A stretch of DNA of 64,000 nt from Heptranchias perlo (lineage: Eukaryota). The notes under the pieces were generated by a model. That model was not told where the DNA came from. It did no database searches and saw only the letters and a list, made by a program, of their open reading frames with translations. The stretch is from positions 5,270,001 through 5,334,000 of the forward strand of contig NC_090340.1 of NCBI RefSeq assembly GCF_035084215.1. The letters are read 5' to 3'. Below are positions 1 through 64,000 of this stretch, one piece after another; the first letter of the stretch is position 1, and each line of letters opens with the position of its first letter. The position numbers and the translations under genes are program-made.

Positions 1-852
1 CTTGTTGGAGATGGTGATTGCCTGGCAATTGTCTGGCCTGAATGTTACTTGCCACTTATCAGCCAAGCCTGGATGTTGTCCAAGTCTTGCTGCATGTGGG
101 CATGGACTGCTTCATTATATGACGCATTGCGAATTGAACTGAATACTGTGCAATCATCAGCGATCATCCCTACATCTGACCTTATGATGGAAGGATGGTC
201 ATTGATGAAGCAGCTGAACATGGTTAGGCCTAGGACGCCGCCCTGAGGAACTCCTTCAGCGATTTCTGGGGGCTGAGATGATTGGCCTCCAACGACCACC
301 GCCATCTTCCTTTATGCTAGGCATGACTCCAGCCACTGGAGAGCTCCCCCCCCGCCCCACCCCAGCCACACCACACTGGCTTCCATTGCATTCAATTTTA
401 CTAGGGCTTCTTGATGCCACACTCGGTGAAATGCTGCCTTGAGGTCAAGGGCAGTCACTCTCACCTCACCTCTGGAATTCAGCTCTCCTGTCCATGTTTG
501 GTCCAAGGCTGTAATGAGATCTGGAGCCGAGTGGCCCTCTCAGAACCCAAACTGAGCGTCGGTGAACAGATTATTGGTGAGTAAGTGCCGCTTGATAATT
601 CTGTCGATGAAACTTTCTATCACTTCGTTGATGATTAAGAGTGGACTGATGCGGTGGTAATTCGCTGGATTGAATTTGTCCTGCTTCTTTGTGGATAGGA
701 CATATCTGGGCAATGTTCCACTTTGTTGGGTAGATGCCAGTTTTGTAGCTGTACTGGAACAGCTTGGCTAGCGGCGCGGTTAGTTCTGGAGCACAAATCT
801 TCAGCACTACAGCCGGGATGTTGTCAGGGGCCTTAGCCTTTACTGTATGCAT
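1..852 (-). mobile_element. Non-LTR retrotransposon (CR1/L2-group, 'LINE-B') RT fragment, frameshifted
   Basis: Minus ORFs give KAPDNIPAVVLKICAPEL, ALDLKAAFHRVWH and GVPQGGVLG..FINDHP..MIADDC. Homologous to the copy at 5012-7450. Confidence 0.9.
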
Positions 853-1597
853 TGCAAAAGAGCAAAGTGCAGACCGTTTAAACTGGGCAGTTGGACATCA
901 GTGTAACACTGCAGGAGCTATACAGCACAGAAACCGTAGGCAGGATGTGAATTTCAATAACAAATGACAAGGCGAAGCTTCCAGAAGATTTTCAAAGTCA
1001 ACAACAACTGCGAATGACAAAGAACTGATTGGGCAGCTGGCTTCATGTAGAGTTGGGGATATAGGGGGTCCATACGGTACATGATTGATCCGACAAGCCA
1101 CCCATCTTAATGCGATGGACAAATGGGGCCGTCTCGTAACTTGGTACGCACCTATTTTCTCAGAAGCCTATAAAAATAAGATACCATAGCAGTCAAAACG
1201 ACGGCCAACATCGAAGGAACTGGAAGAAGTTTAACGAGTTAACGACTGCAGCACGAGCTCCTCGAACAATGAGCACTTAAATACTTTTCTTCTAAACTTC
1301 GACAAAAGTACTTTGATTCTGAGCTTCAACCAAACCACTTTTTCCCTAACCTGAAAAGACGAACCTTGATGAGAAGAACCTCGGCACATCACTCACCATA
1401 TCTCTCAATAACGTACCTGTTACTGCATCAATTAACTACCTACCTTTGGACCTAAACGACTGCTTTGGTGCATAAGGTTGTATATTTCACTTGCTCGCTT
1501 TCCTTCATGCCTGCATATGTGCACTTTAAAATAATTAAATAAAACATGTTGAGAATCCGCACTTGTCTTACCGGGTAGAGTAATTAACGTCTTGAAA
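853..1597 (+). repeat. Possible LTR/5' leader of the downstream retrovirus-like element
   Basis: Non-coding segment between two LINEs, upstream of gag, with AATAAA near 1538 followed by a U5-like stretch and TGG at ~1601. No second copy found. Confidence 0.2.
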
Positions 1598-1600
1598 TAT

Positions 1601-3020
1601 TGGAGGCTCTGACCATCATTTTTGGATCCTCCCTAGCTACAGATGTGGTTCCGGGGGATTGGAGAACTGCTAACGTTGTACCATTGTTTAAAAAGTGAGA
1701 AAGAAATTGCCTGAGTAATTAGAGGCCAGCCAGTCTAATCTCGGTGGTGGGCAAATTATTGATATCAATTCTGAGGGACAGCATAAGTCTTCATTTCGAA
1801 AGGCACGGGATAATCAAGGACAGTCAGCATGGATTTGTAAATGGAAGGTCGTGTCTGAATAACTTGAATGATTCTTTTTTGAGCAGGTAAGAAGGAGGAT
1901 CGATGACGGTAACGCATTTGTTGTAGTGTACATGTATTTTAGCATGGCTTTTGACAAGGCCCCACATGGCAGTCTGGTCATAAAAAAAGTAAAAGCCCAA
2001 GGGAAAGTGGCTAGTTAGATCCAAAATTATCTCAGTGGCAGGAAGCAAACTGTAATGTTGACGAGTGTATTTTTGACTGGAAAACTGTTTCTCGTAAGAT
2101 AAACAAGGCTTAGTGCTAGGACCTTGCTTTTTGTGGTATACATTAATTATCTAGACTTTACTGAGGTGGGCTTGATCAAGGAGTTTGCAAATGATAGAAA
2201 AATTGGCCATGTAGTTGATAGTGAGGAGGAAAGATGCAGACTGCAGGAAGATATAAATGGAATGGTCAGATGGGTAATAAAGTGGCAAATGGAATTAAAT
2301 CCAGAGAAGTGTGAGGTTATGCATTTGGGGAGGGCAAAAAAGGCAAGGGGGTACGCAATAAATCGGAGGATACTGAGAGGTGTAGAGGAACAAAGGGACC
2401 TTGCAGTGCATGTCCACAGATCCCTGAGGTAGCAGGACAGATGGATAATGTGATTAAAAAGGCATACGCGGAAACTTTCCTTCATTAGCCGATGCATAGA
2501 ATATAAGAGCAGGGATGTCATGCTAGAACTGTATAAAACATTGGTTAATCCACATCTTGTGTACTGCGTACAGGTCTGGTCATCACATTACAGGAAGGAT
2601 GAGATTGCACCTGAGAGGATAACGAGGAGATTTACCAGGATGTTGCCAAGATGGAAAATTTTAGCGATGAAAAAAGGCTGGATTAGCTGGGATTGTTTTG
2701 TTTGGAACAAAGGAGGCTGAAGAGACATTTAATTGAGGTATATAAAGTAATCAATGGACTAGATAGAGTGGATATGGAGGACCTATTTCCCTTAGCAGAG
2801 GGGTCAGTGACAAAGGGGTACAGATTTAAAGTAATTAGTAGAAGGGTTAAAGGGGAGCTGAGGAGAATTTTTTTTCACCCAGAGGGTGGTAGTGGTCTGG
2901 AACTAACTGCCTGAAAGCGTGGCAGAGGCAGAAACCCTTAACTCATTTAAAATTACTTGGATGTGCACTTGAGGTGCCGTCACGTACAGGGCTAAGGACC
3001 AAGTGCTGGAAAGTGGGATG
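1601..3020 (+). mobile_element. CR1 LINE, 5'-truncated, degenerate ORF2
   Basis: EALTIIF..DWRTANVVPLF, FANDRKIG, WQMELNPEKCEVMHLG and LYKTLVNPHLVYCVQVWS motifs. Confidence 0.92.
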
Positions 3021-3125
3021 AACCTACGACTACAGATGAGCGTCAATAAATAACTTCGTAGAAGAACAGAAATATCTCATTCCCATTGTAGATGTAAGAT
3101 AGCTGAGTTAGAAAAAGACCTGCAA

Positions 3126-4076
3126 GTGAAAGAAGGAATTCCGTGTACCAAGAAGGCAGATGATAGTGATAGTGATTTAGACGACCAGGATTGGGGTGAA
3201 TTAAAGAAAGATCAGTCATGGGACAAGGACCCCTCCCCCAGGGTACCGGTGGCCCCTCAACCGTCACGTATGGAACAGGTCAAGTGCAAAGTAAATGCCC
3301 AATGCGTAAGGGGAACTGTGGCCAGCAGTTTTACTTTCCCTTATACCGCATAGCAGTAACAGGAAATGTTCAAACAGATTCCCAAATTTGATGAACGGGA
3401 AATGTCGTGAAACTTTTCGCAGATGTAGAACAAGTTGTTCAGGTTAGTGGGGTGGACGAAACTGAAAAGGTCCGCTTGTTGCTATACACCCTGGATCAAC
3501 GGTATATGGGGCTTTCACTCAGGATAGGAAACATAGGAGAGGAACCCTGGCAGAAGCTCAATTGTCCATATTCACTGCAAATGGATTTAACAAGGGTGCT
3601 CCCAGCGAAGTATTGACCAAGTGTAAGCAAGAATCCAATGAGCATCCCGAGGTCGATGCTAACCATTTAAGGCAACACTATGCTAGAGTCTATGGGCCAG
3701 GACCAGATCGAGCTGCCCCGGCAGACCGTCCCGCTGAGGATAGGCGGTTGTGGACTTTGATTAGTAACGCACAACCGTACCTGCAAGCGGCGTGGGCGGA
3801 TTTTCACCAGAAAATGAAGCCCAGACTAACCCTATAATTCTGATAAGGATGATACCGAGTTGGGAGAACAGAAATATGGCTGATAAACCAAAACAACCAG
3901 TATATGCCATGCAAGCTCCAGCGTGGAATAATGAGGTTCCTCAGAGAGAGGGAGCCAGAATAAATCCCTTGGCTGACAAGCAATGTTACAATAGTGGGAA
4001 AGTGGGACATTGTGTCAAATTTTGTAGAGCAACCAATCGGCGGAACTCTGCCTCACAAAGGAAGCAGAACCTGTGA
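3126..4076 (+). pseudogene. gag: gag-like region with degenerate CCHC knuckle
   Basis: Broken ORFs 3407-3616, 3562-3837 and 3792-4076; CX2(S)X4HX4C motif. Confidence 0.65.
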
Positions 4077-5011
4077 GAAGAAAAAACAACCACGCTGCAC
4101 CTCAGTTCGGCAGATATAGAAAACAGTGTTAACACTGTATTAAAAGGGGTGGTACTACCTACCGCCCGTCCTGCTGCAGTACAAGGGGTACCCATCGTTC
4201 CTCCTATGTGCGTAAACGAACAACAAGGAGTTCCAGCGGTTAATTTGGCGCCCCATGACGGGGGTTATCCTCTCCTAATTATTTGTGCCCGTTGCAGCAT
4301 GAATTACATGGACGACCATGTGTAACCGCTGAGGTTAGAGGACACTGCGGCACAGATTTGATTGACACGACAGCGTTCAGAACTGTCATATTTTACAACA
4401 ACCAAGGGAGTCTGCGTTTCCCTCAGGGACACTCTCTAAATTAAGTTGATTTGTGGGGAACTCCCAGGTGGTGATGAATCCCAGCCAATTCCGAACAAAA
4501 TAGGATTTAGTGAGGGCAAACCAGTGGGTGATCTATTGAAAGATGTCTCAAAGAAGGAACAGGAGGAGAAGGAGCAAATATTAGAGCATCTTACATGAAC
4601 TAGGGCAAACAATATTAGCTGTGCTAAGACGTTGATAGAGAGAAGTCAAAGATGAGAGGTATTGGCACGAAATGTACTGGAATTACAGAATAATCTGGGT
4701 GAGATGGAACTAAATAGGGTTGTCCTGAAGACTAGCTTTAGACAAACGATACAAACCCGACATAATTTAGAGCTGGGAGGCAGGCAACATGTGGTTCAAG
4801 TTTTAGATGACGAGCCTGTACCATTAAAACAGACCTCTGTTACGGATTCTGCCTCCACCCTCAGTAGGTACGACTCTCAGTTAAAGGAAGAGTTAAAGGA
4901 AAAAGAAAATAAGCAGAAACAGTTAGAAGTAGAAGCACAGGAGAAGGAAATCAAGCAATTTGGAAGTGAGATTGTTGAGCAACAAGTAGCAGAAGTTGTT
5001 GAGAAGCTTAT

Positions 5012-7450
5012 ATAAAAAACTAGTATCTGTACTGGTGGCCATGAAACTATCGGATTGTCGTAAAAACCCACCTGCCGAAGATGCATCTGTCAATGACAGT
5101 ACTGGGAGGAGTGACTACCGCACAGTCCTTGTGGAGACGAAGTCAAATCTTCACACTGGACTCCATCCAACGTGTTGTGTGGCACGACCATCGTGCGAAA
5201 TGGGATAGATTCAGAACAGATCTAGCAGCTCAAAACTGGGCATTCATCAGGAGTAGTGAGCCATCAGCAGCAGCAAAATTGTATTCCAGCACAATCTGTA
5301 ACCTCATGGCGCCAGCATCTTCCTCCCGCTACCATTACCAGCAAGCTAGGGGATCAAACCTGGTTCAATGAGGATTGTAGAAGAGCATGCCAGGAGTAGC
5401 AGCAGGCGTATCTAAAAATGAGATGCCAACCTGGTGAAGCTAGAACACATGATTACATACATGATAAACACCGGAAGCGACATGCTATAGACAGAGCTAA
5501 GCGATTCCACAACCAACGGAGCAGATCAAAGCTCTGGAGTCCTGTTACATCCAGTCGTAAATGGTGGTGGACAATTGAACAACTAACGGGAAGAGGAGTC
5601 TCTGTCAACATTCCCTTCCTCAATGATGGCAGAGTCCAGCACGTGAATGCAAAAGACAAGGCTGAAGCGTTTGCAACCATCTTACATAAGAACATAAGAA
5701 CTAGGAGCAGGAGTAGGCCAATCGGCCCCTCGAGCCTGCTCCGCCATTCAATAAGATAATGACTGATCTGATCTTCAGCCAGAAGTGCCGAATGGATGAT
5801 CCTTCTCGGCCTCCTCCCGATATCCCCATCATCACAGAAACCAGTCTTCAGTCAATTCGATTCACTCCACGTGATATCAAGAAACGGCTGAGTGCACTGG
5901 ATACAGCAAAGACTAGGCCCCCGATAACATCCCGACTGTAGTGCTGAAGAATTGTGTTCCAGAACGAGCCGCTCCTCCAGCCAAACTGTTCCAGCACAGC
6001 TACAATACGGGCATCTAACCAACAATGTGGAAAATTGGCCAGGTATGTCCTGACCACAAAAAGCAGGACAAATAAAATCTGGCCAATTACCGCCCCATCA
6101 GTCGATTCTCAATCATCAGCAAAGTGATAGAAGGTGTTGTCGGCAATGCTATCAAGTGGCACTTACTCACCAATAACCTGCTGATCGATGCTCAGTTTGG
6201 GTTCCGCTAGGGCCACTCACTCCAGACCTCATTACAGCCTTGGTCCAAACATGGACAAAAGAGCAGAATTCGAGAGGTGAGGTGAGAGTGAGTGCCCTTA
6301 ACATCAAGACAGCATTTGACCGAGTGTGGCACCAAGGAGTCCTAGTAAAATTGAAGTCAATGGGAATCAGGGGGAAAACTCTCCAGTGGCTGGAGTCATA
6401 CCTAGCACAAAGGAGGATGGTAGTGGTTGTTGGAGGTAAATCATTTCAGCCCCAGGACATTGCTGCAGGAGTTCCTCAGGGCAATGTCATGGCCCCACAT
6501 TTTCAGCTGCTTCATCAATGACCTTCCCTCCATCATTAGGTCAGAAATGGGGATGTTCGCTGATGATTGCACAGTGTTGATTTCCATTTGCAATCGCTCA
6601 GATAAAGAAGCAGTCCATGCTCGCATGCAGCAAGACCTGGACAACATCCAGTCTGGGGCCGATGAGTCAAAATGAACATTCACGCCAGACAAGTGCCAGG
6701 CAATGATCATCTCCAACAAGAGGTAGTCTAAGCACCTCTCCTTGATATTCAACAGCATTACCATCGCCGAATCCCCCACAGTCAACATGCTGGGGGTCAT
6801 CATTGACCAGAAACTTAACTGGACCAGCCACATAAATACTGTGCCTACAAGAGCAGGTCAGAGGCTGAGTATTCTGCGGCGGGTGACTCACGTCCTGACT
6901 CCCCAAATCTTTCCACCATCTAGAAGGCACAAGTCAGGAGTGTGATGGAATACTCTCCACTTGCCTGGACGAATGCAGCTCCAACAGCACTCAAGAAGCT
7001 CGACAACATCCAGGACAAAGCAGCCCGCTTGATTGGCATACCAACCACCAGCCTAAATATTCACTTCCTTCACCACCGGCGCAACGTGGCTGCATCTACA
7101 GGATGCAATGCAGCAACTCCCCAAGGCTTCTTCGAAAGCACCTCCAAACCCGCGACCTCTACCACCTAGAACGACAAGGGCGACAGGCACACGGGAGCAG
7201 CACCACCTGCACGTTCCCCTCCGAGTCACACACCATCCCAACTTGGAAATATATCGCCGTTCCTTCATCGTCGCTTGGTCAAAATCCTGGAACTCCCCAC
7301 CTAACAGCACTGTGGGAGAACTTTCACCACACGGACTGAGGCGTTTCAAAAAGGCGGCTCACCACCACCTTCTCAAGGGCAATTAGGGATGGGCAATAAA
7401 TGCTGGCCTTGACAGCGATGCCCACATCCCATGAAGGAATAATAAAAAAT
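5012..7450 (+). mobile_element. LINE-B copy (end of APE domain, RT, 3' tail) inserted in the retrovirus-like element; 5' end is SINE-body-like
   Basis: DASVNDSTGRSDYRTV, ALNIKTAFDRVWH, GVPQG and MFADDC motifs. Tail ...CAAGGGCAATTAGGGATGGGCAATAAATGCTGGCC... followed by an A-rich end at ~7440-7450. Confidence 0.92.
5684..5770 (-). mobile_element. Short CR1 3'-tail insertion nested in LINE-B
   Basis: Reverse complement of the CR1 tail seen at 44575-44660 and 52344-52430. Flanked by ATCTT at 5679-5683 and 5771-5775. Confidence 0.85.
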
Positions 7451-8164
7451 ATAAGTTTCTGTAGAAATGGAACATCGCAAAGCTGAGAGTAAAAAGGGAA
7501 ATTGCGAGAAATGTAAAGATGGTCTGGAAGTTGCAAGAGTGAGACATGCAGTCGAAGAGGTTTTAGAAAGTGAACCGAAAAAGGGACTTCCAACAATGGA
7601 GGGGAAGGAGAAAACTTTTAAACAGGAGAGCCAATACAAACCTGGTAAATGGTCTTTCCCACATGAGAAGTTAAATTGGTTTAAAGTTGAATTAAGGAAA
7701 CGTTGGATATTGAAAATGGAGTTCATTGATAAATGTTTTAAAACAGGAGAAAATGGAAAAGGGAAGATTCCGTCTATTCTTCTGTTACAAGCTGGAGAAT
7801 TTTTCTTTGGCTTGAGTTTTTATTGCTTTACTTGATTGAATCACTTCGACCACTTACAAAACATTTTTCTTAATGTGGTTACATCCTGAAAATACAAATA
7901 GGACGTGGAGCTGGAAATTCCAAATTCAGCTCTCCTGGGTACATCTGTATGTGGAATAGACAGGATTAATTTCAGACGGGCTGCTAGCAAAAAAGAGAAA
8001 GACCCTGGAAGTTAAGACAGAAATGTTAGCCAGTCTCTCCCATCTTTTTTCTCGACATATTTTGTTGGGCTTCTTTGAAATTTAGTGCTATTGTTGCAGT
8101 GTTTCAGTCAAGCTTTTAAATTTTTATACGTTTCTTAATATAAGATCGTTCCCCACAGTGATAG

Positions 8165-10260
8165 ATGGATGCTATATCAGCAGTCCTAACTCAAACGATT
8201 GCCGAGAAACAAAGACCAGTCGCTTATGCGTCCGGAATCCTTGGTCCGGTCGAAGTAAGTTATTTTGCATGTGAAAAAAAACTTGCTTGTGACGTTTTGG
8301 GGTATTACGCATTTTTATTATATTGCGGGATTAGAGTCAATACATTTAATAACCAATCACATTCCAACAGAGTGCTTGTTGGACGGGAGATTAAAGGACC
8401 GGTCAGTGTCTCCCGTCCGCCTAGCCCGGTGGATCCTGTTATTGAAGGTCAGAGGTATTAAAGTCCACCACAGTCCAGAACCGACTCACTTCCCAGGAAG
8501 TCTGATGTATTAAGGAGAAAAATGCATCAGTGTTACATGGCCAACCAAAATCATCACTAAGGTCCAATAAAATCGAGTGTTGCCAGACACGAATGATTTA
8601 TATGTAGACGTAACCAGTCTAGTAGAGAAGGGGGAAAGGAAGACAGGATGTGGTACATATGACCCGGACAAACAAGTAGAATTAGCTATTCGACTGCCTG
8701 CACATATGTCTGCACAGGTAGCCGAATTGACAGCTGTAGCATATGTGGTCACACATCCAGTTGCGTTCCCAACTCACTTCACCATACACTCAGGCACCAT
8801 GTTTTGTGTCTAATTCTCTGACGACACACCTTCCTTGCGATCTGGGGAACGAGAGGCTTTACATCAGCCAATGGGAAGGCATTACCCTTTGCCCCCATTT
8901 TGAAAGTGATTTTTAACAGAGCACAAGAGGTACCTCGTGGAATACCAGTGTACAAAGTTAAAGCACATACTAAGAATGAGCCTCTATGGGGAGGAAATCA
9001 GAAAGCAAACGAATTAGCTATCAAAGGAGGAGAGGAGGGAATGGAGTGGGATCCAGTAGAAATGTATCCCCTAATGGAAACCAATCTGCCTGAGAAATTG
9101 GCCGACACAATCGATTTGAAACAATTACAAAAAGAAGATCCTGAAATGAAGGCATTCATGGTGATGCTGGAGAGAAAGAAAGCCCAAGGGGAGAATATGC
9201 TCATCAGCCCAAATTAAAGGTGAAAGATGGGATCCTGCTGAACGATCAAAAGTGTGTGGTACCACGGAATGCGTACAAGGCTTTTCTTTACCAAGCCCAT
9301 GACACACCCACTTCAGGTCATCCCAGTCCACAAGGAACATTAGAATGGCTCCAACAAGCGGCACGGTGGTCAGTAATGAAAAGCCAGATGGAGCATTAAT
9401 GTCAAAACTCTTTAACTTGTGTACCACACAACCCAGATGGTACTGTTGCACCACACTCGGCCGACAGCCAGCCTTTGGACCGATCTACAGATAGATTATA
9501 TTGGGACATTTGTCCCTTCCTCAAGAGGTAATCGGTATCTATTTGTGGTAGTAGACACATTCTCAGACTGGGTAGAAGCATTTCCAACACCCAAATCAAC
9601 AGCATAGGCCACTGCTAAAATACTGGTGAACCACGTATTCACGAGATGGGGACTCCCAAAGTCCATCGACTCGGACCAAGGTAGTTATTTTACGGGGAGG
9701 GTCATACAAACTGCTATACAGCTGTTATGAATCAACAAACGATTCCATATTTCACATAATCCTACCTCATCAGGCAGAGTAGAGAGTGTACCAAGCATCG
9801 AAAAACAATGCTGAAGAAGTTGATTGAGCTATCCCACAAAACAAGGGACCAATTGCTGCACTTGGCATCAATGGCTATACGATCCACTGAGCCACGTACC
9901 ACCAAGGTCTCAACCCATGTGTTAATGACAGTGAGAGTGATAAGGACCCCTGAACATTTGATGAGCCGCAGTGTCAGGCCTTGATTCAGGAGTGGTACAC
10001 TAACTAGTGACGTGATCAGCTGCAACAGATAATGGTCTTTGCAGCCGTTAATAGTGGACAATATAAAATAGGCCAATAAAATATATTTTGACACCAAAGT
10101 CAAAGGAGTAGAATGGACAGACAGTGATGTTAAAAACATATCAATCAATAGGGCGGTTTGCGGCTTGCTTTTATGGACCATATCCCATTGTGGATAAAGC
10201 CAGTCCATCTGTGTACAAAGTAGCCCCGAAAAAGGAAAAACGAAAATGAATCCAAGTCAA
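8165..10260 (+). pseudogene. pol: pol 3' half: tether/RNase H, second RNase H, integrase
   Basis: ORF-track fragments 8165-8461, 8265-8513, 8577-8813, 8900-9217 and 9419-9607 carry the diagnostic motifs in retroviral order. Confidence 0.85.
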
Positions 10261-11691
10261 CAAACTAAAAGAGTACAAGGGAGGCGTACATAGTGCAATG
10301 AGCCCGATGGAGGAAGAGATTACTCATGTCCCCCCTCTGCCACGGGATAAGGAGGATCATAACATATTGCACCCAACTGTGGTGGAACAGAGAGCTCCCA
10401 GACCTAGGTGACTGAGACAAAGGCCAGTCTGTCCACTTGATAGATACACTTCTCCATGGGAGTACAGACAAAGACGGTTATGATATGTAAATGGCAGAAG
10501 TCATTTACACGAAACCGAATAAAGTCGATCATAAAAAGTAATAAGATATTAACAATGAGCAGACATTACCCATACGTTTAATTTCATCCGAGGTCCTGAC
10601 TTGAGACCAAGATTGAGAAAGGCAAATGAAACATCATCAAGAATGAAATTACTTTATATAAATGCTAATATTATGTGTAAACTGATGTCAAGAAAGAAAT
10701 GAAGAATGCAGCATAAGGGTATATCAAGGTAGCGACCCAACAGGGCAAAACTGGAATGTAAAGTTGGGATGGGTAAGAGAGTACGAAGTTAGACTACATT
10801 GCAAATGCATGCAATCATTGAAATAAGTGCAAATTTGCTTATCTGCCCAGCTGGAAAGTAACTAATTACACCCCCAAAGAGGTACGCTTCTAACTATAGG
10901 TCTAAACTAAGTTTTAACAGCGCAGTAAGCCTTATAGATTGAAAAACAACTAAAAATTAACTTTTAAAACTGTACCATCTCATTGCACTTTATTTTAATA
11001 GCTTTTGGTCATTAAAAAAAATTAAAAATTAGTGATTTTTACTTTTCCCTTCTGTCTATTTTATTTAATTCAATTATTTCTTACCCTCTCTTTTTTCGAT
11101 GTCTATATCTATTTTTAGGCTGATTAAATGGTTGTACTTTTGACATCCTAATTTAACGCTGCAAGCCTGCAGAGACTTTGAATGCAGCTATCAAAAATGC
11201 TGTTATCTGATTGGTCAAGGGGAGAGATCGATCCTCTCGCTTCTCCCAGGGTCCAAGCTTCACCAAAATTGACACTGGGCTCTCCTCCACGAAATATTTG
11301 AGGAAAAGTCCGAAGGAAAAACCACGGACAGTTTGTGGGTTAATATGAACCAATGGAGCGCTAAGAGTGTTGGTTTGCCGCTCCGAGCGATTTATACCCC
11401 AATATGGCTACAACTGTGCAGCGGGTATTTCTGTACACATTACCGACAATATATTGTTTGAAGCGATGTAGATCACATAGTGCCAGAACGAAACCTGGTC
11501 TCCTGTTAATTTAAGTGATCTCAGCAATGGCAAAAGTAAGGGCCTCAATTTCCTGTGGGTCACCACATAAAGATATTAAAGAGCAAAGATGCCACTTCTT
11601 GTTGGTATCCAGTGACTCCCAGTGGACATTGCTGGTGTGTACAGGGTTAGCCCATTTCTGGTGCAATCAGGGAGGAATAACAGGAACGAAT

Positions 11692-12110
11692 TAGCATTTA
11701 TATAGCGTATTTGGCGTCTTCGACCGTTCCAAAACACTTCGTAACCAAATAATTATATTTGGAGGTTTACTCGTTATTGTGAAGGAAAATGCGGAAATCA
11801 ATTCGCGCGGTTGCAGGAGGTCCCAAACAGCAATGCGTTTAGGCGTCTGTTGATCTGTATTGGTGGCATTGGCAGTGTGATAAATGTCTGTTCTTCCAAT
11901 AGTGTCATGAGATCTTTTACATCCTAACTAAGTGGAGAGTTGGTCTATGTGAAGTCTTATGCGAACAATGGTACCTCCAACAAGTGCAACGGCAGAGAAT
12001 AAAGCACTCCTTCCGAACAAGACAGAAATGTTAGGCGAGGTTATGCCTTCAATACCTGGAGGTAGAGGGGATTTCAAATCATACCCCTCTGACTCAGACC
12101 GGAGAGCGAG
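11692..12110 (-). mobile_element. Degenerate Deu-domain SINE
   Basis: Aligns by eye to the better copy at 35878-36313 (GATGTAAAAGATCTCATGACACTATT, CATTGCTGTTTGGGA, GCTATATAAATGC). Confidence 0.65.
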
Positions 12111-12790
12111 AGGTAAAGCGGTTCACGGAGCGAATTCCAAAGCTTGGGGAGCAGGCAGCTGAAAGCATGACTGCTAATGGAGGAGCGATGAAAATTGGGA
12201 ATGCGCATGATGGCAGAATTGGAGAATCGCAGTTATCTCCGAGGGCTGTTGGGTGGAAGAGGTTACAGGGATAGGGAGGAGCGAGGACATGGCAGCATTT
12301 GAAAACATGGATGAATTTTTTTTTAAAAGCAGGCATTGCCGTACAGGGAATCAATTTCGGTCAGCAAGCACAGGGATGACTGTTGAACGGACTTGAGTGA
12401 GTTAGGATAGGGTCAGCAGAGTTTTGGATAAACTCAAATTACGGAGAGAGCAAGGTGGGTGGCCAACGATGAGAGCATTGGAATCGTCAAATATAGATGT
12501 AACAAAAACTTTGATGAGGGCTTCAGCAACAGATGAGCGGAGGCAGGGGCAGAGACAAGCAATGTTATGGAGGTGGGAGTAGGTGGTCTTAGTGATGGAG
12601 TGGATATGGCATGGGAAGCTCAGCTCACGGTCAAATAGGACGCCAAGAATGGAACGGTCTGCTTCAGCCTCAGACAATTTCCAGGGAGAGGGGTGGAGTC
12701 GATGGCTGAGGAACTGAGCTTACAGCGGTGTTCGAAGGCAATGGCTTCGGTCTTCCCAATATGTTTGATTTCTCATTTGTGAAGGGCGTC
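12111..12790 (-). mobile_element. L2-clade LINE 3' ORF2 fragment
   Basis: LGVLFDRELSFPCHIHSITKTTYSHLHNIACLCP..AEALIKVFVTS..DDSNAL is a typical L2 post-RT region. Confidence 0.85.
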
Positions 12791-14849
12791 GCTTGGAGGT
12801 GGGGAGGAGTGGGGTGTTGGTGGTGGGGGGTGTTGGGTCGGAGAAAGAGAAATGAACGAGGGTGCTCTGTGTCTATGGTTGCCACAGTTAATTGGCGCAA
12901 TAAATATATATATATAATGTAAATACATTTGTGAACTTTCTCTAATCGGTGTGTTTTATGGATGCGCCCACAGCATCAACGTCATTCGTCAAATCATTCA
13001 GTGGAGAGTAAATCAAAATTGCTCTGAATGTTGGGAACTGTGTGACAGTTTTTTTTAAGGAACAAGAGGATTTCCACAGTAGGGCGGTTGCGAGACACAA
13101 TTGGCAAAAATACACCAACTTAATTGAACCTGAAGGTTAACTCCAAGGAGCAAGGCACTGATCCTTGAATCATCACAGCGTTATTTTCTTTTCACTGTTT
13201 GCAAACCGTTGCCTAATTTCAAAACCTTAATTATTTATGTTAAACGACCAGCAAAAAAGAGTGCAGTTATTGGAGGGAAAATGGAACGCAGAAGAAAAGG
13301 AAAATAAGTTTGACGAATCGCACTGTTGCGCTTCAGTTCAGCATTAATAACAGAGCATCTTCGGGTCAGTGGGTTAGAAAAGAACCAAATGCTATTGTTA
13401 TAGCCATAGCGCACTAATATTGTATGTCAGAGGGCAAAATAAACAGTGAACAATTCGTCTGATAGGCACATCGGATAAAACCGAACATTATTTTAACTGT
13501 GAATGAATGAATGCTTTTCCTTTTGTAAGGAAGAGCTCCTAAGGCCTTGTTTAGGAGTAATTATAAAATTGAGGCAGCATAGCCAGTCTTTGCGCTTCAT
13601 TGGAACGAACATTTCCTCGTTACTATAAAGAGCGGGCGAACTGCTCCACCAATTTACCGCCCGGGCAATGAAGGTGAAAATTAACCCCAGACGCCGTTGT
13701 TGCATATTACCCTATGCGAGTGTACGCGTTCATTGTACAGTTTTGATAAATATGCCTGAGAATGCAATATATTTCACAGCCCGGGAAAGGGGCTTACACA
13801 TTGACCTCCCGGAGAGAGGGTAACAAACGTCTTGATCCGATACTGCCACTGCGTCGAAGTTGAACTTACTGCCCAGTCCTGATGTTGGTATTGCCGATCG
13901 GACGCCTGTTAAAAATACTGCCCATTGATTTCAAGGGAAATAAAAATCGTGCCGTTTCTACAACAGGCCGTCAATCCGTTGAAAATGTCCCCCAGTGGGG
14001 GTTATTTCAACATTACCAAGGTGTGGGGAACTGAGGCCATCAGATGCCCAGTTTTGATTTCAACGGAAAGTGAAACTAGGTGAGGTGATTTATCTAACGA
14101 TAAGGAATGGGAAGCACACTTTACACCTGCCAGATATTCTTTTCAATGGACAACAAAATCGCGCGGGTGTAAGGCGGACTACCGTTGAAGCCCAATTACA
14201 CCTCCATTTGTCGAGTGATATGTAAAGTTTGGATTTAATTTAGGTAACTCGAGAAAACAGCCTAAATGTAACAAACTTAAACTCTTAGAATATGTTATTG
14301 CAACTTGAGTAGCAAATTCTTCAAGAACAGAGTAGCCATTTCCCAGTTTTGAAATTGTTGCGTTTTAATAATATCAAATGCTGAATGCAAACTTCTTGGG
14401 TGGTAATGTATAGGTTTTCTTGTTCATCAGACATTCAAATTGTTTATACAGCTGGTTACAGAACTATTAAAAAGAAAAAAAAAGAAAAATTGGACAAATA
14501 ACAGAAGCCACCGAGGTGAGCTTTTGAAGAATAGCAACATGCTTACAATAAAAAAAAGACAATAAGCTGCATATTACATATAACCGTTCGGCCTTGGAAA
14601 CCAAATAACAATCTCCCAAAAATCAGCAAGCTAGCAAACTTTCACAACTGCGGGGCAAGTCAAAATCGAACCCATTACGCCTCTATATAATATGCCATTA
14701 TTTGAGATTCGAAATGCATACGAATATTTGGTCAATCGTTGGTACACAATTTCAAATAATGATTTAGCAATATAACATTGGCTTTTTGCACATTGCCTTT
14801 CACGCTACTATTTTAAATTCGTCCTATTTAAGTTTATTTCCTTCGAATA

Positions 14850-16949
14850 AATTGTCTAATTTCTCAGTCTGCCCCAAAGGGAAAAACAGATTGTGGAGAG
14901 TAAGAAAATGACCATTATCTCCTAAATCTAAAACGGCATAACATGGAAATCGTGAACTTCCCAGCTATACGCTGTTCTTCTTCTGTTGGGTTAATTAGCA
15001 GCAATAGTTCTTGAATTGTAAATTCCAGCAGTTTCAATCCTCCGATCTCTCATGTCTTGTTTCTTTTCGGATCTCTAAACACTAAAATCAGAAGATTGTT
15101 TAGATTATTTCTAATTATTTGATCACTTGAGCACTATCATTGGTTCTTGATTTTGTTTTCAACCCAAATGCATTTCTTTAGCGTCTCACTGTGAGTTCCC
15201 CCAATTTCTGTCGAAGTTGAAGCAGAAGATCGGGAGAGCTCCGCGCAGAACATTCTGGCGTTTTAGATATAACCGATAACATAGTGAAGATGCTAATACG
15301 TCGATCTTTAATTTGGCTCAAACAAACTTAGTTTCAATGGCTTTGTTACAAATAGCAAATTCTTCACCCGGCTTCGCCGCAACTTCGACCAATGCAACAG
15401 GGCAACCGCGCATCAATCTATTATTCTGTTCTTTTTCAGGAACGGAAGTTAGGGAGATGACCCCCAAGTGGAATTCTGCCCTCATGATTATGTTTGTTGT
15501 ACAAAGAACCAGAAGATGAACGGTGGGTGCATAAATTTGCGACTTATAACGGGTCTCCCTCTAACTCCGGCAGGAGATTTGGGAAAGTCCCAGGAAAATG
15601 GCATAACCTGAAAACTGAAATTTACCTGTTCATCTGGAGCTTCCCAGGAAGTGGTAAGTAATTTTCTCAGTAAACCTATTTAATCGATTGGGGCCTGGAA
15701 TTCCACTAGTGTTCTCCCGCTTTCCTTCCCTACCGTTGGTGGGGAAGCCAAGAAAAAATGGCTTAAACCGCTAAAATGGTCGTTTGCGCCCTCCATGTGG
15801 CGTTTCCACCTGTCTAATATCGATGTTAGGCGGGACATCGGTGGATGTTTTAGAGTCTTGGATAATAAATGCCCCTCCAGTCACAATTTAGGCGGTAATA
15901 CTCTACCTGAAGAATTCAATTTCGCGGGTTCTCCACGACATTCCGTGTAACTTTGGCGGTACATAATTGTGACCTCGGGAAAAGACTCAAGCGGATAAAA
16001 CCTTCAATGCATATCAATTCGCCAATGTTTCCGCTGAAGTTAAAGCCGGAGATTGGGAGAATCAGACAGAAATCACCTCTTCCTAGAATTTCGGTAATTC
16101 TATGGAGCTCTTCATCTACGTTTTTAAAGGAAATTTTTAAAATTTATGATACCAGAATTTCGGAGATTCTCCCTATCCGCCGCCGTAACTTCGACAAAAA
16201 AAAATTTTACAAGCGGATTAGCGGGAGAACCCCGACGGAAGATTACCCCGGACAAGCGGGAGTGTCCCGTAGATATTCCCTCAATTTTATCATAGATTAA
16301 TTTATATTGGAGTAATAATTATTGGTAATACTGAATGAAATCTTATCTTTTGAAACAAATCGTTTGGCGGTAATCCACAATGATGATGGCCAGCATCTAA
16401 AGGAGGTAAATAGCTGATATAAATTGGGATATCAAATCAATTCGGGAAAAATTGTCAGCACCTGCAAAATGTACATAAAACAGAAGTGCAGTGTTTTATG
16501 TTCTACTGAGAAACTTCACAATAATATTAAATAAATAAACAAATGGATGAATTAATGCATGGATGAACAAATAATTGAACGAATGAATGAATGAATTAAT
16601 TAATTATACAGAGGAAGGACGCAAATTGCTGTTTCGGTCCTGTGGTATTGCTAACTTGATTACTTTTATTGACGATAACTTTTACTGTATTTGCTTTTTA
16701 GAAATGTAACAACATGATCATCACAATATCAGGCTCTAGCTGCGCTACTCTAAATATTGAGTGTGCAATGAATAAAGAATTGTTTGGACAGAATCCGATC
16801 ACAAGATTTTCTTCTATTTCCAAAAGAGTATGTAATTCAGATCCAAGTTACTCGAAATCTGGTGGAGCAGTGGCTGATGTGTTGTACTTAAGTGCGATCT
16901 AAGCATTGTAAAGCGGCTGGGCTTGTCCTTGCACTATCTCAATAGAGCA
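14850..16949 (-). pseudogene. Ig-superfamily receptor paralogue 3 remnant: decayed C1 exon (~16664-16949), TM exon (16348-16461), putative cytoplasmic exons (15190-15254; from 15074)
   Basis: C1-like IVQGQAQPLYNA*IALK[C>Y]NTSATAPPDFE/VTW has the same IV-to-C and C-to-W spacing as paralogue 1. The 114-nt TM exon GADNFSRIDLISQFISAIYLL*MLAIIIVDYRQTICFK is colinear with the paralogue 2 TM exon. Out-of-frame CYAVLDL near 14923-14943. Confidence 0.55.
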
Positions 16950-18200
16950 CTGCAACAAATTGCATTTTCTTTTCATGATATAAACCCGCGATTCACTATC
17001 CCAATATTATTGATGTTGAAACTAACCAATACTCCGTTAGAAATTGATGCAAAACAATGTTAGGCTGAAAGGGCGCCAGTGAATTTTGTCATCGGTCTAA
17101 TTAGGCTAATTTCAATTTTACCTGGAAGGCAATGAAGGAAAATAAAATGTCTGATTCTGTATCCAGAGCTCATCGTCTTGAAGCAGCGCTGATTGAGAGG
17201 TCCAGAATTTCCCGAATTTCCATTCTTTTAAAATAAAGGGACGGAGGATCATGCACCGCCTATTCATAGCTTCTGGCCAGCGCTTCCTGTCATCCCTGCT
17301 CCGTCCCAGGACTGACGGTCGGCGGACAAAGCGCCAATGGGGTAGATTTTGAGCTGTCTCTTAAGCGTTTGACGGAGTCCAAAGCCTCATTACTAAAATG
17401 GCCGCAGACTGCTCCAAATTTTCAGTCCAATGATTTCAGTTGTGAGAAGTTTCTGCGCGATTATTCAATAAACGTTTCCAAACCCACCTTCATACAGGAC
17501 TATCTACCCAACGTTTACATTATGAAAATAAATCTGACACGTTCAATGCCTCATATCCTTCTCTTTTAAAAAAAACATTTTTTTCGGTATATGCGCGTCG
17601 CTGGGAAGGCCCACGTTTATCGCCCAACCTTGAGTCACTCAGAATGTTTATGACAGGTAAATATTCCTAACACCAATTTTGGCACATGATCAGGTCAATA
17701 TGATTTTGAACCTATCAGATTACTACTTTTTTTTCCAAACTGAATATTTGAGTAGAGAATGTGTCACTATTTTAAAATATTTTCCTCCTTCTAATGATCG
17801 CCTCGTCACATCATGTTCTATAAATCAGAATAGTGAGATAAAATGATCTCAGGCGCCCTGCTTGTCTGAAGACAGATTCTACTGCAACCATTCAACTGAG
17901 GGCGAATGTAGCCCGAGTTTACTTTTGCCGATGCTGATGTTGGGCCAATGTGGCTCTTACTCGCCCGGCGCTCTCGTGCTCATCGACAATGGTGCATCAG
18001 TAGCCGGACAGCAGCGTTTCAATAAGCATTCAGCTTTCTGCACTTTTGCAAACTAGTTACAAAATGAACTCAGTTCACATTTTATGCACTCGGGTCCCAA
18101 GGCCTTGAAAATAGAGAGAGAATTGTGCCTGCTCGTGCATTGCAATTATCTTCGCCTTCCACCTCGCTTCTGTTCAGGATTATAATGAGTATTAGCTCCC

Positions 18201-18362
18201 TGGGGTGCATTTTCAACGTGCTGCCGGGGCGTAAAAATGGCGTTGTGCATCAGCAGATACATAGAAGCCTCACGATTTTTATTAAATCAGGCGGTTTCTC
18301 AAACGGGCGGCCCACCAGCAACGCTAGTTTCACACCCGGGCCTCTAGTTAAAAACCTACCCA
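18201..18362. mobile_element. MITE-like element (Harbinger-type ends)
   Basis: Imperfect TIRs GGGGTGCATTTTCAAC / GTTAAAAACCTACCC. Similar ends at 38308-38388. Confidence 0.45.
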
Positions 18363-18889
18363 TTTATTTATATTTTATGTCACTCCACCTACATGTTGGT
18401 GAAGTTTTTTTTTACAGGCGCACGGCAAGTGAAAGGAGCTTTAAAATGATCCCAAATGACCTTTCGATGAGATCAATCTTGTTTTTTGACCTTACTTGTT
18501 TGTTAGACATTTCACCACTGCATATTTCTTTGAATAGGATGTTTGTTTGATTTAAACCTTACCGCTTGATTCCGCCAAACCAACAAACCTGCGCCCGCGA
18601 GCCGCTTTGCTTCACCGAAGCACGAAGTACAGCAGCACATGCAAAATGTCACGCTTTTCCGCCAATAGGACATGCAAGTGCCACTTTAAGAAGCTTTTAA
18701 GTCTATTTCTCCTACTGCCTAGAAAAGCACACTCTCCGTTTGTGACTCTAAACGCACTGGGAGCGGACCAGCTGCATTTTAATCATGGGAGAGCGGAAAA
18801 CCGATGGAAGTGAGCTTTGTGGCCGAACAGCGTAAAATGTTATGGCCAAAATCTGTAACATCGCTATGTTACTGGGGACAGAATTTCCG

Positions 18890-20310
18890 CACTGAGCTTC
18901 TATCCTTTACGCTCTTGTTCAAAAGCTACCTATATCTGTGACACTATGTTGCTCTCTGCCGCGTTAACGATTTAATTTACTCCAGACTCGGTAACTCCAT
19001 TTTCCTCATGTATAAACATGCCCTCCAGCGATCATCCCTTACCGTGAGTGTCCCCGGGCCCTGAATTCTCTGAGCAGTGATCCAACCAGTCCTTCCCCAA
19101 CGTCGTCCTCTGCCTGGATGGACTTAATCATCCCTTGAAGAACTTCTCTTTTAACCCCACTCACTTATTCCCTATCAAGGGGTTAAGATGAGAATATACT
19201 TGGATCCTAGTTATGCCTGTATTTTTTTTGAGGCTATGTGGAACACTTTGTTTCAGTCCTACTCTGCTTACATATTTCATCTCTAATCATTGTTTCCCTC
19301 CTCTGCTTTCGTTTCTGGCAAAGGACTTTGCTCAGATCGTCGTTTACAAACCTATTGACTCTAAATACTGCATGAATTGTGTCTTTCCTAGCCTGCTTCA
19401 CGTGAAGGCTACTCCGGCTTCTCCCATTTCATCTCTGTCATTACGTCTCTAATCACGCAACTTGCTATGCCAGAACAACCAATTCTGCCACACTACGTCG
19501 ATGAACAGGATCCTTTACTGTTTCTGTCCTATCTCCCAGACTTCAATGGAAAGAAAAATCGGGTGATAGAAAACGGGCTGCCTATTGTCTATTACCTGTT
19601 TTACACCATTGCACAAAGTCCAAATTACCGCCAGTGTCGTTCAAACTGCAGCACATGCCATGTGGTTCGAACGTTCATTTTAGTAACCTCAAAGCTATGA
19701 TATCCTGTATCTTCTATAAAGCAGGGGATGCTTGAGATGTGATGTGGATATATCTGTGTCCAAACGTATGGAAGGTGGATTGATTTTTGGAAACTCGTTG
19801 TCAGAAATTAGCGCTGAGCCTGTGATGTTGATCTGTGACTTCATGTTATCAGGAAAGGCGCCAGTCCAATTTTGCATTTTAATTAAAATATGTTGCATTT
19901 GCACTCTGTTTATGTTCGTTTTTTTGTTTCTTTTCTCCCCTGTCTCTTTTTTCACTGTAATCCGATTTGGATCTTACCCCGTGTATTTCCACCTTACACA
20001 ACTTATAATCTCTGATACCTTTAAAACACTTTCTCCTGCCTCACTCATGTTTCCTACCGTCTAGCAGTTTTAGGTAAGCACTTTATAGTAATATTAGTCC
20101 CTCGTTACAACTGGGTTGCATGTGGATTCTATCCCTCTTACGTTTTCCCTCCCCTTTTCCAATCAGGTCGGTTCACCTTTTAATCTTCAGTTCTGATGAA
20201 CCAATACCCTACTGATACACCGTGACCTCTACTTTCTCTCCACAGATGTTGTCTGTCCTGTTGTGTATTGATTTTCTTCTTATTTCAGGTTTAGAGCTTT
20301 AGCCATTTTT
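18890..20310 (+). mobile_element. Degenerate Penelope-like element
   Basis: Decayed PLE RT motifs: approx. KGV.M....GPSYAC.F..YVE at 19170-19250 and YKPIDS at ~19345. Terminal segment CAGTTCTGATGAA...TCTCTCCACAGATG at 20188-20250. Confidence 0.65.
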
Positions 20311-20914
20311 GATTAGATTTTAATTTGCATCTGTATGGTAAGTGATTCGACTGCATCATTCGCTAGGCAAAGATTAGCCTTCTCCGTAATCAAATTCAAA
20401 TAACATGAGCTTTATTATAGAAAGTCAGTGCAAGTCTGAAAGGTTTATTATTTATTCACGGCTTTCCCATTGGCTAACGTCTACCTTTCTCACAAAACAT
20501 GCACAATCAGGCTGCCTTCAGCTGGATATGGATCTGACGGATTGAGAGCAGAATGTGAAAAACATTTTAAATTTCATTGAAGAACAAAGGAAAAAAGTTA
20601 ACTGAAAAGGGAAACAATACATTGGAGTGTATTTTGCATTAAACAAAAGTATGACATCTAAATTTCAACGTTTCACGGTTTTTACACCGGTATTATGCCG
20701 GGGTGCATGAAAAGCTAGAGAGAATCATACCCCTTACAGTTCCAGCAATCTAAAGATGATGTTGCCTGTCTGGAAGCCGAACTGTCGCTGTTGTTACAGA
20801 CCAGTAACAGCAATGTCGAAGCATCCTATGTTGCAGTAGTTCTGGATATGTTCCTTTAACACTGAATTGAAAAAAAAGAAATATCTGCAGGTTGTAATTA
20901 TTCCGGCATCTTAC

Positions 20915-21226
20915 CCGGGTTCCAAATAGTTTCCAAATAAACAGCTAACTTCGGAGTCTGGAGTGCGGTGTAAGATACCAAACAAGTAAAATAGATCCCT
21001 CTCTGGAGTGGCTGTACCTCTTGCAGAATACTGGAAGCTTCATAGAGTCCCGCTGAGTTCAGATGCTTCGTGGTTTTTGTCATGGTTACAATGTTCCTTT
21101 TATTTTTATACCAGCTGAGAGTGAGAGTCTCCGGGTTAAACCCAAGCGTTTCGCATACGAGATTCAGAGAAATATTTGAATTTCTGTCAGGTGCTTTGGA
21201 GACAATCGTCGGTGAAGCTGGCGGAG
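20915..21226 (-). CDS. C1-set Ig domain exon, open, phase 1/1 (paralogue 1)
   Basis: LNLVCETLGFNPETLTLSWYK..GLYEASSIL..YFTCLVSY. AG acceptor, GTAAG donor, 312 nt. Confidence 0.88.
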
Positions 21227-23237
21227 CTATAGCGCGGTCTAGGTAAACCAAAAATAAACCCCGTCCTTTTAAATTTAGAAGATTATTTACTTTAGTATTG
21301 CATTTCCCCAAATTCAAATCAATTGAGATGATTCATAATCAGCATGTGTTTGTTGAATTTCATTGAAATGAAAATAATACTATTGTACTTACTTGCCGGA
21401 CATCTGCTACTTTCATAAATGCTCAAGAAACAGCTGTATTTATAGTGCGTTTTCTCACGTCTCTCACAAGCATAACAATAATCTCACATACAGGGAATTA
21501 CCTTCAATTGCAGTAATTAATGGTTGTAATGTTGACAAACACAACCGGCCCATGCTTCGACCAGTAAATCCCACAAATAGCAACAAATAGCTCATCTTTT
21601 TCTATTGTTCTGGATTGACTGGGGAATTCTGGACAAAACAACGGGATATTGCTCGCTTTCATTCCAACAATTCATTGGGATATATGGATTCCTCAATGAA
21701 AAGCTCACGGAGTTGTTTGGATAGCTGTCCCCAAATACAGCAATATTCCCTCACTACTAAATTAAAGCGTCAGACTAGATTAATCCCTAAATCCTGCAAT
21801 ATAGCTGGAATTCAAGGTCTGGAATTTGTACAGCAGTTCTCCGATCTCCCCCCGCGAACCGGCAATAGATCGGCTCGAACCCTGCCACACGGCATATACG
21901 CTGTTCAGTCAACGTTTACGCCGATATTCTGCCGAATTTAGAGCAGATCATGATCCCAGGAGAAAGTCAATCCTCACTGCACCTCCCCCTCCCCGAAAAA
22001 AACGTCTTTCTGATTTAGAGCAAAAGTGCAATTAACTGTGCGAAAATAAGACCCTGAGCTGGATATGTGATTTCCCCACCAACTTTCCACCAGATATTCT
22101 GAATTAGATGCGGACTAACAGTATGACTAACGCTCTAAATAAAAAAAAATATCTCGTCACATCTCACTTTCCGCTGCAATCAGCGCTATGAGTGCAAAAA
22201 AATCCATTTTGTTCCTAAGCCGGGGTCTTGTTATCAATTACGTCAGTTTTGAGGAAAGGTATATAAGAACATAATCGTAATGTTTATTTTTAAAAGTCAG
22301 ATTATTAACACAAATAGGCGTCTGTTACTGTCACTGACTTCAAGTGCGGAACGAAACTTAAAAACAACAGTGATAACAATCCAAAAACAGATGATTTGTG
22401 TGGTTGCATCTTTAGAGTCTGAAAGTGCTTTATAAATGAAATTCCTATTTTGATTTATGAACATTTTCGATATAGCTGTTGCTGGAACGTTATTTTGCAT
22501 CGACCCCGGGATATATTGGTGGGAACTTTTCCCACATCATCGGTTGGTTTTAATTTTAGAATTGTATTTTGTCTTTGTACTCGACAATACATTTTGAAAC
22601 GATCAAACTTTCAGCCTTTGGATTTGTGAGAATGTACTCAATGTGATCTCTTTTTTACAATCAGAACATTGCATGCATTCCCTGCGGATAAAGGTCATTC
22701 CACTCAATGTGTTAATAAAGCATCGACAAATTATTTCATAATGTCTGTAATTTTGCCTGAGTTTGAGTAACATTGTATATTGTTTCAAAATATACATGAG
22801 GTACTATTCGCGCTGTTTTTAATTTGCAATTTATGCACTGAAGGCATTTAACATAGATTGTCATTGTGAATATTCAGTCGTGATATGAAGAATCCATGAT
22901 AATAGATACAAAAAAATGTACAGGTCTCTGTGCTATTTTTAGACATTGAAATTATTTGTGACACAATTCTTACCAACTTACGGAACACGATGCACACAAA
23001 AACACCGATTGGTCCATCCAGGTTATTTCACACAGTTGTGATGCCTTGTGCATCACAATATATACACGCCACCCTACCCGGTGTCGCGTTATTTCCCGGG
23101 AGAGGCAAATAAATAGATAAAAAAACAAAGGTAATGAGGGAAAATATCTCGAACATTCCTCTCCGACGATTGGAATTAGTCCAGGAGACCACTGCGGCCC
23201 TGATTACAACGACCCCATCCCTTGCAATATCACTTAA

Positions 23238-23553
23238 GGTGGACAACAAGTCTTGATCCAGGTCCGATTCTGATCGTGTTTCTCTGGTGTTTGACTCCGC
23301 AGTAATGAACCCAGCAAGCTGGAGACGGACTCAAGGAGCTGGAGAGAACCTTGTCCTTTCCTAATAATAAATAGTTTCCTCCTGTCTGAGATTGTTTGCA
23401 GAAATACGGTTTCGCCGAATCTCTACCAGTCAACATTCACTTGTGAATTTGCTGGAAAATGAGTGAACGCACAAGCGAAGGTAATGTTTGCAACGACCGT
23501 AACAAACTTGCTTTGGGAACTTTGTGACAAATGAAGCACGGCATCGCCAACAA
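23238..23553 (-). pseudogene. V-set exon with germline J-like end (paralogue 1)
   Basis: NITFAC..VNVDW* (TGG>TAG), GSLQLL, frameshift, then VHYCGV..IGPGSRLVVH. The donor reads CTTAAG instead of GGTAAG. Confidence 0.85.
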
Positions 23554-25014
23554 CTGTGAAAAAAACCATGTAAACTGCAACTAACCAATTGAAACCTGAA
23601 GGGAAATGGTTGATAGATAGAGATAGACAGTCGAGTAGCAACAGACACCAAGATAGATATAAAAAGAGGCGATTACGGAAATAACCTGTGAAGATCATCT
23701 TCAGAATTACGATGTACTGAAGCACAGCGCGAACAAACATATTGAAGAAAGGGAGTTACTGTTTGCTGCCAACAAACAGGAAACTTTTTTTTTAATGGCA
23801 AAACCATTTCGTCTAATCCCCTGTAAACTATGAAGCAATCACATGTGACACCACACGTTTACAGCAGGCGTGCAATGAAATAAATGAAGAGGTGCAATGT
23901 GTTAGTGTAGCTATGTAGTTTGTATGGTTTGAAACATCACGCAAAAACAGACTTAAGATGACACAAAACAAAGACCACGCTTTTTAGCGCTGTATCCGGT
24001 ATATCGGTTGAAATAATGTTCAGCCCCAACAACAGACTGATAATATGGGCTTCTGAGTCACACTGGTGTTCAAAGTAATTGTATTGGAAAAGTGAAAGTG
24101 CTGATAAGCTGATACATAATACAAAAGTAGTTTGTACTTGCTGCTTTCGCCGGCATCTCGTTCTCACCTGAGGTGACCAGTCTGTGCAATTTAATGGTAA
24201 ACGCAGTTTTATCTTGTTCAGCTGAACAAACAGTCGGTTTTATGTTGCTCATTTCCACCTAACGCGCTTTCAAATATTTGAACTGAGGACATGTTTAATT
24301 AATGTCAGCTCTTTCATTACCTGCGTAATATCATGTACAGCGCAAAGTGCCCCAGAAAACACAAACAGGATGCGTTAGGTTTCGGACCGGAGATGTGTAT
24401 TCATATTAATCTGCCAAAAAGGCTGATCCCTTCCCAACTTTACTACCATTGATGTGCTAATGGAAAGTTTAATTCAAACCCTTAACGGGTTTCTCAAAGA
24501 AACTACTGTTTTTGAATGTAAAATAATGAACAATATATTCAGCACAGCACTTACATTATGTAGAGTTCTGCTGGCAGCTGGTATTTTCTCATTTTCAATT
24601 GAAAGTTATCAGCTCTCTGGCATTGAAAATACAACGTTTTCTTTGACGGACCTGCAGCAGTCATTGGGTTAGAACTTGCCTTTGAGCGATAGTGCAAAAC
24701 GGGTGGAAGCGAGTCGGCAGCCTGTTTTACATCCCTCCCTATTTTTATTTCCATTCCTCTGTCCTCTAATTAAGCAAAATCAAGATTGGCACCTCGAGAG
24801 GCCGCGTAGTGCCGAATCAACGGGCGCTACACGGCACAATTCAGCAACCTATGCCTGCATATCTTATTCATCTGACTCCAATGGAAGTAAACATCACACT
24901 ATTGCATAGTCAAGATGTCGGCCCATATGTCTATATCCTGCTGCTAATACCCGTTTTCCTCTACTTTGTTTCTGCAAGACTGCATTCAAGTATCGGTGGT
25001 GTTCATATTGTTAT

Positions 25015-27995
25015 AATAGGTAAAGCACAGGAGGAGGCTATCGTGCCTGTGCCGGGTCTTTGAAAGCTATCCAATTCGTCCAATTCCCCTGCTCTTTTCT
25101 CATTGCCCTGTACATGTTGTCCCTTCAAGTATTTATTCAATTCCCTTTTGGAAGTTACTGTTAAATCTGCTTCCACCACCATTTAAGGCACTGCACTCCA
25201 AATCACTACAACTCACTGCATAAAAGCAATGTTTCCTCATGTGGCCTCGGGCTCTTTTTCCAATCACCTTAATACTATGTCCTCTGGTTAGCGACCCTTC
25301 TGCTACTGGAACAGTTTCTCCTTATTTACTCTGTCAAAACCGTTCAAAATTTTGAACAGCTCTATCAAATCTCCCTTTATCGTTCTTTGTTTTAAGACAA
25401 ACAACCCCAGCTTCTCCAGTCTCTCTACAAAACTGAAGTCCCTCATCCCTGGTACCATTCTAGTAAATCGCTTCTCCACTCTCTCTCAGGCCTTGTCATC
25501 CTTCCTAAAGTGTGGTGCCCAGAATTGATCATAATACTCCAAATGAGGCCCAGCCAGTGTTTTATAAAGGTTTAGCAGAACTTCTTTGCACCTGGACTCC
25601 ATGGGGCCTGATTTTAGCAGGCCTGCGGGTTTCCGGCGGGTTGGGTTTCGGGTGCGTGGTCTCCGCGCCCGGTGAAATTAGTGGGTTGCCCGCGCGATCG
25701 TAGCAGGCAATCCACTAATTGGAATCACTTACCTGCTCCTCCGGGGTCCGCGCTGCTGGTCTGCGCGTCGGGCGGGTTGCTCATGCGCAGTACCATCTGT
25801 CAGCTGGAGGCTCTCTAGTTAAAGGGGTAGTCCTCCACTGACAGATGCTGCAACCAATGGAACAAATTACAGCATGGAGCAGCCCAGGGGGAAGGCTGCT
25901 CCCAGTTTAATGATGCCTCACCCCAGGTATCATCAGATGGGGTGAGGAGGAGGGGAGGGACAGAGATCTTCCACCCGGCGGGTGGGAGGAAGCGGCCTGC
26001 CTCTGCCACGGAGAAGGCCTGGCTCGAGGTGGCAGAGAGGGTCACCTGCGCCACCAACATATCGCCCACCTGCATACAGTGCAGGAGGCGCTCCAATGAC
26101 CGCAGTAGGTCAGCCACAGTGAGAACACGTAATCTTTCCCCTACACTCCTCTGCCACAACACTGCCCCCACCCCACATCTCCTTCGGCACCGCCAACACT
26201 ACTCTGTCACATCACCCCTCATACCCACTCAAACCCCATCCTCATCTTACCTGCACCTACTCAGCTCGCCAGTACTCACCCCGCCACTAACACGCAACCC
26301 AATCCTCATACAATCTCATGGCTCTATCCCATACTCACCCTCTCGTGCATCTCCCTCACGGCCAGGCTCACTCAACCTGCCACCACCTGTGCTGCAGCCA
26401 CATGGCATGCATCACGTGCAGTAGGCAGCGTAAGGCAAACGTGACGTGAGCATGAAGGGAATGCACAAGGGTGTCTGAGGGTTTGCCATGGGTGTTACCT
26501 ATATTGAATTTCAGAACAACAAACATCACACATTATATTGGCACCACCACTGCCATGTCTGCGCGAATCCTGTCTATTGTGTCCAATAATGCCCGCTCCT
26601 GGGTATCACTATGAGGACCCACCACTGATGCCACCCATTGTGTTACTGCAGAGTAGATGCAGGTGTATTTGCAGGGCTCTTCCACGCAGACGACTGAGAG
26701 ACATCGGCGGTGTACCCGGCTGCACCCTGGAAGGATGCGGAGGAGAAGTTGTGGAGGGCAGTGATGACTTTGGCAGCGACAGGTAAGCAGATGGTGCTGG
26801 GGCCAGCCAGGAGCAGCTCGGCATGAAAGAGCCTGCAGATCTCCACGACTACATGTCGAGTGAATCTGCGCCTCCATGTGCACTGCTGCTCGGAGAGGTC
26901 CGGGGAGCTGCGCCTCGGTCTGTGGTAGTGCTCTCTGCGACGCGTCTCTCTCTGCTGTCGCCCTCCCTCCTGCTGTACAGGTGGATGTGTCACAGCACTC
27001 TGTTGTGGAGCTCCACGTGTCAGAGGTGGACGGCGTGGATGGCGAGGCTGGTGATGCTGTTCGCCCTCCGAGGGGGTCATGACTGCAGCTACGGCGGCCC
27101 CCACCTGCAATATGTACATCTGAGGGGGTCCGCAAGGTAGGCACATGTCTCCGGACCCCGGGGTGAGTGTGCAGGTTCGTGACTTTGACCGTCCGGAGGG
27201 GGGTGGTGGAGGCCACACTTTGTCCCAAGTGACAGAGCGGCCTCCTGCAATGGGTGAGGGTCTCCCCCCCACCTGTCAAATGGACCTTTGCAGCTGCCAC
27301 AGGCTGACGGCTGCAACACGTCCAGTTCAACTAGGACTGTTTCCCCCAGTGTGTGAAACAGTCCCATGTTTCTCCAAAATCACACACAGTCCCTTAATCA
27401 GGTCAGTTAATGACCTGAACAAGCAAAATAAATAACCTCAAGTGGCATCCCGCTGGCTTTAATTGCCTGCGGGATTCCCACCAGCGGGGGCCACGCACGC
27501 AGCCCCGCAGGTCATCGGGAACCCGGAAGTAGGCGGGATCGTGGCGCGATCCGGTCACGTGCCTGGATATCGGGATTTTCGGGGCCCCCCAGCTGGAAAC
27601 CCACAGGAAACCCGACGGTAAAATCGAGCCCCATATCTCCATTAATAAAGCGCACGATCCCATATGTCTCTTTTAACAACTTTATCAACTTGCCCTGCCA
27701 CTTTGAAAGATGTGTATGTGTGCACCGCCAGGTCTCTCTGTCCCTGCACCCTGTTTAAAATTGTAACAATTAGTTTATAGTGTGTCTCCTCATTCTTCCT
27801 AACAAAATGAATAGCTTCACACTTCTCTGTGTTAAATTTGATCTGCCATGTGTCTGCCCATTTCACCAGCCCGCCTATATCCTCCTGAAATCTGTTACTA
27901 TCTTTCCCATTGTTTACTGCATTTCCGAGGTTCGTGACATCTGCAAATTTTGAAATTATACGCTCTATACTCAAATCCAGATCGCTAATGCACAC
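25015..27995 (-). mobile_element. CR1 LINE 3' part, split by Harbinger copy A (pieces 25015-25602 and 27633-27995)
   Basis: ISKFADVTNLG..WQIKFNTEKCE. The two pieces rejoin colinearly with other CR1 copies, e.g. the reverse complement of 52976-53010. Confidence 0.88.
25603..27632 (+). mobile_element. Non-autonomous PIF/Harbinger DNA transposon, copy A
   Basis: TIRs GGGCCTGATTTTA / TAAAATCGAGCCC. Myb/SANT-like piece on + (KAWLEVAERV..CIQCRRRSND, 25874-26120). Convergent HARBI1-like transposase N-terminus on - (LSEQQC..RFTR..LPVAAKVITALHNFSSASFQ..VSQSS). Confidence 0.88.
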
Positions 27996-28148
27996 ATATT
28001 CTCTGCTGATCCAAGCGATGTGATTGATGGCTCAGAAAACGGTGAACTGGACATAAGTATATCGTCGAGGAAAAAAAAATACTGACCGCTATAGCATTGG
28101 CAAAAAAGGCTATCAGGCATGAAATATGTAGCATCTGTTAAACACTTG

Positions 28149-29448
28149 GGGCTCGATTTTACCGTGCACACGGAGGCACAGATTCACTCGACATGTAGTC
28201 GTGGAGATCTGGAGGCTCTTTCATGCCGAGCTGCTCCTGGCTGGCCCCAGCACCATCTGCTTACCTGTCGCTGCCAAAGTCATCACTGCCCTCCACAACT
28301 TCTCCTCCGCATCCTTCCAGGGTGCAGCCGGGTACACCGCCGATGTCTCTCAGTCGTCTGCGTGGAAGAGCCCTGCAAATACACCTGCACCTACTCTGCA
28401 GTAACACAATGGGTGGCATCAGTGGTGGGTCCTCATAGTTATACCCAGGAGCGGGCATTATAGGACACAATAGACAGGATTCGCGCAGACATGGCAGTGG
28501 TGGTGCCTATATATTGTGTGATGTTTGTTGCTCTGAAATTCAATATAGGTAACACCCATGGCATACCCTCAGACACCCTTGTGCATTCCCTTCATGCTCA
28601 CGACACGTTTGTCTTACGCTGCCTACTGCACATATGTAATGCATGCCCTGTGGCTGCAGCACAGGTGGTGGCAGGTTGAGTGAGCCTGGCCGTGAGGGAG
28701 ATGCACGAGAGGGTGAGTATGGGATAGAGCCATGAGATTGTATGAGGATTGGGTTGCGTGTTAGTGGCGGGGTGAGTACTGGCGAGCTGAGTAGGTGCAG
28801 GTAAGATGAGGATGGGGTTTGAGTGGGTATGAGGGGTGATGTGACAGAGTAGTGTTGGCGGTGCCGAAGGAGATGTGTGGTGGGGGCAGTGTTGTGGCAG
28901 AGGAGTGTAGGGGAAAGATTACGTGTTCTCACTGTGGCTGACCTACTGCGGTCATTGGAGCGCCTCCTGCACTGTATGCAGGTGGGCGATATGTTGGTGG
29001 CGCAGGTGACCCTCTCTGCCACCTCGAGCCAGGCCTTCTCCGTGGCAGAGGCAGGCAGCTTCCTCCCACCCGCCGGGTGGAAGATCTCTGTCCCCCCCCC
29101 TCCTCCTCACCCCATCTGATGATACCTGGGGTGAGGCATCATTAAACTGGGAGCAGCCTTCCCCCTGGGCTGCTCCATGCTGTAATTTGTTCCATTGGTT
29201 GCAGCATCTGTCAGTGGAGGACTGCCCCTTTAACTCGAGAGCCTCCAGCTGACAGATGGTACTGCGCATGAGCAGCCCGCCCGACGCGCAGACCAGCAGC
29301 GCGGACCTCGGAGGAGCAGGTAAGTGATTCCAATTAGTGGATTGCCTGCTACGATCGCGCGGGCAACCCACTAATTTCACCGGGCGCGGAGACCACGCAC
29401 CCGAAACCCAACCCGCCGGAAACCCGCAGGCCTGCTAAAATCAGGCCT
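28149..29448 (-). mobile_element. Harbinger copy B, inverted, internally deleted
   Basis: Near-identical reverse complement of 25603-26884 fused to ~17 bp of the other terminus. TTG flanks both ends. Confidence 0.9.
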
Positions 29449-31042
29449 TTGAAGACTGACGTTTCAGTCTATTATGGAGGCCAAGCAAATAAACTAGGTT
29501 AATATTGAGTTACAGCGGATATCTGATGGACTTTTAGCAGAAAATCTGCTAAAATGCAACAAGGACTCAATTGAGCCTCATAAGATGATTAGTCAGCCGC
29601 CTTTAAGTTATTCTTATTTTCTTACGTCGGTTCATTTTGTTAACGATAATCGTAAGTTTTAGTTAAAAGCTGATATTATGACCTGTTAGAAAAAAAAGCC
29701 CATCAGTTAATTCAGCTCAAGGTAAGAAAGCACGTGACACGCGGCCCTCTAGCATTCCTTGCTGGAATCTTTGTCCTGTGTTGTTCATAGGAACTATTCC
29801 CATTTTAGTTATAGGATCACTGGAGGTCAAATTCCTCTTGGGCGGTAGCGCAAAGCGGGCGATAACGCACCCTGAACGCAATGGGGTAATTTTAACTTTG
29901 GGCGATGGTGTAAAATTGGAGATTCCAATGTTAGCCAGCGGTACTTGGAACTGCTATTTAAGTCGTTGTAATCATTTTTCACCTTTACTATGATCACTGG
30001 GGTTTAATGCTGTCTTGGGCGCGGGACAGCACCTTTCGCTGGTCTTTTTAATTCAAGTCAACGGAAAGGAAAATCGAATGGAGTTCAACACAGGTTGATG
30101 ATTAGTTATCATCCATTCTGCCCTATTATCCTTAAATTCTACCGCCAGTTAGTTGGGTAATGAATTGCGGAAATCACTTATTCATTAAGAACTAATTCAT
30201 CAAGTCCTTATAACTCATTAAGTTCACTCGATGGTTCTTTCTATGCTTCATGGCAGATAAACATTTACTATTCCTGTCCTTCAGGGCTCAACTAAATATC
30301 ATGTTCCCTTCAGGTCCAAAGCATGTTCATAGGTGGTTGAAGAGCACCAGAAAAGTTACTTATTGTTCCTAGTCCAGATAACTCTTTTTTATCAGCGTGA
30401 CTTAATACAGACTTTCACCAATTCAAATGAGGATTTGGTGCTATTTTTGTGTTATTTACTTATTGGCCCCTTTTAGATGAACGCAGTCTATTGACCCTGT
30501 TTCATCTTCCCAAAAACCCTGAAAATCCTATAATATGCTACATCACAATCTATCTTTACACCAGTTCTTGATTGATTTGAAGAGGCGTTAGGTTCTGCTT
30601 TCAAAGGCCCCATGCCTTCAATGTGCAGTTATGTTATGGATAGATAAGCAACTTTTTAATGATTTCCGTTGCAAAGTGAGTGTAACGGTTGCCCAGATCA
30701 TCGGTAATCCTATTCAGTTCATCACAAACCACAACAATCAGATTCCAGAGTCCATGCAATATTCCACTTGTAATTAGGTGCCTTGCCCAATTGCTCACAG
30801 TGCAAAGATCAACAATCAGGCCAAGAAAATTGAAACCTGCTCTCTTTGTGAAGAACTTAAGCAATTGGTGGTTGAAATTTCCCCAAAAATAACAATGGAA
30901 TTGGAAAGCGAAAAGCCAACCCTCGTATTCCCAACCACAGAATCAATTGCTATGTTCGCCTCAAACTGACACCAGTACCATGTAATTGATCATCCCATGA
31001 AGGAATTAAAACACACCACTCAGAGTTAATTTTTTGCTACAT

Positions 31043-31490
31043 AGAATCATGCAGTTGACAAGCAGGCCATTCGGCCCATCATGCCTGTGGCGGCTCTTCG
31101 AAAGACAGGTCCAGTTAGTCCTATTCCCTTGCTCTTTCCACATTGCCCTGCATTTTGTTTCCTTTTAAAATATATATTCAGTTCCCTTTTGAAAGTTACC
31201 ATTGAATCTATTTCCACCACACTTTCAGGCAGTTTAGACCAGAACAACTCACTCTGCAAAAAAAAATCTCCTAATCTGCACCCTGGTTACCGACTCTCCT
31301 CCAAGTGGAAACAATTTCTCCTTATTTATTTTATCAAAGCCCTTCATGGTTGTGAACACTTCTATTAAATCACTCCTTAACCTTTTCAACTCTAAGGAGA
31401 ACAATCCTAGCTTCTCTTGACTGTCCAGATAAATGAAGTCCCTCATCCTTCTGTATCATTCTAGTAAATCTCCTCTGCACCCTCTCCACC
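31043..31490 (-). mobile_element. CR1 3' tail fragment
   Basis: EKLGLFSLELKRLRSDLIEVF motif and tail ...GGCCGAATGGCC...ATGATTCTATG. Confidence 0.85.
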
Positions 31491-31776
31491 GTTGGTACGC
31501 CAAGCTGATATGTCCAAATCATCTATGAGGAGCAGTGGTGAATGACGATTTTGTTTCACCACATCATCCAGAAATGCATCAGGGTCTGCCATCATTCAGT
31601 AAATTTCAATTACTGAGAAGTTTATACAAGCGTAGACGCCTTTAGCGAATGCTTTTATCCAAAAAGGATTAGCAAAGCACAACACAACTGCCACAGCAAG
31701 CAAGTTCCATTCAACTGTTGGAATTGCGACGCTGGCGCAATTTGCATATAGACACATAACCATTTCAAATATTTAA

Positions 31777-31852
31777 TAAAAGCAAAATACTGCTGATGCT
31801 GGAACTCTGAAATAAAAACAGAAAATGCTGGAAACACTCAGCAGGTCAGGCA
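31777..31852 (-). repeat. Short terminal fragment of a Penelope-like repeat
   Basis: Reverse complement TGCCTGACCTGCTGAGTGTTTCCAGCATTTTCTG...; similar to the decayed 20250-20300. Confidence 0.5.
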
Positions 31853-32364
31853 AGACCATTCCACAGTTTTTGTAAAATAAATTCTCGTGTTCACAATAAG
31901 GTTTTGCGTCGTGCAATGAGGCGCTACCGCTACGTTAATTGGGACATACTAAGATCAGATGAAGCGACCCAAAACGCACATCCATCAGGCACTGTATACC
32001 CGAATCAGATGCAAAATTGTACACCACCACAATCTATATCAAAATGGCCCAACGCATCCTCATTCCTCCTTTAGCTCGAGACAGGAGACCATTGGTGATT
32101 CAATTGTGAGTGTAGTAGAGAGTTCCAGGACCGACGCCAGTCTTACCTTCGAGTAATAAGCCAACGTAGTAAAGCTACAGTAGAGGGCCATCCTCAAGCT
32201 CAACACCAAAGGATGTAGGTTATTGACAGAGCGACGCAGTCGTACTAACAACCTCCAGAGAAAAACTCTCTAGCTTTAGAGCATTCATTTTGCAATGATG
32301 TTTTTCAATCAGGCAACCAGCGACTATGCACTTCCCCATCATCATCTATGGTGGCAGGGCCTGT

Positions 32365-33790
32365 GTGTCATGTTCAGCCAAAAGTGCGAAGTGGACAATT
32401 CAACACAGTCTCCCTCTGACGTCTCTACCGTCCATGCAATTAGGTTAAATCGAAGTGACAATAAGAAGCAATGGAGTGCATTGGATACCGGGAACTCGAA
32501 GGCAGGATCATTGCTCTCGTGCTGAAGACCGGCACTCCAAAATTAGCCACCTGTTTCCCTAGGTAAGCTGCTATAGTACAACTATGACACTGGCATCTAT
32601 CCAAAATTGTGGAACATTGTCCATTGTACTATCCAAAAGATAAACCCGAGCAAAAATCTAATCCAGACAATTACAAGTCCATCAGCCTCCTTCCAATAAT
32701 CAACAGTGATGGAACAAGTCATGAATTGTGACATCATGTTACTTGTACACACGAATACCCTGCGCACTATGCCTCCATTAGGGCCGCCAGAATCACTGGG
32801 CTCTAGACCTCGTGTTAGCCTTATTCCGGGCATACGGGAGCTGAACGGCTTCAGGGAAGTGAAAGCAGCTGCCCTGAACAGCAAAGCACCATTCCAATGC
32901 GCATGGCTTCAAGAAGTGATAGCAAACTAATGGCTAGTCGAGTCAAGGCAACACGCTTTAGTAGTTGGGCATTAAAGAAGAGGATCCCAGTTGTTGTAGA
33001 TCAATCATCACAGCCCCAAAACATCCTTACAGAAGCATCCTCAGCGTAACAATCTTTAGCTGCTCCACCATCAGATCACGAGTGCGGCTGAATATTATAC
33101 AGTGTTCAGCTCAAATGACAACACCTTAGTTAATGATTCACCCCATAGCAGCAAAGCTTTCAAAAGAGAATTGGATATATATTTGAAAAGGATAGAAATT
33201 GCACGGCTATGGGAAAAGAACAGGCGAGTGACACTAAATGGATAGCTCTCCCGAAGAGCCGACATAAGCACAGTGAGCAGAATGACCTAATACTGTGCTG
33301 TATGACTCTATCATGATTCTCTGATACAATCCATTAAAGGACAACATTCATTCTGAGGTAACATTCTTGCCAAAGAAATGTCAAGCAATGACCAGCTCAA
33401 TGTCTAAGGAAAAGCAGATCCACTTCCCCTGAGCTTGAACCTCACCCTCTACATTCTAGGCTTTAACTGGGCTAGAAACGTAACTGAACCTGCCATATGA
33501 ACAACTGTGGCTACTAAAGCAGGGCAGAAGCTGGGAGCTTTGCAACGATTGGCTCACCTATCTAACTGTGAGCCGCTTTCTGCCATCCACAAGGCTCAAG
33601 TTTGGAATTAGAAATCATAGACACTATTCAACAGATGGGTACTTTTGAAGATGCAAGGATCTCCGCACTACCAAGAGCACTGAAGTCTGCTTGATCCCTG
33701 CCTTTGCCACATGAATTAAATAAAAACCTCCTCTCCGCCACTGGAGCACCATGGGTTCAGTAAGTACTATTTACATGATGCACTGTAATA
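32365..33790 (+). mobile_element. Old degenerate LINE-B-like copy with a CR1 tail nested at ~33155-33320
   Basis: TTCAGCCAAAAGTGC, YSYDTGIYP-like and NYKSISLL-like stretches colinear with 5776-7100. Confidence 0.65.
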
Positions 33791-34119
33791 ATTAATTAAT
33801 CTACAACAGACTCAGAAATGTCACGGGGAAAAACCTACTGATGGGTAGTGTAGGTCCAAAGTCACCTTGTTCCTCCCAAGCATGCTACACTTACCAGATG
33901 TCATGTCTCAAATTACTCATATGCTGACGTTCTTCGATTAATCGAATTTATACTAAATGGAGTTGATGTAATTTAGTGATAACTGTTATATAGGCAACAG
34001 ATCACCTTGTCTTATCTTTTTCGTGTCTTACCAGTATTGCCTGACTAATACGACGTGGCTTTTATAGGAAAGAACCCAGTACACAATAGTGTTGCTATCA
34101 GAAAGGGTTGAACTGAATT

Positions 34120-35327
34120 ATTTAGCTAAAAATTTTAAACGATTTATTAATGTCTGTTTTAATATAAGTGGCAAAGGAATTTCATACATCAGGAAAGGAT
34201 TTGAAGGCAGAAACAAATTGGCCTCTGCTGTTCCTCTTTGTGTTTCCATTGGAAACTGCGCATAGACTGAACGATTTGCCTTTCGTTTAGGCTTTTCTGT
34301 TTTCTTGGATTCAGCCCAATTCCAGCGCAGCGTATGTCAGATTGTTCTCTGCGTCCCTTGCTTTGTCTGTAAAACGATCCTTAGGGAATACCATTAGTAC
34401 ATGGCCAATGTCAGTTTGTTCATGAGTCAAAGTAAAAATCACAAGTTAGAAAGCCAACACGTAATGCGATTTAAATATACCCGATTAGCAATATAGTGAC
34501 TCCGCTACCAGGGTGACTCGTTTTTTATATTGCCTACCTGGGGATACACAGTCCTCTCCTCTTGATACTTCCTCTTGCAGTTTTCATTGACCTGGTCCAA
34601 TTTAATACAGTGTAAGGCGCTGTCTCATTCGCTGATCCCTGCATAGATCGCAAAGTAATGCATATTATATAGTTTATTCATTACATTTGTGACATTGTAG
34701 CTTATTGATTACACATTGAACCCAACGGTCAGTAGTACTAAATCCGGAGATGGAAAGTGAAACATTAAAGTAAGTTTTTACTCTTTCAATCATAAAATAG
34801 GATATAATTAAGGCACTATATATTATATTTTACTCTCTCGATATGGACTATGGTCATGTTATAACTAAAGTTGTTACACAAGTTACAATTTAGTTATTGC
34901 TCCGTGTGATCGCACATAGGCCTAATGAAACCTAAATAATTTGAGGCGCATGTACCCGCGAGTTTATAGTTTACTTGTATGTTGTTGCTAATAACTACAT
35001 CAGCATTATAGTATGTACATCATGTCTTTCGGAAACGATTTCAAAATATAGCAAACTAGATCTAATACCTGTAAGAGATAAATTGAATTTAGACTTTTAT
35101 CGCTGAAATATGAAATAAATATTTATTCTATATTTTATATGGTCTAATGTTTTCTATTCAGTCGCGAAGTAACGAATTTCAGCCCAGCGGATTAATCGTA
35201 CGAAGAAAGTATTTCATGCTTAACCTCACTACCCATTTTCACTTTACACGTCAAACGTGGTAGAATGAATGATAAGAACCTACCGGAACTCGGGGGTGCT
35301 GTGGTCGCTCCATGACATCCCTTGTTC
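34120..35327 (-). pseudogene. Cytoplasmic exons with tyrosine motifs (paralogue 2)
   Basis: GTRDVMERPQHPRVP (35284-35327); VNENCKRKYQEERTVYPQ (34538-34591); terminal exon with LTYAAL (34323-34340) and SVYAQF (~34253-34270). Confidence 0.75.
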
Positions 35328-35877
35328 CTGGTAATGAATCGCATTGGAGATTTCCTAATCAATTATTTGCTTATATCATTCTCCATGATTCCAAATCCAT
35401 TTCAGGCAGGCTTAATGGGCAGTCCAACTTTATGCTCAGTAACACAACCTAAAACTTCCTCAATACCTGAATCTGTTCAATGTTTACTCTCAAATACTCA
35501 TTCCCCGATTTCGTGAAATTACTGGGTCTTATTCGAGTCAGATCCCACGGGGTCTAGAGCCTTCATATTTTGACGCGTAATAAACTTAATGTTTGAGCCT
35601 AGAGGATGAGTCTTATCAGTTTACTTGACGGGAAAACGCACCACATCAGGTCCAGCCGTCCACTCACTTCCACACAGGTAATATACCTGCAGAAATAGGT
35701 CACAGCACTTTTATCCGAAACAATACCCATTGTCCTATCCTCTGTTAAGACGTAAAAGTCGATTCGACCGACTCATCGCTGTGGGACAGATTATTAAATT
35801 CAGCGCATATTATCCCTTGACCCATCTCCCTGGCTTCTATCATCAGGAGCGCACCACGCCATCCAGTTACACTGGAG

Positions 35878-36313
35878 AAGAAAGAACTCATATTTAAACA
35901 GCACCCTCCACTGCGCAAACACGTCCCAAACAGATTCACAGCCAATGAAGTGCTTTTGAAGTGTAGTCACTGTTGTAATGCAGGAAACGCGAGAGATGAT
36001 TAGGTACAGCAAGTTTCCACACACAGCAATGTGATCAATAGGGAATTAAACTGTTTTACCGATGTAGATTGGGGGGTAAATGTTTGGCAGGATACCGAGG
36101 GACCTTTCTTGTTCTTTCGTAAATAGTGTCATGAGATTTTTTACATCAAACTCATAGAGCAAACGGAGCCTCGGGTTAACGTCTCATCAGAAAGCAGTCC
36201 GTCAGTGTTGCACTGGGGAGTGGGCCTCGTTAATGTGTTCATGTCTCTGAAGAGGAACTTGAACCCACGGCCTCAGACTATGAGATGAGAGTGCTACCAC
36301 TGAGCCAAGGCTG
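35878..36313 (-). mobile_element. tRNA-headed Deu-domain SINE (SacSINE1/AmnSINE-like)
   Basis: A/B-box head TGGCTCAGTGG...GGTTCAAGT; Deu-like core CACATTGCTGTGTGTGGAAACTTGCTG...ACAGTGACTACACTTCAAAAG; L2-like tail. Confidence 0.8.
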
Positions 36314-36409
36314 AAAGCAATTTATTTCATCGCCTCCCGAGGCAACTTCACTTGATCAAGAAAATACTGAAGGACACGTGGAACTGATGTTAACTGGATA
36401 CTTTCATAC

Positions 36410-36523
36410 CTTTGCGCTTGATCAATGGACATTACTTCCCAATGATTATCACGAGAATTACAACTAAGATGCCAACTCCTGCGGATCCATAGACTTGTCT
36501 GTACCATAGTACATTGTCACCTC
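36410..36523 (-). pseudogene. Transmembrane exon (paralogue 2) with in-frame stop
   Basis: GGDNVLWYRQVYGSAGVGILVVILVIIIGK*CPLIKRK. 114 nt, AG acceptor, GTATGA donor, no charged residue in the hydrophobic core. Confidence 0.82.
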
Positions 36524-37129
36524 CTTCAAAATGAATGTCAACTATAACATTTCAAGTTGTACATTGTGACAAAGTGTTCTGCAGTCCCACAGATCAATAT
36601 CTCTTACCAACCCTTTGAACAGCTATTTCATTTATTTGGTGTCCCACAGCATGAAGAGACAATTAAAGCATTTAATGAGTCATTTTCTCCGTTCTTTAAA
36701 GGGTAATTTTATTAAAAAGTCAGAGAATTTAGTTACCTTCATTCGGTCTCTGTGCATTGCGGAATACGCTGTGTTTACAATGACACGGATAACAATTGGC
36801 AATTCTAATTTTGTTTGGACGAAGCGACAGTTTATTTTAGGCATGTGTATGCAGTCATATTACCCTTCTTATATTTCCTTTTCCATTTTCAGTCATTACC
36901 TTTACTTAAAGTATTTAAGCGAACCTTTCTATTGCGTGAAGCGTAACAGTTTACCACCCCGCCACCACCCCGCCACCACCCCCCCCCCCCACCCCGCCCC
37001 CGCCGCACCCACCTACCAAACATTATTCAAGACGATTATTACTGGATTAAAATACTTATATCACTTGTTACATTATCCCAGCGAAATAGGAGTTAGATAT
37101 GGAGGGTGATTCAAGCTCGGTCGCCAATT

Positions 37130-37312
37130 GTTAGTGAACCAGTTGGGCTGATGAGAAAATCGGCCAGCTTCATGGTCACTTTTACTGAAAGCAGCATTTT
37201 ATTTCCAGATTTTTCTTTCAACTGCCGTCCAATTCTCAAACTACCATGCCGAGATCATTAGTCCATGCATCTGGATTTCTGTTCCAGTAACATAACAATT
37301 ATACTACAGTAC
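37130..37312 (-). mobile_element. 5' fragment of a second tRNA-like-headed repeat
   Basis: Head GTTATGTTACTGGA..AATCCAGA also at 48415-48466; body GTGACCATGAAGCT also at 5012-5070. Confidence 0.6.
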
Positions 37313-37485
37313 CTCTGCTCTCCATTGAATAAAGTACAGTACAAGACCCATTCGCCAACAGGCCTGGAACTGTCCCATTCATCCATGTCCTTGTTCCTCT
37401 GAAGAGTTCTAACCCATCAATGCACGTTTAACGGACTGTGGACAGAATTGCGCAAATGCCAAATACGGTCCATGACTTGAACTAT

Positions 37486-37776
37486 CAGTCTTGGTTCAGT
37501 GGCAGCACTCTCGCCTCTGAGTCGGAAAGTCGTGAGTTGAAGTCCTGCTCCAGAGCCGTCTGCACATCATGGGACCTATATCGTCGTTCTTTCATCGTCG
37601 CTGGGTCATAATGCTCGAAACTCTACCTTACAGCATTGTGGAAGCAGCTTCACCACATGGACTGCAGCGGTTCAAGAAGAAGGCCCACCCCACATTCTCA
37701 ACGGTAACTAGGGATTGGCGATAAATCAAGGCCTTGCCTGAGTCGCCAATATCCCGAGAATGAATTGAAAAAAAAT
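37486..37776 (+). mobile_element. SINE with tRNA-derived head and LINE-B 3' tail
   Basis: Head matches the DeuSINE head (36245-36313, reverse complement); 37570-37776 matches 7243-7450; ends in an A-run. Confidence 0.82.
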
Positions 37777-37838
37777 CTAATCTGGAACTTCCGTTTATTT
37801 AGAAGATGTTGTTTGCATTTGTGAGAATTGGTTCTTAC

Positions 37839-38165
37839 CTCCAGTACTGGTAGAAAAGAATCGGAAGTCGGCTGCCGTTTGGACGGTGAGGTGAGATACC
37901 TGGCAGGTAAAAATAGTCCCACTCTCCAAAGAGTCTGCCTCTTCCAAAAAGCTGGACACTTCATAGAGACCTCTTGCATTCAGCTGTTTAACGGTGTATA
38001 TCCCGGTGTCAATGTTCACACCATCCTTGTGCCAAGTAATATTGATGTTATCTGGATGTTATCCGCAGTTTTACACATAACAATCAGAGAAGCAGATGTT
38101 GTGTGTAAAACCTCGTTTTAGATGTTCAGCCTCGTTGGAGGCAATATGCAGTGGGGTTGGGGGAA
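37839..38165 (-). pseudogene. C1-set exon (paralogue 2), frameshifted
   Basis: VPPTPLHI / SLIVMCKTAD / PDNINITWHKDG..GLYEVSSFLEE..TIFTCQVSH, then G|GTAAG. Confidence 0.9.
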
Positions 38166-38307
38166 CTGTATAACAAGTTACAGAAGAGGTTAGAAATTAG
38201 TAGAATATTTTAGAACGTAGGAAGTTATTCTATTTCTACTAGATCAAAGTCATTGCGATATTAATAATTTCTACACATCAAATGACATGTTCATTTATGG
38301 AAACGTT

Positions 38308-38388
38308 GGGTGAATTTTCAACTTTCTGTCTGGGCGGAATACAGGCGAAGCGGATCAATCACTCGGCGTCGAGTTGAAAATCAACCCC
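38308..38388. mobile_element. ~80-bp MITE-like element
   Basis: TIRs GGGTGAATTTTCAACT / AGTTGAAAATCAACCC. Confidence 0.5.
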
Positions 38389-38557
38389 ATTAACTTACAG
38401 AATACAATTTCTAACGAGACACTGGCAAGCTAAGCAATGATACCTTCTACATCAATGCTAGAAAAAATATAGATGGACGATAGAAAGATATGGAGAATCA
38501 TGAGACCACTGTAACAAATACATCTCTCAATATAACTCGTAATTAAGAGCAAGTAAA

Positions 38558-39364
38558 AATGGGTTCAATTGATTTTAGGGAGGACGACTGGTAGACGTTC
38601 ACTTGTAAACCTGACTCTTGACTGAGAACATGACGAATAACATTTATGCTTCGGTGACAAGTTAACTGTTGAATTCAAATGGTTATATCTCTCACTATGC
38701 AGCATTCTAGTTTAAACATTGGGTCCCTCTACGACGAGTCCCCCGCAACATTCCTGTTTGTCTATTGTGTACAGCTTTTCCTTTCTTCCAGCTTATGCTC
38801 TTCTTTTACCTCTGTTGTTAAACTACGCTTTAGCTGAATTTCAATGGGTTCAATTGATAATATAGTTTGCAGTACTTCACATTTTGACGTTCTAACTTTT
38901 TTAATTTTAAAGAACGATCGATTCACGATCAAATTGCTTTAATACTGTATATAAAAAAACAGATTGAAAAACATTCATCTCAACTGGAATATTTTGAAAA
39001 GTTGTCAGAAGTTTATTAACTTCCGAGGCAGTTTTAGAACGTTAGAGGGGATTTTGAAGTAGTTATTGAGAACAGTTTTGGAAAGGTTAAGTTGAAACAC
39101 AGCTAAAGCGTAGTTTAACAAGGGAGGTAAAGGAAGAACATAAGCTGGAAGAAAGGGAAAGCTGTACACAATAGAAAAACAGGAAAGTTGCGGGGGACTC
39201 GTCGTAGAGGGACCCAATGTTTAAACCAGAATGCTGCAGAGTGAGAGATATAACCATTTGAAATCAACAGTTAACTTGTCACCTAAGCATACATGTTATT
39301 CGTCATGTTCTCAGTCAAGAGTCAGGTTTAATAGTGAACGTCTACCAGTCGTCCTCCCTAAAAT
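38558..39364. repeat. ~273-bp inverted repeat (arms 38572-38844 and 39092-39364); left arm flanked by a 16-bp direct repeat
   Basis: Direct reading. AATGGGTTCAATTGAT occurs at 38558-38573 and 38843-38858. Confidence 0.92.
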
Positions 39365-39858
39365 GCATTCTACTCAGTTAAACCCAGCAAATGATGTACC
39401 ATCGTCGTAGTGAAATGAGATTTATTTCGCTCCGTGTGTTGATTTAAATATTGTTTTCTTTGCTAATTATCAATAATGTATTTGTAACGATATTAATGTT
39501 TCAGTAATGTTGAACCTCATATTCCTTACTAGGTGCATCTTAGTAGAAGCAATTAAATAAAATAATCAATGGCAAATATATGTCACGTTCAGTCCTTGGT
39601 AGCATTATATTTGAATGTCATTTTAATGAACGTTATATTGCAGTGCTGTCCATTCCAAAATGTTAATTAATTCGAAACGTGTATACATGAAGCAAGGCAC
39701 TGAATAAGAATTAAAATGTAACTTCCAAAAGACGCAATGCAAACTCGTGAATGCCCCATACCTGGATCGTGATAAAATATTAAAAAGCAGCCGGTCCCGT
39801 TTTTGTTTTTTTCGCTATCCAAGTTTGTGAAATAATTTCAGGTAGAAATTCCACTTAC

Positions 39859-40178
39859 CGTGGATAAGAAGTTTTGATCCAATTCCATTAGCAATCCGAC
39901 CACCCGGATATTTCACTCCGCAGTGATAAACTCCAGAGTCCTCAGCACTGACATTCAGGAACTGAAGAGAGGCCGCACCTTTCTTCAAAGGAAGAAATCG
40001 TTTTCTGCTGTTTGAACCTAACTGCAGAAACTCATTTTCGCGAATTTCCACCGGTAAACACTCACATTTGAATTATCGTGAAAAAGAGGGAACACACATT
40101 GAAAAGTAATGTTTCCACCTGCGATCACGTGAGCACTTTCAGGGGCTTGGAACACTCTCATCTGCGCATCTGCAACAG
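39859..40178 (-). pseudogene. V-set exon with germline J-like end (paralogue 2), 1-nt deletion
   Basis: VFQAPESAHVIAGGNITFQC..VYRW / ASLQFLNVSAEDSGVYHCGV..NGIGSKLLIH then G|GTAAG. Length 320 nt, one short of a multiple of 3. Confidence 0.92.
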
Positions 40179-40449
40179 CTGTGAGAAAATAAATGCAGCA
40201 ATAATTATATATATCGCACACACACTGCTTGCGGACAATAATTATCAACCTTTGGTAGTAAGAAGCATTTGCAGATGATTCATTGTAATCTTTGAGGCAA
40301 CTATATATGATATTACAAGCCTTAACTGTGCTGTCTGCAATTAGTTCATTTTACTCAGTGAAATCCATAGTATTTAATGTGCCTTACTACCTAATTTCTA
40401 TTTTAAAAGTAACCTGATATGTAGCGCAGACCACAACTTTAAATGTTGA

Positions 40450-41750
40450 GTTGTACATGCCTTCTCTGACAGATGTTGAAGGTCTGATGGATCAAACATG
40501 GAGCAGATCAACTGAGATTTGGCTGATACAAAGCAGGGATTAAGTTCTTGAGGTAACTCCGGGGCGAAAGGACTTCATTGAAAGATTTTTCTTGTATTAT
40601 GTTCTTTTGTCCTGGCAATACATCCGATCACCATATTCACTTTGACAATAGTCTCGTGGCACTGATCATAAATTATGGACTATAACCATCACGTCTTTCT
40701 CCCACGAAATATCCTTGAGCATACCAGCCGGCATCGTGCATAAATGGGGTTGATTCTATCCAAGTGCATGTCGCTATATGCGTCCATATTAAAATATATC
40801 TACCAGACACGGTTCATTATTTCATTGAATCTAAATAGGTCTGCAGTCATATTTAATTTTATCTAAGGTCCTGATATCCGGACATATGTTCGTGCAATCT
40901 ATATATTTGCAGATAGCTTCCACTATGCCTCTGCGCAGATAGTTGATGCATAATGCAGTGGTCCTTGCATTAAGCCATTAATAACTCTCTTCTGTGCCCT
41001 GAATGTAATAAACCCAATCAAAATCCACTTGCTGATCCTACAAGATCCAACCTGCGTTAGTAGCCTTTTATGCAGAATTCTAGGAAACTATTTTTAAAAG
41101 TTTAAATGCACAATATCAACATGGCTTCCATCACCTTCCAAATTTGTAAATTATTGGAAAAATGCAAGCAAGTTGTTGAGACAGAACCTTCTTTTTCAGA
41201 AGCCATGCCTGGATTCCCTAACAAGCCTTTCTCTTTTAATGGGATAGTACAGCGCATATCTAATGATCCCACAGTTTCGAGGTTCTCACTTTGTGCCATT
41301 TGACATATAGGTACCACATGGCCCCTCACGGATCCATGGGAACAATCCCACACAGGAAAGAACTTTTAGTTATGTGTGCAAATGGCTAAAATAACATCAT
41401 CCACATTTATTGGAACACTCTCGGGTGAATGCCTTCAGCGCCAGCATCCCGATCTGATTCACCACACTAATTGCAGTAAGGACTGCATCCGTATGCAGAT
41501 CAACAGGTTCACTTTTAACATCAGCCTCATGTTTTATTATGGGTAAAACGGCATCAGTGTCAGCAGTGTCAGATGCTGTCAGATGCTAAGATCCCAGCTG
41601 AATCGTTCAATGGTCTTGTCCATTCTTTGATGAGCCTATCATGTTTACCATAGCTGAAAAAGAACTAGCTTTACTACGACGCCTTTTCACTATATTTTTA
41701 CCTGTGCCCTTGTGGCTAATCAGTCAGCAACTTTCATTTTCGCTAATGCA
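40450..41750 (-). mobile_element. Ancient CR1-like RT remnant
   Basis: Decayed HGF.K.RFCLNNLLAFF and VDIVHLNF.K.F.RILHKRLL at ~41060-41210. Confidence 0.6.
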
Positions 41751-43364
41751 CGAACCTCGGGGCTTAAATAATCTTGGATTTGTGAACGAAAAAACCCCCA
41801 ATAATAACGAGAAACAACTAAAAAACATACCATAAAACACAAGAGATGAATAGAAATGTTGAACACAGGGAAATACCTGTATATGTAATCTCCAAGACAA
41901 ATATCCAGGGAAGTATAAACATGTTTAGAAATGGAATTGACTGCATGCTATGGTTTGGCGCCAATCTCTGATAGTTTGCAAACACTGGCTTACTTAGGGC
42001 AACATTCGAATGGAGAGATGATGACGCATGCGGCTCAATCTGTGCTGTCAGAGCGGAAAATTGTTTTAAGAGATAAGATCTGTGCACGTAGTTATGTGTT
42101 TATGGTGGGCTATAACCTCAACACAACAGTATTTAATCCCAAGGCTGTAGCATCAGCAAATATCTTTAAGGAACTAGAAGGATCACACCTTTGATGGAAT
42201 TCATTTTCTCGACAACAAAGTCAACACGATTGGCTGACCTCATACAGCGCCATATATCTTCATGTACATTCAACTAACTTTAGGAAAAATTGCTAGCGAA
42301 CCGCCATCCATAAAGCGAACGGCAGTCTCAGACTTGCACCTCAATTACAATACACAAAAGAAGCGCAATAAATACTGTCGGTTCTGCCTGGCGTTGCGAT
42401 TAATGACCATAGATCTTTGTGAGTTTGTGTTTAGCATTTTGCGGTCTGTCTGTTTAAGTCCTGAAGAAATAAAATGAGTGTCATGTCGCATAGATTGAAC
42501 AATAAGACAGGCCATATAATTCATAAGACATCAATTGATTCAATTCAGCGAGCGGGCCAGAAACAGCAAAGTAAGAACGAAACAAATGTCCAAAAAGTGT
42601 TAAGAAATTTCAGACATTGTGTGAAGGCGTACCAGTGGAATTTGAATCAATAAGTATACAGGTGAGTAGAATTAATCTGCTGTTTAATTGAATCAATATC
42701 TCAGCTTTTCAATATATGTTGAAGGATTGTGTAGAATTGTTCCAGGCAATAACCACATGCGTGTCTACATCATGTGTTGCAAATACAGTGTCGGAACTGC
42801 CGGTACACGGAAATGCACGAATAAACCATTGCCTTTCTTTACTCCGAGGCTTATTATTTAATCCACATTCAACAATGCAATCAAATAAAGCAGAAATCGC
42901 AATTCAGTTGAGGCCCAAAAGGTCATCTGCTTCTTGTTCAATGTATGGACGGCCAGACCTGCAAATGCATTTTATTCGGATACGTGAGTTGCAGGCACCA
43001 CAGTTTAAAACTACGACTGTTGCAGATGAATTGTTTCATGCTCTTAACCAAATATCTTTTTAACCGACATCATGGGTTGTAATGTCGTGTTGTTATTAAC
43101 TGAGAAACAAACTGGAAAGCATATCAAAGATCAACAGTCAAACAGTTATTCCATTTTCCTGTATATTGATCGACGTATTATCACATTAAACAATCTGTAC
43201 TTTATCCAACAATCTACTTGATCAAGCACGGAATCATCCCCAAAAGGCAACAAATTTGAGAGAAAGGAGCTCATTCAAGGTCTCACAACATGGTCATTGA
43301 AATATCATTGCAATAAAGATGCTCGAACATCTGGACAAAGATTCCTCTGTTTTAAGAATGAACT

Positions 43365-45070
43365 GGCCCTTTGTGCCTGTGCCAGCTCTTTGAAAGAGCT
43401 ATCAAATTAATCCCAAACCCGTAATCTTTCCCATACCCCTGCCAAAATTTCCTTTTCAAGTGATTTATTTAGATTGTCAGCAGACCTTTGACAACGTCCC
43501 ACATAAGAGGTTAGTGTGCAAAATTAAAGCACATGGGATTGGTTGTAATATATTGGCATGGACTGAAAAATGGTTAACAGACAGGAAACAGAGAGTAGGA
43601 ATAAATGGGTCTTTTTAGGGGTTGCAGACGGTGACTAGTGGGGTACCGCAGGGATCAGTGCTTGGGCCCCAGCTATTCACAGTATATATCAACGATTTGG
43701 ATGAGGGAACCAACTGTAATATTTCCAAGTTTGCTAAAGACACAAAATTAGGTGGGATCGTCAGATGTGAGGAGGATGCAAAGAGGCTTCTGGGCGATTT
43801 AGACAAATTGATGTTGTGGGCAAATACATGTCAGGTGCAGTATAATGTGGATAAATGTGAAGTTATCCAGTTCAGAAGGAAAAACAGAAAGGCGGAGTAT
43901 TGCTTAAATGTTAGCTGATTGGGAAATGTTGACGTGTTTAGGGACCTGGGTGTCATTGTGCACCAGTCACTGAAAGCAAACATGCAGGAGCAGCAAGCAG
44001 GTAGGAAGTCAAATGGTATGTTGGTCTTCATTGCAAGAGGATTTGAGTACAGGAGCAAGTATATCTTACTGCAGTTATACAGGGCCTTGGTGAGACCACA
44101 CCTTGAGTATTGTGTGCAGTTTTGGTCTCCTTACCTAAGAAAGTATATACCTGCCATAGAGGGAATGCAGCGAATGTTCACCAGTCTGATTCCTGGGATG
44201 GAAGGACTGTCGTATGAGGAGAGGTTGGGTCGACCTGGCCTGTATTCACTCGAGTTTAGAAGAATGAGCGGGGACCTCATTGCAACATATAAAATTCTGA
44301 CAGAGCTAGACAGATTGAATGCAGGGAGGAGGTTTTCCGTAGCTGGGGGTTCCATAAGGAGTGGTCACATTCTCAGGATACGGGGTAGGACATTTAGGAC
44401 TGAGATGAGGAGAAATGTCTTCAATCAGAGGGTGGTGAACCTGCGGAATTGTCTACCACAGAAGGCTTTGGAGGCCAAGTCACGGAATATATTTAAGAAG
44501 GAGCTCGATAGATTTCTAGACGCAAAAGGCACCAAGGGGTATGGGGAGAGAGCCGGAATATGGTATTGCGATAGAGGATCAGCCATGATCATGTTGAATG
44601 GTGTAGCAGGCTCGAAAGGCCGAATGTCCTACTCCTACTCCTATTTTCTATATTTCTATGTTTACCCAATTCCAGTTTGAAAGTTACTATTGAATCTGCT
44701 TCCAGCACCCTTTCAGACAGTGCATTCCCGATCAAAACAACTCATTGCATAAAATATATTTCATCTCGCCTCCAGTTCTTTTGCCAATTATCCAAGATCT
44801 GCTTCCTCTGGTTTCTCCTTATTTACTCTGTGAAAATCCCTCATAATTTTGAACACATCTATTAAATCTCCCCTTAAGTTTCTTTGCTCTCAGGAGAACA
44901 ATTCAACCTTCTCTCGTCTCGCCACATAACTGAAGTCCTTCATCCCTGGTATAATTCTGGTAAATCTCCTTTGCACCATTTCCAAGGCCTTGACGGAAGT
45001 AAAGTGTGGTCCCCAAAATTTGGCACAATAGCTAATGCATAACCAATGATTTATAAAGGTTCAGATTAGC
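43365..45070 (-). mobile_element. CR1 3' fragment (pieces 43365-43462 and 44661-45070) split by an opposite-strand CR1
   Basis: Same tail as 25015-25600; the pieces rejoin as CCTTTTCAAGT..TTTACCCAATTCC. Confidence 0.78.
43463..44660 (+). mobile_element. CR1 LINE, 5'-truncated
   Basis: GVPQGSVLGPQLFTVYINDLD..ISKFA, plus ORF 43919-44680 with LYRALVRPHLEYCVQFWSP and a complete tail. Confidence 0.93.
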
Positions 45071-47955
45071 TTCAGAATCAAGAGGAATTTAAACATGTTT
45101 ATTAATAAAGAATCTAAGAATTCCTGATTAAATGAGAAATTAGCTTCTTAGAATAGAGTAATGTTACAGATCGTTATGCATCCAGGCCGAGGCTAATAAA
45201 TCGCGACAAGATAAATGATAACTACGTAGTGATTGCAAACCAGATGGATCATATTTCTGGTAATGTGAATTTAACAATAGTTGGGCAATAGTAAAAGTTG
45301 CTGGGAAATTCTTATGAGTGGGGTAATTGGCACTGACGTCAAAGTTGGAATAATCCAGTCAGCTTGAACTTAAAAGTAATGATGAATAGGATTTTGCCAA
45401 TTTACTTATTATGTGGATGGCAAAGCAACTGCCATGCGTTGAAACAAAAGAAAATTATGTTTATATTTAGCTGCTCCATGGCTGATTTGGTACTTCGGAT
45501 TAAGCAACTTCATCACAGATTCGAAATTAGATCTTAGGGCGCATTTAAACGCAGTGTTGGTGTCCTGTCGAGCAGTCTGGCCTTAGTTTCTATCCTAAGT
45601 CTGCGTTTTCTAGACTGCGGTTTAAGGCCTGAACTGGGCGGACGCCAAGTAGGGTGACACGCTCATTATCACCACACTTTGCTATTGGGTCAGGTTTGGT
45701 CGTGAATCCAAAGTAAGGCTGCATTTGCACTTTGGACCGATTTCCCTGTGTGGCCTGTGTCCAGGGCCTAAAGCCAATCAGCCAATTACACAGCAGCAGT
45801 CAGGCTCACTCAGGATGTAAGAAGTTCAGACATCCGTTGCCCCGTCTTCCCCCATAGACCCTCCAATCTTAAAGTGTCTAGAGAAAAGTCCCATTCCCTG
45901 TCTCTTCGTGATAACCTTGCAACTGGGTGCCCAACTGCCGAAGCCACAGGAAGATGAGTTGAGGGCAGGTACATCTTATTCTGACGCATTGAAATCCGTA
46001 TATTACAGGTACACGTCATGCTTTCTCCATCGGGTAAGCCGCAGAAATCCCTGGCTCCGTAGAGGAGGTAATTTTACGGGTGTATGCCATTTTTCGTGAC
46101 TTTGCAGTGTGGGAATGGGCGTTCGCTGGGGGCTGATCGCAGAATTATTGGCCCAACACTAAATTTTGCTTTCTGGTACGATCGTTTTGCTTTTTTTCTC
46201 GGGATGCAGCTGATATTTGCAAGTTGAATGTTCTCCTTATTTGTAATTGTCCTGAGAATGTGCTGATGGACCTTCCTCTTTAACCACTTCAGTCATTGTG
46301 GTAATAATGCTGCCGTGATCATTTAGGTAGGTGGTTGCGTGTTTTGGGGTTTTTCAGGTTTAAGGTGGTGAATCTGCTGCCAATCAAGTGGACTGATTTG
46401 TCCTTGATGGTGTCGATTTTCTTGATTTTCGTTGCAGCTTCATCCATCTAGGCAAGTGAAGGTTATTCTATCACACTGCTGGTTTGTGCCTTGTAGTTGG
46501 TGCAGAGACGTTGAGGAATCAAGAGGTGAGCCACTTCCTGCAGAATAACCAGCGGTTGACCTGTTCTGGTAGCAAACACATTCATGTAGTTGTACCAGTT
46601 GAGATTCTAGGCAATGGTGACCCCCAGGATGTTGACAGTGGAGTATTCGGCGATGGTAATGCCATTGGTTGTCAAAGGGAGGTGGTTAGTTTCTATCTTG
46701 TTCAAGGTGGTCGTTGCCTGACACTTGACTGGTGCGAATGTTTCTTGCCACATAGCAGCTCATCATTGCTGCAAGCTGGTATGGACTATTTCAATATCTG
46801 AACCATTGTTAATGGAATTGAAAACTGTAGAATCATCAGTGGACATTCCCACTTCTGATTTTCTGATAGTAGGGAAGGTCATTGAGGAAGCAGCAGCACA
46901 CAGTTGGGCTAGTACACTGTCCTGAACAGCAAATGCAGCGATGTTCTGGTGCTGCAGTGTTTGGCCTCGAACAACCAAAACCATTTTCCTTTCTGCCAGG
47001 CATGACTCCTGCCACTGGAGAATTTTCACTCTGATCCCCATTGAACTTTGGTTTCACTAGGGCTCTTTGGTGCCGCACTCGGTAGAATGTTGCGTTAATG
47101 TCAAGTGCAATCACCCTCAACTCACCTCTGAAATTCAGCGCTTTTGTTCACGTTTGGACCAAGGCTGTAATGAGGCCTGAAGCCGAGTGCTCCTGACCGA
47201 ACACAAACTGAGCATCGGTGAGTGGGTTTTTGATCAGCAAGTGCCGCTTGTTCGCAACTAAGGACGACCCCTTACATCACGTTGCTAATGATTGAATGCA
47301 GGCTGATTGGACGGTAACTGGGTGGGTTAGATTGCCTTGTTTTTTCATGGACAGGACATATCTGTGCAATTTTCCACATTGTGTGACAGATGCCGGTGTT
47401 GTAGCTGTACTGGAACAGCTTGACTGGAGGTGCGGCTAGATATGGGTCATAGGCCCTCGGCCAGGATGTTGTTGGGAACCGTTACCTTTGCTCTATCCAG
47501 TGCGCTCAACCCTTTTTGATATCACGTGGAGTTAACCGAAAAGGCTGAATACTGGCTCTGTGAAGGTAGGGACCTCATGAGGAGGGCGTGGAGGATCATC
47601 CAATCAACACTTCTGGCTGAAGACGGCTGTGATCGCTTCAACCTTGTCTTTTGCACTCAGGTGCTGGGGTAAACCATCATTGAGGTTGAGGACGTTCATG
47701 GATCCTCCTCCTCTCGTTTGTTTGATTAAATGTCCACCACCATTCGCGAATGGATATGGCAGGACTTCAGAGATTGGATCTGATCCGTTGGTTGTGGGAA
47801 TGCTTAGCTCTGTCTATAGCATTCAGCTTCTACTATTTTAGCATGCGTGTTTTATCCAGTTTGGCACCTCGTTTTGAGGCACCTCTGGTGCTGCTCTTGG
47901 CATGCTCTTCTACGCTACTCCTTAAACCAAAATTGTTAGTCTGCCCTTGATGGTG

Positions 47956-48078
47956 TCGAGATGCCGGTGATGGACTCGTGTTCACAAATGTAAGGAATCT
48001 TACAACACCAGGTTATAGTCCAACAGTTTTATTTGAAAATCACAAGCTTTCGGAGGCTTTCTCCTTCGTCAGGTGAAG
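47956..48078 (-). mobile_element. Penelope-like terminal fragment nested in LINE-B
   Basis: Flanked by TGATGGTG at 47948-47955 and 48079-48086; contains a hammerhead core. Confidence 0.75.
48039..48078 (-). ncRNA. Minimal type I hammerhead ribozyme motif
   Basis: UCAC-CUGACGA-A-GGAG(AAAGC)CUCC-GAAA-GCUU-GUGA: conserved core, stem II, palindromic AAGCUU helix III, stem I UCAC/GUGA. Confidence 0.7.
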
Positions 48079-49929
48079 TGATGGTGATGGGGGAGTGAGG
48101 GTTATGCCGGGCCATGGGATTACAGATTGTGGTGGAATAAAACTCTGCTGCTGACGCACCACAGGGCTGCATGAATGCCCAGTTTTTTTTAAGCTAGATC
48201 TGTCTTAATCTATCCCAATTACCGTGGTGGTAATGTCACATAACACGATGGAGAGTGTCCTTAGTGTGAAAAAGGGACTTAGTCTCCATAACGTCTGTGC
48301 GTGATCACTCCTAACAATACTGCCATGGAGAGATGCATTTGCGACAGGTAGAGTGGTGAGGGTGACGCTAGGTAGATTATTCCCTAGTGTTGCAAAACGT
48401 CTCTTGATTATTGATTTAGTCCTCTGGATTACTCGTCCAGTAACATAACCACAACAGTAACGTACCCGATTTTTTCCATGCTATAATCAACAGCTTCTTT
48501 CCAAATACCAAAGTTCTTGTCAATAAACTGCAAGGGCACCATCTACTGCTTGCAAGTAAATATTTCAAACAACATTATAGTTTTGTCATGCCCATCAACT
48601 TACAGAAATGGCTACTAACTTATAGAAAAAACACAAACTTTTCTCACCCCTGTGTCTGCACTACTGCCTGTATGAACTGGTCTTGTACCTACACTAATGT
48701 TACAACAAGATCCCACTTATGGCTGTAAGAATGTAGGCTGTAATAGCTCATTAAAAGCTTCACGAGATGCTCCTGGTTGTCGACCTTTGGGAGCTCGGAC
48801 CTGAGAGATCCCAGATGGAGACTGTCTGATCTAATTTGCTTTTTGACACAAGGTTTCAGGGGGTTGCGAGCGTACAGAAGTGTGGCCACCATGAGATAAT
48901 GTTCCATTCCCATCGAAGGACTAATGCTGATACTGCGCTGTAGCTCTGCGCACCTACTAAACTGTCGGAGTGCAGACTGTAGAAGATCGGTGATTTGACT
49001 GAATCCTCTATCTATTTGCCATCCCAGCTGCCCAATGCATTGCGATGGTTGAGCCCAGAGCTTGCATGCCCCCAGTCTGAACAGCCCTGAGAAATGCAGT
49101 TACGAGTGTCGCAGACTCCTGCAGCGTCGGACTCAACTGTATTGGCCATGGTAGTGATCACACAACTCTATGATGGACAGCAGAGAATCGATGCCATGCT
49201 TGCAAACTCCACACAAGTTGACAGTGAAATCCACCAGAATGTCGAGATCTATTTTTATCAGTCCAATGTGTAAGAACAGATATAATAGGTAGAACAGCCA
49301 GCACAATATTGAGCTGGAAAACCGTAGTGTTAGAATTGATTAATTGAGCTATAATAGTCGGTGCAATGCAAAGGTACATTCAGTCTGACATTGAAGTGTG
49401 GGAAGATACAGGGAAGAATAATTTTACTATGGCTTGATGCCAGAACATCTGGTTTTAGATTGGGATTATGTGAGAATAATAGACTTGCTTTGTAATAGAT
49501 ATCTACAAGAGATAAGGAAGTGAAGGGATTATGGTAAAATGCAGTCAGCAATGGGAGAAGTTTACGAGAGAACAATAAAAAGATGGTCATATCCGTCACG
49601 CGTGTGCATATGTACTACTGAGATAATAACGGTAATAACGTGAAGTTATAACTAAAATGCATGCACGCATTAACGACACGTAACGAAAACGCACTTACGT
49701 ATTATCCTTACACCTGAATTACATCGTTAACCCGATAGTGGTACAGCCCACCAGTACAGTTTAGGGACTCTTACTAGTCTCGTATTGGGCTAGCGTGAAC
49801 TGCTAAGCATTCTTCGCTTGCGACGCACCTCATGATTTTTCTGCTCATAAGGATTGTGATGACGATCTCATGAGCATTGCATGTACAGAGTTATATTAGT
49901 TTCATTCACCAATCGACATTGTTAATCAG

Positions 49930-52900
49930 ACGTCCACCTATCTCAAAAAGGGGTAGGATCGGGTACTAATTACTCTCGTGTTCAGGAAAAATAGGGAATA
50001 TTAAAAAAGGAGGGGGTGGCATCATTGATTAAGGAGAATACTGCAGAGCCGGAGAAAGAGGATGCCTTTCAGGGGTCAAGGACAGACCTATTTGGTTTGA
50101 GTTAGAGTTAAGAAACAATAGACGTGCCATTACACTACTGAGTATAATCTATAGACTAACAATTATTGAGAAGGATATAGATGAGCAAATTTACAGGGAG
50201 GCGCAAGAACTATAGAGTGGTGATAATGCAGGACTTCTAATATCCAACTATGGACTGAGATAGTAACGTGTTAAGGGCAATGCGGGTGAGGAAGTGTGCT
50301 CAGGAGAATGGTCTTGGCCAGTATGTCTCCGGCTCCATGAGGAAGGAGGCATTGGCCAAGGAGGTATGAGGTGGGTCAAGTGGAGCAAGTGTCAGTGGGA
50401 GATCATTTAGGGAACAATGATCATATATCATAAAGTTTAAGATTATTTACGGAAAAGGACAAGGAACAATCTAGAATAAAAATTCTGAATTGGAAGAGGG
50501 CCAATTTCAGCATCTTGAACTGGTAAATTGGAATCAATGATTGGCAGGCAAAACTGCAATCTAACAATGGGTGGCCGTTAAAAAGATGATTTGTGTACAA
50601 TCTACGTACATTCCCACGAGGGGGAAAGGTAGGGAAAACAAATCCAGAGCTCCCTGCATGACGAAAGAGATAGATAATAAGATGAAGCAGAAAACTGGGC
50701 TGTATGGCAGATGTCAGGTTGCTGATACAAGTGAGAACCAGGCTGAATATAGAAAGTAAAGAGGGTAGGTGAAAAGGGAAACAAGAAGCGCAAGGAAAGA
50801 GTATGAGAATAGAATGGCAGCTAACATAAAAGGGAATCCAAATGTCTTCCAAAGGCATATAAGTAGTAAACAGGTAGTAAGAGGAGGGCTGGGGCCGATA
50901 AGGGACCAAAATGGAGATCTACACGTGGAGGCAGAGGGCATGGCTGAGGTACTAAATGAATCCTTTGCATCAGTCTTTACCAAGGAAGAAGATGCTGCCA
51001 AAGTCACAGCAAAAGGGGAGGTAGTTGAGACACTGGATGTGCTAAAAATTGAGAAAGAGGAGGCACTAGAAAGGCTGGCAATGCTTAAAGTAGACAAGCT
51101 ACCCCGTCCGGATGGGATGCATCCTAGGTTGCTGGTGGAAGCAAGGTTGGAAATTGCAGAGGTGCTGGCCATAACCGTCCAATCTTCCTTAGATAAGGGG
51201 ATGGTGCCAGAGGATTGGAGAATTACAAATGTTACACCCTTGTTCAATAAAACGGAATGAGGTGGATCAAATGGAATACATGTGAGTGGGCGAACATGTT
51301 TGGAACAGTGATAATAGTGCGTTTGGATTCGTTATGGAAAAGGACAAGGAGTAATTTAGACTAAAAATACTTAATTGGAGGAGACCAAATTTCAGAGGGT
51401 TGAGAACGGATCTGGACCGGGTACATTGGAATCAATAATTGGCAGGTAAAGCAATAATCGAACAATGGGTGACCTTTAAAGAGGAGATGGTTCAGGTACC
51501 TTCTAAGTACATTCCCACAAAGGATAAATGCAGAGCAAGAAAAGCCAGAATTCCCTGGATGACTAAAGAGCTAGAGAGTAAGACGAAGCAGAAAAGGGGA
51601 GCTTATGACACATGCCAGGTTGATAATACAAGTGAGAACCAACCTGAATATAGAAAGTAAAGAGAAGTGAAAAAGGAAATAAGATGTGCAAAGGGAGACT
51701 ATGAGAACAGATTGACGGCTAACATAAAATGGAATCCAAAAGGCTTCTATAGGTATACAAATAGTAAACGGATAGTAAGAGCAGGACTGGAGAATTTGAA
51801 ATGTTACACCCTTGTTGAAAAAGGGGTGCAGGCATAAATCCTGTATCTACAGGACAGTCAGTTTAACCTCTATGTTGCGGAAGCAGTTAGAAACGATAAT
51901 CCATGACAAAATTATTAATCCCTTGGAGAAGTTTGGATTAATAAAGGAAAGCCAGCACGGATTTGTTAAAGGCAATTCGTGTTTAACTAACTTGATTGAG
52001 TTTCTTCATGAGGTAACAGAGAGGGCTGATAAGGTCAGTATCAGTCTCATTGAAACAAGTAAGATTCTGAGGGGACTTGACCGTAGATGCTGAGAGGTCG
52101 TTTCCACTGGCTGGTGAGTCAAGAACTAGGCGGCAGAGTCTCACGATAAGGGGCTCCCATTTAAGACTGACATAAGGAGATCTTTCTTCACTCAGATGGT
52201 TGTGCATCTGTGGAATTCGCTACCCCAGAGGGCTCTGAATGCTGAGACGTTGAGTATATTCAAGGCTGATATCGATAGCTTTCTGGGCTCTCGGAAAATC
52301 AAAGGATTTGGGGATCGGGCGGGAAAGTGGAGGTGACGTCGAAGATCAGTCATGATCTTACTGAATAGTGGAGCAGGCTCGAGGAGTCGTATGACCTACT
52401 CTTGCTCCTAATTCTTAAGTTCTTATTTTCCCAGGGCAATGCGGTTGATGTTGTTTCAAAATGCATTTGATAAAGTGCCACATAATAGGCTTGTCAGCAA
52501 TTTTGAAGCCAATGGAATCAAAGGACTGTGGCAGCATTTATACGAAATTGACTGAATGACAGGGAACAGAGAATAGTGACGGACGGTTATTTTTCATCTG
52601 GAGGAAGGTACACAGTGATGTTCCCCAGGGGTCGGTACTAGGAGCACTGCTTTTTTTGAAATATATTGATGACTTGGATTTGGGCACAATTTCAAAATTT
52701 GCAGGTGACATAAAACTAGGAAGTGTAGTAAATAGTGACGAGGATAGTGGTAGACTTCAAGAGGACAGACAGGTTGGTGGAATGGGCGGACAAATGAAAA
52801 TGAAATTTAATGCAGAGAAGCACGAAATGATATATTTGGCAGGAAGAACGAGGAGAACTAAATGGTACAATTCCAAATTGAGTGCAGGAACAGAGAAACC

Positions 52901-53585
52901 TGGTGGTATATGTGCATAAATCTATGAAGGTGGCAGGACAAGTTGAGAAAGCGGTTAAAAAAGCAAACGGTGTCCTGGGCTTTATAAATGGAGGCATAGA
53001 GCACAAAAGCAAGCAAGGTATGTTGAAACTTCATTAAAGAATGGTTCGGCCACAACTGGAGTATTGCGTCCAATTCGGATACTACACTTTAGGAAGGATG
53101 TAAAGACCTTAGAGAGGGTGCAGAAAAGATATATTAGAACAGTTCCAGGGATGTGGGACTTAAGTTATGTGGATAGACTGGAGAAGCTGGATTTGTTCCC
53201 CTTAGGTTGAGAGGAGATGCGATCGAAGTGTTCAAATCATGAAGGGTTTAGATAAAGTAAATCAAAGGAAACTGCTCCCATTGGCGGAAGTGTCGGGAAC
53301 CAAAGGACACAGATTTAAGGTTTATGGCAAAAGTACCAAAGGCGACGTGAACAAAAACATATTTTGTTATTATCTGGAAGGTGCCGCTAAAATGGTGGTG
53401 GAAGCAGGTTCAATCGTGTATTTCAAAAAGGAATTGGGTACATACTTGAAGGGGGACATGCAGGGCTACGGGAAAAGAGCAGGGGAAATGGAATAAGTGC
53501 ATTGCTCTTACACAGAGCTGGCCCAGTCTCGATGGGCCAAATGGCCTCCTTCTGAGCTGGAAAGATTCGATATTTCTATTATTCT
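49930..53585 (+). mobile_element. Composite CR1 block: copy 1 (~49930-51250), copy 2 (~51257-53585) and a nested CR1 tail (~52038-52430)
   Basis: APE-to-RT motifs (PRPDGMHPRLL, DWRITNVTPLF, QHGFVKGNSCLTNL, ISKFAGD). 50370-50890 is repeated divergently at 51257-51785. Confidence 0.88.
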
Positions 53586-54614
53586 TCTGAGTGTACACAC
53601 CTATAAAGGAAGGATAAAAAATTATCCAAAAACATATTTGCATTCAGCAATTTCTGTTGGACAGAAATATTTTCCATTGAAATACTGGAACCCTGACAAC
53701 TGCAGCTCTGACCTTTTCAGCAGAAATAAGCTATGAGCTGGCCTTCGGTTTACCTTTCTCCTGGCCATTTTTGTCACATCCACCTGGTCCTCCTCACTTG
53801 TGCTTGCTGGATCTCCCGCTGTTGTCCCCTATAACAGAGTAGCTAAGTCAGATATGATGCTGATATCTGTGCTGGTGGTTGGCAGAGTAAGACGGAGAGA
53901 CATTGCATTGTCATTTGGGTTTTGATCATTAATTTGTTTGGCACTGGCGATTGTGACTTCTGATTGACGTCGAAGAAGGGGAGAGGGTCAGGGGTTAAAG
54001 ATTTGAGGATGAGCACCATCTCATCAATGAAAATGCACTGGAAAACCAGGTTGCCATCTTCATTGCATGACTCTGTGAGTTTGGAGACTGAAAGAGTTGA
54101 ATAGAAAGAGAAGATAAAGGGACATTATCAATAGGCAATGCTGCGTTAGGCCTCCACCCACTCTAACTCCACTGCTGGATGTTGTATCTTGTGTATTATC
54201 TCCAAATTTGTTACGTGGGTAGGAAGTAACCTAACTAATATTAACCCGGTATATACCAGCTAACGATAAAGGTTTAGAAAAATGAATCCCAAGTAAAGAA
54301 GAGGCAGAAAAAAGATGAATTTTCAATTTACTTCCCCTTAAATAGGTGATGCTGCTTTGATGGCACGTTATTTGATTTTTATATTTGCTTTAGTAGTGAA
54401 TAAACAGATAATCTAACGGATTAATCTGAAGAGATGTCTTCTTTCTTCTTCGTTTGGTAGCCTTCTGCTTTCTGGCTGGGTCGCTTTCCATGTGTCATTG
54501 ACTGAAGGTTCGGAGCTTTCCTGCTCTCCGGTTGGATGGTTAGCTCTATATGTTCCATTTGTTTATAAACAAAGTTCTGCCAACCTAAAGGGTCTTATCC
54601 TTAGAACCGAAATA

Positions 54615-55450
54615 TGGGGAGAAAAATTGGATAGGGCCGTTTATGGGCGCGGGTAACGTGATGCGCTATTACCCAGCACTCAATGACCCCTGCGCAGGCA
54701 GTTTTGGCAGGCCTGAGGACTCACCTGCAATCTGCGTTCCATTCCGGGCTTTGCACGTGGCATCAATGCAATTCGCTCTTTCCACCACCAGGGGGAGCTC
54801 AATCACTGAAAAGGAGAATGCTTTTTAGAAATCTCTTAAAGGTAGCTGGTACCTGCTATTTGCTGAAAATAAAAGTTAACTGTCTGCACGGAGTCTGAAC
54901 GGAAATCAGACATTACACACGTAAAACACAGAGCAGGTCCCATCCCTATGTTTACACACTGATGAGTTATGTTGAAACATTGAATAAAGGTTGCGCACTA
55001 CTAAATCCTACATACTCCAATCTGCATCCCAGACCTCACTAATCTGCCGACGTGAGTTGGTACCAGACCTACAACAGTGCGTGCACCAAGGTTCTCTGCT
55101 GATGCACTAGAGAACTTGGTGCAAGAGGTGGACAGAAGGATGGACATCCTATATCCGCAGGGGGCAAGAGACCCTCCAGACATGTATCCAAAAGACAGGG
55201 GGAGGCAGCATGGGACGAAGTCAATGCCAGCATCATTAACATGGATGCAGTGCAGGAAGAAGTTCAATACTGTGACATGAGCGGTCAAGGTGAGTGATGT
55301 CAAATGTCAAGCGGTATCTCCTACCAACTGCATCACGCACTATACCCCCCATCAAACATATACAAACAAACTCTTTCCATCAGTAGTCAACTTTTCCAAC
55401 CAGATGCTTCATCTCACCCCTACACATTACCAAAATTTCAACAATGGGAC
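54615..55450 (+). mobile_element. Harbinger-type remnant with Myb/SANT-like ORF piece
   Basis: RAPRFSADALENLVQEVDRRMDILYP..TWMQCRKKFN followed by a GTGAGT donor, paralleling 25874-26125. Confidence 0.7.
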
Positions 55451-56719
55451 TCAGATATTCGCAAATGATCAATACTGTTCTTTGTTATTCTATCTCAAGT
55501 TTCCTTTCATTGAATTATTGGATGCCAGAGTTCGAGGCTCTTTCGATGAAGCGTTTTATTTCAATAGTTTTACCAGTTCAGTGGATTCCCGCTGTTCACA
55601 ACTAGCTTTAAATAATAAAATTATATTAAGCAAATACAAATTACAACTATGTTCGGTGATACAAAATACAACGAGATTACATGATTAACAAAATGTGATA
55701 CAGAATACAATTATAGATTAAAACAGTCTGTTCCTGTGATGCCAATGATAGGCTATTCCATAGGGATGGATATTTACAGCCTGTTAGGACCTCTGTCTGT
55801 GCTGGTTGGTTGTCTTCCTCCTGTTGTGTATCAGCGTTCTCTGCAAGGAAAGTTGAATTGGGGTAATATGTAACCTAGGAAGGGGCTTTGAACCTTCAAC
55901 ATGTATCGATCATTTTACCATACTGTGCATGATGACAGGAAGAATTCGATAATTAGGGCAAGAAAAAGAAATAGCTCTGAGGGCGGCATCAGTTTTTGAT
56001 GGCGTAAGTTCAAGAGAAAAGGAGGTGCAGTAAGGCCTTCTCTACTGACTTTTGGGCAGCTATGACAATTGGGTTGCAAAGGATTGATAGTCCTGCAGAA
56101 TGTATCAGAGAAATGAAGGAGAGCTTTAAATTGGCAGTCCTGCTGAGATCATGAATGCCACTAATTCCCATGTGTATGCTTTGAATTACTTCTGTAACTG
56201 CAGTGGAGAATTGGGGAAATCCTGCGGAAATTCTATCCATAAATATCTTTCTGCAATGTCACCAGCTCCTGGCGATAATATTGATCACATTCTTATGTGA
56301 TGCCATTTCATGCCATGCCTATTCGCCAATTGGCCTGAGTGCCCGCCGACTATCACTGGGGAAGAGGACCTCCTTGCTGTTTGGAATTGGTTATATCAGC
56401 GTCTACATGGCTGTATCTGAAATCCTTGGACCTTGAAAGGATTGAACTTTACTTCAGATATCCTGAAGCTTTGCGCCATTGTTTCGCAGTATTGGACAAA
56501 AATAATACATCTCTACTTTACGCTGCAGCAGCCTATGGGAACCTTCAGCCGCACCTGATTTCCCCTTCCTAATCAGCGATATGCCGACAGAGAGCACGTT
56601 TCTTGTTGGCAGTTCACATCGAACTGCAAGTGCTGGGCAATGGGGAAACTGGGAAGGGTCGACCGTCACCTCCTCCCGTTTGCTGTTGCTCTCACGCCAC
56701 TTACCTTCTCGCCATTGAG

Positions 56720-57845
56720 AACAACAACAACATGTATTGATATAGCGCCTTTTAAATGGTAAAACGTTCCGAGGCACTTCACAGGAGCCTAATCAGAAAT
56801 CAAAATTGACATTGAGCCAAAGAAGGAGGCATTAATACAGGTGGTCAAAAGCTGGTCAAATTGGTTGGTTTTGTGGAGGGTCATAAAGGAGGATAGAAAC
56901 GGAGATAGTCAGAGAGTTTTACGGCGCGAGTTCCAGTGCTTAGGGACTAATCAGCTGCTGATCGTCAAAGGTGGTTCGAAAGAAGTCGGGGTTGGACAAG
57001 TGGACGAAATTGGAGGAACACAGATCTTCCGCACGAATTTAGGACTGGCACAGAATCATCGAATCATAGAATCATAGAAGTTTACAACATGGAAACAGGC
57101 CCTTCGGCCCAACAAGTCCATGTCGTCCAGTTTATACCACTAAGCTAGTCCCAATTGCCTGCACTTGGCCCATATCCATCTATACCCATCTTACCCATGT
57201 AACTGTCCAAATGCTTTTTAAAAGACAAAATTGTACCCGCCTCTACTACTGCCTCTGGCAGCTCGTTCCAGACACTCACCACCCTTTGAGTGAAAAAAAA
57301 TTCCCCTCTGGACCCTTTTGTATCTCTCCCCTCTCACCTTAAATCTATGTCCCCTCGTTATAGACTCCCCTACCTTTGGGAAAAGATTTTGACTATCTAC
57401 CTTATCTATGCCCCTCATTATTTTATAGACTTCTACAAGATCACCCCTAAACCTCCTACTCTCCAGGGAAAAAAGTCTCAGTCTATCCAACCTCTCCCTA
57501 TAAGTCAAACCATCAAGTCCCGGTAGCATCCTAGTAAATCTTTTCTGCACTCTTTCTAGTTTAATAATATCTTTCTATAATAAGGTGACCAGAACTGTAC
57601 ACAGTATTCCAAGTGTGGCCTTACTGATGTCTTGTACAACTTCAACATGACATCCCAACTCCTGTATTCAATGTTCTGACCAATGAAACCAAGCATGCTG
57701 AATGTATTCTTCACCACCCTATCCACCTGTGACTCCACTTTCAACGAGCTATGAACCTGTACTCCTAGCTTGCAGAGATAGTGACGGGCGAGGCCAGGGA
57801 GGGATTTGAAAACAAGCATCAGAATTTTAACTTGTTGCACTGAGA
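56720..57845 (-). mobile_element. L2 3' end (56720-57050 and 57767-57845) with a CR1 insertion
   Basis: KILMLVFKSLPGLA motif; tail AAAAGGCGCTATATCAATACATGTTGTTGTTG. Confidence 0.72.
57052..57766 (-). mobile_element. CR1 3' fragment, relatively young
   Basis: LGVQVHSSLKV..RPHLEYCVQFWSP; tail of ATTCTATG repeats. Confidence 0.92.
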
Positions 57846-59199
57846 GCAAACTCGACCTTATTGTTTCACAGCAGAAAGCAATGTGAGTATATGATCACAG
57901 GAGTAGCTATTCATCTTCACCACCTGGATGTTAAGCATCCGCCTGGGCGGAGAGCAGAAAGCAAAATCGGGCGGGATGTGTGCATGCACCTCACAAAACT
58001 CGCTGGATTCCCCTTCCATTCATTTCAGTGAAAGGAAAATCTGGTTGATTCTGCTACTTGCCATGCGACCACCCCACCACAAACGCCCCAACCCCACCCC
58101 CCCGCTCCCCTTACCACTTTTTCTTTTCTGCGCTTCATCGAGGGGTAATTAACGCCCAGCTGGTAAAGATTAAAACTACTTGATAGAACATAACGGTACA
58201 GATAAAAATCCATTTAAGTTTCTCTTCACAGAATACACTTACCTCCTCAGCATGCACTTGGAATTAATTGTTTATAATTTGGTCACTTAAAGTTATACTA
58301 AGATTATAGAAATACGCAAAGATGTGATACGTTTTATGTTCAGCGTGGTTGTGGTGAATGCGATCATACCAAATCGCAGAACAATAAATGGGTGGATGTA
58401 TGCTGAGCCCTATTGGTCATTATTTGGAACTGGTAATATTTCCCAAATACTTAATATTTTTAAAAACCGCAACAGATCAAAAATTTAATAATCGAGTACA
58501 ATGGAAATGAATTAAAATAATAGCATCTTTTATACAAAAAAGGATTTTATCCCGTTACAACTAGCAATACATGGCTGAGGCTTTGAACTCAAAGCAAGGT
58601 TTTCGTGAGAAACAAATTATTATGCGTCGTTAAATTTCTAACACTCCATAAGCGTAGTTCTTTTTTTAAATTTCCCTGTTTTTTCAGTTCGATTTGTCAG
58701 TAGAGTATTTTCCCTTCGCTCTTTCTGCAGAGCCAGCAGCTCAAATCAAGTGGCATGTTCCGTAAGGAATCTATAAAGGAACAAGAATACCGTTTGGGAA
58801 AATTTCCACATTCAAAATTAGTTGGTTACTTACATCAAGTCTCATTTTCCCCCTAAATAAGTGGATACGTTTTAATGGACAATGTTGCAATGACAATCGT
58901 TTTCACTATTTGCCATGTGTCACTCTACTAGCTAATTAGGTTACATTATCATCAATCAACAGGTTCAGTTAGGCAATCGTTAGGACATTTTCTGCATTTC
59001 TCCACAATTAAAGTTTTTTTTAAAGTGGTGGTTGTTTTACTTCAGCTGTAGTTTCATTTTATGAATAATCAGAACATAAACTTTGCATAATTTTGAAAGG
59101 CATTTTCACAGGATACACATATTACAGCATCAAACTTAATTATTGAGAGCTTTGCAGATTCAAATAAATGTGAAGATATTTACAATGTTGTATCATTGT

Positions 59200-60060
59200 T
59201 ACACAATGTCTCGCAATCGTCCACTTCCTCCAATAACTGTCCCATTCCCCCTTATCTTTTTCCAAACCATTTCCATTCACTGCTTCCTTGCGAAATCTGT
59301 TCGCCGCACCGCTTATTGTAGTTACATCTAAACTGTCCATGCACGTTCTGTCTGCTAATCATAAGCACGTGCCCCCCTGTTCTGGACATCAGAAAAATTA
59401 TCTCGGGATTCAATTTATTTATTGTTTTCAGGATTCTGGGTATTTTCTGCCTGAGAAACTTCTCCTCGCCTGAATAAGAAATCATAGAGTGATGATTCTC
59501 TGCTCATAAACTTACTCGAGATTTCAAGAATACTCCTTCTGTATTGCTTCCGTGTCTGGATATCCTTGCCTTAATACGTGGAACACAACAATACACAGAC
59601 ATCCAGGTATGGCCGTACGAATGTGCGTAAAACCTCCTCGGATTTTTGTTCCCTCCCGCTTACTGGACACCTCAATAACTAGTTAATTTTCCTTACTATC
59701 ACCCCACTTGCGCTATTGTTACCCATGAGCTTTACACTGATAGCAGCAGATCCCTGTCCTGTTTGTTTGCTGTAACCTAGTGCTATTTGGTCCTATTATC
59801 AAACATTTTCCCACAGTTAATATTATGTCCTACTCATCTACTGACTTTCCCAAGCTACCCAGCTACATTTCTAATTGATTGACATTTTCCGTCCTTTCAA
59901 TTCAAACCTACAGCTTTATTTATGCACCGAGTTTCAAATAATTTATACGGTCTCGAATCGTTAATGGTCCTGGCGCTGATTACTGTGCAACCCCACTAAT
60001 ATTGGCGCAGCTCAATTGAAAACCACTTGTTTCTGCCTCTGGTTTCTGCAATTTTCAAGC
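59200..60060 (-). mobile_element. Ancient CR1 remnant
   Basis: Decayed FVRPYLD.CV..CSTY and RTGGHVL motifs. Confidence 0.55.
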
Positions 60061-61485
60061 CTATTGTTTTGATTGATTAAGGAACTGCTATTTTAATTAA
60101 AAATACAAATCGATCTAATTGTCATCTCTTATGAGCGGATCCACCAATGCAAGCGCAAAACATTAAATTATACTTTGAAAGCTGTAATCAATTATTTTAT
60201 CCATTAACAGTCGGCATATCTCCTATCGCTTAATAATATTTCACCAACGTAGGATAAACACTTGGAAATTGAAGTAGGGATGGATTGAAACAATAAATTA
60301 TGTCTTACCTACAAAAGAGGCGGGCATTAAAATGGTGGACAACAAGGAAAGTTCGCAATAAAATTATTAAAGAAACAAATGTTAACTTGGAAATCAACGC
60401 AGCGATATATCGATGCAGATTTATGGGGCTGTGCTTTTTACGGAATATTCTTGTCATAAAATGAAGTCAGTAAATGAGCCAAACAAAGAAGTGAGACAAA
60501 TTAGTACTTCATTGCTACTATATGCATTTAATCAGATATCAACAACTTTGAACGATGGAGAAATAAAAGTTTTACTTGTGGACTTGGAAACACTTTTAAA
60601 CAATATCGTTTGAGCTGTTCTTTAAATTTTCAAACGGAGAGGCAGGAAACACATGAACTTTCTTCAACCGTGCCTGATCGTTGTTAATAAATAATTGATC
60701 GAGAGGCAAACTGGTCAGAGGAGATAATCTGAAATTGGTTAAAGAGTCCTTAATATCTATATGCCATTGATCGATGCACCGCTTGCAGTAACACGTTAGT
60801 TTGGTTCTAAAGCCGATTTCATCTTTAACCTTTCAGCGTCTTAGCGCCATAGTCGTCATCTGTGAATGTTCTATACTCTGGGATAAATCGTACCATAGCC
60901 ATTTATTTTTTGTTGCCTGTAGCTGCAATCTCTGACGTTCAGGAACTGAAATTCTGTGGCACTGGCACCGATGTCCCGCCGAGACCAGGCTGGTGGTCTC
61001 CACGGCGGAATCTTTAGGTCTGTAAAACTTATTTCCCTCTCTCTCGCCTGTGAACTCGGCTAACCACAGGAGTATTGATAGCAGAAAAAACACGCAGTGC
61101 TTTGGCACTTGCTCAACGCCAGCCATACATAAGAAGCGACCACATCGAATTATCTAAAACTCTCTGACCAAGGAGGATGTTGCCGTTTCCTCACATGGAA
61201 TACGTTCTAGAAAAGCATAGTTCAGAAAGTGCGCTACTGTGGAGCTGGTGAATGCTGTCCGAGATCACCAAACTCTAATATTAAATTCAACAGCCCAGAC
61301 AACTGCTATGGTTCGCCAACCCCTTGTGTGCAAGGGGTAGACACGATGTTCCTGGAGAGATATACTGCAAAACTGGTGCACATGGAAGGGCTAAATATGT
61401 TCCTATTAATGGAGATGCGCCCTGATTAAGTCAACCCTTGATCAGAAGCGTTTTTGCCACAGTTCACAAATATACGTCAGCTGAA

Positions 61486-64000
61486 TCATCATAGAACATT
61501 TACGGCACAGAAGGAGGCCATTCGGCCCATCGTGTCCGCTCCGGCCAAAAATGAGCCACCAGCCAAATCCCACTTTCCAGCAATTGGTCCGTAGCCTTGT
61601 AGGTCACGGCACTTCAAATGCACAGCCAGATACTTTTTAAATGAGTTGAGGGTTTCTGCCACTAAAACCCTTTCAGGCAGTGAGTTCAAGGCCCCTACTA
61701 CACTCTGGGTGAAGAATTATACCCTCAACTCCGCTCTAATCCTTCTACCAATCATTTTAAATCTATGCTCCCTGGTTATTTACGTCTCTGCTAAGGGGAA
61801 TAGGTCCCTCCTATTCACTCTATCGAGTTCACTCATAATTTTGCACACCTCAATTAAATCATCCTTCTGCATCCTCTTTTCCAAGGAGAACAACCCTAGC
61901 ATATCCAATCTTTCCTCATAGCTAAAATTCTCCAGTCGTGGCAACATCCTCGTAAATCTCCGCTGTACCATCTCTAGTGCAATTACATCCTTCCTGTAAT
62001 GTGGTGACCAGAATTGTACACAGTACTCAAGCTGTGGTCTAACCAATGTTTTATACAATTCCAGCATAACCTCCCAGCTCTTATATTCTATACCTCGGCT
62101 AATAAAGGAAACTATTCTATATGCCTTCTTAACCACTTTATTTACCTGTCCTGCTATCTTCAGGGATCTGTGGACATGCAATCCAAGGCCCCTCACTTCC
62201 TCTACACCTTTCAGTATCCTCCCATTTATGATGTACTCCCTTGCCTTGTTTGCCCTCTTCAAATGTATTACCTCACACTTCTCTGAGTTGAATTCCATTT
62301 GCCAATTTTCTGCCCACCTGACCAGTCCATTGATATCTTGTTGCAACCTACAGCTTTCCTCCTCATTACCAAACACACGGCCAATTTTTGTGTCGTCTGG
62401 AAACTTCTTAATCATGCCCCCTATTTTTAAGTTCAAAACATTAATAGATATCACAAATAGCTTGGGACCCAGTTCTGAGCCCTGTGGAACTCCACTGGAA
62501 ACAGCCTTCCAGTCAGAAAAGCACCTGTCGACCGTTACCCTTAGATTCCTGCCACTGAGCGAATTTTAGATCCAACTTGCCACTTTCCGTTGGATGCCAT
62601 GGGCATATACTTCTTCACCAGTCTGCCATGTGGGACCTTGTCAAAAGCCTTGCTAAAATCCATATAGACTTTCACAAACGTGCTACTCTCATCGACCCTC
62701 CTTGTTACCTCCTCAAAAAATTCCATCAAGTTAATCAAACATGACCTTCCCTTCACAAATTCATGCTGACTGTCCTTGATTACTCGGTGCATTTCTAAGT
62801 GACGGCTTATTCTATCCCTCAGAATTGATTCCAATAATCTGCCCACAACCGAGGTTAGGCTGACTGGTCTGTAACCACTCGGTCTATTCCTCGCTCCCCT
62901 TTTAAACAATGATACTATATTAGCAGTCCTCCAATCCTCCAGCACCACGCCAGTATCCAGTGAAGATTGGAAAATGATGGTTAAAGCCTCCGTTATTTCC
63001 TCCCTTGCTTCTTTTAACAGCCTGGGATACATTTTATCCGGACCTGGCAATTCATTTACTTTCAACGATGCTAAACCACTTAATATTTCTTCTCTCACTA
63101 TGTTTATCCCATATAATATTTCACACCCCTCCTCCTTAACTACAAAGTCTGCATTGTCCCTCTCTTTTGTGAAGACACACCAACGTATTAATTAAGAACC
63201 ATACCAACATTTCCCGCCTCAACACATAGGCTACCTTTTTGGTCTCCAATAGGCCTTACTCTTTCCTTAGTTATCCTCTTGCTCTTGATGTATTTATAAA
63301 AAATCCTTGGGTTTTCCTTGAGTTTGCTTGCCAATATATTTTCGTGCCCTGTCTTTGTTTTCCTAATTTCCTTTTAAATTTCAACCCTGCACTTTTTATA
63401 CCCCTCCAGGCTATCTGTAGTATTGAGTTCTCGGGTCTGACATAAGCTATTCTTTTCTTCCTTATCTTACTCTGCATGCTCCTTGACATCCAGGAGGCTC
63501 TCGGTTTGGCAGCTCCACCCTTTATCTTTGTGGGAACATGTTTACTCTGCACCCCTTGACTCTTCCCCTTAAATGCCTCCCTGTACTCTGACATTGATTT
63601 ATCCACAAGTAGCTGCTTCCAGTCCACTTTTGCTAAATTACTTTCTGGCTTAGTAAAATTCGTCTTTCCCCAATTGATAACTTTAACTCCTGTTCTGTCC
63701 TTGACCTTTTTCTATAACTATGCTAAAACTAACTGAATTATGATCACTACCACCAAAATGCTCTCCTTCCACCTGCCCAGCCTCATTATCTAAAACTAAA
63801 TCCACAACTGCCATCCCTTGTTGGGCTTCCAACGTACTGACTAAAAAAAGTTCTCCTGAATGCAATTCAAGAATTTTGCACCCTTTATACCCTTCGCACT
63901 GCTAGTGTTCCAGTTACTATTAGGGTAGTTGAAATCCCCTACTATTACTGCCCTACTGTTTTTGCACTTCTCAGAAATTTGCCTACATATTTGCTCCTCT
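61486..64000 (-). mobile_element. CR1 LINE ORF2 (APE end, RT, tail), runs off the window
   Basis: ORFs 62541-63098 and 61780-62454: DWRTANIVSLF, YRPVSLTSVVG, DFSKAFDKVPH, KFPDDTKIG. Confidence 0.95.

What the first reader, a model, noticed from the sequence alone, without database searches (positions are those of the whole stretch)
34120..40310. Non-rearranging antigen-receptor-shaped inhibitory receptor: germline VJ + single C1 + TM + ITIM/ITSM-like tail
Seen: a phase-compatible exon chain on the minus strand. The V exon already contains a J-like GxGSKL strand with no RSS, followed by one C1-set exon, an uncharged TM and Tyr motifs TVYPQ, LTYAAL and SVYAQF. Established: C1-set domains are largely restricted to Ig, TCR, MHC, tapasin and SIRP, and VJ-C1 is the TCR/IgL chain layout, whereas SIRPalpha is V-C1-C1 and NKp30 is V only. 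Inference: this is a cartilaginous-fish family of TCR/IgL-shaped innate inhibitory receptors, relevant to models of the pre-RAG ancestral antigen receptor.
Basis: partly seen in the sequence, partly recalled or inferred. Interest (0 to 1): 0.8.

Follow-up and report, generated by a model that had tools for sequence, protein, structure and literature searches.

The report
Broken shark SIRP-like receptor gene copy
This stretch is a decayed, non-functional copy of a shark immune-receptor gene that belongs to a large cartilaginous-fish family most similar to the mammalian inhibitory receptor SIRP-alpha, so the copy itself is ordinary while the family has no paper I could find.

Summary
They are a V exon with a germline J-like strand and no RSS, one C1-set exon, an uncharged TM exon and tail exons with Tyr motifs. 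This copy is a pseudogene. It has at least seven disabling lesions, and the three quoted Tyr motifs lie in three different frames.

An intact paralogue is in RefSeq: XP_067853494.1, Heptranchias perlo, named [quoted passage not shown], i.e. SIRP-alpha-like. RNA contigs about 95% identical to the window splice these exons with GT-AG introns. They match that protein at 16 of 16 informative sites, so they report the paralogue and not this copy.

The family is large. All 46 of 46 hits are chondrichthyan and carry inconsistent automatic names. Its C1 domain groups with SIRP C1 domains with moderate support. V-C1 and C1-TM-tail are collinear with bird SIRP-alpha, including four tyrosines.

My reading is a single-C1, SIRP-related inhibitory receptor family, not a new category. 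I found no paper describing it. The scan has noted other members, some apparently intact, elsewhere in this genome.

The parts
41877..41946 (-). Leader (signal peptide) exon of copy A. ATG at 41946, 23 codons plus 1 base, GT donor.
   Evidence: tblastn of P0046 residues 1-26, 81% identity. Translation and donor read.
39859..40178 (-). V(J) exon of copy A. V-set domain with the germline J-like strand NGIGSKLLIH. Frame broken by a 1-nt deletion near 40040.
   Evidence: Pfam V-set. Two frames needed. The paralogue's RNA contig has one extra base at 40040. No RSS. AG acceptor and GT donor.
37839..38165 (-). C1-set exon of copy A. Carries a 19-nt surplus (about 38100-38124) and a 1-nt deletion (about 38061). 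Two stops lie in the shifted stretch.
   Evidence: Pfam C1-set E 5.4e-8 on 37841-38058. Indels relative to the paralogue's contig. Translations.
36410..36523 (-). Stalk/transmembrane exon of copy A. Uncharged TM. In-frame TAA at 36432-36434 where the paralogue has Gln.
   Evidence: Translation. P0046 alignment 33 of 37 identical. Spliced to the C1 exon in RNA contig record 4.
35284..35327 (-). No lesion seen.
   Evidence: Joints 35326/36409 and 34637/35283 in RNA contigs. tblastn 93% over 15 aa. Splice sites.
34538..34638 (-). Cytoplasmic exon with PYTVL and, after a 1-nt deletion near 34571, TVYPQ in another frame.
34223..34367 (-). Last coding exon, homologous part only; the 3' end is uncertain. 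TKQGT, LTYAAL and SVYAQF lie in three frames. Frame changes near 34353 and at 34315.
   Evidence: The P0046 tail is shown.
23239..23551 (-). V exon of a second, more diverged family pseudogene (copy B). In-frame stop at the conserved WW, a frameshift, a degraded J motif, and the donor GT lost.
   Evidence: Closest public protein is P0172: 65% and 71% identity for the two V pieces.
20916..21238 (-). C1 exon of copy B. Open frame, 74% identical to P0172 and 44% to copy A. No TM or tail exons found downstream.

Best explanation
The locus is an unprocessed (intron-containing) duplicated pseudogene. It belongs to a large chondrichthyan multigene family of type I membrane receptors.

Intact members are built as signal peptide, V-set domain with a germline-joined J-like G strand, one C1-set domain, uncharged TM, and a cytoplasmic tail with four or more tyrosines in ITIM/ITSM-like contexts.

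Inferred mechanism for intact members: the V domain binds an unknown ligand; tail tyrosines are phosphorylated and recruit SH2 phosphatases, as in SIRP-alpha; this damps the cell's activation.

Shown here: the family is the cartilaginous-fish relative of SIRP that carries one C1 domain instead of two.

This copy arose by local duplication from the gene for XP_067853494.1. Exons are about 95% identical at the nucleotide level. It has since collected at least seven frame-breaking or nonsense lesions and cannot make the receptor. The expression and splicing evidence belongs to the intact paralogue.
For: Pseudogene:
- Lesions are read directly, and relative to the paralogue's RNA contigs.
- No contig of the 3 runs laid matches the exons better than the ~95% paralogue contigs (table 8).

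Paralogue and expression:
- P0046 = XP_067853494.1, Heptranchias perlo.
- Contigs join V|C1|TM|44-nt exon|tail exons at CT..AC (minus-strand GT..AG) joints.
- 16 of 16 amino-acid-changing contig differences with an aligned residue equal P0046.

Family:
- 348 proteins at E<=1e-3 to the copy-B C1 exon.
- 46 of 46 word-index hits to P0046 are chondrichthyan, and 8 clusters lie on the same 66.5-Mb H. perlo contig.
- The domain plan and tyrosines are conserved in the 26-sequence alignment.

SIRP relationship:
- C1 trees.
- The family V profile hits coelacanth SIRP V at 28-34 bits.
- BLASTP against rhea SIRP-alpha-like: V-C1 E 1e-13, and C1-TM-tail E 4e-18 with four collinear tyrosines.
- PDB profile search: SIRP-alpha 106.7 bits covering V plus the first C1.

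Fold:
- The AF2 ectodomain is confident.
- The C1 domain superposes on MHC II, CL, IgNAR C and TCR C domains at Z 14-15, rmsd about 2 A.
Against: - The SIRP link is only moderately supported (88/72; 96/77). In the larger tree two long-branched IgH domains sit between the family and SIRP.
- The AU test only says a family+SIRP clade is not rejected (p 0.51).
- The trees hold no TCR, MHC, beta2m, tapasin, B7H6 or butyrophilin domains.
- The V-only profile scores TCR V-alpha, pIgR, VL and PD-L1 V above any SIRP V in the PDB; no SIRP entry is among the 60 shown.
- Foldseek ranks Ig light chains first. VIA-align ties B7-H6, butyrophilin, UrIg2 and Fab chains.
- ITIM/ITSM tails recur in many receptor families, so tail collinearity could be partly convergent.
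- The lesions were not checked against DNA reads of the same animal. The three runs listed are marked only 'RNA?' (a guess), and I read them as RNA because their contigs are spliced.
- As laid, the 3' RNA contig lacks the one base needed to put TKQGT and LTYAAL in one frame as in P0046. At least that detail is unexplained.
Confidence: 0.8

Rival explanations
1. The family is an independent non-rearranging antigen-receptor-like lineage (VJ-C1, TCR/IgL-shaped). It would be a relic of the pre-RAG receptor rather than a SIRP relative, and the SIRP-like tail would be convergent.
For: - One V(J) and one C1, as in IgL/TCR chains.
- phmmer, the profile search and Foldseek put Ig light chains, aligned over V-J-C, at or near the top.
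- The V-only profile prefers TCR V-alpha and VL over SIRP V.
- UrIg2 scores similarly to SIRP-alpha in the full-length profile search (117.5 against 106.7 bits).
Against: - The C1 separates from UrIg-like, IgL-like and CH1 domains at 96/88 and groups with SIRP C1s.
- The family V profile does not detect the two UrIg-like V domains tested.
- End-to-end collinearity with SIRP-alpha, including TM and four tyrosines.
- PDB rankings are inflated by multi-domain chains and by the huge number of Fabs.
- The leader intron is about 1.7 kb.
Confidence: 0.2
2. The family belongs to the B7/butyrophilin-type V-C1 group (B7H6-like ligands) rather than to receptors of the SIRP type.
For: - RefSeq names 3 of the 46 hits NCR3LG1-like and 3 CD276 homologue.
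- PD-L1 V is the best single-domain V match, 35-38 bits over strands A-F.
- The best low-rmsd two-domain structural match is B7-H6: Z 14.9, rmsd 4.7 A, 193 residues, 23% identity.
Against: - The PD-L1 match stops before the G strand (profile positions 9-87), whereas TCR and VL matches include the J-like strand.
- The tail is collinear with SIRP-alpha.
- The Z values are tied within about 2 units across many IgSF families.
- The interdomain angle of an AF2 model is uncertain.
Confidence: 0.07
3. The copy is actually functional, and the frameshifts and stop are assembly errors or belong to one null allele.
For: - Splice sites of all seven exons are intact.
- Exons are still 85-95% identical to the working paralogue.
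Against: - At least seven independent lesions of different kinds, including a 19-nt surplus and a nonsense codon.
- No RNA contig matches this copy itself.
- A second decayed copy lies 16 kb away.
- Of the contig differences tabulated for the V exon, 10 change the residue and 1 is silent; 22 further differences were not shown by the tool.
Confidence: 0.04

Closest known systems
SIRP family (SIRP-alpha / SHPS-1 / PTPNS1; SIRP-beta, SIRP-gamma)
   Same: - N-terminal V-set domain with a germline J-like G strand, followed by C1-set domain(s).
- Single-pass TM.
- Tail with four tyrosines in two ITIM-type pairs, collinear with the family's tail.
- The C1 groups with SIRP C1s.
- RefSeq's automatic name for the paralogue is SIRP-alpha-like.
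- SIRP is listed among joined-VJ IgSF members in PMC11599192 (passage read).
   Different: - One C1 domain instead of two. The pig, coelacanth, bird and tenrec SIRPs examined have two (also stated in PMC12975943, passages read).
- The family is sister to SIRP, not nested within it.
- Much larger copy number in sharks.
- V is no closer to SIRP V than to TCR or VL V in the PDB.
- Ligand unknown.
UrIg and UrIg2 (non-rearranging shark VJ-C1 genes; PMC12227049, abstract and section 7 read; PMC10751288, passages read)
   Same: Non-rearranging single-exon VJ domain followed by C1-set domains, in cartilaginous fish. PDB entry 9dmx is among the better matches.
   Different: - UrIg2 has 9-11 C domains and no ITIM is mentioned (0 occurrences of 'ITIM'). 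Here there is one C1 and an ITIM-type tail.
- The family V profile does not detect the two UrIg-like V domains tested.
- C1 domains fall on the other side of a 96/88 branch.
- That P0001, P0004 and P0133 are UrIg/UrIg2-like is my reading of their architecture, not a name given by a source.
Immunoglobulin light chains / TCR chains
   Same: V-J-C1 layout. They are the best Foldseek and phmmer matches over both domains.
   Different: No RSS and no separate J segment. Membrane receptor with its own signalling tail.
PRARP, NITR, NKp30 (other germline-VJ receptors)
   Same: Non-rearranging V with a J-like strand and, for some, ITIMs. The list of joined-VJ members comes from PMC11599192 (passage read).
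   Different: As I recall (not tested here), their second domain is C2 or I type, or absent. Here it is C1-set. No sequences of these families were available to compare.

Membership tests
SIRP family | N-terminal V-set domain with a germline J-like (GxG) G strand | tested here: met
   Pfam V-set on the window exon. NGIGSKL in the window. The first and third G of the GxG motif are invariant or at least 90% conserved in 26 members.
SIRP family | [quoted passage not shown] | tested here: not met
   One C1 exon in the window and one C1 in 25 of the 26 aligned members by architecture. The SIRPs examined have two. Exception: skate P0029 has two.
SIRP family | Cytoplasmic tail with four tyrosines forming ITIM-type motifs, collinear with SIRP-alpha | tested here: met
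   Met in the intact paralogue P0046: 29% identity over 260 aa, E 4e-18, four tyrosines aligned. In the window copy the motifs are present but out of frame.
SIRP family | Domains group with SIRP domains in trees | tested here: inconclusive
   Family C1 is next to SIRP d2 at 88/72. Family plus SIRP plus two IgH domains stand against the rest at 96/77. AU p 0.51. Comparators are incomplete.
SIRP family | Conserved synteny with the SIRP locus; CD47 binding | not testable with these tools
Besides the two copies, the 64-kb window showed one reverse-transcriptase ORF among the 7 of 17 long ORFs scanned.
Rearranging antigen receptors (IgL/TCR) | V segment ending in an RSS, with separate J segment(s) | tested here: not met
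   No heptamer or nonamer in 39700-40300. V and the J-like strand lie in one exon followed by a GT donor.
UrIg/UrIg2 | VJ followed by three or more C1 domains, with V and C grouping with UrIg | tested here: not met
   Single C1. The V profile gives no hit to the UrIg-like V of P0004 or P0133. The C1 tree separates them at 96/88.
C1-set immunoglobulin domain | C1-set sequence profile and fold | tested here: met
   Pfam PF07654 at 33.5 bits against a cutoff of 21. The model's second domain superposes on HLA-DP beta2 (Z 15.2, 1.8 A), CL, IgNAR C and TCR C.
Functional gene (as opposed to pseudogene) | Uninterrupted reading frame across the spliced exons | tested here: not met
   At least 7 lesions.

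The most novel reading that the evidence does not exclude
The chondrichthyan V(J)-C1-TM-ITIM family may be the single-C1 sister lineage of SIRP, retained from before the bony-vertebrate SIRP gained its second C1. That would make it a living example of the VJ-C1 membrane receptor layout proposed for the pre-RAG antigen-receptor ancestor. The family has expanded in sharks into a large, fast-turning-over repertoire, with pseudogenes such as this one and possibly tail-less or activating partners. It could play the role that KIR, LILR or NITR families play elsewhere.
Probability: 0.25. Interest if true: 0.65.

Novelty: new variant of a known kind. Interest (0 to 1): 0.35.

Why it matters
The copy itself matters little. 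It is one of many decayed duplicates in a birth-and-death gene family.

The family matters more. Cartilaginous fishes carry dozens of non-rearranging V(J)-C1 receptors with SIRP-type inhibitory tails. RefSeq labels them inconsistently: SIRP-alpha-like, tapasin-related, Ig lambda-like, NCR3LG1-like, CD276 and MHC II beta-like. I found no paper that describes them.

A proper description would do three things:
- clean up shark genome annotation;
- give the SIRP family a deep root;
- add a membrane-bound, single-C1 comparator to the current UrIg/UrIg2 debate on antigen-receptor origins.

Tried and rejected
The paralogue's signal peptide maps to 41877-41946.
- I looked for TM and ITIM exons downstream of copy B (14000-20950) and found none.
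- The ESM Atlas search gave only generic V/C1/C2 clusters and did not help.
- The C1-only PDB profile and the full-length profile are dominated by multi-domain Ig chains whose scores add up, so they cannot rank single domains.
- Foldseek and VIA-align cannot separate SIRP, B7, IgL and UrIg2.
- The search with coelacanth SIRP found 13 proteins, none chondrichthyan. The word index is insensitive, so this shows nothing about absence.
- ARAGORN found no tRNA-like gene in 34000-42100, so I make no SINE claim.
- I did not build a V-domain tree, because no TCR, Ig, NKp30 or B7 V sequences were available from tools.
- Literature searches found no paper on this shark family. One search was badly ranked and uninformative. 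J Immunol papers on UrIg (PMC10530332) and B7H6/NKp30 (PMC3709836) are not held, and PRARP is known to me only from a reference list and recall. Supplements were not opened and may list such genes.
- Notes of the scan put MHC-like findings on other pieces of the genome. I did not test this.

Full report
WHAT IS IN THE SEQUENCE

On the minus strand of 34100-42000 there is a seven-exon immunoglobulin-superfamily gene remnant, which I call copy A. Reading the DNA and its three frames gives these exons:

- A V exon at 39859-40178, with an AG acceptor and a GT donor.
- A C1 exon at 37839-38165.
- A stalk/TM exon at 36410-36523.
- Two tail exons at 34538-34638 and from 34367 downward.

Pfam supports the two Ig exons piece by piece. 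The 3' V piece scores V-set E 1.6e-5 (25.5 bits). The 5' V piece is weak (E 0.046). The 3' two-thirds of the C1 exon score C1-set E 5.4e-8 (33.5 bits, cutoff 21).

The V exon ends in NGIGSKLLIH directly before the donor. No RSS heptamer or nonamer occurs in 39700-40300 on either strand. The TM stretch carries no charged residue.

THE COPY IS BROKEN

The V exon needs two frames. The C1 exon has a shifted stretch with two stops. The TM exon has an in-frame TAA. The motifs TVYPQ, LTYAAL and SVYAQF lie in three different frames.

Compared with the RNA contigs of a close paralogue and with that paralogue's protein, the lesions are:

- one base missing near 40040;
- 19 surplus bases at about 38100-38124 and one base missing near 38061;
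- a nonsense codon at 36432-36434, where the paralogue has Gln;
- one base missing near 34571;
- one base missing near 34353 and one surplus base at 34315.

The paralogue's signal peptide maps to 41877-41946. That exon has an ATG at 41946, a GT donor and a leader intron of about 1.7 kb. A 44-nt exon lies at 35284-35327.

Each was read and searched separately.

A SECOND COPY

Copy B lies 16 kb away, with its V exon at 23239-23551 and its C1 exon at 20916-21238. The V exon has a stop at the conserved Trp pair, a frameshift, a degraded J motif and a lost donor. Its C1 exon is open. No TM or tail exons follow.

Seven of the 17 ORFs of 130 aa or more elsewhere in the window were scanned against Pfam. 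One matched a family, a reverse-transcriptase ORF at 62544-63098.

THE INTACT RELATIVE AND THE RNA EVIDENCE

A HMMER scan of 1.84 billion representative proteins with the copy-B C1 exon found 348 proteins at E<=1e-3. Many are 230-400 aa proteins with the match just after a V domain.

One of them, P0046 (377 aa), is XP_067853494.1 of Heptranchias perlo, named [quoted passage not shown]. It matches copy A exon by exon:

| Piece | Identical residues |
|---|---|
| V, 5' piece | 37 of 42 |
| V, 3' piece | 54 of 60 |
| C1, 3' piece | 68 of 72 |
| TM exon | 33 of 37 |

P0046 carries all the motifs in one frame: PYAVL, TVYAQ, LTYAAL, SVYAQL and TIYTE.

The look-up of sequencing runs listed three runs of one sample. 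None is on record as RNA. Their contigs, laid on 34230-40200, include an 846-nt contig that joins the TM, C1 and V exons at 36522/37838 and 38165/39859. Further joints lie at 35326/36409, 34637/35283 and 34352/34538. All have CT..AC ends on the plus strand, which is GT..AG on the minus strand, except the last. The last shows GT..AC and 15 unplaced letters that correspond to the first 15 bases of the last exon. The V-C1 intron has no coverage. These contigs are therefore spliced RNA.

They are only about 95% identical to the window. At 16 of 16 amino-acid-changing differences with an aligned residue they carry the residue of P0046. They report the paralogue's mRNA, not this copy.

One detail is unexplained. 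As laid, the 3' contig lacks the base that would put TKQGT and LTYAAL in one frame as in P0046.

Because the contigs share sample and near-identity with the window and equal a H. perlo protein, the window is most likely from H. perlo.

THE FAMILY

The word-index search with P0046 gave 46 proteins, all from cartilaginous fishes: H. perlo, Callorhinchus milii, Heterodontus francisci, Mustelus asterias, Scyliorhinus torazame and S. canicula, Hemitrygon akajei, Mobula hypostoma, Pristis pectinata and Cetorhinus maximus. Eight clusters lie on the same 66.5-Mb H. perlo contig.

Their automatic names disagree:

| Automatic name | Hits |
|---|---|
| SIRP-alpha-like | 18 |
| Tapasin-related | 9 |
| Uncharacterised or Ig-like | 6 |
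| Ig lambda-like | 4 |
| NCR3LG1-like | 3 |
| CD276 | 3 |
| SIRP-beta-like | 2 |
| MHC II beta-like | 1 |

An alignment of 26 members shows a conserved plan: V with YWWKxGE and NGTGSxLxV, then VPPTPLK...LVCETAxFYPE...W...YTCxVSH, a TM, and tail motifs xxYAxLxL, EERTVYAQTKQ, LTYAxLDL and TEYAEL.

A skate member has a duplicated C1 (P0029). A subgroup has a different, basic tail without these motifs (P0084, P0121, P0141).

The scan's notes list many more members on this chromosome and on other pieces, some described as intact. I did not test those.

WHICH KNOWN FAMILY IS CLOSEST

PDB searches with P0046 or the family profile put Ig chains, UrIg2 (9dmx) and SIRP-alpha (2wng) in one range. SIRP-alpha aligns over V plus its first C1.

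Domain-wise results:

- The V-only profile prefers TCR V-alpha, pIgR, VL and PD-L1 V. No SIRP entry is among the 60 shown.
- Among stored proteins, the family V profile detects coelacanth SIRP V (28-34 bits), some bird SIRP V (19-27 bits) and pig SIRP V (17 bits). It does not detect the V of the UrIg-like proteins P0004 and P0133.

In a C1 tree of 56 domains:

- the family is one group (99/97);
- its neighbour is SIRP domain 2 plus lungfish SIRP-like domains (88/72);
- this larger group is split from UrIg2-like, IgL-like and CH1 domains at 96/88.

With 58 domains the family (98/89) and SIRP (92/86) stay on the same side (96/77). Two long-branched IgH domains are interposed there. Holding family+SIRP together costs nothing (AU p 0.51).

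BLASTP of P0046 against a rhea SIRP-alpha-like protein gives two collinear alignments:

- V-C1 against V-d2, 27% identity, E 1e-13;
- C1-TM-tail against d3-TM-tail, 29% identity over 260 aa, E 4e-18, with the four tail tyrosines aligned.

Other members behave alike (small database, composition correction off).

The AF2 model of P0046 is confident over the ectodomain. Its second domain superposes on classical C1-set domains at Z 14-15. The two-domain matches (B7-H6, butyrophilin, Fab chains, UrIg2) are tied and decide nothing.

READING

The weight of evidence makes this a SIRP-related family with one C1 domain. It is sister to bony-vertebrate SIRPs rather than nested in them. The locus in hand is a dead duplicate.

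The inhibitory mechanism (tyrosine phosphorylation, SH2-phosphatase recruitment) is inferred from the motif pattern and its collinearity with SIRP-alpha. Nothing here tests it.

The V domain is as close to TCR/VL V as to SIRP V, and SIRP is itself counted among joined-VJ relatives of antigen receptors (PMC11599192, passage read).

The sharp contrast with SIRP does not hold. The published shark candidates for that role are UrIg and UrIg2 (PMC12227049, abstract and section 7 read; PMC10751288, passages read), and they differ in V, in C number and in lacking such a tail.

NOVELTY

Seven literature searches found no paper on this family. Gene models are public but inconsistently named. Subscription papers and supplements were not visible.

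I rate it a new variant of a known kind. This copy is of low interest, and the family is of moderate interest.

Noticed in passing
window 38557-38844 and 39092-39379: A 288-nt inverted repeat, 92% complementary, with arms 247 nt apart, sits inside the V-C1 intron of copy A. It could be a foldback or MITE-like insertion, or an inverted duplication.
   Followed up: partly
window 20916-23551: A second family pseudogene (copy B). It is closest to P0172, which RefSeq names 'CD276 antigen homolog' of H. perlo. It has a decayed V exon, an open C1 exon and no detectable TM or tail exons.
   Followed up: yes
window 35830-36029, 37030-37229 and 37430-37829: Contig depth in the three runs reaches thousands to about 100,000 in these intron bins, with many loose ends. 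These are very high-copy, transcribed repeats. ARAGORN found no tRNA-like gene here.
   Followed up: partly
window 62544-63098: A minus-strand ORF with a reverse-transcriptase domain (RVT_1, E 2.2e-12). It is retroelement debris flanking the receptor copies.
   Followed up: partly
window 39859-40178 compared with the paralogue's RNA contig: Among the listed differences between copy A and the expressed paralogue, the V exon has 10 amino-acid-changing and 1 silent difference. The 3' part of the C1 exon has 4 changing and 5 silent. This means either relaxed constraint in the pseudogene or diversifying change in V. The list is incomplete, because 22 differences were not shown.
   Followed up: partly
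window 34352-34367 compared with RNA contig record 1: As laid, the 3' RNA contig would read TKQGT and then a stop, with LTYAAL out of frame, unlike the RefSeq protein. This could be a third close paralogue with a disarmed tail, or an alignment artefact at the exon edge.
   Followed up: no
proteins P0084, P0121, P0141 (other chondrichthyans): A subgroup of the family has the same V-C1 ectodomain. Its TM region has a distinct FPWWIY motif, and its lysine/arginine-rich tail lacks ITIM-type tyrosines.
   Followed up: no
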